Notes under the pieces: generated by a model
Seen by the model: the letters and a program-made list of their open reading frames with translations, nothing else
Database searches by the model: none
What the model was told of the DNA's origin: nothing
From: Eledone cirrhosa
Taxonomy: Eukaryota
NCBI GenBank assembly: GCA_964016885.1
Contig: OZ024740.1
Location: 204,352,001 to 204,416,000, forward strand
Length of the DNA: 64,000 nt
Direction: 5' to 3'
In this document: positions 1 through 64,000 of the stretch, one piece after another
Position numbering within the stretch: position 1 is the stretch's first letter
Layout: each line of letters opens with the position of its first letter
Program-made: the position numbers and the translations under genes

Positions 1-180
1 AAGTAAGCAACACTGTGGCTTAAAACGTGAGGAAGAAGTTGTGTGCACTTACCAACTGTTTGGGGAATGAGTGTGAGATTTGTCTTGAGCAAGGGTGGCG
101 GAATAACCGGAGGCAACAGACAGCCAGACATACAGACAGATATAAGGGCGCGTTCTGGACGCAGAGCGAATTGTAGGAAG

Positions 181-785
181 TGACGTAATGCAGACAGCCG
201 ACATACAGACAGATATTATAAGGGCGCGACGTTATATGTATGTATCTATCTAAAAAGAGAAAGACTAATAATTATAGAGAGAGATCGCTAAATCGCCTAA
301 TGCGGTCCTTAAGGCATTGAAAATTTGAAATTGTTTTTGCTCAGAACACTCCCTGAAACATAAGTATTACATGTGTAAAGTTTGAAAACAGTCGGTTGGG
401 TGGTTCTCGAGTTTTAGGGATTCAAACTCACACACACACAGACAGACATCCTCAGTTTTATATATATAGACTAGCAGAAAACCACCCGGGGCGGTTTTCT
501 GCTAGTCTATATATCTCAAACAGACAATGTCTGTCTATCTGTCAGCTCACTAAAACTTGAGAACCATCCAACCGATTGTTTTCAAACTTTAGACATGTAA
601 TACTTATGGTCCTGTGAGTGTTTTGAGCAAAAATTATTTCAAATTTTCAATGCCCTAGGGACCGCATTAGGCGATTTAGCGTTCTCTCTATATAATTCTT
701 AGTCTTTCTTTTTAGATAGATACATAGATATAACGTTTCGCCCTTATAATATCTGTCTGTATGTCTGACTGTCTGCATTACGTCA
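181..785. mobile_element. ~600-bp imperfect palindrome made of two inverted non-autonomous Helitron-like elements
   Basis: Arm 181-470 is the reverse complement of 506-785 (TGACGTAATGCAGACAG ... CTGTCTGCATTACGTCA). Each arm starts at the centre with TCTATATAT...TGTCTGTCT, like a Helitron 5' TC end. The centre is the hairpin CTAGCAGAAAACC-N9-GGTTTTCTGCTAG (471-505), which ends in CTAG on both strands. Confidence 0.65.
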
Positions 786-1271
786 TTATGACGCGCTCAG
801 TGTGTGTGTGTGTGTGTGTATATATATATGTATCGTAATGCAGACAGCAAGACAAAGCTTTCCTTCCCCTCTTCCAGCGTCTCTCTCTCTCCTTCCCGCT
901 ATCCCCCTCTTGTAGTCTGTCTCTTTCTTTCACTCTCACTCTCTCTCTCTACGCGTCGGACAGACAGACAGAGAAATTGCTGGTTATATATTATAAGGAG
1001 ATGATATTATTTCAATGAAGAAATTCATGAAAGTCTAATGGAGACATTTTATTAATAATTGTAAATTTGTTTTATCAAACAAAACTCTTACAAACATTAA
1101 AAAATAATTCATGTTGAAACATAAAACAAGGATATGCTGGGTAAAGAACATAGAAAAATATGTAAAATAAAATAATTACGTGAAAGAAATTAAAAATGCA
1201 CATAATATTTACAGGAGTTGCTGTATAGGAATAAACAGATTTTAATTATCATTCTATTTATATTTATCTAG

Positions 1272-1410
1272 TTGGTGTCCGATTTGTTGATAAGATATCT
1301 GACAACGCTGGAGCTATCGAAGTTCTCGTTAAAAACGAATGGCAATCAATATGTCCGACTTCATGGAATGAAAACGCAGCATTTACAATATGTAACATGT
1401 TGGGTTTCGA
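1272..1410 (+). CDS. Exon of SRCR-domain protein (N-terminal half of an SRCR domain)
   Basis: Acceptor ttatctAG and donor GTgagt. 139 nt, phase 1 to 2. Translates to GVRFVDKISDNAGAIEVLVKNEWQSICPTSWNENAAFTICNMLGF, matching the SRCR pattern G.vEV....W..vC...W....A.v.C..LG. Confidence 0.85.
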
Positions 1411-1491
1411 GTGAGTAGAGAAAACTGTTGATATTTTGTTGAAGCTAAAGTCACTACTGTCTCAAATACGCAAATATTATTTCTCACCGCT

Positions 1492-1680
1492 AGGGCGGTG
1501 GATTGGCAGTATCGGTAGAGGGTCGGACGCCATGCTTTACAGCAAAGAGTTACGGCCCTTTATGATCTGAGTTCAAATCCCGCCAAGGTTAACTTTGCCT
1601 TTCATCCTTACGGGGTCGATAAAATAAAGTACCAGTAATACACTGGGATAATTGCTGGCCTTGTGCCAAAAGAAGAAACA
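1492..1680 (+). mobile_element. tRNA-derived SINE, full length
   Basis: A-box TGGCAGTATCGG, B-box GAGTTCAAATCC and core GTTAACTTTGCCTTTCATCCTTACGGGGTCGATAAAA. 11-bp direct repeat ATTATTTCTCA at 1476-1486 and 1681-1691. Many copies occur in the window. Confidence 0.85.
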
Positions 1681-1704
1681 ATTATTTCTCATCAGATGGA
1701 ACAC

Positions 1705-1845
1705 GTAATAGTGCTTTATTTTATCGACCCAGTAAGAATGAAAGGTTAAGCTAACCTCGGAGGGATTTGAACTCAGAACGTAAAGGGCTGTAACTCAATG
1801 CTGTAAAGCATGTTGATCGATGCTCTGCAGATTCTGCCAGCTCGA
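1705..1845 (-). mobile_element. tRNA-derived SINE (same family), diverged
   Basis: Reverse complement of the SINE core (TTTATCGACCC...GGATTTGAACTCAG...TTCTGCCA). Confidence 0.75.
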
Positions 1846-2020
1846 AGACGTTAAGAGTTAAATATTTGAGACATTTTCGTAGTAGAAAAGTTATAAGACT
1901 GTTTACTGCAACTCCTTGTAAAAAAATATACCATTTCATTATATATCCTGTATCAGAAATTGTTGTATCATGTATAATTCCGCAAAGACAATTTATAAAC
2001 ATGCAATTATTCTACTACTA

Positions 2021-2187
2021 TTTTATTCTTTTACTAGTTTCAGTCATTCGACTGTGACCATTCTGGAGCACTACCAACATAAGATTTAAACGATCATATC
2101 GAATCCAGTATTAATTATTTCAACTTTGGCACTTATTTTATTGGCCTCTGTTTTGTCAAACCACTAAGTTACGGAACATAAACAAAC
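2021..2187 (-). mobile_element. 3' part of a second SINE family
   Basis: The minus strand reads CCGTAACTTAGTGG...GTGCTCCAGAATGGTCACAGTCGAATGACTGAAACTAGTAAAAGA. This resembles the 3' end of an abundant octopus SINE (from recall). Confidence 0.6.
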
Positions 2188-2327
2188 ATAATCGTAAACA
2201 CAGTCATACACACTCATATACATACATACATACACACGTACATACATACATATACACATACATACATATATACATACATACACATACATACATACGTACA
2301 TACATACATGCATACATACATGCATAC

Positions 2328-3663
2328 TGAATACCTCAGAAGAGTAAAGAAAATATGGTCATCAGAACTGTCAGCATACAACAAATACATTGCCCACAAT
2401 ACTTATGCTGTGCCAATTCTAACGCCAACATTTGGCCTACTGAACTGGTCATTGCAAGAACTAAGTGAGATGGATGTTAGAACTCGAAAACTTCTCAGTG
2501 TTACTGGGAACTTTAACATCAATGGTGATGTGGATAGGCTATACTTCTCACGCAAGGAAGGTGGCCGGGGTCTAAAATCAATATTAGCAACATATGAGAC
2601 CCGGATAGTGACACTGAAGCAACACCTTCAACAGAGGAAAAAGGTTGGCAACCATCTTGCCCAGGTTTATGACCATGAAAAAAGAAATATCATTAGAATA
2701 GCGACTGATCTGGAGGAGAGATATGGAATAAAGCCCGATATAAATCTCTCACCCAGAGAAATCGGAAGATCCTATTCAATGTTCAAACAAGAAAAAAAAA
2801 TTGACCAATTTACAGAAAAAGTTGTGCATGGATACTTGAGGCGTAAAACACAGACCATAGAGGGGATAAACCACTCAAAAAGCCTGGCATGGAGTTCCGA
2901 CAAGTTTATGACATCACACCTTGAGGGATATCTCTATGCAATACAGGAACAAGAACTCCCTACCAAATATCTACTGCACAAAAGAGGAGGGCCAGCAGCT
3001 GACAATAAATGTAGGCTATGTAAAACAAAGATCGAGGATGTAAGCCACATTGTTGCCAGCTGCGAAAGAATGTCATCTCGCTACTACCTCCCCATGAGAC
3101 ACGATGGGATAGCTAGAACCATCTGGAACGCACTTCGGAAAACAAAATTAACAACAAACGAGGAAGAATATATTGAGACAGATGGCACTAAGGAATACTG
3201 GTGGAACCTGAAAATAAAAACTGCCACCAAATTAAAGCACAACCGGCCTGATATTGTAGTTTGGGACCACACATTGAAAACGTGTTCTGTTGTGGAGATC
3301 AGCTGCCCACTTGATGTAAACGTTGTCAGAAAAATACAGGAGAAGGAGGACATCTACGGACCATTGATGAGGAGTTTACAAATCCAGTATCCAAGATACA
3401 CCTTTAGCTTCATACCCATCATTATTGGTGCTACGGGTTATATACCAACCCGCTTGGACCAAAGTATGACTGAACTTGGATTTGCGGACAAAAAGCGCAG
3501 CTCCCTAATTCATAGTCTACAAATGGCTGCGATAGCTGGCACCTTCAAAATTTGCAAAACATTCTTGCGATTCAAGGGATGACAATTTCTTTTCTTTTAC
3601 AACCTTGCCACCAGGAAGGTGGCCGGTCAAAAAAATATACTCAAAATTAAGAGAAAGAGAAAA
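2328..3663 (+). mobile_element. 5'-truncated R4/Dong-type RLE non-LTR retrotransposon inserted in (TACA)n
   Basis: Open frame to 3582 with RT thumb ([11 protein letters not shown]), CCHC knuckle (CRLCKTKIEDVSHIVASC), RHD, and RLE motifs (RPDIVVWD..VVEISCP..KE..Y). (TACA)n lies on both sides. Confidence 0.88.
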
Positions 3664-3737
3664 CATACATACATACATACATACATACATACATACATAC
3701 ATACATACATACATACATACATACATACATACATACA

Positions 3738-4250
3738 TGATATTCTATCGGATGTATCTTATCAACCTCTACCAACAAGTTCTCAAGGGAGATACATATA
3801 TACCAGAATGGTTGGCATTAGCACAAACAATACTGGTCCTCAAGAACAAAGACACCTACTTGACAAAAAACTACCGACCTATTGCATGCCAGAACCTGAT
3901 GTAGAAGATGTATACAGCCTGCCTGAACCTATATCTCCAAGATCACAGTAATTGTTTCTATTATTTGGCACAAGGCCAGCAATTACCCAGTGCATTACTA
4001 GTACTTTATTTTATCGACCCCGTAAGGATGAAAGGCAAAGTTAACCTAGGCGGGATTTGAACTCAGAATGGCAAGGGCCGTAACTCTATGCGTCAAAGCA
4101 TGGCGTCCGACCCTCTACCGATACTGCCAATCCACCACCATCACTGTGAAAATAATAACATCATCACAGATGAACAAGTAGCTGGAAAGAAAGGTGTTTA
4201 GAGGTGTGCTGGACAACTCCTAATTAACAAAACTACGATGTCAGAGGTAT
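3738..4250 (+). pseudogene. Decayed R4/Dong-type RT fragment interrupted by a SINE
   Basis: IPEWL..TILVLK..KNYRPIACQNLM*KMYTACL..DH / CENNNIITDEQ.AGKKG, with in-frame stops. The reading continues across the SINE at 3950-4139. Confidence 0.75.
3950..4139 (-). mobile_element. tRNA-derived SINE, full length
   Basis: Close reverse complement of 1492-1680. TSD-like ATCACAGT (3942-3949) and ATCACTGT (4140-4147). Confidence 0.85.
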
Positions 4251-4266
4251 GACATACATATACATA

Positions 4267-4905
4267 ACATGAAAGAGTACTGGTGGAATGTTCCAGTAAA
4301 AGCCCCAATAAAATGCAGGCATAACAAACCAGATATAATGATATGGGACAGGGAAAGAATGCATGCACAGTAGTGGGAGTTAGCTACCCAGCAGATGCCA
4401 ATATAATATTAAGGATTAACAAAAAGGAGAATATCTATGCAGAACTAATGAGAAATCTACAGATACTCCACCCTGATTATACCTTCAGATTTATGTCTCT
4501 GATTATTGGGGCACTGGGATATGTTAGTAACTTCCTCAATACAATTCTTGAGAAGCTTGGTTTCACAGAAATAAAAAGAAAACGACTAGTTAGAAAATTA
4601 CGAGTACAATCCATTAACGGAACAGTAAAAATATGTAAAAATTTCCAATGATTCGGCATCTAATAACTATATACACTTGTACAGATACAAAGCATATGCA
4701 CATGCACACATACAATTCAAAACATCCACATCCACACATACAATAACATCCATACCTGCAAACACATGCATAAATGCAGACATGCATACATATCTACCTA
4801 GTTGATATTGTGCAAATTCCAATGAGAGAGTCTTGTATCTATATTAGAAACCGACTCTCTCTCTATTGGAAAAAATTGTGAAATTATAAAACCAGAAGAA
4901 CATAA
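4267..4905 (+). pseudogene. 3' end (RLE domain plus 3' UTR) of a decayed R4/Dong-type LINE
   Basis: WWNVPVKAPIKCRHNKPDIMIWD, then a frameshift to VGVSYP..KKENIYAELMRNLQ..IIGALGY..GTVKICKNF. Homologous to the C-terminus of the 2328-3582 ORF. Followed by (TACA)n. Confidence 0.78.
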
Positions 4906-4955
4906 ATACATGCATACATACATACATACATACATACATACATACATACATACAT

Positions 4956-5359
4956 GGTGGCTGCCAACTCGTTTTCGAGTACGGCCACTACTTTATATCC
5001 ATGTAGAACCCTTACCGATGCGCTGAACGAGTGTGACTTTTTAGTCCAGCCAGCGACTTGAAAACTCTGGTACAAACATTACACTTGTGACAATTATTGA
5101 CACATAGTGCTGGGCTCATGGTACCATGTGACGACAAGTGCAGAGAGATCTCCAGATATAAAGCAATGCCTGTGCCGTGAAGCTTTTATAGTGAGCAAAG
5201 GCACTGCACAAAGCCAGTCCCACTCTCTTAACCAAGATGATATTTACCAAAAATAAGAACAAGTCAACATCATTGGATACCATCAGGGTTGCAGGTGTTA
5301 TATCAGAGTTTTCCTTCTCCTAGAATTCTGCCTTGACAAAGGCTAAGGGTCATCTCTCC
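4956..5359 (-). mobile_element. RTE-derived non-autonomous bipartite element (RTE 5' UTR joined to RTE 3' end)
   Basis: The minus strand carries ACCTGC..GATGTTGAC..AGAGAGTGGGA..GCACAGGCATTGC, shared with the RTE 5' UTR (7350-7507). It ends ACTCGAAAACGAGTTGGCAGCCACC(ATGT)n, like the RTE 3' end at 11597-11621. Confidence 0.7.
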
Positions 5360-5475
5360 TACATACATACATACATACATACATACATACATACATACAT
5401 ACATACATACATACATACATACATGCATGCATGCATGCATACATACATACATACATACATACATACATACATACA

Positions 5476-5506
<31 letters not shown>

Positions 5507-5734
5507 GTGTGTGTGTGAGTGTGATGTTGCCGGCAAAAAGTGGCGCTCTATTGCAGTAGAGCACCACTCGTCGCCAACACCACATTCCATTTCCTTCCTT
5601 TTGAAAAAGGTATTATAATCTCGAAATATTGTGAAATGTAAGGTAAAAGAATAAGCTGCTGTTTTGTTTTATTTTTCTCACTTTACTCTACTCTGGTTTC
5701 ACTCTTCTGTTTCTAACTTGCATTGTAATACATT

Positions 5735-5754
5735 TATGTATGTATGTATGTATG

Positions 5755-5788
<34 letters not shown>

Positions 5789-6032
5789 TGTATGTATGTA
5801 TGTATGTATGTATTATGTATGTATGTATGTATGTATGCATGCATGCGCGTGTGTGTGTGTGTGTGTGCGTGCGCGCGTGCGTGTGTGTATGTATGTATGT
5901 ATGTATGTATGTATGTATGTATTATGTATGTATGTATGTATGCATGCATGCGCGTGTGTGTGTGTGTGTGTGCGTGCGCGCGTGCGTGTGTGTATGTATG
6001 TATGTATGTATGTATGTATGTATGTATGTATG
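5735..6032. repeat. Compound microsatellite (TATG/TG/CG) with a ~109-bp tandem duplication
   Basis: The block TATTATGTATG..GCATGCATGCGCG(TG)nCGTGCGCGCGTGCG occurs at about 5811 and again at about 5920. Confidence 0.85.
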
Positions 6033-6726
6033 AGGGAGCTTATAGATAGGACAACACACGCTGTCTCTTCGTGGGGTAAGTTTTTAATTAATTTTTGTAT
6101 TCTGAAACATCAAAATACAACAATTTGTTGGTTACTGGACTCGGGAATGTCACGACAGAAGTTAGTGGAAGTTACACAAATATTTTAGTATATTTTAGCA
6201 GAGCAATCCTTATTTATATTTTACATTTACTTACATCTCAATATAACATGGCTAGAATTCAAATTTTGCTAAGAGAAGAAAACGGTCAAATGAACTAGAT
6301 ACATCTCACTGTCCACACCACCACAATAACGTCTACACTCTCTCCCCACCATCACATGTCATTACCATACCATACCCTATCGAGACTAAAGTCATCGACC
6401 TGTTGTCAAACTCTCTACTCTCTGATGAATGTATATATATATATGTGTGTGTATGTATATGTGTGTATATACATCACTCAGTCAAACAACCAGATTTCAA
6501 CCCCAACATCTACAACAACAACAACACCGGCACTAATGTTTACAGCAACAACAGCTTCAGAATGAACTGAAATGAACATTTACAACAATTACAACAACAA
6601 CAACAACAGCGGCATCAAAACATAAAAAAAGGAAGGGAAAAGAAAAAAGAAAAGGGAAGGGAAAAAAAAAAAAGGAAAAAAAAAGGGAGAAAAAAAGAAA
6701 GGAAAAAAAAAAAAACTCAAAATAAC

Positions 6727-6763
<37 letters not shown>

Positions 6764-7200
6764 CAGAACAACAACATCAACTGCCACCACCACCACCACC
6801 GCCACCGCCGTCGCCATCACCATCACCAGCGACCTTAAGAACAACTTTAATAATAATTTTTCTGCTTTTGGCACGGATCCAGCGACTGGCCAGCGCATCA
6901 CTGGTACTCTCTTTTGTTGACTCCGTGGAGAGCCATAACTCTATGCTGTAAAGCAATTATAGTAATACTGGACTGTAATACGATCGGCTTCAACTATACA
7001 AACTCTTGAAAGTCAACAGTTGACATAATCTGGTAATCTTGTATCAGTAATGACGGTAATATATATATATATATATGTGTGTGTGTGCGTGTAAGTGAGT
7101 AGAGTAGCGTGTGTGTGTGTTTGTTGTGTGTGTGAGTGTTGCTGTGTGCACGCATATGTATGCGTGTGTGTGTATGTCGTACGTATAAGTGTCAATAAGT

Positions 7201-7232
<32 letters not shown>

Positions 7233-7234
<2 letters not shown>

Positions 7235-7533
7235 GCGGGGACATAGAAATAATCGGGCTGGATGCCCGATCGCGCAGTTAAACCACTGGGAGTGAAGAAC
7301 CCCTAGCCCATGTCAGGGTATTCTTCTAGGAGAAGGCATCTCAGGAAACTGGGTTAACTCCGATATAAAACCTGCGGCTCAGTAGTTACCGATGATGTTG
7401 ATCTTTTCTTCTTTTCGGGTTATAGCTACTGTCGCTCAGAGAGTGGGATTGGTTCAGTGCACAGTCTTTCCTCACTTTAAAAATATTCGTCACGCACAGG
7501 CATTGCACGAGTGCATTAATAATTATTAATAGT

Positions 7534-7570
<37 letters not shown>

Positions 7571-7575
7571 TATTA

Positions 7576-7607
<32 letters not shown>

Positions 7608-10600
7608 CCCAATTCAATGATGTTCCAGAACAATGTAAACGAGATAATTGCCAATTTGGGTTCTGGAACAAAAGAGATCATTGGCAATAAGGGCAGGGGC
7701 CCCAAGTTATCACAACCTGGGCCCGCCCGTCATCGTGCCATTGTAATAGAGCCAAACAGGGCATTTAGTCTTGGCTGCTGGAACGTACGGACGCTGCTTG
7801 ACAGGGATTCTTTGGAGCGTCCTGAACGAAGGACCGCTCTTGTTGCGAAGGAGCTTCGACGTTACGATCTTGACATCGTGGCTTTGTCTGAGACGAGGTT
7901 AGCTGGAGATGGTCATCTTACGGAATTTTGTGGAGAATATACATTCTTCTGGAAAGGAAGAGATGAAGGAACCAGAAGAGAGGCTGGGGTAGGATTTGCT
8001 GTTAAGACTGTACTGGTGAATAAATTAGAAGAATTTCCAGTGGGGATTAGTGAGCGTCTTATGTCCATGAGAGTTCCGCTGGACAAGGGAAGATATGCTA
8101 CCCTGGTGAGTGTGTATGCTCCAACTATGAATTCTGTCGATGAAGAAAAACTGTCCTTTTACCATGCCTTGAAAGGTGTTTTAAGAAATATCCCTCAGGC
8201 AGACAAAGTCATCGTGCTTGGTGACTTTAATGCTAGAGTGGGTAGGGATTTTAACACATGGAATGTAATCGGAAGGCATGGGGTGGGAAAGTGTAACAGC
8301 AATGGTATGCTCTTGCTGCAGATGTGTGAGGAGCTGGATCTGTGTGTTACCAACACCATGTTCCAACAAAAGAACAAATTCAAGACCACATGGATGCATC
8401 CTGCATCTAAGGAATGGCATCTTTTGGACTACGTCCTAGTCAGGATGCGTGACAGACAGGATGTGCGGTGTGTTCGTGTTCTTCGTGGAGCTGAGTGCTG
8501 GACGGACCACCGCCTGGTACGCGCAAAAGTGAATCTAATCACCAAACGTAAAATCCGGGCTCCTGGTGTTACCCTGCCCAAAAGATTGAATGCTGCTCGT
8601 CTTAAGGATAAAAATGTGAAGAGGACATTGGAAGAAGAGATGCAGGCTGCAGATCTTGGTGAGGATTGGCCGACCCTTAAAAAGTCGGTTTATGATGTAG
8701 GCAGACGTGTTCTGGGATTGGTGCAGAGAAAACATCGGGACTGGTTTAATGAGAAAGATGTGCATATAGATGACTTGTTGGCTGATAAGAGGCGCGCTCT
8801 GTCACGCTACTTGACGGCAAGACCACAGGAGAGGAATACGTTGCATGAGGAGCTCAGGGATGTAAAATCACGTGTTAGGCGGAGTCTTTCTCAGATGAAG
8901 GATCGGTGGTGGAGTGAGAAGGCTGGTGAGATACAAACTGCGTCTGATTGCAATAACACAAAGCTGTTGTACAGTCTCTTGCGTGAGGTTTATGGACCGT
9001 CTTCTTCTCTGGTGACACCGATTCGCAGCAGGGATGGCAAAGAACTTCTTCGTGACTCACAGGGAATTCTACGAAGGTGGCGAGAGCACTTTGATGATCT
9101 TTTGAATCAGCCGTCTGTCGTCAGTGAAGATTTCCTCAATCTCATTCCGGAAAGTCCTGTGAAAGTAGCTCTCGCAGAGCCTCCGACACTTGTGGAGGTT
9201 GCAGTGGCTATTTCGAAGCTGAACAGTGGAAGATCTCCAGGTATGGATGGCATACATGCTGAGCTCCTACAATATGGTGGTGAGAGACTCCTGCAACATC
9301 TTCACTCTCTGTTTGGAAGGATATGGGCTAATGAATCCGTGCCTGAGGACTGGAGAGATGCAGTAATGGTGGTCTTGTACAAGGGAAAGGGTAACAGGAA
9401 TGATTGTGGGAACTACAGAGGTATATCATTGCTTTCTGTCGTGGGGAAAGTTTTATGTAGGGTGCTTCTGGACCGTCTGCTGACACACATTGCAGATTGT
9501 GTCCTTCCTGAAAGTCAATCTGGTTTTCGTGTTGGACGCGGCACTACTGATATGATCTTCTCAGCTAGACAGCTCCAGGAGAGGTGCATTGAACAGGGCT
9601 TGGATCTGTATCAGGTTTTTGTCGATCTGACAAAGGCTTTCGATACTGTCAACAGAGATGCATTATGGAAGGTTCTCCAGAAACTTGGTTGCCCTGATAA
9701 GTTCCTTGCTTTAGTTAGGTCTTTCCATGACGACATGAAGGCTTGGGTTAATGTCGGAGGTAACATGTCGGAGCCTATCTCAGTAAAAAATGGAGTGAAA
9801 CAGGGGGATATTCCAGCACCGACCCTGTTTGCCATATACTTTGCAATGGTTTTCTGTGTTGCATTCAGGAATTGCGAGCATGGTGTTTACATCCGATATC
9901 GAACCTCAGGCAGCATATTTAACATCAGGCGCTTTGCTGCGAAGACAAAGGTATTTACATCGGTCATAAGAGACCTCTTGTATGCAGATGATTGCGATCT
10001 TGTAGCGCACACAGAGAGTGATATGCAGCACATTTTGAATGTATTTTCTGACGCTTGCACTGCCCTGGGTTTGACTGTCAGTCTCAAGAAAACCGTCGTC
10101 ATGTACCAACCTGCACCTGGTAGGCAGTACACTGAACCAAACATCTATGTGTATGGCAAACGACTTGGAGTGGTTGATCAGTTTGTCTACCTGGGAAGCA
10201 CTGTCAATCGACACGGCAACCTTGACAGTGAAATCTCACTTAGGATTAGGAAAGCAAGTGATGCTTTCGGAAAGCTAGAAAGGCGACTCTGGGGTCGGCG
10301 AGACATATGCAGGAGGACAAAGGTAAAGGTGTACAGGGCATGTGTACTCTCTTGTCTTCTTTATGCCTGCGAGACCTGGGTCACATATCGACGCCACCTT
10401 AAGCAATTGGAGCGTTTCCATCAGATGTGTCTCAGACGGATACATGGCGTTCGCTGGAGGGACCACATCAGTGATGTCGAGATTTTGGAAAGCTCTATGT
10501 GTGACAGTATAGAAGCTCTTGTGCTTAAGCAGCGACTCCGTTGGAGTGGTCACCTTGCCAGGATGAAGGATTCTAGAATACCAAAACAACTCTTCTATGG

Positions 10601-11170
10601 AGAGTTGGTTAAAGGAAAACGACCGCCACATAAACCAAAAAAGAGGTATAAGGATTCCTTGAAGGCCTCTCTGAGAGACGCTAACATCTCTGCTGATACA
10701 TGGGAAAATGTTGCTGCTGATCGTAATAAATGGAGAAAGACTGTATATGAGGGAAAAGTTGCCTTTGAGGCATCTCGAATCGCACACGAGAAAGTAAAGC
10801 GGGACGTGAGGAAGGGTATTGCTGTTGCACTTCCAGACGGCGAGGGTCCTCCTATGTTTCTGACATGCAGCGTCTGTGCGAGACTCTGCCTAAGCAAAGC
10901 TGGACTCGAAAGTCATCTTCGCAGTCATAAAGTAAGACCAGTGGTTGACTACCAGGCTGCTGTTGGAGATGCTACTCATCATGCTTGCCAAACATGTGGT
11001 AGAGAATGTAAATCAGCAGGAGGACTCAAGCGACATGCAAAAGTACACGAACTCCAACCACAGCCGACTATTCCCAGTAAATGTTTTGGTTGCCGACTCT
11101 GTGCAAGACATTTTGGATCATTGGCTGGGCTAAAAAGCCACATTCGATCGCAGCACTGTTAGTTGCTATC

Positions 11171-11212
<42 letters not shown>

Positions 11213-11287
11213 GCTTATGTGCGTGCGTGTGTGTGTATATATGAATATGTATATTATTATTGTTGTTGTCGTTATTATTATTATTGC

Positions 11288-11318
<31 letters not shown>

Positions 11319-11513
11319 TTATTATTATTATTATTGTTATTAATGTATGTGTGTATGTATGTGTGAGTGTATGTGTATGTATGTGTGTGTGTATATATGT
11401 ATGTATGTGTGTGTATGTGTGTGTATATATATGTGTATATATATATATATGTATATATATGAGTGTATATATATATATATATATATATCTTTTTTTTTTT
11501 TTTTTTTTTTATT

Positions 11514-11558
<45 letters not shown>

Positions 11559-11648
11559 TTTTTATTTTTTTTTATTTTTTATTGTGCAATGGCCATACTC
11601 GATAACGAGGGGGCAGCCATCATGTATGTATGTATGTATGTATGTATG
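7233..11648 (+). mobile_element. Full-length RTE-clade (BovB-like) LINE
   Basis: ~380-bp 5' UTR, a single intact ORF, a microsatellite-rich 3' UTR, the terminus CTCGATAACGAGGGGGCAGCCATC and an (ATGT)n tail. Confidence 0.92.
7617..11162 (+). CDS. RTE LINE ORF: APE endonuclease, reverse transcriptase and three C2H2 zinc fingers (1181 aa)
   Basis: APE motifs WNVRTL, LSETR, GDFNARVG, LDYVL and TDH. RT motifs YRGISLL, DLTKAFD, GVKQG and LYADD. C-terminal CxxC-x12-HxxxH(H) occurs three times. Confidence 0.93.
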   Translation: MMFQNNVNEIIANLGSGTKEIIGNKGRGPKLSQPGPARHRAIVIEPNRAFSLGCWNVRTLLDRDSLERPERRTALVAKELRRYDLDIVALSETRLAGDGHLTEFCGEYTFFWKGRDEGTRREAGVGFAVKTVLVNKLEEFPVGISERLMSMRVPLDKGRYATLVSVYAPTMNSVDEEKLSFYHALKGVLRNIPQADKVIVLGDFNARVGRDFNTWNVIGRHGVGKCNSNGMLLLQMCEELDLCVTNTMFQQKNKFKTTWMHPASKEWHLLDYVLVRMRDRQDVRCVRVLRGAECWTDHRLVRAKVNLITKRKIRAPGVTLPKRLNAARLKDKNVKRTLEEEMQAADLGEDWPTLKKSVYDVGRRVLGLVQRKHRDWFNEKDVHIDDLLADKRRALSRYLTARPQERNTLHEELRDVKSRVRRSLSQMKDRWWSEKAGEIQTASDCNNTKLLYSLLREVYGPSSSLVTPIRSRDGKELLRDSQGILRRWREHFDDLLNQPSVVSEDFLNLIPESPVKVALAEPPTLVEVAVAISKLNSGRSPGMDGIHAELLQYGGERLLQHLHSLFGRIWANESVPEDWRDAVMVVLYKGKGNRNDCGNYRGISLLSVVGKVLCRVLLDRLLTHIADCVLPESQSGFRVGRGTTDMIFSARQLQERCIEQGLDLYQVFVDLTKAFDTVNRDALWKVLQKLGCPDKFLALVRSFHDDMKAWVNVGGNMSEPISVKNGVKQGDIPAPTLFAIYFAMVFCVAFRNCEHGVYIRYRTSGSIFNIRRFAAKTKVFTSVIRDLLYADDCDLVAHTESDMQHILNVFSDACTALGLTVSLKKTVVMYQPAPGRQYTEPNIYVYGKRLGVVDQFVYLGSTVNRHGNLDSEISLRIRKASDAFGKLERRLWGRRDICRRTKVKVYRACVLSCLLYACETWVTYRRHLKQLERFHQMCLRRIHGVRWRDHISDVEILESSMCDSIEALVLKQRLRWSGHLARMKDSRIPKQLFYGELVKGKRPPHKPKKRYKDSLKASLRDANISADTWENVAADRNKWRKTVYEGKVAFEASRIAHEKVKRDVRKGIAVALPDGEGPPMFLTCSVCARLCLSKAGLESHLRSHKVRPVVDYQAAVGDATHHACQTCGRECKSAGGLKRHAKVHELQPQPTIPSKCFGCRLCARHFGSLAGLKSHIRSQHC

Positions 11649-12024
11649 GCGGAGGAACTCAGTAGAGTCAACGGCCATCCAAATAGTATTTCTTTTTTTT
11701 TCCACCTGGGAGTGAAAGCCCCCAGTTGTTGTCACAACACCTTTCTAAGAGAGGGGAACTCTGAAAAAGACCTGCGGCTTTGAAAGCATCCGATGATGTT
11801 GACCAGTTCTCCTTTTCGAGTAGTGTTTTCGATGCTCAGAGAGCGGGATTGTTCGAGTGCAAGGCCTTTCCCCACTTAAAAAAACTTCAAAGCACAGGCA
11901 TTGCTTGTTCAGGATATGTTACAGGTTCGTGTGGCTGGTCGTAGCCTAAAAGTTCACAAAACTCTATAATCTGACAAGCGATTGCAATATTCTTAGCAGA
12001 ATTTGCAGCCATCATGTATGTATG
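11649..12024 (+). mobile_element. RTE-derived non-autonomous bipartite element
   Basis: Shares CTGGGAGTGAA, ACCTGCGGCT, CCGATGATGTTGA, GCTCAGAGAG.GGGATT and GCACAGGCATTGC with the RTE 5' UTR. Ends in GCAGCCATC(ATGT)n. No ORF. Confidence 0.75.
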
Positions 12025-12117
12025 TGTGAGTGTGTATGTAACGGCTTTCCCAAACAATCTTTCCTAATCACATATTTCATGATGCTTCATATAAACTAAA
12101 CAATTATTACATTCTAG

Positions 12118-12281
12118 GGATGGCTTTGCACTAACTCAATTAAATATACCAACACTGCCACGATTTATAACAAATCTGAACTGTAAAGGAAATGAATATT
12201 CTATTGACGAATGTTCGTATGATCTAGGCACTCGGCAGAGTTGCTCTTATTCGTATAATGTTGGAGTTTTCTGTTCCATGG
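12118..12281 (+). CDS. Exon of SRCR-domain protein (C-terminal half of an SRCR domain)
   Basis: Acceptor cattctAG and donor GTaagc. 164 nt, phase 2 to 1. Translates to DGFALTQLNIPTLPRFITNLNCKGNEYSIDECSYDLGTRQSCSYSYNVGVFCSM (C.G.E..l..C....C....vGV.C). In frame with exons 1272-1410 and 14807-14948. Confidence 0.88.
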
Positions 12282-12367
12282 GTAAGCCATATTCATATTT
12301 CATAAACGTTAAAGCAAAATCCAATGTTCAAAAACCATTCTGTATGCGTGTATGTATGTATGTGTTG

Positions 12368-12441
<74 letters not shown>

Positions 12442-12624
12442 GCGCGCGCGTGTGTATTGACGATTGTTCCCCTTGCTTCTGCTGGACACCACCAGAGGGC
12501 GATAGTCCCGGTGTTTGACATAGCTACGGCTTTCTAAATGTGTATCCATAAACATACCGTATATCTTTAGAAATACGAAATTTCAATACATATCTGTATC
12601 CAGCTATGCATGAAGCTAATACCT

Positions 12625-12721
<97 letters not shown>

Positions 12722-12872
12722 TAACAGATTAAAGTTTAAGCAAAGAATCGCTGCTTTCGCCTTCTTTGGAATTTAGTCTTCACATTTATTATTACTATAT
12801 ATATATATATACATATGAAAAGAGTCAGGACCCGACGGCTGAGCTCCGGCCGTTTCGACAGCTAGATCCGAA

Positions 12873-12919
<47 letters not shown>

Positions 12920-12942
12920 CGCGCGCGTGCGTGTGTGTATAA

Positions 12943-13235
12943 TGAAGAATAAGAATGCATAATGTGGTTTTACATCAATTTATTCGATTCGGAAAATTTC
13001 TATTACAAATGTTTCAACAGGTTTGACGTCTATGCAGTGTGTTGGTTCCATAGAATCAACCCAGTCTCTTTAGATGGTCTTCCGAACATTCATTTATCCA
13101 CACCTGTGGTTCTATGATATTGTAGAGAGAAGAGATTGAATTTTATCAGTTTTTCTATCTCTCCGCCCATAAACTAATGTTCGGAAGAGCATCTGAAGAG
13201 ACCGGATTGATGCTATGTAACCAACTTATTCTTCA
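12943..13235. mobile_element. Short fold-back element with a hammerhead-like motif (Penelope-type remnant)
   Basis: Inverted arms at 13041-13090 and 13176-13225, plus outer IR TGAAGAATAAG / CTTATTCTTCA. The minus strand has CT(G/A)AAGA...GAAACATTTGTA, and the right arm keeps CTGAAGA. Confidence 0.5.
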
Positions 13236-13320
13236 CTGTATATACTCCGCAGATGAAATCCGAGTTACTTCAGGCAATTGAGTGCTTATCTCAGGATACC
13301 TATATATATATATATATATA

Positions 13321-14220
13321 AAGACACCCTACGGTCATGAGGATCGTGGGGGCAGAGTCCTCAAACACTCCTTCCAGCGGGTCCTGTTAGAAGCAACTGT
13401 CTCCAACTGATCCAGCTGGACCTCTAAATGAGACCAACCAAGCTCATAGATGTTATCTAACCGTCTTTCTCGGGGTCTACCCCTGAGTCTCCTGTCGGTT
13501 GTTTTTGCATTCCTTAGATATTCTAACCACATGCACATAGTATCGAAGCTGTAATCTCTCAATTCGGAGAAGTAGCGGTTCTACCTGGAATGACTCTCTG
13601 ATCTTTGAGCCGCGCACTCTATGGAATAAAGTTGTTCCAAAGACCATTCGAAAGAAGCCCATTTCGGCCGGTTGTATTCGCGATCGTATTCTTTCGGTCA
13701 TTACTCAAGATTCATGACTATACAGAATGGTTAGCATGAATACTGAATTGAAGATAGCGAGTTTGTCTTTTATGCCTACCTGCCTTTTTCTGATGCCGAA
13801 GCTGGTGCATTACTGCACCAGTTCCTGTAATTCTTACTCTTAATTCAGCCTCCTGTCTTCCAACACTCGTGAAAACGGCCCCGAGATACTTGAACTTCTC
13901 TACCTGCTTCAGTGGCACTACATTCACATGCAGAGTGCACTGTGCAGGCTTCCTTGAGAAGACGAGGGTCTGAGTTTTTGAAGCACTGATTTTTATTCCA
14001 GCTATGCAGCACTCGGCATCAAGCCTATCATGTGAAGGTCAGACATCACCTTCTGTCGAATTAAGCAACACCACGTCTGCAAATTCCAGTCGACTGATTT
14101 TACACCCGCCAATCATGATACCACTTCCAACCCGGCTGCACATGTCAATCTTGTTCATGTAAATAATAAACAGGAGAGATGACAGTACTCACCCTTGGCG
14201 GAATCCGACTCCCATTTTGA
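13321..14220 (-). pseudogene. Decayed 5'-truncated RTE-clade (Expander/Rex3-like) LINE
   Basis: Broken frames GVGFRQG*VLSSLLFIIYM..RLEFAD, VEKFKYLG, IRSRIQPAEMGFFRMV..LLRIERLQLRYYVHV and RGRPRERRLD. Confidence 0.8.
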
Positions 14221-14222
14221 AT

Positions 14223-14304
<82 letters not shown>

Positions 14305-14308
<4 letters not shown>

Positions 14309-14662
14309 AATAATGGAGCTGCGGCGCTGCAAATGGGTTACATATGAAAAAGTTTGTCCTCATCAGTGGCCATCCAACCGTCGTAGGCATTTCGTCGCAT
14401 TAAAGGCCATATACCTCAGGTTGGTGCGAGCAACGGCTAAAAAAAAGTCGTTGGGACACGTATATAAAGGGGACGCTAGGGTAAACAAACAAAATGGTTT
14501 AAGCAGCAGAAAGTGATGAAAAAGGAAACAAGTCCCAGATTTCTATGAATATAAATTCGGTGGATTCGTGAACGAGAGAATAAAGACCATCAAACCTGGT
14601 TGAAATGTGAGCAAGGAAGGAATTTCGCACAGGTCTAACGGGAGGAGGAAGGGGTCTGGTCA
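14305..14662 (+). mobile_element. Probable solo LTR inserted in (TA)n
   Basis: 358 bp with TGA...TCA ends and (TA)n on both sides. TATATAAAGG at 14461 and AATAAA at 14579. Confidence 0.55.
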
Positions 14663-14806
14663 TATATATATATATACAGACACACACAGTTGACACACAG
14701 CTTTGTTACAATTTGGTAAAGAGACCGAATATTTCTTATTCCTTCTTTAAAATAATAAGTTACATATTTACATGAATAATGAAAATGTGTTGTTGCTATA
14801 TTTCAG

Positions 14807-14948
14807 TTGACATGCGCATCAATGGTACAGTGCCGGATAGTTCACATGGATATCTGGAAATCTTGTACCGTGGAATTTGGGGTTCTGTCTGTAACGGACA
14901 TTGGTCAAACACAAACGCTGCAGTTGCGTGTCGATCTCTCGGTTATAG
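14807..14948 (+). CDS. Exon of SRCR-domain protein (N-terminal half of the next SRCR domain)
   Basis: Acceptor atttcAG and donor GTaaat. 142 nt, phase 1 to 2. Translates to DMRINGTVPDSSHGYLEILYRGIWGSVCNGHWSNTNAAVACRSLGY, a canonical SRCR start. Confidence 0.92.
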
Positions 14949-14998
14949 GTAAATTTGCTATTATTATTGTTGTTGTTGTTGCTGTTTTTGTTGTTGTT

Positions 14999-15214
14999 AG
15001 GGCAGTGGATTGGCAGAATCGGTTAAGCGTTGGACACTATGCTTTGCACCATAGAGTTGCAGCTCTTCACGATCTGAGTTCAAATCCTGCCGAGGTTAGC
15101 TTTGCCTTTCATTCTTACGGGGTCGATAAAAAAAATTCCAGTAATGCACTGGGGTCGGTTTAATCGACTTTCCCCTCCCCTTCAAATTGCTGGCCTCGTG
15201 CCTATAGTAGAAAT
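14999..15214 (+). mobile_element. tRNA-derived SINE, full length
   Basis: A-box TGGCAGAATCGG, B-box GAGTTCAAATCC and the same core as 1492-1680. Flanked by (TTG)n. Confidence 0.85.
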
Positions 15215-15866
15215 CACTGTTGTTGTTGTTGTTGTTTACGCTTTGTAAGTTTTGTTTCTGTGACTAAAACGACCAACTTTAAGGAGTTGGTCGTTTTTCC
15301 CTTACCTTTGGCTCTAAAGGGTTATAGCTACATTTATATTCTTGTTTCATTCCTCCTTTAAACTTTAACAAAAAATCATGGTGGATACCGAAGTTTCTTT
15401 CCTTGAGAAAAGCGACGACGTCTTGCACGAAAAATAAACAGCAACGTCCCAACCAGCCTCACCACTGTCGCCACCAACACCACCACAATAACAACTCTGC
15501 TCAACATGGAGTTGACTTGAGACAAAGTGCTAGCAACGAGGTTGGCGCTTGTCGTCAAGAGTCTGGTGGAGGAGGCGCAAATTTGCGGGATCCCAACCGG
15601 GTCCATACACAACAACTTCACCTCGTACATATGTTTTTATATATATATATATATTTCGTTTCTGAATTTGTTTAGCAAGATTCTTTATCTGAAAACGTGT
15701 GTTGAAACCGATATTGTTATACTTTGGGAGGGTCATGTTGTCAATAAGAAACACACGCACCAGTTGCTTTCAATTCAATTTATTATAAATTAAATTTATA
15801 AATTTAGGAATTTATAAATTTCCGGTTGGTTGGTTGGTTCCACAACCAGACGATTGTTCATATATT

Positions 15867-15906
15867 GTCAAAGTTCTTTCGTCACCTCTGTGACCTCTTC
15901 AGTGAC
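15867..15906 (-). ncRNA. Minimal hammerhead ribozyme motif in the Penelope pseudo-LTR
   Basis: Minus strand: GTCA CTGAAGA G GTCAC AGAG GTGAC GAAA GAAC TT TGAC. This gives stem I GTCA/TGAC, core CUGANGA, stem II GTCAC/GTGAC, GAAA and a very short stem III. Confidence 0.65.
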
Positions 15907-16105
15907 TGGAGATTCTTTTCTTTGTTTTTGTGTCTCTCCTTTGTTCTGTCCTACGCCATCTTGTTTTTGTGTGTGTTGTGTGCTTAGTTTTCGCATGTGT
16001 TACATCCGTGTGTCTATGTGTGTTTATATTTGTTTATTTATTTGTTTATTTACATGTTACTGGTTGGTTGTTTGTTCTATGTGTGTGTGTGTTTTCATTT
16101 TGTCC

Positions 16106-16921
16106 TTAATTGTAAGTTGTGATGTTGCTATTCCATTCATGCTTTCTATTTAATTTTGGTTGGAGTTCATTTATGTTTATTGCCTCTGTGATTTGTCTAA
16201 ACATTGCGTCTTTTCTGTGTGTAGATTCTATTTTTATTTCTATGTTCTTTAATTTGCCCTTATGTTCTATTTTAGCATGTTGGTAGAGTACAGATGATTC
16301 TTTACTATCTTGAAGCTCTCGCCAGTGTTCATTTATCCGTTCTCCTATACTATGAGCTGTCTCACCTATGTACACTATATTCTTATCTCTACATTGTCCT
16401 TCAGTACATCTTATGCTATATACTACATTTCTAGTTTTACAGTTAATATGGGGGCTTAGTTTACAGATTATACATTTCTTATCTATACAGGGAGGTCTTT
16501 GAAAAGGGTATGTATTGCTAATAAGTGTTTTTATAGAGGTACCTGGTCTTTCTACTATCTTAATATTGAGTTTATGTTTATGTAGGGCCCTTCTGAATTT
16601 GTAAGCTAATTCACCTCTAGGGGTTGTATTGATGAACATTACACTCTGGTATTTATTGCTATCATACCATGAGTGTATTCTATTAACCTTATTCCTAGTT
16701 CTTTCTATTCTATTCCAAAATTTGCTCCTATACAAGGGGCAGGTCCCATTTGTATCATTATTTACCATGTTTTCCCATTTGGTTCTGGCTCCTCTATATA
16801 CTCTGATATTATCTCTCTGGTTGTAACCAGAGAACTGCATACGGTGGATGAAGTGTTGTATGTGTCTCTCTAGTTCTTTGGGGTTGCACATGCGGGACAC
16901 GTTTCTCATCACCAGTACCAA
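16106..16921 (-). pseudogene. Penelope linker and GIY-YIG endonuclease fragment (inverted arm, 271 aa open)
   Basis: PCIDKKCIIC, NVVYSIRC..VYIGET..ERINEH and EAININELQPKLN. Confidence 0.8.
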
Positions 16922-18181
16922 ATCCGCAATCAGTATGTTGATTTTGGTGTGGTTGATGATATAAACATCGTAGTAAAAACACCCTCACTAGAGAACAGTC
17001 AGGAATTAGAGAAAAACACCATGGAAAGCATCCAGCAAATAGCTAACTCCATCCACCAGAGTATTAGAGTTACTATAGACTACCCAAGCAAACACCCCAA
17101 CCATCGATTACCTGTACTAGACACAGAGCTCTGGTTAGATACTATCAATAACAAAAAACAGATCCTCCATTCCCATTATGCCAAACCCAAGACTTCCAAA
17201 CATCTGATCCACCGAAACTCAGCTGTTTCGGACCACACCAAAATCAACATACTGATTGCGGATTTGGTACGGGTGATGAGAAACGTGTCTCGCATGGCAA
17301 CCCCAAAGAACTAGAGAGACACATACAACACTTCATCCACCGTATGCAGTTTTCTGGTTACAACCAGAGAGATAAGATCACAGTATATAGAGGGGCCAGA
17401 ACCAAATGGGAAAACATGGTAAATAATGATACAAATGGGACCTGCCCCTTGTATAGGAGCAAATTTTGGAATAGAATAGAAAGAACTAGGAATAAGGTTA
17501 ATAGAATAAACTCATGGTATAATAGCAATAAATACCAGAGTGTAATGTTCATCAATACAACCCCTAGAAGTGAATTAGCTTACAAATTCAGAAGGGCCCT
17601 AGATAAACATAAACTCAATATTAAGATAGTAGAAAGACCAGGTAGCTCCATAAAAACACTTATTAGCAATACATACTCCTTTCAAAGACCTCCCTGTATA
17701 GATAAGAAATGTATAACCTGTAAACTAAGCCCCCATATTAACTGTAAAACTAGAAATGTAGTATATAGCATAAGATGTACTGAAGGACAATGTAGAGATA
17801 AGAATATAGTGTACATAGGTGAGACAGCTCGTAGTATAGGAGAACGGATAAATGAACACTGGCGAGAGCTTCAAGATAGTAAAGAATCATCTGTACTCGA
17901 CCAACATGCTAAAATAGAACATAAGGGTAAATTAAAGAACATAGAAATAAAAATAGAATCTACACACAGAAAAGACAAATGTTTAGACAAATCACAGAGG
18001 CAATAAACCTAAATGAACTCCAACCAAAATTAAATAGAAAACATGAATGGAATAGCAACATCACAACTTACAATTAAGGACAAAATGAAAACACACACAC
18101 ACATAGAACAAACAACCAACCAGTAACATGTAAATAAACAAATAAATAAACAAATATAAACACACACAGACACACGGATGT

Positions 18182-18232
<51 letters not shown>

Positions 18233-19523
18233 GTTAACTATTTTTCCCATTTTGACGCTATAGTCGCATATATGTTATGGAATACTGTTAGCTTCTCGCT
18301 ACAACAATTTCTATACCTATCATTTATATATTTACACTCGGATTTTTTTCCTAGAGTGCTTAAATTATTTGTGACTAATCCCGGTTTTTTTATAAAAACT
18401 GCGATAATATTGCTTTTTGCTGAACTCCTTTTTTAGAGTTTTTTTTCGGAATGTATTTGACTATTGTTTCTTGTAAACAAACATTCGCCTCATTCTGACG
18501 TCACTAGCCCCGTCTTTCCTCATGTGCGTTTTTCCTCATTTACTTTTGTTGTTGCTGCAGGTACTACGACTACTGCCTCCGCCGCTGTTGCTGTGGTTGT
18601 TGTTGGTGTTGCTGCTGCTAATGCTGTTGTTGTTTATGCTGCTGGTGATGCTGTTGCGGCTGCTACTGTTGTTTTCATTGTCACTGTTGCTGTTGTTATT
18701 ACGGCTGCTACTGCTATTATTCCTGACGTCAGACGAATGAACTGGGTTTTCGTATTTCCCGCACACCTGTTTCGTCGCTGTCGTCGTCGTCGTGGAGAAA
18801 CTTTGCACGCTTTGCACGAGACTTTTCTTTTCTTTCGTCACTTGCGAAAGAGAAGGGAGGGAGAGAGACACATTTAAAGAAGGGAGGGAGAGAGACAATC
18901 TTCTCTCTGCTGTAGTGATGATTGAGGAAGAAGAAGACGGAATGAGTGGGAGTGACGTATGAAATTTCTTTTTCGTAGCCATGTTGTTTTTTGTTTAAAA
19001 TGAATATTGGGTACAAAACCCCAATAACTGGTTATTTAGCCCCGAAGGGCCAAATAACGGACAGAAAGACCCCTCTCACGAGGAGGAGGGTGTCTTTATC
19101 AACAATTTGGTTCAAGTTTTAAACAATTTACAATTGTTTTAACGGTTAAAAATTACTATACCTTACAGAGCCGAGCCTCCGTCAACCATGGCATTCAATA
19201 ATAATAATAATAATAATAATAGATAGACTTAGTGACCTGGCCACCGGCCAAACGTCAACATCAACAACTATGGGACTGCTGGCTCACCCCTTCCTCACCA
19301 ACAATATAAAAAGCCCCGGCACCACCACCGACATAGCCAACAACAATAATATGCAACTACAGCAAAAAGTATATTATATTATTGTAATGCACTGGGTGAT
19401 TGCTGGCCTTGTGCCTGGAGTGGAGACAATTATTAATAATTTCATTCTTAAGCCACGCAATGCTCACATTAAGGAACCACTCATGATAATAACAATTTTT
19501 AAAAAAAAACAACAAAAAGAAAA

Positions 19524-22500
19524 CCCCGTGACCAAGAAATACCGGGATGGCGGCCGGCGGGGAATAGCCGTGTCTCTAGGGGAGAACGACCCCTCTAGTC
19601 TTGGTTGACACTCGTTCTAGAAGTGGTAACACGAAATGATTACCCCTTGGCGGATAAGGATAAAACGCGACAAAATAAAGTAAATGTCTAATGATAAAAT
19701 CTCATACCGGATCGGCCGTCACCCGGGTAAAAAAGGGCCGCGTCCCTCAGAGAGGAACCAGACTGGGGTCGAAAAATCAGCTAATGGTTCAAACCTTCCC
19801 ATCACTTCGGAGCTGGAGACCTCCCATAACCGGAATACTCCTACTGTTGGCCCTCCATGCTCACCACCAAGAAATCCAAAGAAAAAGAGAGAAAAATGGT
19901 CAAGGGAAGATAATAAAGAAGTCCTTGAGGCTTTCTACACTGCCATGTACTACCCATCAAATACATCGAATACAGAACAGACATGTATCAACTGGAAAAA
20001 GAAACATCCCGAAAACAGAGGCTATATTGACAGTAACAAACTAGCCAATATACGAAGAAATATTGTAAGAAAAAAGTTACTAACTGATATAGAAATTGAT
20101 CAGATCAAGCTATTAGCACAAAGTCAGCGAAGGGAAAATGAAACATGTGTCAGTGAAAACGAGGTAAACTGTAACACTTCGAACCCCAGGGTTGGGGCGG
20201 AATCACTGGCAACAACAAATTAAAGAAAGGATCGAAAAAGTGGAGGGAGTGCATGCTCAGGATGAAACTCCAAATGAAAATAATGAGATCGTAAATGATA
20301 AAGAAATGAATGAGAATGAACTTGCCAACTTGAAGGATGAAATTATGATCGAATGGATGAAAATGAAAGAATCTGACATGGGGCAACGAGACACCCTCCC
20401 TAAGATCCAGAACTCCAAACAGAACCAAAAGATAATACACAAGACTAACATAATTCTCAAAAACATTATCATCACAAACAAACTAAACATTACTGATTTA
20501 AATCATCTCTATTATGCATCGGCTAAAGTCACCACTCACTTATGTGGAGTGAAGATGAAAAAACAAAGGAATTCCCACAAGAAATCTACTTGGCAAGAGA
20601 ACATCAATCGCCAAATAAACCTTCTCCGATCTGACATAGAAATTTTAACAAACTATAAAATAGGTGAACATGTTAAACAAACTAAACTTAGAAAATTGAA
20701 AAAAAAAGTACAGTATAAAATCAACATGTGACATAGACATGCTGATAGAAATAATCAAGCAAAAAGTGTCGGCCAAAGCTGCTCGTATAAGGCGCTTTGA
20801 AAAACGATCTAGATTCTATAAGGACAATAATATGTTCAAAAACAACCAAAGAAACTTCTACAGAAGAATTGGTAAGTCAACAATAACTGCTAAATCAATA
20901 CCACCCAAGGAGGAAGTGCAAGAATTCTGGGAAAAGATCTGGGCCGAAGAAAAGGTTCATAACATACATGCCCCATGGATAGACAGACAAATGAAAGATA
21001 CAGCTCACCTTGAGGAACAAATATGGGAAAATATAACAGTTGAACAGTTGCGCTTGGCTCTAAGAAAAACCAGCAAATGGAAATCCCCAGGAAAAGACAA
21101 AATACAAAACTTTTGGATAAATGCCTTCACAGAGTCTCATGAGCTGTTAGCCCAACTTTACAATGAAATAGTTAAGGAGCCAGAAAAGATACCATCATGG
21201 CTAGTTAACGGCATTACATTCCTGCTTCCGAAGAATGATGAGACAAACAATCCCCAAAATTACAGACCGATAACTTGCTTGACCACAATGTATAAAATTT
21301 TAACATCAGTCCTAACTGAATACACATATGACCACCTGATAACAAATGACCTATTTCCAGAAAGGGTGTAAACGAGGCTCATATGGCTGTAAGGATCAGC
21401 TTCTGGTTAACAAAATGATACTGGAAGATTGTCATAATAGACACAAAAATCTATCGATTGCTTGGATAGATTATAAAAAAGCATTCGATAGTTTGCCACA
21501 CAGTTGGATTGAAAAATGTTTAGAGATTTTCAAAATATCCCCCGTTGTCAGGAGGTCTTTGACATGGAAAACGACACTCCTTTTGAATAGTGAAACAAAA
21601 TCACTGGAAGCTGGAGAAGTTAATATGAATTGTGGAATTTTTCAGGGTGACTCTTTATCACCGCTTTTATTCTGCATCGCACTTATACCATTAAGTAAAA
21701 TGCTCAATGAAACAAAACATGGATATAAAGTCTATGACAAAACCATTAATCACCTGTTCTACATGGATGACCTGAAACTATTTGCAAAAAATGATGAACA
21801 ATTGCAAGGGCTATTATCCACTATGAAGCAGTTCAGTGATGACATTAAAATGGAGTTTGGACTAGATAAATGCGCCAAAGCAACGTTCACCAGAGGAAAG
21901 CTGCTGAAGAGTTCAGACATTAATCTTGATCGGGGGAACGTGATAAGAGAACTTGATCAAGAAAAAACTTACAAATATCTAGGTGTTTGTGAAGGAGACG
22001 GAATCAAGCACTCGACAATGAGGGAAAGGATAAGGAAGGAATGTTACCGCAGAGTAAGAGCAATCTTAAGAACGGAATTGAATGCAAGGAATAGGATCGA
22101 TGCCATAAACATGCTTGCCATACCAGTAGTAACCTACAGTTACAATGTCATCAACTGGTCAAGCACAGGGATATGTAGGCTCGATACAAAAATTCGAAAA
22201 TTCTTAACTATGCACAGAATGCATCACCCTAAGGCAGATATAGATAGAATATATCTCCCTAGGAAAGAAGGAGGACGTGGGTTAATCCAGTTAGACATTG
22301 CGTTGAAAACTGCAACAATTGGATTATCTACATATCTAAGGGAATCACATGATTGGATGATCAAACTCGTTTTGAAACACGAAAGCATCAAAAGATCATA
22401 TTCCATTACAAAAGATGCACAAAGATACAGTAATGGACTACAAATTTCAGAAGTCCCATTTACTGCTGAAATGGAAAACACAGAAAAAGCAAAGCAGGTA

Positions 22501-23453
22501 AAAGTAACCGCAAAGAAAGAACTGCTACAGAAACTGGCTAAGAAATGGCAAGAAAAGCCTCTGTATGGAAAATACCCAGAGCGAGCTAACAATCCTGATG
22601 TTGACAAAACTTTAACCCATCAGTGGTTGGCATCCTCTGGACTGAAATCGGAGACTGAAGGACTGATTATATCAGCACAAGATCAGTGTCTGCCAACAAA
22701 AAATTACCAAGCCAACATAATAAAAAATGGATGCAGCCCATTATACCGTGTATGCAAAAAACAACAAGAGACCATTGACCATATAATTTCAATGTGCAGT
22801 CCTATAGCTCCAACCGAATACCTAAACAGGCATGACAGAGCTGCACAATACATACATTGGATAATGTGTAAGCATTTTGACCTGCCCCATCAAAAGAATT
22901 GGTGGGAGCATCAACCACCTCCCATACTTGAAAAAGATCACATCTCAATTCTGTGGAACTTTAGCATCCAAACAGACCGAAAAATAGATGCAAATAGACC
23001 TGATATAATATTGAAGGACTTTCAAAAGAGGGTATGCCTGCTAATTGATATGTCTGTTCCAATAGACAAGAATGTATCTATAAAAACATTTGAAAAATTG
23101 AGCAAGTATAAGGACCTGGAGATAGAAATTGGAAAAATGTGGAAATTGAGAACTAAAACAATACCAGTGGTTGTAGGCGCTCTGAGAATGATACCTAAGG
23201 GGTCTAATGATTACTTATCGCAGATCCCAGGAAACCCGCGTATAGGAGAAATACAAAAGATAGTACTAATGGGAACTGCCCATATACTAAGGAAGATTCT
23301 GTCAATATAAGTACATCACAAGTCTAAACACTAAAGATGCATGTGTGAGTATGTATGTTCTTCCTTGAACATGGCGAACCTTGTTGTCTCTTGAGGTCAC
23401 TGGTTGTGACTTGGTGATAACTCGTATGAACATAAAGCAAGATAAATGCAACT

Positions 23454-23503
<50 letters not shown>
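19524..23503 (+). mobile_element. Near full-length R4/Dong-clade RLE LINE with frameshifts and a (TAA)n tail
   Basis: ORF pieces at 19684-20223, 20192-20731, 20739-21371 and 21346-23310. Motifs: N-terminal REKWSREDN, WKSPGKD, YRPITCL, DYKKAFD, GIFQGD, YMDDLK, GGRGL, a damaged CCHC (YRVC..HIISMC), RHD and RPDII..LIDMSVP. Confidence 0.92.
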
Positions 23504-23841
23504 TTCTACTATGGGCACAAGACCAGCAATTTTGGGGGAGGGGAAAGTCGATTAAATCGAACCCAGTGTATTACTGGTACTTTATTTTATCGACCTCGAA
23601 AGTATGAAAGGCAAGGCTAACCTCGGCGGGATTTGAACTCAGACCGTAACTATAATAATAATTCTTTCTACTTTTGGCACAAGGCCAGAAATCACCAGTG
23701 CATTACTGGTACTTTATTTTATCGACCCCGTAAGGATGAAAGGCAAAGTCAACCTCGGCGGGATTTGAACTCAGATCGTTAAGGGACGTAACTATCCTGG
23801 AAAGCATGGCGTCCGACCCTCTACCGATACTGCCAATCCAC
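23502..23841 (-). mobile_element. Two adjacent minus-strand tRNA-derived SINE copies (23502-23651 truncated; 23661-23841)
   Basis: Both are reverse complements of the SINE at 1492-1680. Confidence 0.82.
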
Positions 23842-24129
23842 TAATGCTTGTTAAATAAATGGGGCCAATTACTCCTGGAGATGAAAAACAGTGAACAGAG
23901 ATACATCTCTCGTATGGCCGATAGACAAGAGATCTATGATTTGATTTCCCCGTAGGTGTTTCTTTTCATTTGTTCGACTCCAGATTTATTCAAGTATTTT
24001 TTTTTTAAAGGCATCCAGTATTATTATAGTTTTCTGCAATATGGCGATTATATTTTCAAATTTTAAATATTTTTTATTCCTTTGTCATTCACTATCTATC
24101 TATAATGGTTTGCTGCATGTTATTTTCAG

Positions 24130-24150
24130 GTTCACCACCATCAATGCCTG
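24130..24150 (+). CDS. Candidate 21-nt microexon of the SRCR gene
   Basis: Strong acceptor gttattttcAG and donor TG/GTaaga. Frame-preserving: GSPPSMP in phase 1 or (R)FTTINA in phase 2. Confidence 0.4.
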
Positions 24151-24440
24151 GTAAGAACAATATCATTGGCTGAGCCGCCATCTTGAAGTATTTCTATTAC
24201 TATTTTGGTTTTTATTTTACTTCTATTAATGAATAAAATTTTATATAGTCAATAATTTCAGCACGTCTTGCTCATATTAGTTTTATTTTTGTTGTTGATA
24301 TGTGTGATGTGATTAAGGACTTTGCTGCAGATGCTGACGTGGTTGTATGGTTAAGCAGTTTCTTATAGATCCAGACGGGGCTGTGTTGTTAAGGAGTTTA
24401 TTATAGACCCAGACGTGGTTGTGTTGTTAAGAAGTTTATT

Positions 24441-27400
24441 ATAGACCCAGACGTGGCGGTGTTGTTAAGAAGTTCGTTATAGACATAGACGTGGCTGTGT
24501 TATTAAGGAGTTTCTTATAGACCCAGACGTGGCTGTGTTGTTAAGGAGTTTGTTATAGACCATGACGTGGCAGTGTTGTTAAGGAGTTTGTTATAGACCC
24601 AGATGTGGCTGTGTTGTTAAGGAGTTTATTATAGACACAGACGTGGCTGTGTTGTTAAGGAGTTCGTTATCGACCCAGGCGTGGCTGTGTTATTAAGGAG
24701 TTTCTTATAGACCCAGACGTGGCTGTGTTATTAAGGAGATTCTTATAGACCCAGACGTGGCTGTGTTATTAAGGAGTTTGTTATAGACCAAGACGTGGCT
24801 GTGTTGTTAAGGAGTTCGTTATAGACCCAGACATGGTTGTGTTATTAAGGAGTTTGTAGTAGACCCAGACATGGTGGTGTTGTTAAGGAGTTTATTATAG
24901 ACCCAGACTATGGCTGTGTTATTAAGGAGTTTATTATAGACCCAGACGTGTCTGTGTTGTTAAGGTGTTCATTATAGACCCAGACGTGGCTGTGTTATTA
25001 AGGAGTTCGTTATAGACACAGACGGGGCTGTGTTGTTAAGGAGTTCATTATAGACCCAGACGTGGCTGTGTTGTTAAGGACTTTGTTATAGACCCAGACG
25101 TGGCTGTGTTATAGACCCAGACGTGGCTGTGTTATAGACCCAGACGTGGCTGTGTTATAGACCCAGACGTGGCTATGTTATTAAGAAGTTTCTTATAGAC
25201 CCAGACGTGGCTGTGTTATTAAGGAGTTTGTTATAGACTCAAACGTGGCTGTGTTATTAAGGAGTTTGTTATAGCCCCAGATCGGCTGTGTTGTTAAGGA
25301 GTTCGTTATAGACACAGACGGGGCTGTGTTATTAAGGAGTTTATTATAGACCCCGACGTGGCTGTGTTATTAAGGGGTTTCTTATAGACCCAGACGTGGC
25401 TGTGTTATGAAGGAGTTTATTATAGACCCAGACGTCGCGGTGTTGTACAGGAGTTCGTTATAGACCCAGACGTGGCTTTGTTATTAAGGAGTTTATTATA
25501 GACCCAGACGTTGCTGTGTTGTTAAGGAGTTTGTTATAGACCCAGACGTGGCTGTGTTGTTAAGTAGTTCGTTATAGACCCAGACATAGTTGTGTTATTA
25601 AGGAGTTTGTAGTAGACCCAGACATGGTGGTGTTGTTAAGGAGTTTATTATAGACCCAGACTATGGCTGTGTTATTAAGGAGTTTATTATAGACCCAGAC
25701 GTGTCTGTGTTGTTAAGGTGTTCATTATAGACCAAGACGTGGCTGTGTTATTAAGGAGTTCGTTATAGACACAGATGGGGCTGTGTTGTTAAGGAGTTCA
25801 TTATAGACCCAGACGTGGCTGTGTTGTTAAGGAGTTTGTTATAGACCCACACGTGGCTGTGTTATAGACCCAGACGTGGCTGTGTTATAGACCGAGACGT
25901 GGCTATGTTATTAAGAAGTTTCTTATAGACCCAGACGTGGCTGTGTTGTTAAGGAGTTTGTTATAGACTCAGACGTGGCTGTGTTATTAAGGAGTTTGTT
26001 ATAGCCCCAGATCGGCTGTGTTGTTAAGGAGTTCGTTATAGACACAGACGGGGCTGTGTTATTAAGGAGTTTATTATAGACACAGACGTGGCTGTGTTAT
26101 TAAGGGTTTCTTATAGACCCAGACGTGGCTCTGTTGTTAAGGAGTTCGTTATAGACACAGACGGGGCTGTGTTGTTAAGGAGTTTCTTATAGACCCAGAC
26201 GTGGCTGTGTTCTTAAGGAGTTCGTTATAGACACAGACGGGGCTGTGAAGTTAAGGAGTTTGTTATAGACCCAGACGTGACTGTGTTATTAAGGAGTTTA
26301 TTATAGACCCAGACGTGGCTGTGTTGTTAAGGAGTTCGTTATAGACACAGACGGGGCTGTGTTATTAAGGAGTTTATTATAGACCCAGACGTGGCTGTGT
26401 TGTTAAGGAGTTCGTTATAGACCCAGGCGTGGCTGTGTTATTAAGGAGTTTATTATAGACCCAGACGTGGCTGTGTTATTAAGGAGTTTGTTATAGACCC
26501 AGACGTGGCTATGTTATTAAGGAGTTTCTTATAGACCCAGACGTGGCTGTGTTGGTAAGGAGTTTGTTATAGACACAGACGTGATTGTGTTGTTAAGGAG
26601 TTCGTTATCGACCCAGGCTTGGCTGTGTTATTAAGGAGTTTCTTATAGACCCAGACGTGGCTGTTTTATTAAGGAGATTCTTATAGACCCAGACGTGGCT
26701 GTGTTATTAAGGAGTTTGTTATAGACCCAGACGTGGCTGTGTTGTTAAGGAGTTCGTTATAGACGCAGACGGGGCTTTGTTGTTAAGGAGTTTCATATAG
26801 ACCCAGACGGGGCTGTGTTGTTAAGGAGTTCGTTATAGACTCAGACGGGGCTGTGTTGTTAAGGAGTTTCATATAGACCCAGACGGGGCTGTGTTGTTAA
26901 GGAGTTTCTTATAGACCGAGACGGGGCTGTGTTGTTAAGGAGTTTCTTATAGACCCAGACGTGGCTGTGTTGTTAAGGAGTTCGTTATAGACACAGACGT
27001 GGCTGTGTTGTTAAGGAGTTTCTTATAGACCCAGACGTGGGTGTGTTGTTAAGGAGTTCGTTATAGACACAGACGGGGCTGTGAAGTTAAGGAGTTTGTT
27101 ATAGACCCAGACGTGACTGTGTTATTAAGGAGTTTATTATAGACCCAGACGTGGCTGTGTTGTTAAGGAGTTTGTTAAATACTCAGACGTGGCTGTGTTA
27201 TTTAGGAGTTTGTTATAGCCCCAGATCGGCTGTGTTGTTAAGGAGTTCGTTATAGACACAGACGGTGCTGTGTTATTAAGGAGTTTATTATAGACCCAGA
27301 CGTGGCTGTGTTATTAAGGGGTTTCTTATAGACCCAGACGTGGCTGTGTTATTAAGGAGTTTATTATAGACCCAGACGTTGCTGTCTTATTAAGGAGTTT

Positions 27401-30400
27401 GTTATAGACCCAGACGTGGCTGTGTTGTTAAGGAGTTCGTTATAGACACAGACGGGGCTGTGTTGTTAAGGAGTTCATTATAGACCCAGACGTGGCTGTG
27501 TTATTAAGGAGTTTGTTATAGACCCAGACGTGGCTGTGTTATAGACCCAGACGTGGCTATGTTATTAAGATTTTTCTTATAGACCCAGACGTGGCTGTGT
27601 TGTTAAGGAGTTTGTTATAGACTCAGACGTGGCTGTGTTATTAAGGAGTTTGTTATAGCCCCAGATCGGCTGTGTTGTTAAGGAGTTCGTTATAGACACA
27701 GACGGGGCTGTGTTATTAAGGAGTTTATTATAGACCCAGACGTGGCTGTGTTATTAAGGGTTTCTCATAGACCCAGGCGTGGCTGTGTTATTAAGGAGTT
27801 TATTATAGACCCAGACGTGGCTGTGTTATTAAGGAGTTTGTTATAGACCCAGACGTGGCTATGTTATTAAGGAGTTTCTTATAGACCCAGACGTGGCTGT
27901 GTTGGTAAGGAGTTTGTTATAGACACAGACGTGATTGTGTTGTTAAGGAGTTCGTTATCGACCCAGGCTTGGCTGTGTTATTAAGGAGTTTCTTATAGAC
28001 CCAGACGTGGCTGTTTTATTAAGGAGATTCTTATAGACCCAGACGTGGCTGTGTTATTAAGGAGTTTGTTATAGACCCAGACGTGGCTGTGTTGTTAAGG
28101 AGTTCGTTATAGACGCAGACGGGGCTTTGTTGTTAAGGAGTTTCATATAGACCCAGACGGGGCTGTGTTGTTAAGGAGTTCGTTATAGACTCAGACGGGG
28201 CTGTGGTGTTAAGGAGTTTCATATAGACCCAGACGGGGCTGTGTTGTTAAGGAGTTTCTTATAGACCGAGACGGGGCTGTGTTGTTAAGGAGTTTCTTAT
28301 AGACCCAGACGTGGCTGTGTTGTTAAGGAGTTCGTTATAGACACAGACGTGGCTGTGTTGTTAAGGAGTTTATTATAGACCCAGACGTGGCGGTGTTGTT
28401 AAGGAGTTCGTTATAGACCCAGACGTTGCTGTGTTATTAAGGAGTTTGTTATAGACCCAGACGTGGCTGTGTTGTTAAGGAGTTCGTTATAGACACAGAC
28501 GGGGCTGTGTTGTTAAGGAGTTCATTATAGACCCAGACGTGGCTGTGTTATTAAGGAGTTTGTTATAGACCCAGACGTGGCTGTGTTATAGACCCAGACG
28601 TGGCTATGTTATTAAGAAGTTTCTTATAGACCCAGACGTGGCTGTGTTGTTAAGGCGTTTGTTATCGACTCAGACGTGGCTGTGTTATTAAGGAGTTTGT
28701 TATAGCCCCAGATCGGCTGTGTTGTTAAGGAGTTCGTTATAGACACAGACGGGGCTGTGTTATTAAGGAGTTTATTATAGACCCAGACGTGGCTGTGTTA
28801 TTAAGGGTTTCTCATAGACCCAGGCGTGGCTGTGTTATTAAGGAGTTTATTATAGACCCAGACGTGGCTGCGTTGTTAAGGAGTTCGTTATAGACCCAGA
28901 GGTGGCTGTGTTATTAAGGAGTTTATTATAGACCCAGACGTGGCTGTGTTATTAAGGAGTTTGTTATAGACCCAGACGTGGCTGCGTTGTTAAGGAGTTC
29001 GTTATAGACCCAGAGGTGGCTGTGTTATTAAGGAGTTTATTATAGACCCAGACGTGGCTGTGTTATTAAGGAGTTTGTTATAGACCCAGACGTGGCCGTG
29101 TTGTTAAGGCGTTTGTTATAGACACTGACGTGATTGTGTTGTTAAGGAGTTCGTTATCGACACAGGCTTGGCTGTGTTATTAAGGAGTTTCTTATAGACA
29201 CAGAGGTGGCAGTGTTATTAAGGAGATTCTTATAGACCCAGACGTGGCTGTGTTATTAAGGAGTTAGTTATAGACCCAGACGTGGCTGTGTTGTTAAGGA
29301 GTTCGTTATAGACGCAGACGGGGCTGTGTTGTTAAGGAGTATCTTATAGACCCAGACGTGGCTGTGTTGCTAAGGAGTTCATTATAGACTCAGACGTGGC
29401 TGTGTTATTAAGGAGTTTATTATAGACCCAGACGTGGCTGTGTTATTAACGGGTTTCTTATAGACCCAGACGTGGCTGTGTTATTAAGGAGTTTATTATA
29501 GACCCAGATGTGGCGGTGTTGTTAAGGGGTTCGTTATAGACCCAGACGTGGCTGTGTTATTAAGGAGTTTATTATAGACCCAGACGTGGATGTGTTATTA
29601 AGGAGTTTGTTATAGACCCAAACGTGGCTGTGTTATTAAGGAGTTTGTTATAGCCCCAGATCGGCTGTGTTGTTAAGGAGTTCGTTATAGACACAGACGG
29701 GGCTGTGATATTAAGGTGTTTATTATAGACCCAGACGTGGCTGTGTTATTAAGGGGTTTCTTATAGACCCAGACGTGGCTGTGTTATTAAGGAGTTTATT
29801 ATAGACCGAGACGTGGCGGTGTTGTTAAGGAGTTCGTTATAGACCCAGACGTGGCGGTGTTGTTAAGAAGTTCGTTATAGACATAGACGTGGCTGTGTTA
29901 TTAAGGAGTTTCTTATAGACCCAGACGTGGCTGTGTTGTTAAGGAGTTTGTTATAGACCATGACGTGGCAGTGTTGTTAAGGAGTTTGTTATAGACCCAG
30001 ATGTGGCTGTGTTGTTAAGGAGTTTATTATAGACACAGACGTGGCTGTGTTGTTAAGGAGTTCGTTATCGACCCAGGCGTGGCTGTGTTATTAAGGAGTT
30101 TCTTATAGACCCAGACGTGGCTGTGTTATTAAGGAGTTTGTTATAGACCAAGACGTGGCTGTGTTGTTAAGGAGTTCGTTATACACCCAGACATGGTTGT
30201 GTTATTAAGGAGTTTGTAGTAGACCCAGACATGGTGGTGTTGTTAAGGAGTTTATTATAGACCCAGACTATGGCTGTGTTATTAAGGAGTTTATTATAGA
30301 CCCAGACGTGTCTGTGTTGTTAAGGTGTTCATTATAGACCCAGACGTGGCTGTGTTATTAAGGAGTTCGTTATAGACACAGACGGGGCTGTGTTGTTAAG

Positions 30401-33400
30401 GAGTTCATTATAGACCCAGACGTGGGTGTGTTGTTAAGGAGTTTGTTATAGACCCAGACGTGGCTGTGTTATAGACCCAGACGTGGCTGTGTTATTAAGG
30501 AGTTTGTTATAGACTCAAACGTGGCTGTGTTATTAAGGAGTTTGTTATAGCCCCAGATCGGCTGTGTTGTTAAGGAGTTCGTTATAGACACAGACGGGGC
30601 TGTGTTATTAAGGAGTTTATTATAGACCCCGACGTGGCTGTGTTATTAAGGGGTTTCTTATAGACCCAGACGTGGCTGTGTTATGAAGGAGTTTATTATA
30701 GACCCAGACGTCGCGGTGTTGTACAGGAGTTCGTTATAGACCCAGACGTGGCTTTGTTATTAAGGAGTTTATTATAGACCCAGACGTTGCTGTGTTGTTA
30801 AGGAGTTTGTTATAGACCCAGACGTGGCTGTGTTGTTAAGTAGTTCGTTATAGACCCAGACATAGTTGTGTTATTAAGGAGTTTGTAGTAGACCCAGACA
30901 TGGTGGTGTTGTTAAGGAGTTTATTATAGACCCAGACTATGGCTGTGTTATTAAGGAGTTTATTATAGACCCAGACGTGTCTGTGTTGTTAAGGTGTTCA
31001 TTATAGACCAAGACGTGGCTGTGTTATTAAGGAGTTCGTTATAGACACAGATGGGGCTGTGTTGTTAAGCAGTTCATTATAGACCCAGACGTGGCTGTGT
31101 TGTTAAGGAGTTTGTTATAGACCCACACGTGGCTGTGTTATAGACCCAGACGTGGCTGTGTTATAGACCGAGACGTGGCTATGTTATTAAGAAGTTTCTT
31201 ATAGACCCAGACGTGGCTGTGTTGTTAAGGAGTTTGTTATAGACTCAGACGTGGCTGTGTTATTAAGGAGTTTGTTATAGCCCCAGATCGGCTGTGTTGT
31301 TAAGGAGTTCGTTATAGACACAGACGGGGCTGTGTTATTAAGGAGTTTATTATAGACACAGACGTGGCTGTGTTATTAAGGGTTTCTTATAGACCCAGAC
31401 GTGGCTCTGTTGTTAAGGAGTTCGTTATAGACACAGACGGGGCTGTGTTGTTAAGGAGTTTCTTATAGACCCAGACGTGGCTGTGTTCTTAAGGAGTTCG
31501 TTATAGACACAGACGGGGCTGTGAAGTTAAGGAGTTTGTTATAGACCCAGACGTGACTGTGTTATTAAGGAGTTTATTATAGACCCAGACGTGGCTGTGT
31601 TGTTAAGGAGTTCGTTATAGACACAGACGGGGCTGTGTTATTAAGGAGTTTATTATAGACCCAGACGTGGCTGTGTTGTTAAGGAGTTCGTTATAGACCC
31701 AGGCGTGGCTGTGTTATTAAGGAGTTTATTATAGACCCAGACGTGGCTGTGTTATTAAGGAGTTTGTTATAGACCCAGACGTGGCTATGTTATTAAGGAG
31801 TTTCTTATAGACCCAGACGTGGCTGTGTTGGTAAGGAGTTTGTTATAGACACAGACGTGATTGTGTTGTTAAGGAGTTCGTTATCGACCCAGGCTTGGCT
31901 GTGTTATTAAGGAGTTTCTTATAGACCCAGACGTGGCTGTTTTATTAAGGAGATTCTTATAGACCCAGACGTGGCTGTGTTATTAAGGAGTTTGTTATAG
32001 ACCCAGACGTGGCTGTGTTGTTAAGGAGTTCGTTATAGACGCAGACGGGGCTTTGTTGTTAAGGAGTTTCATATAGACCCAGACGGGGCTGTGTTGTTAA
32101 GGAGTTCGTTATAGACTCAGACGGGGCTGTGTTGTTAAGGAGTTTCATATAGACCCAGACGGGGCTGTGTTGTTAAGGAGTTTCTTAAAGACCGAGACGG
32201 GGCTGTGTTGTTAAGGAGTTTCTTATAGACCCAGACGTGGCTGTGTTGTTAAGGAGTTCGTTATAGACACAGACGTGGCTGTGTTGTTAAGGAGTTTCTT
32301 ATAGACCCAGACGTGGGTGTGTTGTTAAGGAGTTCGTTATAGACACAGACGGGGCTGTGAAGTTAAGGAGTTTGTTATAGACCCAGACGTGACTGTGTTA
32401 TTAAGGAGTTTATTATAGACCCAGACGTGGCTGTGTTGTTAAGGAGTTTGTTAAATACTCAGACGTGGCTGTGTTATTTAGGAGTTTGTTATAGCCCCAG
32501 ATCGGCTGTGTTGTTAAGGAGTTCGTTATAGACACAGACGGTGCTGTGTTATTAAGGAGTTTATTATAGACCCAGACGTGGCTGTGTTATTAAGGGGTTT
32601 CTTATAGACCCAGACGTGGCTGTGTTATTAAGGAGTTTATTATAGACCCAGACGTTGCTGTGTTATTAAGGAGTTTGTTATAGACCCAGACGTGGCTGTG
32701 TTGTTAAGGAGTTCGTTATAGACACAGACGGGGCTGTGTTGTTAAGGAGTTCATTATAGACCCAGACGTGGCTGTGTTATTAAGGAGTTTGTTATAGACC
32801 CAGACGTGGCTGTGTTATAGACCCAGACGTGGCTATGTTATTAAGAAGTTTCTTATAGACCCAGACGTGGCTGTGTTGTTAAGGAGTTTGTTATAGACTC
32901 CGACGTGGCTGTGTTATTAAGGAGTTTGTTATAGCCCCAGATCGGCTGTGTTGTTAAGGAGTTCGTTATAGACACAGACGGGGCTGTGTTATTAAGGAGT
33001 TTATTATAGACCCAGACGTGGCTGTGTTATTAAGGGTTTCTCATAGACCCAGGCGTGGCTGTGTTATTAAGGAGTTTATTATAGACCCAGACGTGGCTGT
33101 GTTATTAAGGAGTTTGTTATAGACCCAGACGTGGCTATGTTATTAAGAAGTTTCTTATAGACCCAGACGTGGCTGTGTTGGTAAGGAGTTTGTTATAGAC
33201 ACAGACGTGATTGTGTTGTTAAGGAGTTCGTTATCGACCCAGGCTTGGCTGTTTTATTAAGGAGATTCTTATAGACCCAGACGTGGCTGTGTTATTAAGG
33301 AGTTTGTTATAGACCCAGACGTGGCTGTGTTGTTAAGGAGTTCGTTATAGACGCAGACGGGGCTTTGTTGTTAAGGAGTTTCATATAGACCCAGACGGGG

Positions 33401-35077
33401 CTGTGTTGTTAAGGAGTTCGTTATAGACTCAGACGGGGCTGTGTTGTTAAGGAGTTTCATATAGACCCAGACGGGGCTGTGTTGTTAAGGAGTTTCTTAT
33501 AGACCGAGACGGGGCTGTGTTGTTAAGGAGTTTCTTATAGACCCAGACGTGGCTGTGTTGTTAAGGAGTTCGTTATAGACACAGACGTGGCTGTGTTGTT
33601 AAGGAGTTTATTATAGACCCAGACGTGGCGGTGTTGTTAAGGAGTTCGTTATAGACCCAGACGTTGCTGTGTTATTAAGGAGTTTGTTATAGACCCAGAC
33701 GTGGCTGTGTTGTTAAGGAGTTCGTTATAGACACAGACGGGGCTGTGTTGTTAAGGAGTTCATTATAGACCCAGACGTGGCTGTGTTATTAAGGAGTTTG
33801 TTATAGACCCAGACGTGGCTGTGTTATAGACCCAGACGTGGCTATGTTATTAAGAAGTTTCTTATAGACCCAGACGTGGCTGTGTTGTTAAGGCGTTTGT
33901 TATAGACTCAGACGTGGCTGTGTTATTAAGGAGTTTGTTATAGCCCCAGATCGGCTGTGTTGTTAAGGAGTTCGTTATAGACACAGACGGGGCTGTGTTA
34001 TTAAGGAGTTTATTATAGACCCAGACGTGGCTGTGTTATTAAGGGTTTCTCATAGACCCAGGCGTGGCTGTGTTATTAAGGAGTTTATTATAGACCCAGA
34101 CGTGGCTGCGTTGTTAAGGAGTTCGTTATAGACCCAGAGGTGGCTGTGTTATTAAGGAGTTTATTATAGACCCAGACGTGGCTGTGTTATTAAGGAGTTT
34201 GTTATAGACCCAGACGTGGCTGCGTTGTTAAGGAGTTCGTTATAGACCCAGAGGTGGCTGTGTTATTAAGGAGTTTATTATAGACCCAGACGTGGCTGTG
34301 TTATTAAGGAGTTTGTTATAGACCCAGACGTGGCCGTGTTGTTAAGGCGTTTGTTATAGACACTGACGTGATTGTGTTGTTAAGGAGTTCGTTATCGACC
34401 CAGGCTTGGCTGTGTTATTAAGGAGTTTCTTATAGACCCAGAGGTGGCAGTGTTATTAAGGAGATTCTTATAGACCCAGACGTGGCTGTGTTATTAAGGA
34501 GTTAGTTATAGACCCAGACGTGGCTGTGTTGTTAAGGAGTTCGTTATAGACGCAGACGGGGCTGTGTTGTTAAGGAGTATCTTATAGACCCAGACGTGGC
34601 TGTGTTGCTAAGGAGTTCATTATAGACTCAGACGTGGCTGTGTTATTAAGGAGTTTATTATAGACCTAGACGTGGCTGTGTTATTAACGGGTTTCTTATA
34701 GACCCAGACGTGGCTGTGTTATTAAGGAGTTTATTATAGACCCAGATGTGGCGGTGTTGTTAAGGGGTTCGTTATAGACCCAGACGTGGCTGTGTTATTA
34801 AGGAGTTTATTATAGACCCAGACGTGGATGTGTTATTAAGGAGTTTGTTATAGACCCAAACGTGGCTGTGTTATTAAGGAGTTTGTTATAGCCCCAGATC
34901 GGCTGTGTTGTTAAGGAGTTCGTTATAGACACAGACGGGGCTGTGATATTAAGGTGTTTATTATAGACCCAGACGTGGCTGTGTTATTAAGGGGTTTCTT
35001 ATAGACCCAGACGTGGCTGTGTTATTAAGGAGTTTATTATAGACCCAGACGTGGCGGTGTTGTTAAGGAGTTCGTTA
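24441..35077. repeat. ~5.3-5.4-kb tandem duplication within the satellite
   Basis: Rare markers recur: AGACATAGAC at 24481 and 29879, also GTACAGG, GTTAAATACTC and GGAGTATC. The offset drifts from 5398 to about 5238 through monomer losses. Confidence 0.88.
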
Positions 35078-35183
35078 TAGACCCAGACGTGGCTGTGTTA
35101 TTAAGGACTTTATTATAGACCCAGACGTAGCTGTGTTGTTAAGGAGTTCGTTATAGACCCAGACGTGGTGTGTTATTAAGAAG

Positions 35184-36564
35184 TGTAGCGGTTGTCTCCC
35201 TTGTTTTGATTGGGATCTAGACGGGAAGTAGAACCCTTTCTGCAACTTCCGGTCAGAGCCCTATAAAACTAACAACTTTAAGCTTTCTAACTCTCTTTGC
35301 CTTTTCGGCACCAGGTCAAGAGCCTCTCATTGGGCTCCGCCATTAATTTGGCCAACAGGCGCCTGGACTTAGCCAGGCGTCTTCTGCCAGCCGCGTTTGC
35401 CTGGCAATCAAAACGGTAACTACTAACTTTGCTTCATTCTAACAACAACCTCATCTTTGACATGTCAAGTATACTATCTACCATTGTTAATTAAATATTA
35501 TACACACAAACCATGTCTCGTTTTGTTACATTCATACAACCTCAGTAATCTCGCTATATCGGTGACCCCGACGTGATACGAACACGCGGCCGTTCATCAC
35601 GTCGGGGTCACCACTTTAGGAAATAGATATCGGTGCACATGCAACATAATATAAAAGACAAAGAGTACTGGTGTGTGTGTGTGATAAAGTTTTACTTCAT
35701 AGAAGTCAAAGGTGTATAATGTAAAGGGTTGTTACCCGATGGCAATAATACCATTCTGAAGTTGGTAGAAATGTCTTGGCGCTCTCATCTCAGGCTGGTG
35801 AGCTGCATGGTGCTTGGTAACGAAAGGGTCGTCCAGCAAGAATCACCAGCTATGGTCGGAGATGTTACCACTTCAGGAATCAGGAGGCGAGAGAGAGATT
35901 TCGCGGTTAATCGCTCCTTTTATCTCTGTTGACCGGAAGTGACCACTAGGGAGTTTGGTCAATCCCAAAGGGAAGCAACTCCACCTACTTCCTGTCTAGA
36001 GAACAGCGATTCGATTGTCGTGGATGTCCAGTCGTTCTCTGGCCAAGAGCGGTTGGCTACCTTGATATCTATCATTGATTTTTCCAAACATTCTTTTGTC
36101 TTAATTTTCATGCCTGTTACAACATTCTCGCCAACTTGCTACATATTTTCATTTCGATTTTTATACACTAAAATTCTGGCGGGAGGTTATGTAGCGGTTG
36201 TCTCCCTTGTTTTGATTGGGATCTAGACGGGAAGTAGAACCCTTTCTGCAACTTCCGGTCAGAGCCCTATAAAACTAACAACTTTAAGTTTTCTAACTCT
36301 CTTTGCCTTTTCGGCACCAGGTCAAGAGCCTCTCATTGGGCTCCGCCATTAATTTGGCCAACAGGCGCCTGGACTTAGCCAGGAGTCTTCTGCCAGCCGC
36401 GTTTGCCTGGCAATCAAAACGGTAACTACTAACTTTGCTTCATTCTAACAACATCCTCATCTTTGACATGTCAAGTATACTATCTACCATTGTTAATTAA
36501 ATATTATACACACAAACCATGTCTCGTTTTGTTACATTCATACAACCTCAGTAATCTCGCTATA
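35184..36564 (+). mobile_element. Non-autonomous LTR retroelement (TRIM-like, probably Gypsy-dependent), 1381 bp
   Basis: 375-bp LTRs at 35184-35558 and 36190-36564 (TGTAGCG...CGCTATA; 3 differences seen). TSD GAAG at 35180-35183 and 36565-36568. tRNA-Trp PBS at 35560-35577 and PPT-like GGCGGGAGG before the 3' LTR. Empty site at 60931-60980. Confidence 0.93.
35560..35613. other. Head-to-head pair of tRNA-Trp primer binding sites (18-bp inverted repeat)
   Basis: Plus strand cGGTGACCCCGACGTGAT (35560-35577). ATCACGTCGGGGTCACCA (35596-35613) is the 3' 18 nt of tRNA-Trp including CCA, i.e. a perfect PBS on the minus strand. Confidence 0.9.
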
Positions 36565-39500
36565 GAAGTTTATTATACACCCAGACGTGACTGTGTTGTT
36601 AAGGAGTTCGTTATAGACCCAGACGGGGCTGTGTTATTAAGGAGTTTATTATCGAACCAGACGCGGCTGTGTTGTTAAGGAGTTCGTTATAGATCAGACG
36701 GGGCTGTGTTATTAAGGAGTTTATTATAGACCCAGACGTGGCTGTGTTGTTAAGGTGTTCATTATAGACCCAGACGTGGCTGTGTTATTAAGGAGTTTGT
36801 TATAGACCCAGACGTGGGTGTGTTATAGACCCAGACGTGGCTGTGTTATAGACCCAGACGTGGCTATGTTATTAAGAAGTTTCTTATAGACCCAGACGTG
36901 GCTGTGTTGTTAAGGAGTTTGTTATAGACTCAGACTTGGCTGTGTTATTAAGGAGTTTGTTATAGCCCCAGATCGGCTGTGTTGTTAAGGAGTTCGTTAT
37001 AGACACAGACGGGGCCGTGTTATTAAGGAGTTTATTATAGAGCCAGACGTGGCTGTGTTATTAAGGGGTTTCTTATAGACCCAGACGTGGCTGTGTTATT
37101 AAGGAGTTTATTATAGACCCAGACGTGGCGGTGTTGTAAAGGAGATCGTTATAGGCCCAGACGTGGCTGTGTTATTGAGGAGTTTATTATAGACCCAGAC
37201 GTTGCTGTGTTATTAAAGAGTTTGTTATAGACCCAGACGTGGCTGTGTTGTTAAGGAGTTTGTTATAGACCATGACGTGGCTGTGTTGTTAAGGAGTTCG
37301 TTATAGACCCAGACATGGTTGTGTTATTAAGGAGTTTGTAGTAGACCCAGACATGGTGGTGTTGTTAAGGAGTTTATTATAGACCCAGACTATGGCTGTG
37401 TTATTAAGGAGTTTATTATAGACCCAGACGTGTCTGTGTTGTTAAGGTGTTCATTATAGACCCAGACGTGGCTGTGTTATTAAGGAGTTCGTTATAGACA
37501 CAGACGGGGCTGTGTTGTTAAGGAGTTCATTATAGACCCAGACGTGGCTGTGTTGTTAAGGAGTTTGTTATAGACCCAGACGTGGCTGTGTTATAGACCC
37601 AGACGTGGCTATGTTATTAAGAAGTTTCTTATAGACCCAGACGTGGCTGTGTTGTTAAGGAGTTTGTTATAGACTCAGATGTGGCTGTGTTATTAAGGAG
37701 TTTGTTATAGCCCCAGATCGGATGCGTTGTTAAGGAGTTCGTTATAGACACAGACGTGGCTGTGTTATTAAGGAGTTTATTATAGACCCAGACGTGGCTG
37801 TGTTATTAAGGGTTTCTTATAGACCCAGACGTGGCTCTGTTGTTAAGGAGTTCGTTATAGACACAGACGGGGCTGCGTTGTTAAGGAGTTTCTTATAGAC
37901 CCAGACGTGGCTGTGTTGTTAAGGAGTTTGTTATAGACCCAGACGTGACTGTGTTATTAAGGAGTTTATTATAGACCCAGTCGTGGCTGTGTTGTTAAAG
38001 AGTTCGTTAAAGACACAGACGGGGCAGTGTTATTAAGGAGTTTATTATAGACCCACACGTGGCTGTGTTGTTAAGGAGTTCGTTATAGACACAGATGGGG
38101 CTGTGTTATTAAGGAGTTTATTATAGACCCAGACGTGGCTGTGTTATTAAGGGTTTCTTATAGATCCAGGCGTGGCTGTGTTATTAAGGAGTTTATTATA
38201 GACCCAGACGTGGCTGTGTTATTAAGGAGTTTGTTATAGACCCAGAGGTGGATATGTTATTAAGGAGTTTCTTATTGACCCAGACGTGGCTGTGTTGGTA
38301 AGGAGTTTGTTATAGACACAGACGTGATTGTGTTGTTAAGGAGTTCGTTATCGACCCAGGCTTGGCTGTGTTATTAAGGAGTTTCTTATAGACCCAGACG
38401 TGGCTATGTTATTAAGGAGATTCTTATAGACCCAGACGTGGCTGTGTTGTTAAGGAGTTTGTTATAGTCCCAGACGTGGCTGTGTTGTTAAGGAGTTCGT
38501 TATAGACGCAGACGGGGCTGTGATGTTAAGGAGTTTCCTATAGACCCAGACGTGGCTGTGTTGTTAAGGAGTTCGTTATAGACACAGACGGGGCTGTGTT
38601 GTTAAGGATTTTCTTATAGACCCAGACGGGGCTGTGTTGGTAAGGAGTTTGTTATAGACACAGACGTGATTGTGTTGTTAAGGAGTTCGTTATAGACCCA
38701 GACGTGGCCGTGTTATTCAGGGGTTTCTTATAGACCCAGACGTGGCTGTGTTATTAAGGAGTTTATTATAGACCCAGACGTGGCGGTGTTGTAAAGGAGT
38801 TCGTTATAGACTCAGACGTGGCTGTGTTATTAAGGAGTTTATTATAGACCCAGACGTTGCTGTGTTATTAAGGAGTTTGTTATAGACCCAGACGTGGCTG
38901 TGTTGTTAAGGAGTTTGTTATAGACCATGACGTGGCTGTGTTGTTAAGGAGTTCGTTATAGACACAGACGGGGCTGTGTTATTAAGGAGTTTCCTATAGA
39001 CCCAGACGTGGCTGTGTTGTTAAGGAGTTCGTTATAGACTCAGACGGGGCTGTGTTGTTAAGGAGTTTCTTATAGACCCAGACGGGGCTGTGTTGTTAAG
39101 GAGTTCGTTATAGACACAGACGTGGCTGTGTTGTTAAGGAGTTTCTTATAGACCCAGACGTGGGTGTGTTGTTAAGGAGTTCGTTATAGACACAGACGGA
39201 GCTGTGAAGTTAAGGAGTTTGTTATAGACCCAGACGTGGCTATGTTATTAAGAAGTTTCTTATAGACCCAGACGTGGCTGTGTTGTTAAGGAGTTTGTTA
39301 TAGACTCAGACGTGGCTGTGTTATTTAGGAGTTTGTTATAGCCCAAGATCGGCTGTGTTGTTAAGGAGTTCGTTATAGAGACAGACGGTGCTGTGTTATT
39401 AAGGAATTTATTATAGACCCAGACGTGGCTGTGTTATTAAGGGGTTTCTTATAGACCCAGACGTGGCTGTGTTATTAAGGAGTTTATTATAGACCCAGAC

Positions 39501-42500
39501 GTCGCGGTGTTGTAAAGGAGTTCGTTATAGACCCAGACGTGGCTGTGTTATTAAGGAGTTTATTATAGACCCAGACGTTGCTGTGTTATTAAGGAGTTCG
39601 TTATAGACACAGACGGGGCTGTGTTGTTAAGGAGCTCATTATAGACCCAGACGTGGCTGTGTTGTTAAGGAGTTTGTTATAGACCCAGACGTGGCTGTGT
39701 TATAGACCCAGACGTGGCTATGTTATTAAGAAGATTCTTATAGACCCAGACGTGGCTTTGTTGTTAAGGAGTTTGTTATAGACTCAGACGTGGCTGTGTT
39801 ATTAAGGAGTTTGTTATAGCCCCAGATCGGCTGTGTTGTTAAGGAGTTCGTTATCGACACAGACGGTGCTGTGTTATTAAGGAGTTTATTATAGACCCAG
39901 ACGTGGCTGTGTTATTAAGGGGTTTCTTATAGACCCAGACGTGGCTGTGTTATTAAGGAGTTTATTATAGACCCAGACGTGGCGGTGTTGTAAAGGAGTT
40001 CGTTATAGACCCAGACGTGGCTGTGTTATTAAGGAGTTTATTATAGACCCAGACGTGGCTGTGTTATTAAGGAGTTTGTTATAGACCCAGACGTGGCTGT
40101 GTTGTTAAGGAGTTTGTTATAGACCATGACGTGGCTGTGTTGTTAAGGAGTTCGTTATAGACACAGAAGGGGCTGTGTTGTTAAGGAGTTCATTATAGAC
40201 CCAGACGTGGCTGTGTTGTTAAGGAGTTTGTTATAGACCCAGACGTGGCTGTGTTATAGACCCAGACGTGGCTATGTTATTAAGAAGTTTCTTATAGACC
40301 CAGACGTGGCTGTGTTGTTAAGGAGTTTGTTATAGACTCAGACGTGGCTGTGTTATTAAGGAGTTTGTTATAGCCCCAGATCGGCTGTGTTGTTAAGGAG
40401 TTCGTTATAGACACAGACGGGGCTGTGTTATTAAGGAGTTTATTATAGACCCAGACGTGGCTGTGTTATTAATGGTTTCTCATAGACCCAGGCGTGGCTG
40501 TGTTATTAAGGAGTTTATTATAGACCCAGACGTGGCTGCGTTGTTAAGGAGTTCGTTATAGACCCAGAGGTGGCTGTGTTATTAAGGAGTTTATTATAGA
40601 CCCAGACATGGCTGTGTTGTTAAGGAGTTTGTTATAGACCCAGACGTGGTTGTGTTGTTAAGGAGTTTGTTATAGACCCAGACGTGGCCGTGTTGTTAAG
40701 GCGTTTGTTATAGACACTGACGTGATTGTGTTGTTAAGGAGTTCGTTATCGACCCAGGCTTGGCTGTGTTATTAAGGAGTTTCTTATAGACCCAGAGGTG
40801 GCTGTGTTATTAAGGAGATTCTTATAGACCCAGACGTGGCTGTGTTATTAAGGAGTTAGTTATAGACCCAGACGTGGCTGTGTTGTTAAGGAGTTCGTTA
40901 TAGACGCAGACGTGGCTGTGTTGCTAAGGAGTTCATTATAGACTCAGACGTGGCTGTGTTATTAAGGAGTTTATTATAGACCCAGACGTGGCTGTGTTAT
41001 TAACGGGTTTCTTATAGACCCAGACGTGGCTGTGTTATTAAGGAGTTTATGATACACCCAGACGTGACTGTGTTGTTAAGGAGTTCGTTATAGACACAGA
41101 CGTGGCTGTGTTATTAAGGAGTTTGTTATAGACCCAGACGTGGCTGTGTTGTTAAGGAGTTCGTTATAGACGCAGACGGGGCTGTGTTGTTAAGGAGTTT
41201 ATTATAGACCCAGACGTGGCTGTGTTATTAAGGGGTTTCTTATAGACCCAGACGTGGCTGTGTTATTAAGGAGTTTATTATAGACCCAGACGTTTCGGTG
41301 TTGTTAAGGAGTTCGTTATAGACCCAGACGTGGCTGTGTTATTAAGGACTGTATTATAGACCCCAGACGTAGCTGTGTTGTTAAGGAGTTCGTTATAGAC
41401 CCAGACGTGGCTGTGTTATTAAGGAGTTTATTATAGACCCAGACGTGGCTGTGTTATTATGGAGTTTGTTATAGACCCAGACGTGGCTGTGTTGTTAAGG
41501 AGTTCGTTATAGACGCAGACGGGGCTGTGTTATTAAGGAGTTTCTTATAGACCCAGACGTGGCTGTGTTATTAAGGAGTTTGTTATAGCCCCAGATCGGC
41601 TGTGTTGTTAAGGAGTTCGTTATAGACACAGACGGGGCTGTGATATTAAGGTGTTTATTATAGACCCAGACGTGGCTGTGTTATTAAGGGGTTTCTTATA
41701 GACCCAGACGTGGCTGTGTTATTAAGGAGTTTATTATAGACCCAGACGTGGCGGTGTTGTTAAGGAGTTCGTTATAGACCCAGACGTGGCTGTGTTATTA
41801 AGGACTTTATTATAGACCCAGACGTAGCTGTGTTGTTAAGTAGTTCGATATAGACCCAGACGTGGCTGTGTTATTAAGAAGTTTATTTTACACCCAGACG
41901 TAACTGTGTTGTTAAGGAGTTCGTTATAGACCCAGACGTGGCTATGTTATTAAGGAGTTCGTTATAGACCCAGACGCGGCTGCGTTATTAAGGAGTTTAT
42001 TATCGAACCAGACGTGGCTGTGTTGTTAAGGAGTTCGTTATAGACACAGACGGGGCTGTGTTATTAAGGAGTTTATTATAGACCCAGACGTGGCTGTGTT
42101 GTTAAGGAGTTCGTTATAGACACAGATGGGGCTGTATTATTAAGGAGTTTATTATACACCCAGACGTGACTGTGTTGTTAAGGAGTTTATTATAGACCCA
42201 GACTATGGCTGTGTTATTAAGGAGTTTATTATAGACCCAGATGTGTCTGTGTTGTTAAGGTGTTCATTATAGACCCAAAACTGGCTGTGTTATTAAGGAG
42301 TTCGTTATAGACACAGATGGGGCTGTCTTGTTAAGGGGTTTATTATAGACCCAGACGTGGCTGTGTTATTAACGGGTTTCTTATAAACCCAGACGTGGCT
42401 GTGTTATTAAGGAGTTTATTATAGACCCAGACGTGGCGGTGTTATTAAGGAGTTCGTTATAGACCCAGACGTGGCTATGTTATTAAGGAGTTTATTATAG

Positions 42501-43276
42501 ACCCAGACGTGGCTGTGTTATTAAGGAGTTTGTTATAGACCCAGACGTGGCTGTGTTGTTAAGGAGTTCGTTATAGACGCAGACGGGGCTGTGTTATTAA
42601 GGAGTTTCTTATAGACCCAGACGTAGCTGTGTTATTAAGGAGTTTGTTATAGCCCCAGATCGGCTGTGTTGTTAAGGAGTTCGTTATAGACACAGACGGG
42701 GCTGTGATATTAAGGTGTTTATTATAGACCCAGACGTGGCTGTGTTATTAAGGGGTTTCTTATAGACCCAGACGTGGCTGTGTTATTAAGGAGTTTATTA
42801 TAGACCCAGACGTGGCGGTGTTGTTAAGGAGTTCGTTATAGACCCAGACGTGGCTGTGTTATTAAGGACTTTATTATAGACCCAGACGTAGCTGTGTTGT
42901 TAAGGAGTTCGTTATAGACCCAGACGTGGCTGTGTTATTAAGAAGTTTATTATACACCCAGACGTAACTGTGTTGTTAAGGAGTTCGTTATAGACCCAGA
43001 CGTGGCTATGTTATTAAGGAGTTCGTTATAGACCCAGACGCGGCTGCGTTATTAAGGAGTTTATTATCGAACCAGACGTGGCTGTGTTGTTAAGGAGTTC
43101 GTTATAGACACAGACGGGGCTGTGTTATTAAGGAGTTTATTATAGACCCAGACGTGGCTGTGTTGTTAAGGAGTTCGTTTTAGACACAGACGGGGCTGTG
43201 TTATTAAGGAGTTTATTATAGACCCAGACGTGGCTGTGTTGTTAAGGAGTTCGTTATAGACACAGATGGGGCTGTA

Positions 43277-43378
43277 CCCGCCGAGGTTAACTTTGCCTTT
43301 CATCCTTACGGGGTCGATAAAATGAAGTACCAGTAATACACTGGGTAATTGCTGGCCTTGTGCCTAACGTAGAAACAA
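43277..43378 (+). mobile_element. 5'-truncated SINE inserted in a satellite monomer
   Basis: CCCGCCGAGGTTAACTTTGCC...GTAGAAACAA lies between GGCTGTA and TTATTAAGG. An uninterrupted equivalent monomer is at 42121-42150. Confidence 0.9.
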
Positions 43379-46300
43379 TTATTAAGGAGTTTATTATACA
43401 CCCAAACGTGACTGTGTTGTTAAGTAGTTTATTATAGACCCAGACTATGGCTGTGTTATAAACGAGTTTATTATAGACCCAGATGTCTCTGTGTTGTTAA
43501 GATGTTCATTATAGACCCAAAACTGGCTGTGTTATTAAGGAGTTCGTTATAGACACAGATGGGGCTGTGTTGTTAAGGAGTTCATTATAGACCCAGACGT
43601 GGCTGTGTTGTTAAGGAGTTTCTTATAGACCCAGACGTGGCTGTGTTATTAAGGAGTTTGTTATAGCCCCAGATCGGCTGTGTTGTTAAGGAGTTCGTTA
43701 TAGACACAGACGGGGCTGTGTTATTAAGGAGTTTATTATAGACCCAGACGTGGCTGTGTTATTAAGGGGTTTCTGATAGACCCAGACGTGGCTGTGTTAT
43801 TAAGGAGTTTATTATAGACCCAGACGTTGCTGTGTTATTAAGGAGTTTATTATAGACCCAGACGTGGCGGTGTTGTTAAGGAGTTCGTTATAGACGCAGA
43901 CGGGGCTGTGTTGTTAAGGAGTTTATTATAGACCCAGACGTGGCTGTGTTATTAAGGACTTTATTATAGACCCAGACGTAGCTGTGTTGTTAAGGAGTTC
44001 GTTATAGACCCAGACGTGTCTGTGTTATTAAGGACTTTATTATAGACCCAGACGTAGCTGTGTTGTTAAGGAGTTCGTTATAGACCCAGTCGTGGCTGTG
44101 TTATTAAGAAGTTTATTATACACCCAGACGTAACTGTGTTGTTAAGGAGTTCGTTATAGACCCAGACGTGGCTATGTTATTAAGGAGTTCGTTATAGACC
44201 CAGACGCGGCTGCGTTATTAAGGAGTTTATTATCGAACCAGACGTGGCTGTGTTGTTAAGGAGTTCGTTATAGACACAGACGGGGCTGTGTTATTAAGGA
44301 GTTTATTATAGACCCAGACGTGGCTGTGTTGTTAAGGAGTTCGTTATAGACACAGATGGGGCTGTATTATTAAGGAGATTATTATACACCCAGACGTGAC
44401 TGTGTTGTTAAGGAGTTTATTATAGACCCAGACTATGGCTGTGTTATTAAGGAGTTTATTATAGACCCAGATGTGTCTGTGTTGTTAAGGTGTTCATTAT
44501 AGACCCAAAACTGGCTGTGTTATTAAGGAGTTCGTTATAGACACAGATGGGGCTGTGTTGTTAAGGAGTTTATTATAGACCCAGACGTGGCTGTGTTATT
44601 AACGGGTTTCTTATAGACCCAGACGTGGCTGTGTTATTAAGGAGTTTATTATAGACCCAGACGTGGCGGTGTTGTTAAGGAGTTCGTTATAGACCCAGAC
44701 GTGGCTGTGTTATTAAGGAGTTTATTATAGACCCAGACGTGGCTGTGTTATTAAGGAGTTTGTTATAGACCCAGACGTGGCTGTGTTGTTAAGGAGTTCG
44801 TTATAGACGCAGACGGGGCTGTGTTATTAAGGAGTTTCTTATAGACCCAGACGTAGCTGTGTTATTAAGGAGTTTGTTATAGCCTCAGATCGGCTGTGTT
44901 GTTAAGGAGTTCGTTATAGACACAGACGGGGCTGTGATATTAAGGTGTTTATTATAGACCCAGACGTGGCTGTTATTAAGGGGTTTCTTATAGACCCAGA
45001 CGTGGCTGTGTTATTAAGGAGTTTATTATAGACCCAGACGTGGCGGTGTTGTTAAGGAGTTCGTTATAGACCCAGACGTGGCTGTGTTATTAAGGACTTT
45101 ATTATAGACCCAGACGTAACTGTGTTGTTAAGGAGTTCGTTAAAGACCCAGACGTGGCTATGTTATTAAGGAGTTCGTTATAGACCCAGACGCGGCTGCG
45201 TTATTAAGGAGTTTATTATCGAACCAGACGTGGCTGTGTTGTTAAGGAGTTCGTTATAGACACAGACGGGGCTGTGTTATTAAGGAGTCTATTATAGACC
45301 CAGACGTGGCTGTGTTGTTAAGGAGTTCGTTATAGACACAGACGGGGCTGTGTTATTAAGGAGTTTATTATAGACCCAGACGTGGCTGTGTTGTTAAGGA
45401 GTTCGTTATAGACACAGATGGGGCTGTATTATTAAGGAGTTTATTATACACCCAGACGTGACTGTGTTGCTAAGGAGTTCGTTATAGACACAGACGTGGC
45501 TGTGTTATTAAGGAGTTTGTTATAGACCCAGACGTGGCTGTGTTGTTAAGGATTCGTTATAGACGCAAACGGGGCTGTGTTGTTAAGGAGTTTATTATAG
45601 ACCCAGACGTGGCTGTGTTATTAAGGAGTTCGTTATAGACACAGACGGGGCTGTGTTATTAAGGAGTCTATTATAGACCCAGACGTGGCTGTGTTGTTAA
45701 GGAGTTCGTTATAGACACAGACGGGGCTGTGTTATTAAGGAGTTTATTATAGACCCAGACGTGGCTGTGTTATTAACGGGTTTCTTATAGACCCAGACGT
45801 GGCTGTGTTATTAAGGAGTTTATGATACACCCAGACGTGACTGTGTTGTTAAAGAGTTCGTTATAGACACAGACGTGGCTGTGTTATTAAGGAGTTTGTT
45901 ATAGACCCAGACGTGGCTGTGTTGTTAAGGAGTTCGTTATAGACGCAGACGGGGCTGTGTTGTTAAGGAGTTTATTATAGACCCAGACGTGGCTGTGTTA
46001 TTAAGGAGTTCGTTATAGACCCAGACGTGGCTGTGTTGTTAATGAGTTCGTTATAGACACAGACGGAGCTGTGATATCAAGGTGTTTATTATAGACCCAG
46101 ACGTGGCTGTGTTATTAAGGGGTTTCTTATAGAGCCAGACGTGGCTGTGTTATTAAGGAGTTTATTATAGACCCAAACGTTTCGGTGTTGTTAAGGAGTT
46201 CGTTATAGACCCAGACGTGGCTGTGTTATTAAGGACTGTATTATAGACCCCAGACGTAGCTGTGTTGTTAAGGAGTTCGTTATAGACCCAGACGTGGCTG

Positions 46301-49300
46301 TGTTATTAAGGAGTTTGTTATAGACCCAGACGTGGCTGTGTTGTTAAGGAGTTCGTTATAGACGCAGACGGGGCTGTGTTATTAAGGAGTTTCTTATAGA
46401 CCCAGACGTGGCTGTGTTATTAAGGAGTTTGTTATAGCCCCAGATCGGCTGTGTTGTTAAGGAGTTCGTTATAGACACAGACGGGGCTGTGATATTAAGG
46501 TGTTTATTATAGACCCAGACGTGGCTGTGTTATTAAGGGGTTTCTTATAGACCCAGACGTGGCTGTGTTATTAAGGAGTTTATTATAGACCCAGACGTGG
46601 CGGTGTTGTTAAGGAGTTCGTTATAGACCCAGACGTGGCTGTGTTATTAAGGACTTTATTATAGACCCAGACGTAGCTGTGTTGTTAAGGAGTTCGATAT
46701 AGACCCAGACGTGGCTGTGTTATTAAGAAGTTTATTATACACCCAGACGTAACTGTATTGTTAAGGAGTTCGTTATAGACCCAGACGTGGCTATGTTATT
46801 AAGGAGTTCGTTATAGACCCAGACGCGGCTGCGTTATTAAGGAGTTTATTATCGAACCAGACGTGGCTGTGTTGTTAAGGAGTTCGTTATAGACACAGAC
46901 GGGGCTGTGTTATTAAGGAGTTTATTATAGACCCAGACGTGGCTGTGTTGTTAAGGAGTTCGTTATAGACACAGATGGGGCTGTATTATTAAGGAGTTTA
47001 TTATACACCCAGACGTGACTGTGTTGTTAAGGAGTTTATTATAGACCCAGACTATGGCTGTGTTATTAAGGAGTTTATTATAGACCCAGATGTGTCTGTG
47101 TTGTTAAGGTGTTCATTATAGACCCAAAACTGGCTGTGTTATTAAGGAGTTCGTTATAGACACAGATGGGGCTGTGTTGTTAAGGGGTTTATTATAGACC
47201 CAGACGTGGCTGTGTTATTAACGGGTTTCTTATAAACCCAGACGTGGCTGTGTTATTAAGGAGTTTATTATAGACCCAGACGTGGCGGTGTTGTTAAGGA
47301 GTTCGTTATAGACCCAGACGTGGCTATGTTATTAAGGAGTTTATTATAGACCCAGACGTGGCTGTGTTATTAAGGAGTTTGTTATAGACCCAGACGTGGC
47401 TGTGTTGTTAAGGAGTTCGTTATAGACGCAGACGGGGCTGTGTTGTTAAGGAGTTTCTTATAGACCCAGACGTAGCTGTGTTATTAAGGAGTTTGTTATA
47501 GCCCCAGATCGGCTGTGTTGTTAAGGAGTTCGTTATAGACACAGACGGGGCTGTGATATTAAGGTGTTTATTATAGACCCAGACGTGGCTGTGTTATTAA
47601 GGAGTTCGTTATAGACACAGACGGGGCTGTGTTATTAAGGAGTCTATTATAGACCCAGACGTGGCTGTGTTGTTAAGGAGTTCGTTATAGACACAGACGG
47701 GGCTGTGTTATTAAGGAGTTTATTATAGACCCAGACGTGGCTGTGTTATTAACGGGTTTCATATAGACCCAGACGTGGCTGTGTTATTAAGGAGTTTATG
47801 ATACACCCAGACGTGACTGTGTTGTTAAGGAGTTCGTTATAGACACAGACGTGGCTGTGTTATTAAGGAGTTTGTTATAGACCCAGACGTGGCTGTGTTG
47901 TTAAGGATTTCGTTATAGACGCAGACGGGGCTGTGTTGTTAAGGAGTTTATTATAGACCCAGACGTGGCTGTGTTATTAAGGAGTTCGTTATAGACCCAG
48001 ACGTGGCTGTGTTGTTAATGAGTTCGTTATAGACACAGACGGGGCTGTGATATCAAGGTGTTTATTATAGACCCAGACGTGGCTGTGTTATTAAGGGGTT
48101 TCTTATAGAGCCAGACGTGGCTGTGTTATTAAGGAGTTTATTATAGACCCAGACGTTTCGGTGTTGTTAAGGAGTTCGTTATAGACCCAGACGTGGCTGT
48201 GTTATTAAGGACTGTATTATAGACCCCAGACGTAGCTGTGTTGTTAAGGAGTTCGTTATAGACCCAGACGTGGCTGTGTTATTAAGGAGTTTGTTATAGA
48301 CCCAGACGTGGCTGTGTTGTTAAGGAGTTCGTTATAGACGCAGACGGGGCTGTGTTATTAAGGAGTTTCTTATAGACCCAGACGTGGCTGTGTTATTAAG
48401 AAGTTTGTTATAGCCCCAGATCGGCTGTGTTGTTAAGGAGTTCGTTATAGACACAGACGGGGCTGTGATATTAAGGTGTTTATTATAGACCCAGACGTGG
48501 CTGTGTTATTAAGGGGTTTCTTATAGACCCAGACGTGGCTGTGTTATTAAGTAGTTTATTATAGACCCAGACGTGGCGGTGTTGTTAAGTACTTCGTTAT
48601 ACACCCAGACGTGGCTGTGTTATTAAGGAGTTCGTTATAGACACAGATGGGGCTGTGTTGTTAAGGAGTTCATTATAGACCCAGACGTGGCTGTGTTGTT
48701 AAGGAGTTTCTTATAGACCCAGACGTGGCTGTGTTATAGACCCAGACGTGGCTATGTTATTAAGAAGTTTCTTATAGACCCAGACGTGGCTGTGTTGTTA
48801 AGGAGTTTGTTATAGACTCAGACGTGGCTGTGTTATTAAGGAGTTTGTTATAGCCCCAGATCGGCTGTGTTGTTAAGGAGTTCGTTATAGACACAGACGG
48901 GGCTGTGTTATTAAGGAGTTTATTATAGACCCAGACGTGGCTGTGTTATTAAGGGGTTTCTGATAGACCCAGACATGGCTGTGTTATTAAGGAGTTTATT
49001 ATAGACCCAGACGTTGCTGTGTTATTAAGGAGTTTATTATAGACCCAGACGTGGCGGTGTTGTTAAGGAGTTCGTTATAGACGCAGACGGGGCTGTGTTG
49101 TTAAGGAGTTTATTATAGACCCAGACGTGGCTGTGTTATTAAGGACTTTATTATAGACCCAGACGTAGCTGTGTTGTTAAGGAGTTCGTTATAGACCCAG
49201 ACGTGTCTGTGTTATTAAGGACTTTATTATAGACCCAGACGTAGCTGTGTTGTTAAGGAGTTCGTTATAGACCCAGACGTGGCTGTGTTATTAAGAAGTT

Positions 49301-52300
49301 TATTATACACCCAGACGTAACTGTGTTGTTAAGGAGTTCGTTATAGACCCAGACGTGGCTATGTTATTAAGGAGTTCGTTATAGACCCAGACGCGGCTGC
49401 GTTATTAAGGAGTTTATTATCGAACCAGACGTGGCTGTGTTGTTAAGGAGTTCGTTATAGACACAGACGGGGCTGTGTTATTAAGGAGTTTATTATAGAC
49501 CCAGACGTGGCTGTGTTGTTAAGGAGTTCGTTATAGACACAGATGGGGTTGTATTATTAAGGAGTTTATTATACACCCAGACGTGACTGTGTTGTTAAGG
49601 AGTTTATTATAGACCCAGACTATGGCTGTGTTATTAAGGAGTTTATTATAGACCCAGATGTGTGTCTGTGTTGTTAAGGTGTTCATTATAGACCCAAAAC
49701 TGGCTGTGTTATTAAGGAGTTCGTTATAGACACAGATGGGGCTGTGTTGTTAAGGAGTTTATTATAGACCCAGACGTGGCTGTGTTATTAACGGGTTTCT
49801 TATAGACCCAGACGTGGCTGTGTTATTAAGAAGTTTATTATAGACCCAGACGTGGCTGTGTTATTAAGGAGTTTGTTATAGCCCCAGATCGGCTGTGTTG
49901 TTAAGGAGTTCGTTATCGACACAGACGGTGCTGTGTTATTAAGGAGTTTATTATAGACCCAGACGTGGCTGTGTTATTAAGGGGTTTCTTATAGACCCAG
50001 ACGTGGCTGTGTTATTAAGGAGTTTATTATAGACCCAGACGTGGCGGTGTTGTAAAGGAGTTCGTTATAGACCCAGACGTGGCTGTGTTATTAAGGAGTT
50101 TATTATAGACCCAGACGTGGCTGTGTTATTAAGGAGTTTGTTATAGACCCAGACGTGGCTGTGTTGTTAAGGAGTTTGTTATAGACCATGACGTGGCTGT
50201 GTTGTTAAGGAGTTCGTTATAGACACAGAAGGGGCTGTGTTGTTAAGGAGTTCATTATAGACCCAGACGTGGCTGTGTTGTTAAGGAGTTTGTTATAGAC
50301 CCAGACGTGGCTGTGTTATAGACCCAGACGTGGCTATGTTATTAAGAAGTTTCTTATAGACCCAGACGTGGCTGTGTTGTTAAGGAGTTTGTTATAGACT
50401 CAGACGTGGCTGTGTTATTAAGGAGTTTGTTATAGCCCCAGATCGGCTGTGTTGTTAAGGAGTTCGTTATAGACACAGACGGGGCTGTGTTATTAAGGAG
50501 TTTATTATAGACCCAGACGTGGCTGTGTTATTAATGGTTTCTCATAGACCCAGGCGTGGCTGTGTTATTAAGGAGTTTATTATAGACCCAGACGTGGCTG
50601 CGTTGTTAAGGAGTTCGTTATAGACCCAGAGGTGGCTGTGTTATTAAGGAGTTTATTATAGACCCAGACATGGCTGTGTTGTTAAGGAGTTTGTTATAGA
50701 CCCAGACGTGGTTGTGTTGTTAAGGAGTTTGTTATAGACCCAGACGTGGCCGTGTTGTTAAGGCGTTTGTTATAGACACTGACGTGATTGTGTTGTTAAG
50801 GAGTTCGTTATCGACCCAGGCTTGGCTGTGTTATTAAGGAGTTTCTTATAGACCCAGAGGTGGCTGTGTTATTAAGGAGATTCTTATAGACCCAGACGTG
50901 GCTGTGTTATTAAGGAGTTAGTTATAGACCCAGACGTGGCTGTGTTGTTAAGGAGTTCGTTATAGACGCAGACGTGGCTGTGTTGCTAAGGAGTTCATTA
51001 TAGACTCAGACGTGGCTGTGTTATTAAGGAGTTTATTATAGACCCAGACGTGGCTGTGTTATTAACGGGTTTCTTATAGACCCAGACGTGGCTGTGTTAT
51101 TAAGGAGTTTATGATACACCCAGACGTGACTGTGTTGTTAAGGAGTTCGTTATAGACACAGACGTGGCTGTGTTATTAAGGAGTTTGTTATAGACCCAGA
51201 CGTGGCTGTGTTGTTAAGGAGTTCGTTATAGACGCAGACGGGGCTGTGTTGTTAAGGAGTTTATTATAGACCCAGACGTGGCTGTGTTATTAAGGGGTTT
51301 CTTATAGACCCAGACGTGGCTGTGTTATTAAGGAGTTTATTATAGACCCAGACGTTTCGGTGTTGTTAAGGAGTTCGTTATAGACCCAGACGTGGCTGTG
51401 TTATTAAGGACTGTATTATAGACCCCAGACGTAGCTGTGTTGTTAAGGAGTTCGTTATAGACCCAGACGTGGCTGTGTTATTAAGGAGTTTATTATAGAC
51501 CCAGACGTGGCTGTGTTATTATGGAGTTTGTTATAGACCCAGACGTGGCTGTGTTGTTAAGGAGTTCGTTATAGACGCAGACGGGGCTGTGTTATTAAGG
51601 AGTTTCTTATAGACCCAGACGTGGCTGTGTTATTAAGGAGTTTGTTATAGCCCCAGATCGGCTGTGTTGTTAAGGAGTTCGTTATAGACACAGACGGGGC
51701 TGTGATATTAAGGTGTTTATTATAGACCCAGACGTGGCTGTGTTATTAAGGGGTTTCTTATAGACCCAGACGTGGCTGTGTTATTAAGGAGTTTATTATA
51801 GACCCAGACGTGGCGGTGTTGTTAAGGAGTTCGTTATAGACCCAGACGTGGCTGTGTTATTAAGGACTTTATTATAGACCCAGACGTAGCTGTGTTGTTA
51901 AGTAGTTCGATATAGACCCAGACGTGGCTGTGTTATTAAGAAGTTTATTTTACACCCAGACGTAACTGTGTTGTTAAGGAGTTCGTTATAGACCCAGACG
52001 TGGCTATGTTATTAAGGAGTTCGTTATAGACCCAGACGCGGCTGCGTTATTAAGGAGTTTATTATCGAACCAGACGTGGCTGTGTTGTTAAGGAGTTCGT
52101 TATAGACACAGACGGGGCTGTGTTATTAAGGAGTTTATTATAGACCCAGACGTGGCTGTGTTGTTAAGGAGTTCGTTATAGACACAGATGGGGCTGTATT
52201 ATTAAGGAGTTTATTATACACCCAGACGTGACTGTGTTGTTAAGGAGTTTATTATAGACCCAGACTATGGCTGTGTTATTAAGGAGTTTATTATAGACCC

Positions 52301-53338
52301 AGATGTGTCTGTGTTGTTAAGGTGTTCATTATAGACCCAAAACTGGCTGTGTTATTAAGGAGTTCGTTATAGACACAGATGGGGCTGTCTTGTTAAGGGG
52401 TTTATTATAGACCCAGACGTGGCTGTGTTATTAACGGGTTTCTTATAAACCCAGACGTGGCTGTGTTATTAAGGAGTTTATTATAGACCCAGACGTGGCG
52501 GTGTTGTTAAGGAGTTCGTTATAGACCCAGACGTGGCTATGTTATTAAGGAGTTTATTATAGACCCAGACGTGGCTGTGTTATTAAGGAGTTTGTTATAG
52601 ACCCAGACGTGGCTGTGTTGTTAAGGAGTTCGTTATAGACGCAGACGGGGCTGTGTTATTAAGGAGTTTCTTATAGACCCAGACGTAGCTGTGTTATTAA
52701 GGAGTTTGTTATAGCCCCAGATCGGCTGTGTTGTTAAGGAGTTCGTTATAGACACAGACGGGGCTGTGATATTAAGGTGTTTATTATAGACCCAGACGTG
52801 GCTGTGTTATTAAGGGGTTTCTTATAGACCCAGACGTGGCTGTGTTATTAAGGAGTTTATTATAGACCCAGACGTGGCGGTGTTGTTAAGGAGTTCGTTA
52901 TAGACCCAGACGTGGCTGTGTTATTAAGGACTTTATTATAGACCCAGACGTAGCTGTGTTGTTAAGGAGTTCGTTATAGACCCAGACGTGGCTGTGTTAT
53001 TAAGAAGTTTATTATACACCCAGACGTAACTGTGTTGTTAAGGAGTTCGTTATAGACCCAGACGTGGCTATGTTATTAAGGAGTTCGTTATAGACCCAGA
53101 CGCGGCTGCGTTATTAAGGAGTTTATTATCGAACCAGACGTGGCTGTGTTGTTAAGGAGTTCGTTATAGACACAGACGGGGCTGTGTTATTAAGGAGTTT
53201 ATTATAGACCCAGACGTGGCTGTGTTGTTAAGGAGTTCGTTTTAGACACAGACGGGGCTGTGTTATTAAGGAGTTTATTATAGACCCAGACGTGGCTGTG
53301 TTGTTAAGGAGTTCGTTATAGACACAGATGGGGCTGTA

Positions 53339-53440
53339 CCCGCCGAGGTTAACTTTGCCTTTCATCCTTACGGGGTCGATAAAATGAAGTACCAGTAATA
53401 CACTGGGTAATTGCTGGCCTTGTGCCTAACGTAGAAACAA
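53339..53440 (+). mobile_element. Duplicate of the SINE insertion at 43277
   Basis: Same sequence and junctions, offset by 10,062 bp. Confidence 0.9.
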
Positions 53441-56400
53441 TTATTAAGGAGTTTATTATACACCCAAACGTGACTGTGTTGTTAAGTAGTTTATTATAGA
53501 CCCAGACTATGGCTGTGTTATAAACGAGTTTATTATAGACCCAGATGTCTCTGTGTTGTTAAGATGTTCATTATAGACCCAAAACTGGCTGTGTTATTAA
53601 GGAGTTCGTTATAGACACAGATGGGGCTGTGTTGTTAAGGAGTTCATTATAGACCCAGACGTGGCTGTGTTGTTAAGGAGTTTCTTATAGACCCAGACGT
53701 GGCTGTGTTATTAAGGAGTTTGTTATAGCCCCAGATCGGCTGTGTTGTTAAGGAGTTCGTTATAGACACAGACGGGGCTGTGTTATTAAGGAGTTTATTA
53801 TAGACCCAGACGTGGCTGTGTTATTAAGGGGTTTCTGATAGACCCAGACGTGGCTGTGTTATTAAGGAGTTTATTATAGACCCAGACGTTGCTGTGTTAT
53901 TAAGGAGTTTATTATAGACCCAGACGTGGCGGTGTTGTTAAGGAGTTCGTTATAGACGCAGACGGGGCTGTGTTGTTAAGGAGTTTATTATAGACCCAGA
54001 CGTGGCTGTGTTATTAAGGACTTTATTATAGACCCAGACGTAGCTGTGTTGTTAAGGAGTTCGTTATAGACCCAGACGTGTCTGTGTTATTAAGGACTTT
54101 ATTATAGACCCAGACGTAGCTGTGTTGTTAAGGAGTTCGTTATAGACCCAGTCGTGGCTGTGTTATTAAGAAGTTTATTATACACCCAGACGTAACTGTG
54201 TTGTTAAGGAGTTCGTTATAGACCCAGACGTGGCTATGTTATTAAGGAGTTCGTTATAGACCCAGACGCGGCTGCGTTATTAAGGAGTTTATTATCGAAC
54301 CAGACGTGGCTGTGTTGTTAAGGAGTTCGTTATAGACACAGACGGGGCTGTGTTATTAAGGAGTTTATTATAGACCCAGACGTGGCTGTGTTGTTAAGGA
54401 GTTCGTTATAGACACAGATGGGGCTGTATTATTAAGGAGATTATTATACACCCAGACGTGACTGTGTTGTTAAGGAGTTTATTATAGACCCAGACTATGG
54501 CTGTGTTATTAAGGAGTTTATTATAGACCCAGATGTGTCTGTGTTGTTAAGGTGTTCATTATAGACCCAAAACTGGCTGTGTTATTAAGGAGTTCGTTAT
54601 AGACACAGATGGGGCTGTGTTGTTAAGGAGTTTATTATAGACCCAGACGTGGCTGTGTTATTAACGGGTTTCTTATAGACCCAGACGTGGCTGTGTTATT
54701 AAGGAGTTTATTATAGACCCAGACGTGGCGGTGTTGTTAAGGAGTTCGTTATAGACCCAGACGTGGCTGTGTTATTAAGGAGTTTATTATAGACCCAGAC
54801 GTGGCTGTGTTATTAAGGAGTTTGTTATAGACCCAGACGTGGCTGTGTTGTTAAGGAGTTCGTTATAGACGCAGACGGGGCTGTGTTATTAAGGAGTTTC
54901 TTATAGACCCAGACGTAGCTGTGTTATTAAGGAGTTTGTTATAGCCTCAGATCGGCTGTGTTGTTAAGGAGTTCGTTATAGACACAGACGGGGCTGTGAT
55001 ATTAAGGTGTTTATTATAGACCCAGACGTGGCTGTTATTAAGGGGTTTCTTATAGACCCAGACGTGGCTGTGTTATTAAGGAGTTTATTATAGACCCAGA
55101 CGTGGCGGTGTTGTTAAGGAGTTCGTTATAGACCCAGACGTGGCTGTGTTATTAAGGACTTTATTATAGACCCAGACGTAACTGTGTTGTTAAGGAGTTC
55201 GTTAAAGACCCAGACGTGGCTATGTTATTAAGGAGTTCGTTATAGACCCAGACGCGGCTGCGTTATTAAGGAGTTTATTATCGAACCAGACGTGGCTGTG
55301 TTGTTAAGGAGTTCGTTATAGACACAGACGGGGCTGTGTTATTAAGGAGTCTATTATAGACCCAGACGTGGCTGTGTTGTTAAGGAGTTCGTTATAGACA
55401 CAGACGGGGCTGTGTTATTAAGGAGTTTATTATAGACCCAGACGTGGCTGTGTTGTTAAGGAGTTCGTTATAGACACAGATGGGGCTGTATTATTAAGGA
55501 GTTTATTATACACCCAGACGTGACTGTGTTGCTAAGGAGTTCGTTATAGACACAGACGTGGCTGTGTTATTAAGGAGTTTGTTATAGACCCAGACGTGGC
55601 TGTGTTGTTAAGGAGTTCGTTATAGACGCAAACGGGGCTGTGTTGTTAAGGAGTTTATTATAGACCCAGACGTGGCTGTGTTATTAAGGAGTTCGTTATA
55701 GACACAGACGGGGCTGTGTTATTAAGGAGTCTATTATAGACCCAGACGTGGCTGTGTTGTTAAGGAGTTCGTTATAGACACAGACGGGGCTGTGTTATTA
55801 AGGAGTTTATTATAGACCCAGACGTGGCTGTGTTATTAACGGGTTTCTTATAGACCCAGACGTGGCTGTGTTATTAAGGAGTTTATGATACACCCAGACG
55901 TGACTGTGTTGTTAAAGAGTTCGTTATAGACACAGACGTGGCTGTGTTATTAAGGAGTTTGTTATAGACCCAGACGTGGCTGTGTTGTTAAGGAGTTCGT
56001 TATAGACGCAGACGGGGCTGTGTTGTTAAGGAGTTTATTATAGACCCAGACGTGGCTGTGTTATTAAGGAGTTCGTTATAGACCCAGACGTGGCTGTGTT
56101 GTTAATGAGTTCGTTATAGACACAGACGGAGCTGTGATATCAAGGTGTTTATTATAGACCCAGACGTGGCTGTGTTATTAAGGGGTTTCTTATAGAGCCA
56201 GACGTGGCTGTGTTATTAAGGAGTTTATTATAGACCCAAACGTTTCGGTGTTGTTAAGGAGTTCGTTATAGACCCAGACGTGGCTGTGTTATTAAGGACT
56301 GTATTATAGACCCCAGACGTAGCTGTGTTGTTAAGGAGTTCGTTATAGACCCAGACGTGGCTGTGTTATTAAGGAGTTTGTTATAGACCCAGACGTGGCT

Positions 56401-59400
56401 GTGTTGTTAAGGAGTTCGTTATAGACGCAGACGGGGCTGTGTTATTAAGGAGTTTCTTATAGACCCAGACGTGGCTGTGTTATTAAGGAGTTTGTTATAG
56501 CCCCAGATCGGCTGTGTTGTTAAGGAGTTCGTTATAGACACAGACGGGGCTGTGATATTAAGGTGTTTATTATAGACCCAGACGTGGCTGTGTTATTAAG
56601 GGGTTTCTTATAGACCCAGACGTGGCTGTGTTATTAAGGAGTTTATTATAGACCCAGACGTGGCGGTGTTGTTAAGGAGTTCGTTATAGACCCAGACGTG
56701 GCTGTGTTATTAAGGACTTTATTATAGACCCAGACGTAGCTGTGTTGTTAAGGAGTTCGATATAGACCCAGACGTGGCTGTGTTATTAAGAAGTTTATTA
56801 TACACCCAGACGTAACTGTATTGTTAAGGAGTTCGTTATAGACCCAGACGTGGCTATGTTATTAAGGAGTTCGTTATAGACCCAGACGCGGCTGCGTTAT
56901 TAAGGAGTTTATTATCGAACCAGACGTGGCTGTGTTGTTAAGGAGTTCGTTATAGACACAGACGGGGCTGTGTTATTAAGGAGTTTATTATAGACCCAGA
57001 CGTGGCTGTGTTGTTAAGGAGTTCGTTATAGACACAGATGGGGCTGTATTATTAAGGAGTTTATTATACACCCAGACGTGACTGTGTTGTTAAGGAGTTT
57101 ATTATAGACCCAGACTATGGCTGTGTTATTAAGGAGTTTATTATAGACCCAGATGTGTCTGTGTTGTTAAGGTGTTCATTATAGACCCAAAACTGGCTGT
57201 GTTATTAAGGAGTTCGTTATAGACACAGATGGGGCTGTGTTGTTAAGGGGTTTATTATAGACCCAGACGTGGCTGTGTTATTAACGGGTTTCTTATAAAC
57301 CCAGACGTGGCTGTGTTATTAAGGAGTTTATTATAGACCCAGACGTGGCGGTGTTGTTAAGGAGTTCGTTATAGACCCAGACGTGGCTATGTTATTAAGG
57401 AGTTTATTATAGACCCAGACGTGGCTGTGTTATTAAGGAGTTTGTTATAGACCCAGACGTGGCTGTGTTGTTAAGGAGTTCGTTATAGACGCAGACGGGG
57501 CTGTGTTGTTAAGGAGTTTCTTATAGACCCAGACGTAGCTGTGTTATTAAGGAGTTTGTTATAGCCCCAGATCGGCTGTGTTGTTAAGGAGTTCGTTATA
57601 GACACAGACGGGGCTGTGATATTAAGGTGTTTATTATAGACCCAGACGTGGCTGTGTTATTAAGGAGTTCGTTATAGACACAGACGGGGCTGTGTTATTA
57701 AGGAGTCTATTATAGACCCAGACGTGGCTGTGTTGTTAAGGAGTTCGTTATAGACACAGACGGGGCTGTGTTATTAAGGAGTTTATTATAGACCCAGACG
57801 TGGCTGTGTTATTAACGGGTTTCATATAGACCCAGACGTGGCTGTGTTATTAAGGAGTTTATGATACACCCAGACGTGACTGTGTTGTTAAGGAGTTCGT
57901 TATAGACACAGACGTGGCTGTGTTATTAAGGAGTTTGTTATAGACCCAGACGTGGCTGTGTTGTTAAGGAGTTCGTTATAGACGCAGACGGGGCTGTGTT
58001 GTTAAGGAGTTTATTATAGACCCAGACGTGGCTGTGTTATTAAGGAGTTCGTTATAGACCCAGACGTGGCTGTGTTGTTAATGAGTTCGTTATAGACACA
58101 GACGGGGCTGTGATATCAAGGTGTTTATTATAGACCCAGACGTGGCTGTGTTATTAAGGGGTTTCTTATAGAGCCAGACGTGGCTGTGTTATTAAGGAGT
58201 TTATTATAGACCCAGACGTTTCGGTGTTGTTAAGGAGTTCGTTATAGACCCAGACGTGGCTGTGTTATTAAGGACTGTATTATAGACCCCAGACGTAGCT
58301 GTGTTGTTAAGGAGTTCGTTATAGACCCAGACGTGGCTGTGTTATTAAGGAGTTTGTTATAGACCCAGACGTGGCTGTGTTGTTAAGGAGTTCGTTATAG
58401 ACGCAGACGGGGCTGTGTTATTAAGGAGTTTCTTATAGACCCAGACGTGGCTGTGTTATTAAGAAGTTTGTTATAGCCCCAGATCGGCTGTGTTGTTAAG
58501 GAGTTCGTTATAGACACAGACGGGGCTGTGATATTAAGGTGTTTATTATAGACCCAGACGTGGCTGTGTTATTAAGGGGTTTCTTATAGACCCAGACGTG
58601 GCTGTGTTATTAAGGAGTTTATTATAGACCCAGACGTGGCGGTGTTGTTAAGTACTTCGTTATACACCCAGACGTGGCTGTGTTATTAAGGAGTTCGTTA
58701 TAGACACAGATGGGGCTGTGTTGTTAAGGAGTTCATTATAGACCCAGACGTGGCTGTGTTGTTAAGGAGTTTCTTATAGACCCAGACGTGGCTGTGTTAT
58801 AGACCCAGACGTGGCTATGTTATTAAGAAGTTTCTTATAGACCCAGACGTGGCTGTGTTGTTAAGGAGTTTGTTATAGACTCAGACGTGGCTGTGTTATT
58901 AAGGAGTTTGTTATAGCCCCAGATCGGCTGTGTTGTTAAGGAGTTCGTTATAGACACAGACGGGGCTGTGTTATTAAGGAGTTTATTATAGACCCAGACG
59001 TGGCTGTGTTATTAAGGGGTTTCTGATAGACCCAGACATGGCTGTGTTATTAAGGAGTTTATTATAGACCCAGACGTTGCTGTGTTATTAAGGAGTTTAT
59101 TATAGACCCAGACGTGGCGGTGTTGTTAAGGAGTTCGTTATAGACGCAGACGGGGCTGTGTTGTTAAGGAGTTTATTATAGACCCAGACGTGGCTGTGTT
59201 ATTAAGGACTTTATTATAGACCCAGACGTAGCTGTGTTGTTAAGGAGTTCGTTATAGACCCAGACGTGTCTGTGTTATTAAGGACTTTATTATAGACCCA
59301 GACGTAGCTGTGTTGTTAAGGAGTTCGTTATAGACCCAGACGTGGCTGTGTTATTAAGAAGTTTATTATACACCCAGACGTAACTGTGTTGTTAAGGAGT

Positions 59401-62400
59401 TCGTTATAGACCCAGACGTGGCTATGTTATTAAGGAGTTCGTTATAGACCCAGACGCGGCTGCGTTATTAAGGAGTTTATTATCGAACCAGACGTGGCTG
59501 TGTTGTTAAGGAGTTCGTTATAGACACAGACGGGGCTGTGTTATTAAGGAGTTTATTATAGACCCAGACGTGGCTGTGTTGTTAAGGAGTTCGTTATAGA
59601 CACAGATGGGGTTGTATTATTAAGGAGTTTATTATACACCCAGACGTGACTGTGTTGTTAAGGAGTTTATTATAGACCCAGACTATGGCTGTGTTATTAA
59701 GGAGTTTATTATAGACCCAGATGTGTCTGTGTTGTTAAGGTGTTCATTATAGACCCAAAACTGGCTGTGTTATTAAGGAGTTCGTTATAGACACAGATGG
59801 GGCTGTGTTGTTAAGGAGTTTATTATAGACCCAGACGTGGCTGTGTTATTAACGGGTTTCTTATAGACCCAGACGTGGCTGTGTTATTAAGAAGTTTATT
59901 ATAGACCCAGACGTAACTGTGTTGTTAAGGAGTTCGTTATAGACCCAGACGTGGCTATGTTATTAAGGAGTTCGTTATAGACCCAGACGCGGCTGCGTTA
60001 TTAAGGAGTTTATTATCGAACCAGACGTGGCTGTGTTGTTAAGGAGTTCGTTATAGACACAGACGGGGCTGTGTTATTAAGGAGTTTATTATAGACCCAG
60101 ACGTGGCTGTGTTGTTAAGGAGTTCGTTATAGACACAGATGGGGCTGTATTATTAAGGAGATTATTATACACCCAGACGTGACTGTGTTGTTAAGGAGTT
60201 TATTATAGACCCAGACTATGGCTGTGTTATTAAGGAGTTTATTATAGACCCAGATGTGTCTGTGTTGTTAAGGTGTTCATTATAGACCCAAAACTGGCTG
60301 TGTTATTAAGGAGTTCGTTATAGACACAGATGGGGCTGTGTTGTTAAGGAGTTTATTATAGACCCAGACGTGGCTGTGTTATTAACGGGTTTCTTATAGA
60401 CCCAGACGTGGCTGTGTTATTAAGGAGTTTATTATAGACCCAGACGTGGCGGTTTTGTTAAGGAGTTCGTTATAGACCCAGACGTGGCTGTGTTATTAAG
60501 GAGTTTATTATAGACCCAGACGTGGCTGTGTTATTAAGGAGTTTGTTATAGACCCAGACGTGGCTGTGTTGTTAAGGAGTTCGTTATAGACGCAGACGGG
60601 GCTGTGTTATTAAGGAGTTTCTTATAGACCCAGACGTAGCTGTGTTATTAAGGAGTCTGTTATAGCCCCAGATCGGCTGTGTTGTTAAGGAGTTCGTTAT
60701 AGACACAGACGGGGCTGTGATATTAAGGTGTTTATTATAGACCCAGACGTGGCTGTTATTAAGGGGTTTCTTATAGACCCAGACGTGGCTGTGTTATTAA
60801 GGAGTTTATTATAGACCCAGACGTGGCGGTGTTGTTACGGAGTTCGTTATAGACCCAGACGTGGCTGTGTTATTAAGGACTTTATTATAGACCCAGACGT
60901 AGCTGTGTTGTTAAGGAGTTCGTTATAGACCCAGACGTGGTGTGTTATTAAGAAGTTTATTATACACCCAGACGTGACTGTGTTGTTAAGGAGTTCATTA
61001 TAGACCCAGACGTGGCTATGTTATTAAGGAGTTCGTTATAGACCCAGACGGGGCATTGTTATTAAGGAGTTTATTATCGAACCAGATGTGGCTGTGTTGT
61101 TAAGGAGTTCGTTATAGACACAGACGGGGCTGTGTTATTAAGGAGTTTATTATAGACCCAGACGTGGCTGTGTTGTTAAGGAGTTCGTTATAGACAGAGA
61201 TGGGGCTGTATTATTAAGGAGTTTATTATACACCCAGACGTGACTGTGTTGTTAAGGAGTTTATTATAGACCCAGACTATGGCTGTGTTATTAAGGAGTT
61301 TATTATAGACCAGACGTGTCTGTGTTGTTAAGGTGTTCATTATAGACCCAGACGTGGCTGTGTTGTTAAGGAGTTTGTTATAGACCCAGACGTGGATGTG
61401 TTATAGACCCAGACGTGGCTGTGTTATAGACCCAGACGTGGCTATGTTATTAAGAAGTTTCTTATAGACCCAGACGTGGCTGTGTTGTTAAGGAGTTTGT
61501 TATAGACTCAGACGTGGCTGTGTTAATAAGGAGTTTGTTATAGCCACAGATCGGCTGTGTTGTTAAGGAGTTCGTTATAGACACAGACGGGGCTGTGTTA
61601 TTAAGGAGTTTATTATAGACCCAGACGTGGCTGTGTTATTAAGGGGTTTCTGATAGACCCAGACGTAGCTGTGTTATTAAGGAGTTTATTATAGACCCAG
61701 ACGTGGCGGTGTTGTAAAGGAGTTCGTTATAGGCCCAGATGTGGCTGTGTTATTAAGGAGTTTATTATAGACCCAGACGTTGCTGTGTTATTAAAGAGTT
61801 TGTTATAGACCCAGACGTGGCTGTGTTGTTAAGGAGTTTGTTATAGACCATGACGTGGCTGTGTTGTTAAGGAGTTCGTTATAGACCCAGACATGGTTGT
61901 GTTATTAAGGAGTTTGTAGTAGACCCAGACATGGTGGTGTTGTTAAGGAGTTTATTATAGACCCAGACTATGGCTGTGTTATTAAGGAGTTTATTATAGA
62001 ACCAGACGTGTCTGTGTTGTTAAGGTGTTCATTATATACCCAGACGTGGCTGTGTTATTAAGGAGTTCGTTATAGACACAGACGGGGCTGTGTTGTTAAG
62101 GAGTTCATTAGAGACCCAGACGTGGCTGTGTTGTTAAGGAGTTTGTTATAGACCCAGACGTGGCTGTGTTATAGACCCAGACGTGGCTGTGTTATAGACC
62201 CAGCCGTGGCTGTGTTATAGATCCAGACGTGGCTATGTTATTAAGAAGTTTCTTATAGACCCAGACGTGGCTGTGTTGTTAAGGAGTTTGTTATAGACTC
62301 AGACGTGGCTGTGTTATTAAGGAGTTTGTTATAGCCCCATATCGGCTGTGTTGTTAAGGAGTTCGTTATAGACACAGACGTGGCTGTGTTATTAAGGAGT

Positions 62401-64000
62401 TTATTATAGACCCAGACGTGGCTGTGTTATTAAGGGTTTCTTATAGACCCAGACGTGGCTCTGTTGTTAAGGAGATCGTTATAGACACAGACGGGGCTGT
62501 GTTGTTAAGGAGTTTCTTATAGACCCAGACGTGGCTGTGTTCTTAAGGGGTTTCTTATAGACCCAGACGTGGCTGTGTTGGTAAGGATTTTGTTATAGAC
62601 CCAGACGTGACTGTGTTATTAAGGAGTTTATTATAGACCCAGACGTGGCTGTGTTATTAAGGGTTTCTTATAGACACAGGCGTGGCTGTGTTATTAAGGA
62701 GTTTATTATAGACCCAGACGTGGCTGTGTTATTAAGGAGTTTGTTATAGACCCAGACGTGGATATGTTATTAAGGGGTTTCTTATAGACCCAGACGTGGC
62801 TGTGTTGGTAAGGAGTTTGTTATAGACACAGACGTGGCTGTGTTGTTAAGGAGTTCGTTATAGACGCAGACGGGGCTGTGATGTTAAGGAGTTTCCTATA
62901 GACCCAGACGTGGCTGTGTTGTTAAGGAGTTCGTTATAGACACAGACGGGGCTGTGTTGTTAAGGATTTTCTTATAGACCCAGACGGGGCTGTGTTGTTA
63001 AGGAGTTTCTTATAGACCGAGACGGGGCTGTGTTGTTAAGGAGTTTCTTATACACCCAGCCGTGGCTGTATTGTTAAGGAGTTCGTTATAGACACAGACG
63101 TGGCTGTGTTGTTAAGGAGTTTCTTATAGACCCAGACGTGGGTGTGTTGTTAAGGAGTTCCTTATAGACACAGACGGGGCTGTGAAGTTAAAGGCGTTTG
63201 TTATAGACCCAGACGTGACTGTGTTATTAAGGAGTTTATTATAGACCCAGACGTGGCTGTGTTGTTAAGGAGTTTGTTATAGACCCAGACGTGGCTATGT
63301 TATTAAGAAGTTTCTTATAGACCCAGACGTGGCTGTGTTATTAAGGAGTTTGTTATAGCCCCAGATCAGCTGTGTTGTTAAGGAGTTCGTTATAGACACA
63401 GACGGTGCTGTGTTATTAAGGAGTTTATTATAGACCCAGACGTGGCTGTGTTATTAAGGGGTTTCTTATAGACCCAGAGGTGGCTTAGTTATTAAGGAGT
63501 TTATTATAGACCCAGACGTGGCGGTGTTGTAAAGGAGTTCGTTATAGACCCAGACGTGGCTGTGTTATTACGGAGTTTATTATAGACCCAGACGTTGCTG
63601 TGTTATTAAGGAGTTTGTTATAGACCCAGACGTTGCTGTGTTGTTAAGGAGTTTGTTATAGACCATGACGTGGCTGTGTTGTTAAGGAGTTCGCTATAGA
63701 CACAGACGGGGCAGTGTTATTAAGGAGTTCATTATAGACCCAGACGTGGCTGTGTTATAGACACAGACGTGGCTGTGTTATAGACCCAGACGTGGCTGTG
63801 TTATTAAGAAGTTTATTATACACCCAGACGTAACTGTGTTGTTAAGGAGTTCGTTATAGACCCAGACGTGGCTATGTTATTAAGGAGTTCGTTATAGACC
63901 CAGACGCGGCTGCGTTATTAAGGAGTTTATTATCGAACCAGACGTGGCTGTGTTGTTAAGAAGTTCGTTTTAGACACAGACGGGGCTGTGTTATTAAGGA

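Follow-up and report, generated by a model that had tools for sequence, protein, structure and literature searches.

The 64-kb window of Eledone cirrhosa DNA analysed here holds an LTR element whose tRNA-Trp PBS is extended past tRNA position 58, with a mismatch exactly at that position, and is followed by a second PBS in the opposite orientation. Does this arrangement record an accident of reverse transcription at the locus itself, and could the hairpin it encodes serve a function? With a probability of roughly two in three, we favor a composite answer, namely that the element is a single-copy chimera of a family that we call A with the inverted LTR and 18-nt PBS of another family, B, likely made by two RT template switches, and that its extension was inherited, likely from one old read-through event in which a wrong base was placed opposite m1A58. 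The hairpin is a recurrent by-product of reverse transcription that is single-copy in its window form, and the genome-wide record of primer read-through, with its errors at position 58 and its long fixed extensions, is of greater value.

The element is 1381 bp long (35184-36564), is inserted in a 38-bp satellite with a GAAG TSD, and is non-coding, with a PBS and a PPT between LTRs that differ at 3 of 375 sites. Its parts are as follows.

35180..35183, plus strand: left copy of the 4-bp TSD (GAAG), inside the 38-bp satellite array
35184..35558, plus strand: 5' LTR of the non-autonomous family A, 375 bp, with TG...TA ends
35560..35577, plus strand: tRNA-Trp PBS, tRNA positions 76-59, its first base changed from T to C in this copy only
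35578, plus strand: A opposite tRNA A58, where T is expected; fixed in family A
35579..35591, plus strand: extension complementary to tRNA-Trp 57-45, an inherited family-A trait with a private change at 35588
35592..35598, plus strand: family-A leader as far as a 3-nt microhomology (35596-35598), the putative site of a template switch
35596..35613, minus strand: the partner element's perfect 18-nt PBS, ending at tRNA position 59, the canonical plus-strand stop
35615..36023, minus strand: inverted LTR of the autonomous family B, truncated by 23 nt at its start and with 97% identity to the LTR of B copy L155
36021..36023, plus strand: 3-nt microhomology TGG at the B-to-A junction, which is unique genome-wide
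36024..36189, plus strand: final 166 nt of the internal region of family A, including the polypurine tract at about 36178-36189
36190..36564, plus strand: 3' LTR of family A, 372/375 identical to the 5' LTR
36565..36568, plus strand: right copy of the TSD

All the letters and positions that the original prediction gave for the PBS, the extension and the inverted PBS were confirmed. The inverted PBS at 35596-35613 is the terminus of the 409-nt inverted LTR of another family and not a free-standing unit. An Rfam search returned nothing near threshold, and ARAGORN identified no tRNA gene in the 64-kb window. The satellite array hosting the insertion has a strong G skew and spans about 40 kb (window 24200-64000).

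Host tRNA-Trp(CCA) genes were recovered from the 3.0-Gb genome; all nine distinct sequences tallied have A58, and they differ from one another mainly at positions 57 and 47. The stretch 35560-35591 matches host tRNA-Trp from position 76 to position 45, so that complementarity, claimed to reach at least 28 nt, extends over 32 nt, and the A for T at 35578 does fall opposite A58, with the extension matched as predicted. The window copy has two further private differences, C at 35560 and G at 35588; position 35560 is T in all other aligned contigs, none of which has the full element span, and 35564 also differs there. For the 13 letters of the extension, 12 of which match in the window copy, the chance of a match is of the order of 0.25^13 = 1.5e-8, and backwards-pattern controls for the extension and junction patterns gave 0 matches genome-wide. 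That A58 is m1A in this host is presumed from the conservation of the modification (PMC13191261, consulted, like the other papers cited here, in part). Clusters of tRNA-Trp genes lie at G000:C4:353.39-353.49 Mb (36 listed matches) and at 277.40-277.44 Mb. A- and B-like pieces are also present, in small shares, in sequencing runs of two other organisms.

The window copy inherited its PBS extension from family A. In the genome, an exact 18-nt pattern that includes the position-58 mismatch has at least 561 matches (control 0), a lower bound because the pattern misses extension copies from the A57 tRNA isoform. The first 75 places listed comprise 74 leaders of family A and one independent event, L125; 71 were tabulated together, the other four being the window, L092, L125 and L127. 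Position 58 is A in 69 of these 71 leaders and G in 2, the search pattern having excluded T. Main-lineage family-A copies with T at 58 were absent from all the places viewed, namely 50 out of 83 from one genome search, 4 PBS-variant matches and the first 100 of 160 read-through places described below. Since the extension is fixed in a family of more than 500 copies, the window locus does not itself record the read-through accident, and the original prediction of a fossil of misincorporation at position 58 fails as an event at this locus; it holds across independent read-through copies elsewhere in the genome.

Family A is multi-copy and larger than the window element. In 20 copies viewed at 10 kb, no pol frame lies between the LTRs where both were found, the length is about 1.9-2.1 kb, and the internal region is 85-90% identical to the 3' internal part of family B. 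Like TRIMs, the window element is non-coding and has the order LTR-PBS-internal-PPT-LTR (PMC6934838), but its 1381 bp and 375-bp LTRs exceed the TRIM sizes of <1000 bp and 100-250 bp, as does the still larger family A, and its architecture is single-copy where TRIMs share one structure.

Family-A leaders have an arm 3' of the extension that, in the older copies L281, L294, L308 and L339, is a direct duplicate of the LTR end plus 11 PBS letters, 21 nt exact. Fresh duplications of the LTR end and PBS head of the same kind are found at L252, L293 and L348, and L327 is an independent founder with such a duplication, a T at 58 and a shorter extension. Because the LTR end and PBS head are repeated in the arm, the leader is best read as the outcome of read-through followed by re-landing on the LTR end: in an ancestor of family A, plus-strand synthesis may have passed A58 as far as about position 45, with A placed opposite 58, and re-landing would then have duplicated the LTR end and the first 11 PBS nucleotides. 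After position 45 the family-A leader continues with GTTC. A 1-nt insertion is needed to align this with the tRNA, and the ancestral copy could therefore have ended at either 45 or 42.

Two other derivations of this region were rejected. The family-A arm is not a decayed inverted PBS, given the direct duplicates just described, and GTTC plus the inverted arm is not a tRNA copy that skipped 57-58, GTTC being present in family-A leaders that lack the arm. The PBS of the family also departs from its primer, 56 of 71 copies keeping two non-tRNA letters and the tRNA-perfect copies being scattered; a host tRNA-Trp variant was rejected as the source of this common PBS, with 4 matches, one of them a tRNA gene with one of the two changes. 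Among the family-A leaders on C1 (L061-L090, L218-L257), 9-10 of 71 PBSs have the tRNA core, well below the half expected under 50:50 primer-copy inheritance, a deficit for which selection or Ty1-like inheritance could be responsible. For mouse ETn/MusD/IAP elements, section 4.3 of PMC7472051 likewise discusses mismatched PBS majorities and PBS inheritance, and that section describes no extension or decoy arm.

How, then, did an inverted PBS come to follow the extension? The left junction, from extension to inverted PBS, has 12 matches at 9 loci genome-wide. The inverted partner LTR is of family B at the window, L258, L259 and L265, of family A at L260, L261 and L262, and of a third family, C, at L263 and L264; a tenth locus, L267, is a variant in which the switch took place at a second homology block, 8 nt into the PBS. 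The 9 loci have 9 different architectures, and the 4-bp TSDs differ at all 7 loci read (the window, L258-L262 and L267). The junction is recurrent, and the window form is single-copy, its right junction (B-to-A, 36021-36023) being unique in the genome. At every junction locus the inverted arm is 18 nt long. Moreover, at the two sites where 56 of 71 genomic A PBSs depart from the primer, the arms match the tRNA in 3 of 3 A-partner loci (expectation 10/71, p ~0.003, at sites outside the search pattern), so these arms were copied from a primer. As the genomic PBS of family B is mostly perfect, a tRNA and a genomic origin look alike for the window arm. The original prediction had seen here a captured copy of a mature tRNA; the tRNA-templated arm ending exactly at position 59 survives from that proposal, while the free mature tRNA gives way to the LTR plus PBS of a partner element.

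Family B is autonomous and 5.7 kb long, encoding a Gag with a Cx2Hx9Cx3C motif, RT, RNase H and integrase (Pfam order in copy L155: RVT_1, RT_RNaseH, Integrase_H2C2, rve), and six of six long loci have the plain arrangement LTR-PBS-internal with an 18-nt PBS and no extension. By its tRNA-Trp PBS, 4-bp TSD, Cx2Hx9Cx3C Gag and PR-RT-RH-IN order, B can be likened to the CsRn1 clade of Ty3/Gypsy elements such as PwRn1 and AgCR (PMC2582038). The Gag motif is present in L155 and is shared by copies of another family, F, whereas family A and the window element are non-coding and encode no Gag. The parts of PMC2582038 used here describe a short PBS and mention no extension, and extensions in other CsRn1-like elements may be on record. 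A cross-species search returned 17 Gag homologues.

The best reading of these junctions is that plus-strand strong-stop DNA mis-transfers onto the arm of the family-A leader, which resembles a PBS. The Trp PBS has a nearly palindromic head, and this is computed to make the duplicate the best acceptor for an 18-nt PBS end on the whole A plus strand: when an 18-nt PBS was scanned along one A copy, with RNA parameters as a proxy for the DNA-RNA hybrid, the arm came out on top at -16.3 kcal/mol, the next site reaching -13.6. A DNA end stopped at m1A58, comprising an LTR and 18 nt and coming from B, A or the third family, would pair with the arm on A RNA in place of the minus-strand PBS, and its elongation across the extension and PBS would then give the order PBS-loop-inverted PBS. 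In the window copy, the growing A minus strand probably switched to a B template within the 3-nt microhomology, after which the B LTR and 18 nt of B's primer would have been copied before a hop back at the arm. The product integrated normally, as its intact LTRs and TSD show, and it has left no second copy. A and B were presumably co-packaged, the two switches presumably took place in this order, and the product presumably lost its mobility. L259 is the mirror product, a B frame with its interior replaced by inverted extension-PBS-LTR A-PPT-3'UTR, as would be expected if A RNA had been primed at the arm and a normal first-strand jump had followed.

A chromosomal origin has to be weighed against this sequence of events. 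B could have inserted antisense into A, with a later round of reverse transcription deleting the middle by switching between the B PBS and the look-alike arm, and no strong-stop end would be needed. The abundance of A and B is in keeping with such nesting, as are the position of the junction, which lies within microhomology and also falls where a plain homology-driven switch would, and the use of the second homology block at L267. We nevertheless consider it unlikely. Where B joins A there is no integrase end, the first 23 nt of the B LTR being absent and the join lying in a microhomology. The A-partner arms have tRNA letters, and L259 and L265 have PPT and 3'UTR upstream of LTR and then PBS, an order that nesting does not simply give. 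By the same token, an integrase-made junction at 36023 was rejected, given the 23 nt missing from the B end and the microhomology.

Two further observations concern these chimeras. L258 (G000:C1:204421000-204430900) is a second independent A-B double-PBS chimera, 41 kb from that of the window and apparently in the same 38-bp satellite, and its B LTR is 99.5% identical to the window's and is cut 3 nt further out. Four independent chimeras (the window at 36024, L267, L259 and L265) have their joins to the A internal region clustered in about 40 nt (1232-1268 of copy L107), immediately following a purine-rich stretch that is possibly a pause site or a second PPT.

The strong-stop reading places the read-through itself in the past of family A, and the rest of the genome offers many more cases. 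The genome has 410 perfect Trp PBSs, and in 160 of them the complementarity goes on into the T loop. The first 100 of these 160 places, a set chosen blind to the base at 58, were classified and gave 101 rows, comprising 55 of family A, 22 of family D, 2 each of families F and E, 1 of family G and 19 singletons. At position 58, the 55 family-A rows have 53 A, 1 G and 1 T. The singletons, which are followed by unrelated downstream sequence, are mismatched in 5 cases, and most read-through copies carry the correct T (14 of 19 singletons; 22 of 22 family-D copies).

A separate search for copies reaching tRNA positions 42-43 found 26, of which 5 belong to family F and 21 are singletons on many LTR types; it allowed at most one mismatch, and its pattern did not provide for the A57 tRNA isoform, copies of which were either lost or counted as one mismatch worse. 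In the 21 singletons, position 58 is mismatched in 4 of 21 cases, compared with 6 of 436 at the other sites of the extension (Fisher p = 5.8e-4, or p = 0.003 in the worst case that the one-mismatch limit allows), no other site being mismatched more than once. These singletons and the 19 of the T-loop set have 9 loci in common and are therefore not independent. All three wrong bases occur at 58 among read-through copies. A fossil of read-through is thus well supported as a class, and moderately so for the ancestral A at 58 of family A. End points in the 21 singletons fall at 38-40 in 11, at 35-36 in 4 and at 28-29 in 3, which is suggestive, at the level of sequence, of blocks near tRNA positions 37 and 26; tRNA G37 is commonly m1G. 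L125, listed also as L188 (G000:C1:273133322-273133356), is a read-through copy to tRNA 28-29 with wrong bases at 58 and 37, followed by inverted LTR sequence.

This pattern resembles the in vitro signature of m1A, in which RT either arrests or reads through with misincorporation (PMC4787781), with the difference that the signature comes from enzymes acting on purified RNA, whereas here the writer would be the endogenous RT and the record is chromosomal DNA. In retroviral DNA, isolated examples of a tRNA copy at an LTR end have been reported (PMC12220202, citing Colicelli and Goff 1986), where, as here, a CCA-bearing tRNA was copied by RT and attached to an LTR end. Those cases, as far as that source presents them, are single cloned or cell-line examples with a non-cognate tRNA-Gly; in this genome the primer is the cognate one, the germ-line insertions number in the dozens, and several of them gave rise to families.

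Fixed extensions are found in at least five families, ending at tRNA position 45 in A and D, 44 in G, 51 in E and 37-38 in F. Family D, about 5.4 kb long with pol fragments, is of autonomous type, as is family F, with its Gag motif, RT and integrase; family E is about 2 kb and non-coding. The closest known counterpart is the primer over-extension sequence of lentiviruses and spumaviruses, in which complementarity likewise continues directly 3' of the 18-nt PBS beyond A58 and is conserved in the family (PMC13191261, PMC8599865), so that over-extended plus strands can still pair. The lentiviral sequence reaches about position 55 (3-4 nt), compared with 8-22 nt in the fixed families and up to 31 nt in the singletons here, in a Gypsy-type element and with wrong bases at 58. 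Besides products of the normal 18-nt stop at m1A58, minor ones that end at 55, 54 and 37 have been described (PMC13191261). Plus strands copied beyond 54 are stated to be unable to integrate (PMC8599865, in the part consulted); in this genome such copies are integrated. Ty3 priming is discussed in PMC5371799. A literature keyword search, by which old and subscription papers are poorly covered, returned no genome-wide account of long read-through copies or of a double PBS in LTR retrotransposons.

This counterpart suggests another origin for the mismatch. The extension could have arisen or been kept for longer pairing with the primer or for the rescue of over-extended plus strands, as a long form of the primer over-extension sequence, and since m1A cannot pair, the base opposite 58 would have been free to drift. 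Such a role would be compatible with our preferred reading, with which it competes only on the origin of the 58 mismatch. It agrees with the presence of fixed extensions in at least five families, D and F among them with gag-pol frames, with the predicted change in net tRNA binding of a typical family-A leader from -20 kcal/mol with 18 nt to about -46 kcal/mol with 32 nt, with the complementarity that HIV keeps to about position 55 (PMC8599865, PMC13191261), and with the variation at 58 in F (3 T, 2 A) and G (C, A). Against it, the excess at 58 is already visible in singletons, on which selection at the family level has had no time to act, autonomous B does well with no extension, and A and D are not re-templated from the tRNA. 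Family D is constant at 58 (T in 22/22), and 10 of its 22 copies retain a letter at 52 that is foreign to the tRNA, so there is no sign of routine use in plus-strand transfer; over-extended transfer fits the variation in F and G and does not fit A and D. The original prediction had made the fossil reading depend on whether autonomous elements routinely carry the same extension; D and F have fixed extensions of their own, which bears on that condition, and B has none. We regard drift as improbable for the mismatches in general, and, as the A at 58 in family A traces to one ancestral event, it could account for that base alone.

Read-through followed by template switching leaves the hairpin of the window copy as a by-product. 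The 54-mer of PBS, extension and inverted PBS folds at -43.4 kcal/mol (z = -5.0, 0 of 200 shuffles as good). The structure is predicted to occlude the PBS, as originally proposed, and only in part: the predicted net tRNA binding falls from about -46 kcal/mol in the typical family-A leader to about -28 kcal/mol if the extension pairs, and from -20 to -2 with 18 nt only, compared with -34 kcal/mol for family B. The original prediction also proposed that the hairpin could act as a cis self-primer, cleavage after the 3' arm releasing a tRNA-like 3' end that is paired to the PBS from the outset. In Tf1 it is the 5' end of the element's own transcript that pairs, with a non-tRNA PBS. The geometry and strong fold would suit such a role and the junction is present at 9 loci, but we consider it highly improbable, since each locus has its own architecture with no amplified form (the window right junction being unique), none of the 12 matches is the flipped-loop daughter of another locus that copying would produce, no cleavage signal is evident, and Tf1-type elements self-prime with no tRNA-complementary PBS (PMC6934838), whereas the window PBS is complementary to tRNA-Trp.

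The debate over how strictly m1A58 halts synthesis in vivo, and over the fate of over-extended plus strands, has drawn mostly on HIV, studied in vitro and in cell lines. Integrated over-extended copies are numerous here, show an m1A error pattern and in some cases founded families, so the rate of bypass, its error spectrum and the downstream stops can be counted from genome sequence alone. It is tempting to go further, and we hold the chances to be even, in proposing that LTR elements here routinely pass m1A58, that the products integrate and some found families with 14-22 nt over-extensions, that the genome is therefore a countable in vivo record of tRNA modification, and that one such fossil became a decoy acceptor trapping the strong-stop DNA of co-packaged elements. 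The record in question would consist of the wrong bases at 58, one at 37 and the ends clustered at 38-40, and, if the proposal is right, the same census could be applied to any animal genome. The double PBS matters less, as a recurrent dead-end product, but it marks strong-stop mis-transfer between different elements in one particle.

A few further features were noted in passing. L352, L363 and L137, of other families, have a PBS, a short spacer and a second LTR end with PBS head, an architecture like that of the family-A arm. Elsewhere in the window, a long 98% inverted repeat lies at 15995-18188 (arms of 680 and 211 nt, with 409 nt between the inner arms), and there are unannotated open frames of 655 codons (21343-23310) and 1209 codons (7533-11162), the longer of which may be a tandem repeat. 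Finally, at G000:C2:87933130-87933210, two perfect Trp PBSs lie 45 nt apart in diverging orientation.

Follow-up and report, generated by a model that had tools for sequence, protein, structure and literature searches.

The window analysed here, a stretch of 64,000 nucleotides of animal DNA, contains a short LTR element inserted in satellite DNA, and within that element two PBSs face each other. How such an interior arose, and whether it moves as part of one unit, are the questions raised by this locus. As far as about 24.3 kb the window consists of microsatellites and the debris of LINEs; a 38-bp satellite follows, in which the element occupies 1,381 bp (35184-36564). The outer features are the following:

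24336..64000, no strand: 38-bp satellite array hosting the insertion
35180..35183, plus strand: left target-site duplication, 4 bp (or 5 bp, with the LTR end set one base earlier)
35184..35558, plus strand: 5' LTR-A, 375 bp, with TATA at 35262 and ATTAAA at 35490; 3 mismatches to the 3' copy
36144..36189, plus strand: 46-nt 3' internal piece, with a PPT-like G run (9-mer) at 36178-36186
36190..36564, plus strand: 3' LTR-A, 375 bp, with TATA at 36268
36565..36568, plus strand: right target-site duplication

The insertion represents a single and recent integration by a non-autonomous LTR element, because the outer LTRs (LTR-A, in direct orientation) are identical at 372/375 positions, a target duplication flanks them, the satellite phase is unbroken (unit spacing of 38, 37 and 38 across the insertion site when the element is omitted) and coding sequence is absent (the longest stop-to-stop frame in the element has 97 aa and no Pfam match). 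The first three of these observations agree with the original prediction that the element was mobilised as a unit. Its layout reads LTR-A, PBS-A and a tRNA overshoot, then inverted PBS-B and LTR-B, then the PPT and the second LTR-A. Both copies of LTR-A in the window start with TG and end with TA rather than CA. Rfam gave four chance-level matches on the element and none at the gathering score in the whole window. Since it found no hammerhead, we rejected a retrozyme identity. ARAGORN found no tRNA genes in the window.

The surroundings of the element are repetitive at several scales. Satellite positions 39764-45552 recur at 49826-55614 as a 5,789-bp duplicate, 10,062 bp apart and with only 4 mismatches, which reflects either tandem amplification in the very recent past or a duplication made in assembly. 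Both blocks contain an identical 103-bp non-satellite insert (43276-43378 and 53338-53440) that has no obvious target duplication; it is a dispersed repeat with 10 more matches (71-94%) in the first 24 kb of the window, and we take it to resemble a SINE fragment. An open frame of 1,209 codons (7533-11162, plus strand) with endonuclease, reverse transcriptase and C-terminal C2H2 fingers appears to be an intact LINE ORF, presumably of an RTE-like clade. Two related frames in opposite orientations at 16106-18006, one of which was scanned against Pfam and gave no match, presumably resemble Penelope-type fragments. The frame at 12095-12460 (plus strand) has, by eye, an SRCR-like cysteine pattern and is possibly a host exon; Pfam returned no match.

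The interior had been predicted to hold a second LTR, inverted and of a related family, followed by a PBS. Its features are located as follows:

35615..36143, minus strand: inverted LTR-B, about 529 bp; inner end at 35615-35617, outer end probably at 36143
36023..36143, minus strand: outer block of LTR-B, an exchangeable module whose orientation rests on its terminal motif
36000-35985, minus strand: 16-mer common to LTR-A and LTR-B (15/16 against the outer LTR)
35940-35930, minus strand: LTR-B 11-mer
35924-35918, minus strand: LTR-B TATA-like site
35696-35691, minus strand: LTR-B AGTAAA
35683-35672, minus strand: LTR-B (CA)6

All the minus-strand motifs originally noted are present and in LTR order (16-mer, 11-mer, TATA-like site, CT run, AGTAAA, (CA)6 and PBS), so that the LTR signals run in sequence and end in a PBS as for the LTR of a separate family. 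The 16-mer has three matches in the window, on the plus strand in both outer LTRs and on the minus strand in the interior (shuffle mean 0.00; 0/100 shuffles reach three). When LTR-A is aligned with the minus strand of the interior, the similarity reaches z 4.9 locally and 4.2 globally (0/300 dinucleotide shuffles each), compared with z 0.6 and 0.3 on the plus strand under the same scoring (84/300 and 105/300 shuffles). Under two stricter scorings the minus-strand signal is weaker (1/300 and 14/300, against 10/300 and 148/300 for the plus strand), and after deletion of both common motifs it stands at z 3.8 (0/500 shuffles). Under the two gap-tolerant scorings the interior thus aligns with LTR-A on the minus strand and not on the plus strand.

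We also weighed the reading that the interior is a forward 3' leader or UTR mosaic that shares enhancer motifs with LTR-A and is no LTR at all. It accounts for the low overall similarity between LTR-A and LTR-B, where blastn finds only a 16-nt match, and for the middle of LTR-A, which has no significant similarity to interior segments in any of 10 tests. However, the similarity that exists is strand-specific and collinear and resides in both U3 (z 3.3) and U5 (z 2.7), the signals stand in LTR order up to a perfect PBS, and a contig from another sequencing run (X4, below) joins the U3 core of LTR-B to the TATA/R region of LTR-A in the same sense (among the pieces listed). We regard this reading as largely refuted and highly improbable.

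The outer boundary of LTR-B, placed approximately at 36090 in the original prediction, more likely lies at 36143, because the interior has just one minus-strand TGTAG[C/G], which begins at this position with the same start as the outer LTR, and this motif pairs at 6/8 positions with the inner end of LTR-B in the same register as the LTR-A termini. The block 36023-36143 has no significant similarity to LTR-A on either strand, so 36143 is given as a probable boundary. Taken as the forward U5 of a third LTR, the same block reaches z 1.8 (33/500) against the U5 of A and z 1.2 (61/500) against that of B, neither of them significant, and a local alignment search for a duplicated U3 module in LTR-B returned only the common 16-mer. 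The predicted promoter geometry is one in which the 5' LTR-A and LTR-B converge, while LTR-B would read outward to the left and the 3' LTR-A outward to the right.

Between the 5' LTR-A and LTR-B lie three short segments related to tRNA-Trp:

35560..35577, plus strand: PBS-A, complement of the 3' 18 nt of tRNA-Trp, 17/18 (one mismatch)
35578..35595, plus strand: tRNA overshoot, antisense to the T arm and variable loop of tRNA-Trp, positions about 58-42
35596..35613, minus strand: PBS-B, perfect 18/18, inverted

The 18-nt PBS is thus found twice in the window, head to head and 18 nt apart (expected 0.03), and the perfect tRNA-Trp PBS originally reported is located at 35613-35596 on the minus strand with 0 mismatches. 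The spacer between the two was absent from the original prediction, and judged by its sequence it is tRNA-derived. It matches tRNA-Trp positions 42-57 at 15/16 positions plus one insertion, and 0/20000 random 18-mers score as well. Its differences from tRNA-Trp are a mismatch at A58, one other mismatch, at position 48, and one 1-nt insertion. For comparison, we scanned metagenomes with a motif taken from the window, made up of 15 bases of the PBS, two unspecified positions and 8 bases of the spacer, and obtained 120 loci, in which the 8 spacer bases match by construction; independent support for a tRNA-derived spacer therefore comes from the tRNA-Trp identity of these loci (108/124 ARAGORN calls are tRNA-Trp(CCA)) and from the similarity that continues to position 42. 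At position 58 the window has T, while 118/120 loci have A, 2/120 have G and none has T.

Normal plus-strand synthesis is described as stopping at tRNA position 58, which carries m1A58, and when this stop is missing reverse transcriptase goes on to copy more of the tRNA, and the added bases prevent the usual plus-strand transfer (PMC8599865). Read-through of m1A is reported to cause misincorporation and mismatches (PMC4787781). A mismatch at 58 is the mark expected of m1A58 read-through; with 3 differences in 18 nt, chance would place one there about 1 time in 6.

Overshoot copies recur elsewhere, since 7/120 metagenome loci bear CCA and lose tRNA similarity only 11-32 nt past the PBS (L023, L033, L039, L047, L061, L105 and L119). 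One of them, L047, has G at position 58, and L033 has a second PBS that is direct and partial. An inverted second PBS was found in 0/7 of these loci within the 150 nt examined. LTR-B ends in AAAG ahead of PBS-B, and an AAAG-type end is also present in 2/7 of the CCA-bearing loci, which are putative LTR loci, so this non-CA end is not peculiar to the window copy. In the viral_contigs set, nine stretches have the 18-nt PBS, none of them with the tRNA overshoot, and no stretch has two inverted PBSs within 30 nt.

Of 15 sequencing runs listed, 12 contain part of the element and none has half of its words; no RNA data set is listed among the 15, which is uninformative about expression. We compared positions 35345-36340 in X1 and X4 (organism A, one study) and in X5 and X6 (two other organisms and studies), leaving aside X7-X12, whose shares are small; the contigs are short, and the listing covers 32 pieces out of 916 and 24 loose ends out of 109. 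The median summed depth, which is not equivalent to copy number, is 37,900 in X1 and 1,550 in X4 for LTR-A, 15,600 and 530 for 36025-36194, and 1,130 and 51 for 35617-35956. Among the pieces listed, the junction of the LTR-B start, the 46-nt piece, the PPT and LTR-A is bridged in X4 (36085-36219), X5 (36023-36211) and X6 (36116-36223). As contigs of three organisms from three studies bridge it, the right-hand junction (36143/PPT/LTR-A) is family-wide.

LTR-B is found in other company as well. A 189-nt X4 record (record 10) aligns from exactly 35596 through the U5 of LTR-B and has 69 other letters past the PBS, and appears to be LTR-B with its PBS beside another neighbour, as in a native 5' LTR. 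Together with the minus-strand alignment, the motif order and the perfect PBS, this record bears out the predicted identity of the interior as an inverted related LTR with a PBS. In a loose end from X5, read by eye, a PPT-like run and the beginning of an LTR lie 23 nt ahead of a sequence related to the U3 core of LTR-B (8 differences in 60 nt); among the matches listed, relatives of this core occur in LTR-like contexts in both X4 and X5, and the contigs are too short to span two LTRs as paired LTR-B ends. From this loose end and the X4 joint between the U3 core of LTR-B and the TATA/R region of LTR-A, LTR-B belongs to the same LTR clade as LTR-A, as a distant relative, and runs in the opposite direction. 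Position 36022 marks the edge of a module: in X4, X5 and X6 the sequence to each side of it is also joined to other partners (among the matches listed).

The left-hand side is more variable. The PBS/PBS junction is bridged by 0/32 listed contig pieces (916 in all), of which the nearest ends at 35595. By depth arithmetic, the abundant X4 LTR-A contig spans the whole overshoot in 5/5 fitting solutions, and each of the five has one contig that extends at least to 35598; this arithmetic is weak because it assumes that no other contig contributes. The abundant X4 form with LTR-A and overshoot does not continue into the U5-B of the window (depth 13.6 versus about 520); the interior that is common in the family is therefore not the one in the window copy. 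Among the contig matches listed, the abundant X4 LTR-A form extends 2 nt further at its U5 end than the window copy and reads CA; the window copy integrated with a non-CA end. Among the matches listed for 35539-35569, abundant LTR-A copies in X1 as well as X4 have this +2 nt U5 end, and many LTR-A copies in both runs have a PBS that differs at two bases (35564 and 35569), perhaps corresponding to a different tRNA-Trp isodecoder. In one X5 contig among the pieces listed, a PBS with 10 nt of overshoot follows another LTR end, so the overshoot may predate the capture of LTR-B and have arisen independently of it.

These runs also bear on the possibility of an assembly or amplification chimera, which might be suspected from the nearby 5,789-bp duplication and from the hairpin between the PBSs, bridged by no contig among those listed. 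Yet the inverted arms measure only 18 bp and lead into different sequence, the two outer LTRs differ at 3 positions and are flanked by a target duplication, and both halves of the element and its right junction are present in other runs. We give such a chimera next to no probability.

The original prediction explained the element as a chimera of the strong-stop products of two families, which is plausible and is favoured by the tRNA overshoot and by a junction exactly at the 18th PBS base. In the form that we prefer, held with about even confidence, an overshot plus strand of A jumped end-to-end onto plus-strand strong-stop DNA from a relative. The element would thus be a non-autonomous, tRNA-Trp-primed Gypsy-type (CsRn1-like) LTR element that originated in a failed plus-strand transfer, and we infer the following order of events. 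Reverse transcription on an A element would have passed m1A58 of the tRNA primer, copied about 17 more bases and misread position 58. The overshot end, mismatched to the minus strand, would then have jumped to the 3' terminus of plus-strand strong-stop DNA from a relative packaged alongside, a DNA that ended exactly at the 18th PBS base, and LTR-B would have been copied backwards. With a second jump, synthesis would have resumed on the A template at a point 46 nt ahead of the PPT, and as this return lay just ahead of the PPT all coding sequence would have been lost. The resulting pair of PBSs would form a hairpin, yet the overshoot in its loop would add about 17 tRNA pairs on RNA of A sense only, so that the product may have stayed primable, and a helper element (a Trp-primed Gypsy) would have copied it in trans. 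The founding event would be old and the inner LTR since reshuffled among family members, the window copy being a recent insertion. End-to-end capture is consistent with PBS-B being a perfect 18-mer, with the junction lying exactly at its end, and with the complete U3-R-U5 layout of LTR-B, which fits plus-strand and not minus-strand strong-stop DNA. Also in its favour are the match of the spacer to tRNA-Trp with T at position 58, the alignment of X4 record 10 from exactly 35596, the bridged right-hand junction and the modelled preference for PBS-A with its overshoot (below). Against it, two jumps without homology are required, no listed piece crosses the PBS/PBS junction, the common X4 interior is a different one, the X5 overshoot stands behind another LTR end, and modelled loading is borderline in absolute terms.

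That cost is lower if a B element in opposite orientation inserted 46 nt upstream of the 3' LTR of A and everything between the extended PBS of A and the PBS of B was then lost in one event, either because the plus strand jumped too early on the nested template or through hairpin-guided repair. A single aberrant jump suffices here, fewer than in the capture model, and the plain abutment of LTR-B on the 3' internal piece of A is accounted for, as is the sequence upstream of LTR-B, which is A-rich (73% purine) and has no G-rich PPT. Nesting is also described as the commonest composite pattern (PMC1950507), and deletions that start at a PBS are described as known errors of reverse transcriptase (PMC3185545). 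However, nesting gives no reason for the breakpoint to fall precisely on base 18 of PBS-B, where strong-stop DNA naturally ends; the bases outside the LTR-B start resemble the spacer outside LTR-A, as in an unprocessed cDNA end (a weak point, two bases by eye); and no intermediate is present among the contigs listed. We consider nesting followed by deletion possible but doubtful.

Part of the fold of the PBS pair suggests a third route. The overshoot forms the loop of a PBS/anti-PBS hairpin (-41.9 kcal/mol, z -4.9, 0/200 shuffles), which is predicted to extend by four pairs (GAAC/GTTC) into the loop. Long ago an overshot plus strand may have snapped back on this 4-bp stem of its own and copied its own PBS and LTR backwards; LTR-B would then be a diverged self-copy, and the outer LTRs would have been replaced by recombination. 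The four extra pairs agree with this, as do the homology of A and B and the existence of intermediate LTR forms (an X4 joint from 35964 to 36260, on opposite strands). Self-copying is at odds, however, with LTRs that are barely alignable while PBS-B is 18/18, with A and B each differing by only a few percent among three organisms, and with LTR-B and its PBS beside another neighbour in X4 record 10. A clean event would also retain two bases that are missing here. We judge a snap-back origin to be very unlikely.

How the element can still be primed is a question raised by the hairpin, which should hide PBS-A. Cofolding with a 91-nt target predicts that 6/6 tRNA-Trp variants open PBS-A (-8.3 to -14.4) and 0/6 open PBS-B; with a shuffled spacer the mean gain is -0.3, and 31/200 shuffles retain the tRNA on PBS-A. 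With a 401-nt target, 0/6 variants open either PBS. In an opening-energy model (4 windows x 2 tRNA variants), PBS-A with the overshoot costs -4.1 to +0.8 kcal/mol, PBS-A alone +11.9 to +13.2 kcal/mol and PBS-B +8.8 to +13.4 kcal/mol. The modelled tRNAs come from other organisms and have neither CCA nor modifications, and the models cover RNA alone, with no help from nucleocapsid. The models thus favour tRNA loading on PBS-A, with its overshoot, over PBS-B by 9-17 kcal/mol, and this predicted asymmetry is stable; absolute loading on PBS-A is borderline, as the 91-nt and 401-nt targets disagree.

Taken further, the layout could be no debris but a working design in a successful family, in which the overshoot and the inverted PBS act as a primer-gated switch and the inverted LTR persists in several species as a putative antisense promoter whose parts pass between members. 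The hairpin would then shield the two PBSs, either against priming that comes too early or against 3' tRNA fragments, and would open only to full tRNA-Trp, on sense RNA; at the extreme, the inverted PBS could act as a mimic of the tRNA 3' end on PBS-A and prime after cleavage. We think a working design unlikely.

The element suggests a route to new non-autonomous LTR families besides simple internal deletion, in which an error of plus-strand transfer that is normally called fatal was apparently rescued by backward capture of a relative's LTR, and at least the right-hand junction has spread across species. It is a probable genomic record of m1A58 in a primer tRNA. It also offers a short natural RNA for direct tests of primer access, with two identical PBSs of which one has a putative toehold. 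Standard LTR annotation would overlook the inner LTR or label it a nested solo LTR.

Several known systems share parts of this architecture. Like the window element, the animal TRIMs PbTRIM (PMC3532108) and biv-TRIM (PMC6934838) are described as noncoding, with two LTRs, a PBS, a PPT and a short target duplication, and both must be mobilised in trans (PMC3532108, PMC6934838). The window element exceeds the strict TRIM limits of <1000 bp and 100-250-bp repeats (PMC6934838), with 1,381 bp and 375-bp LTRs, and differs from TRIMs in carrying, as its interior, a related LTR in inverted orientation and another PBS. The inner hairpins of biv-TRIM are described with 9-10-bp arms and no canonical PBS (PMC6934838), whereas both arms here are full PBSs. 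Helenus/TRIMp3 (Kojima 2024, PMC10886601) is described as a Gypsy-helped animal TRIM with a 4-bp target duplication and tRNA-derived sequence in the element. In Helenus the tRNA-like sequence lies within each LTR as a promoter, (PMC10886601), while in the window element it lies internally, in antisense, and runs on from the PBS. We rejected an identity with Helenus/TRIMp3, as the LTRs have no tRNA- or 5S-like sequence (ARAGORN 0 genes; no significant Rfam match).

An internal third LTR is likewise described in the template-switch complexes of Sabot and Schulman (PMC1950507), with matching outer LTRs and one target duplication, and a template switch in reverse transcription is the cause given (PMC1950507). 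Chimeric and tandem TRIMs of sugar beet (PMC13570524) also have an internal third LTR attributed to a template switch. The complexes of PMC1950507 are described as two complete cores joined by way of LTR homology, and the cases considered include no inverted internal LTR, while the window element has no core and an inverted inner LTR. Compared with third-LTR complexes generally, its inner LTR is inverted, belongs to another family and is joined PBS to PBS through tRNA sequence. A search of full-text literature, with subscription papers, Repbase reports and supplements mostly outside its scope, found no such inverted-LTR, PBS-to-PBS layout.

The likeliest helper can be sought in the CsRn1 lineage of Ty3/Gypsy, described with a tRNA-Trp PBS, matched here, and a 4-bp target duplication, compared with 4 or 5 bp here (PMC3630058). 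CsRn1 elements have a CHCC gag and GPY integrase motifs; the window element has no coding sequence and is likened to them by its PBS and possibly by its target duplication. CsRn1 is likely the helper lineage. Finally, the plus-strand strong-stop failure at m1A58 described for retroviruses (PMC8599865) likewise copies the tRNA past 18 nt. In retroviruses this overshoot is described as a dead end (PMC8599865), whereas here it is fixed in an integrated, repeated family.
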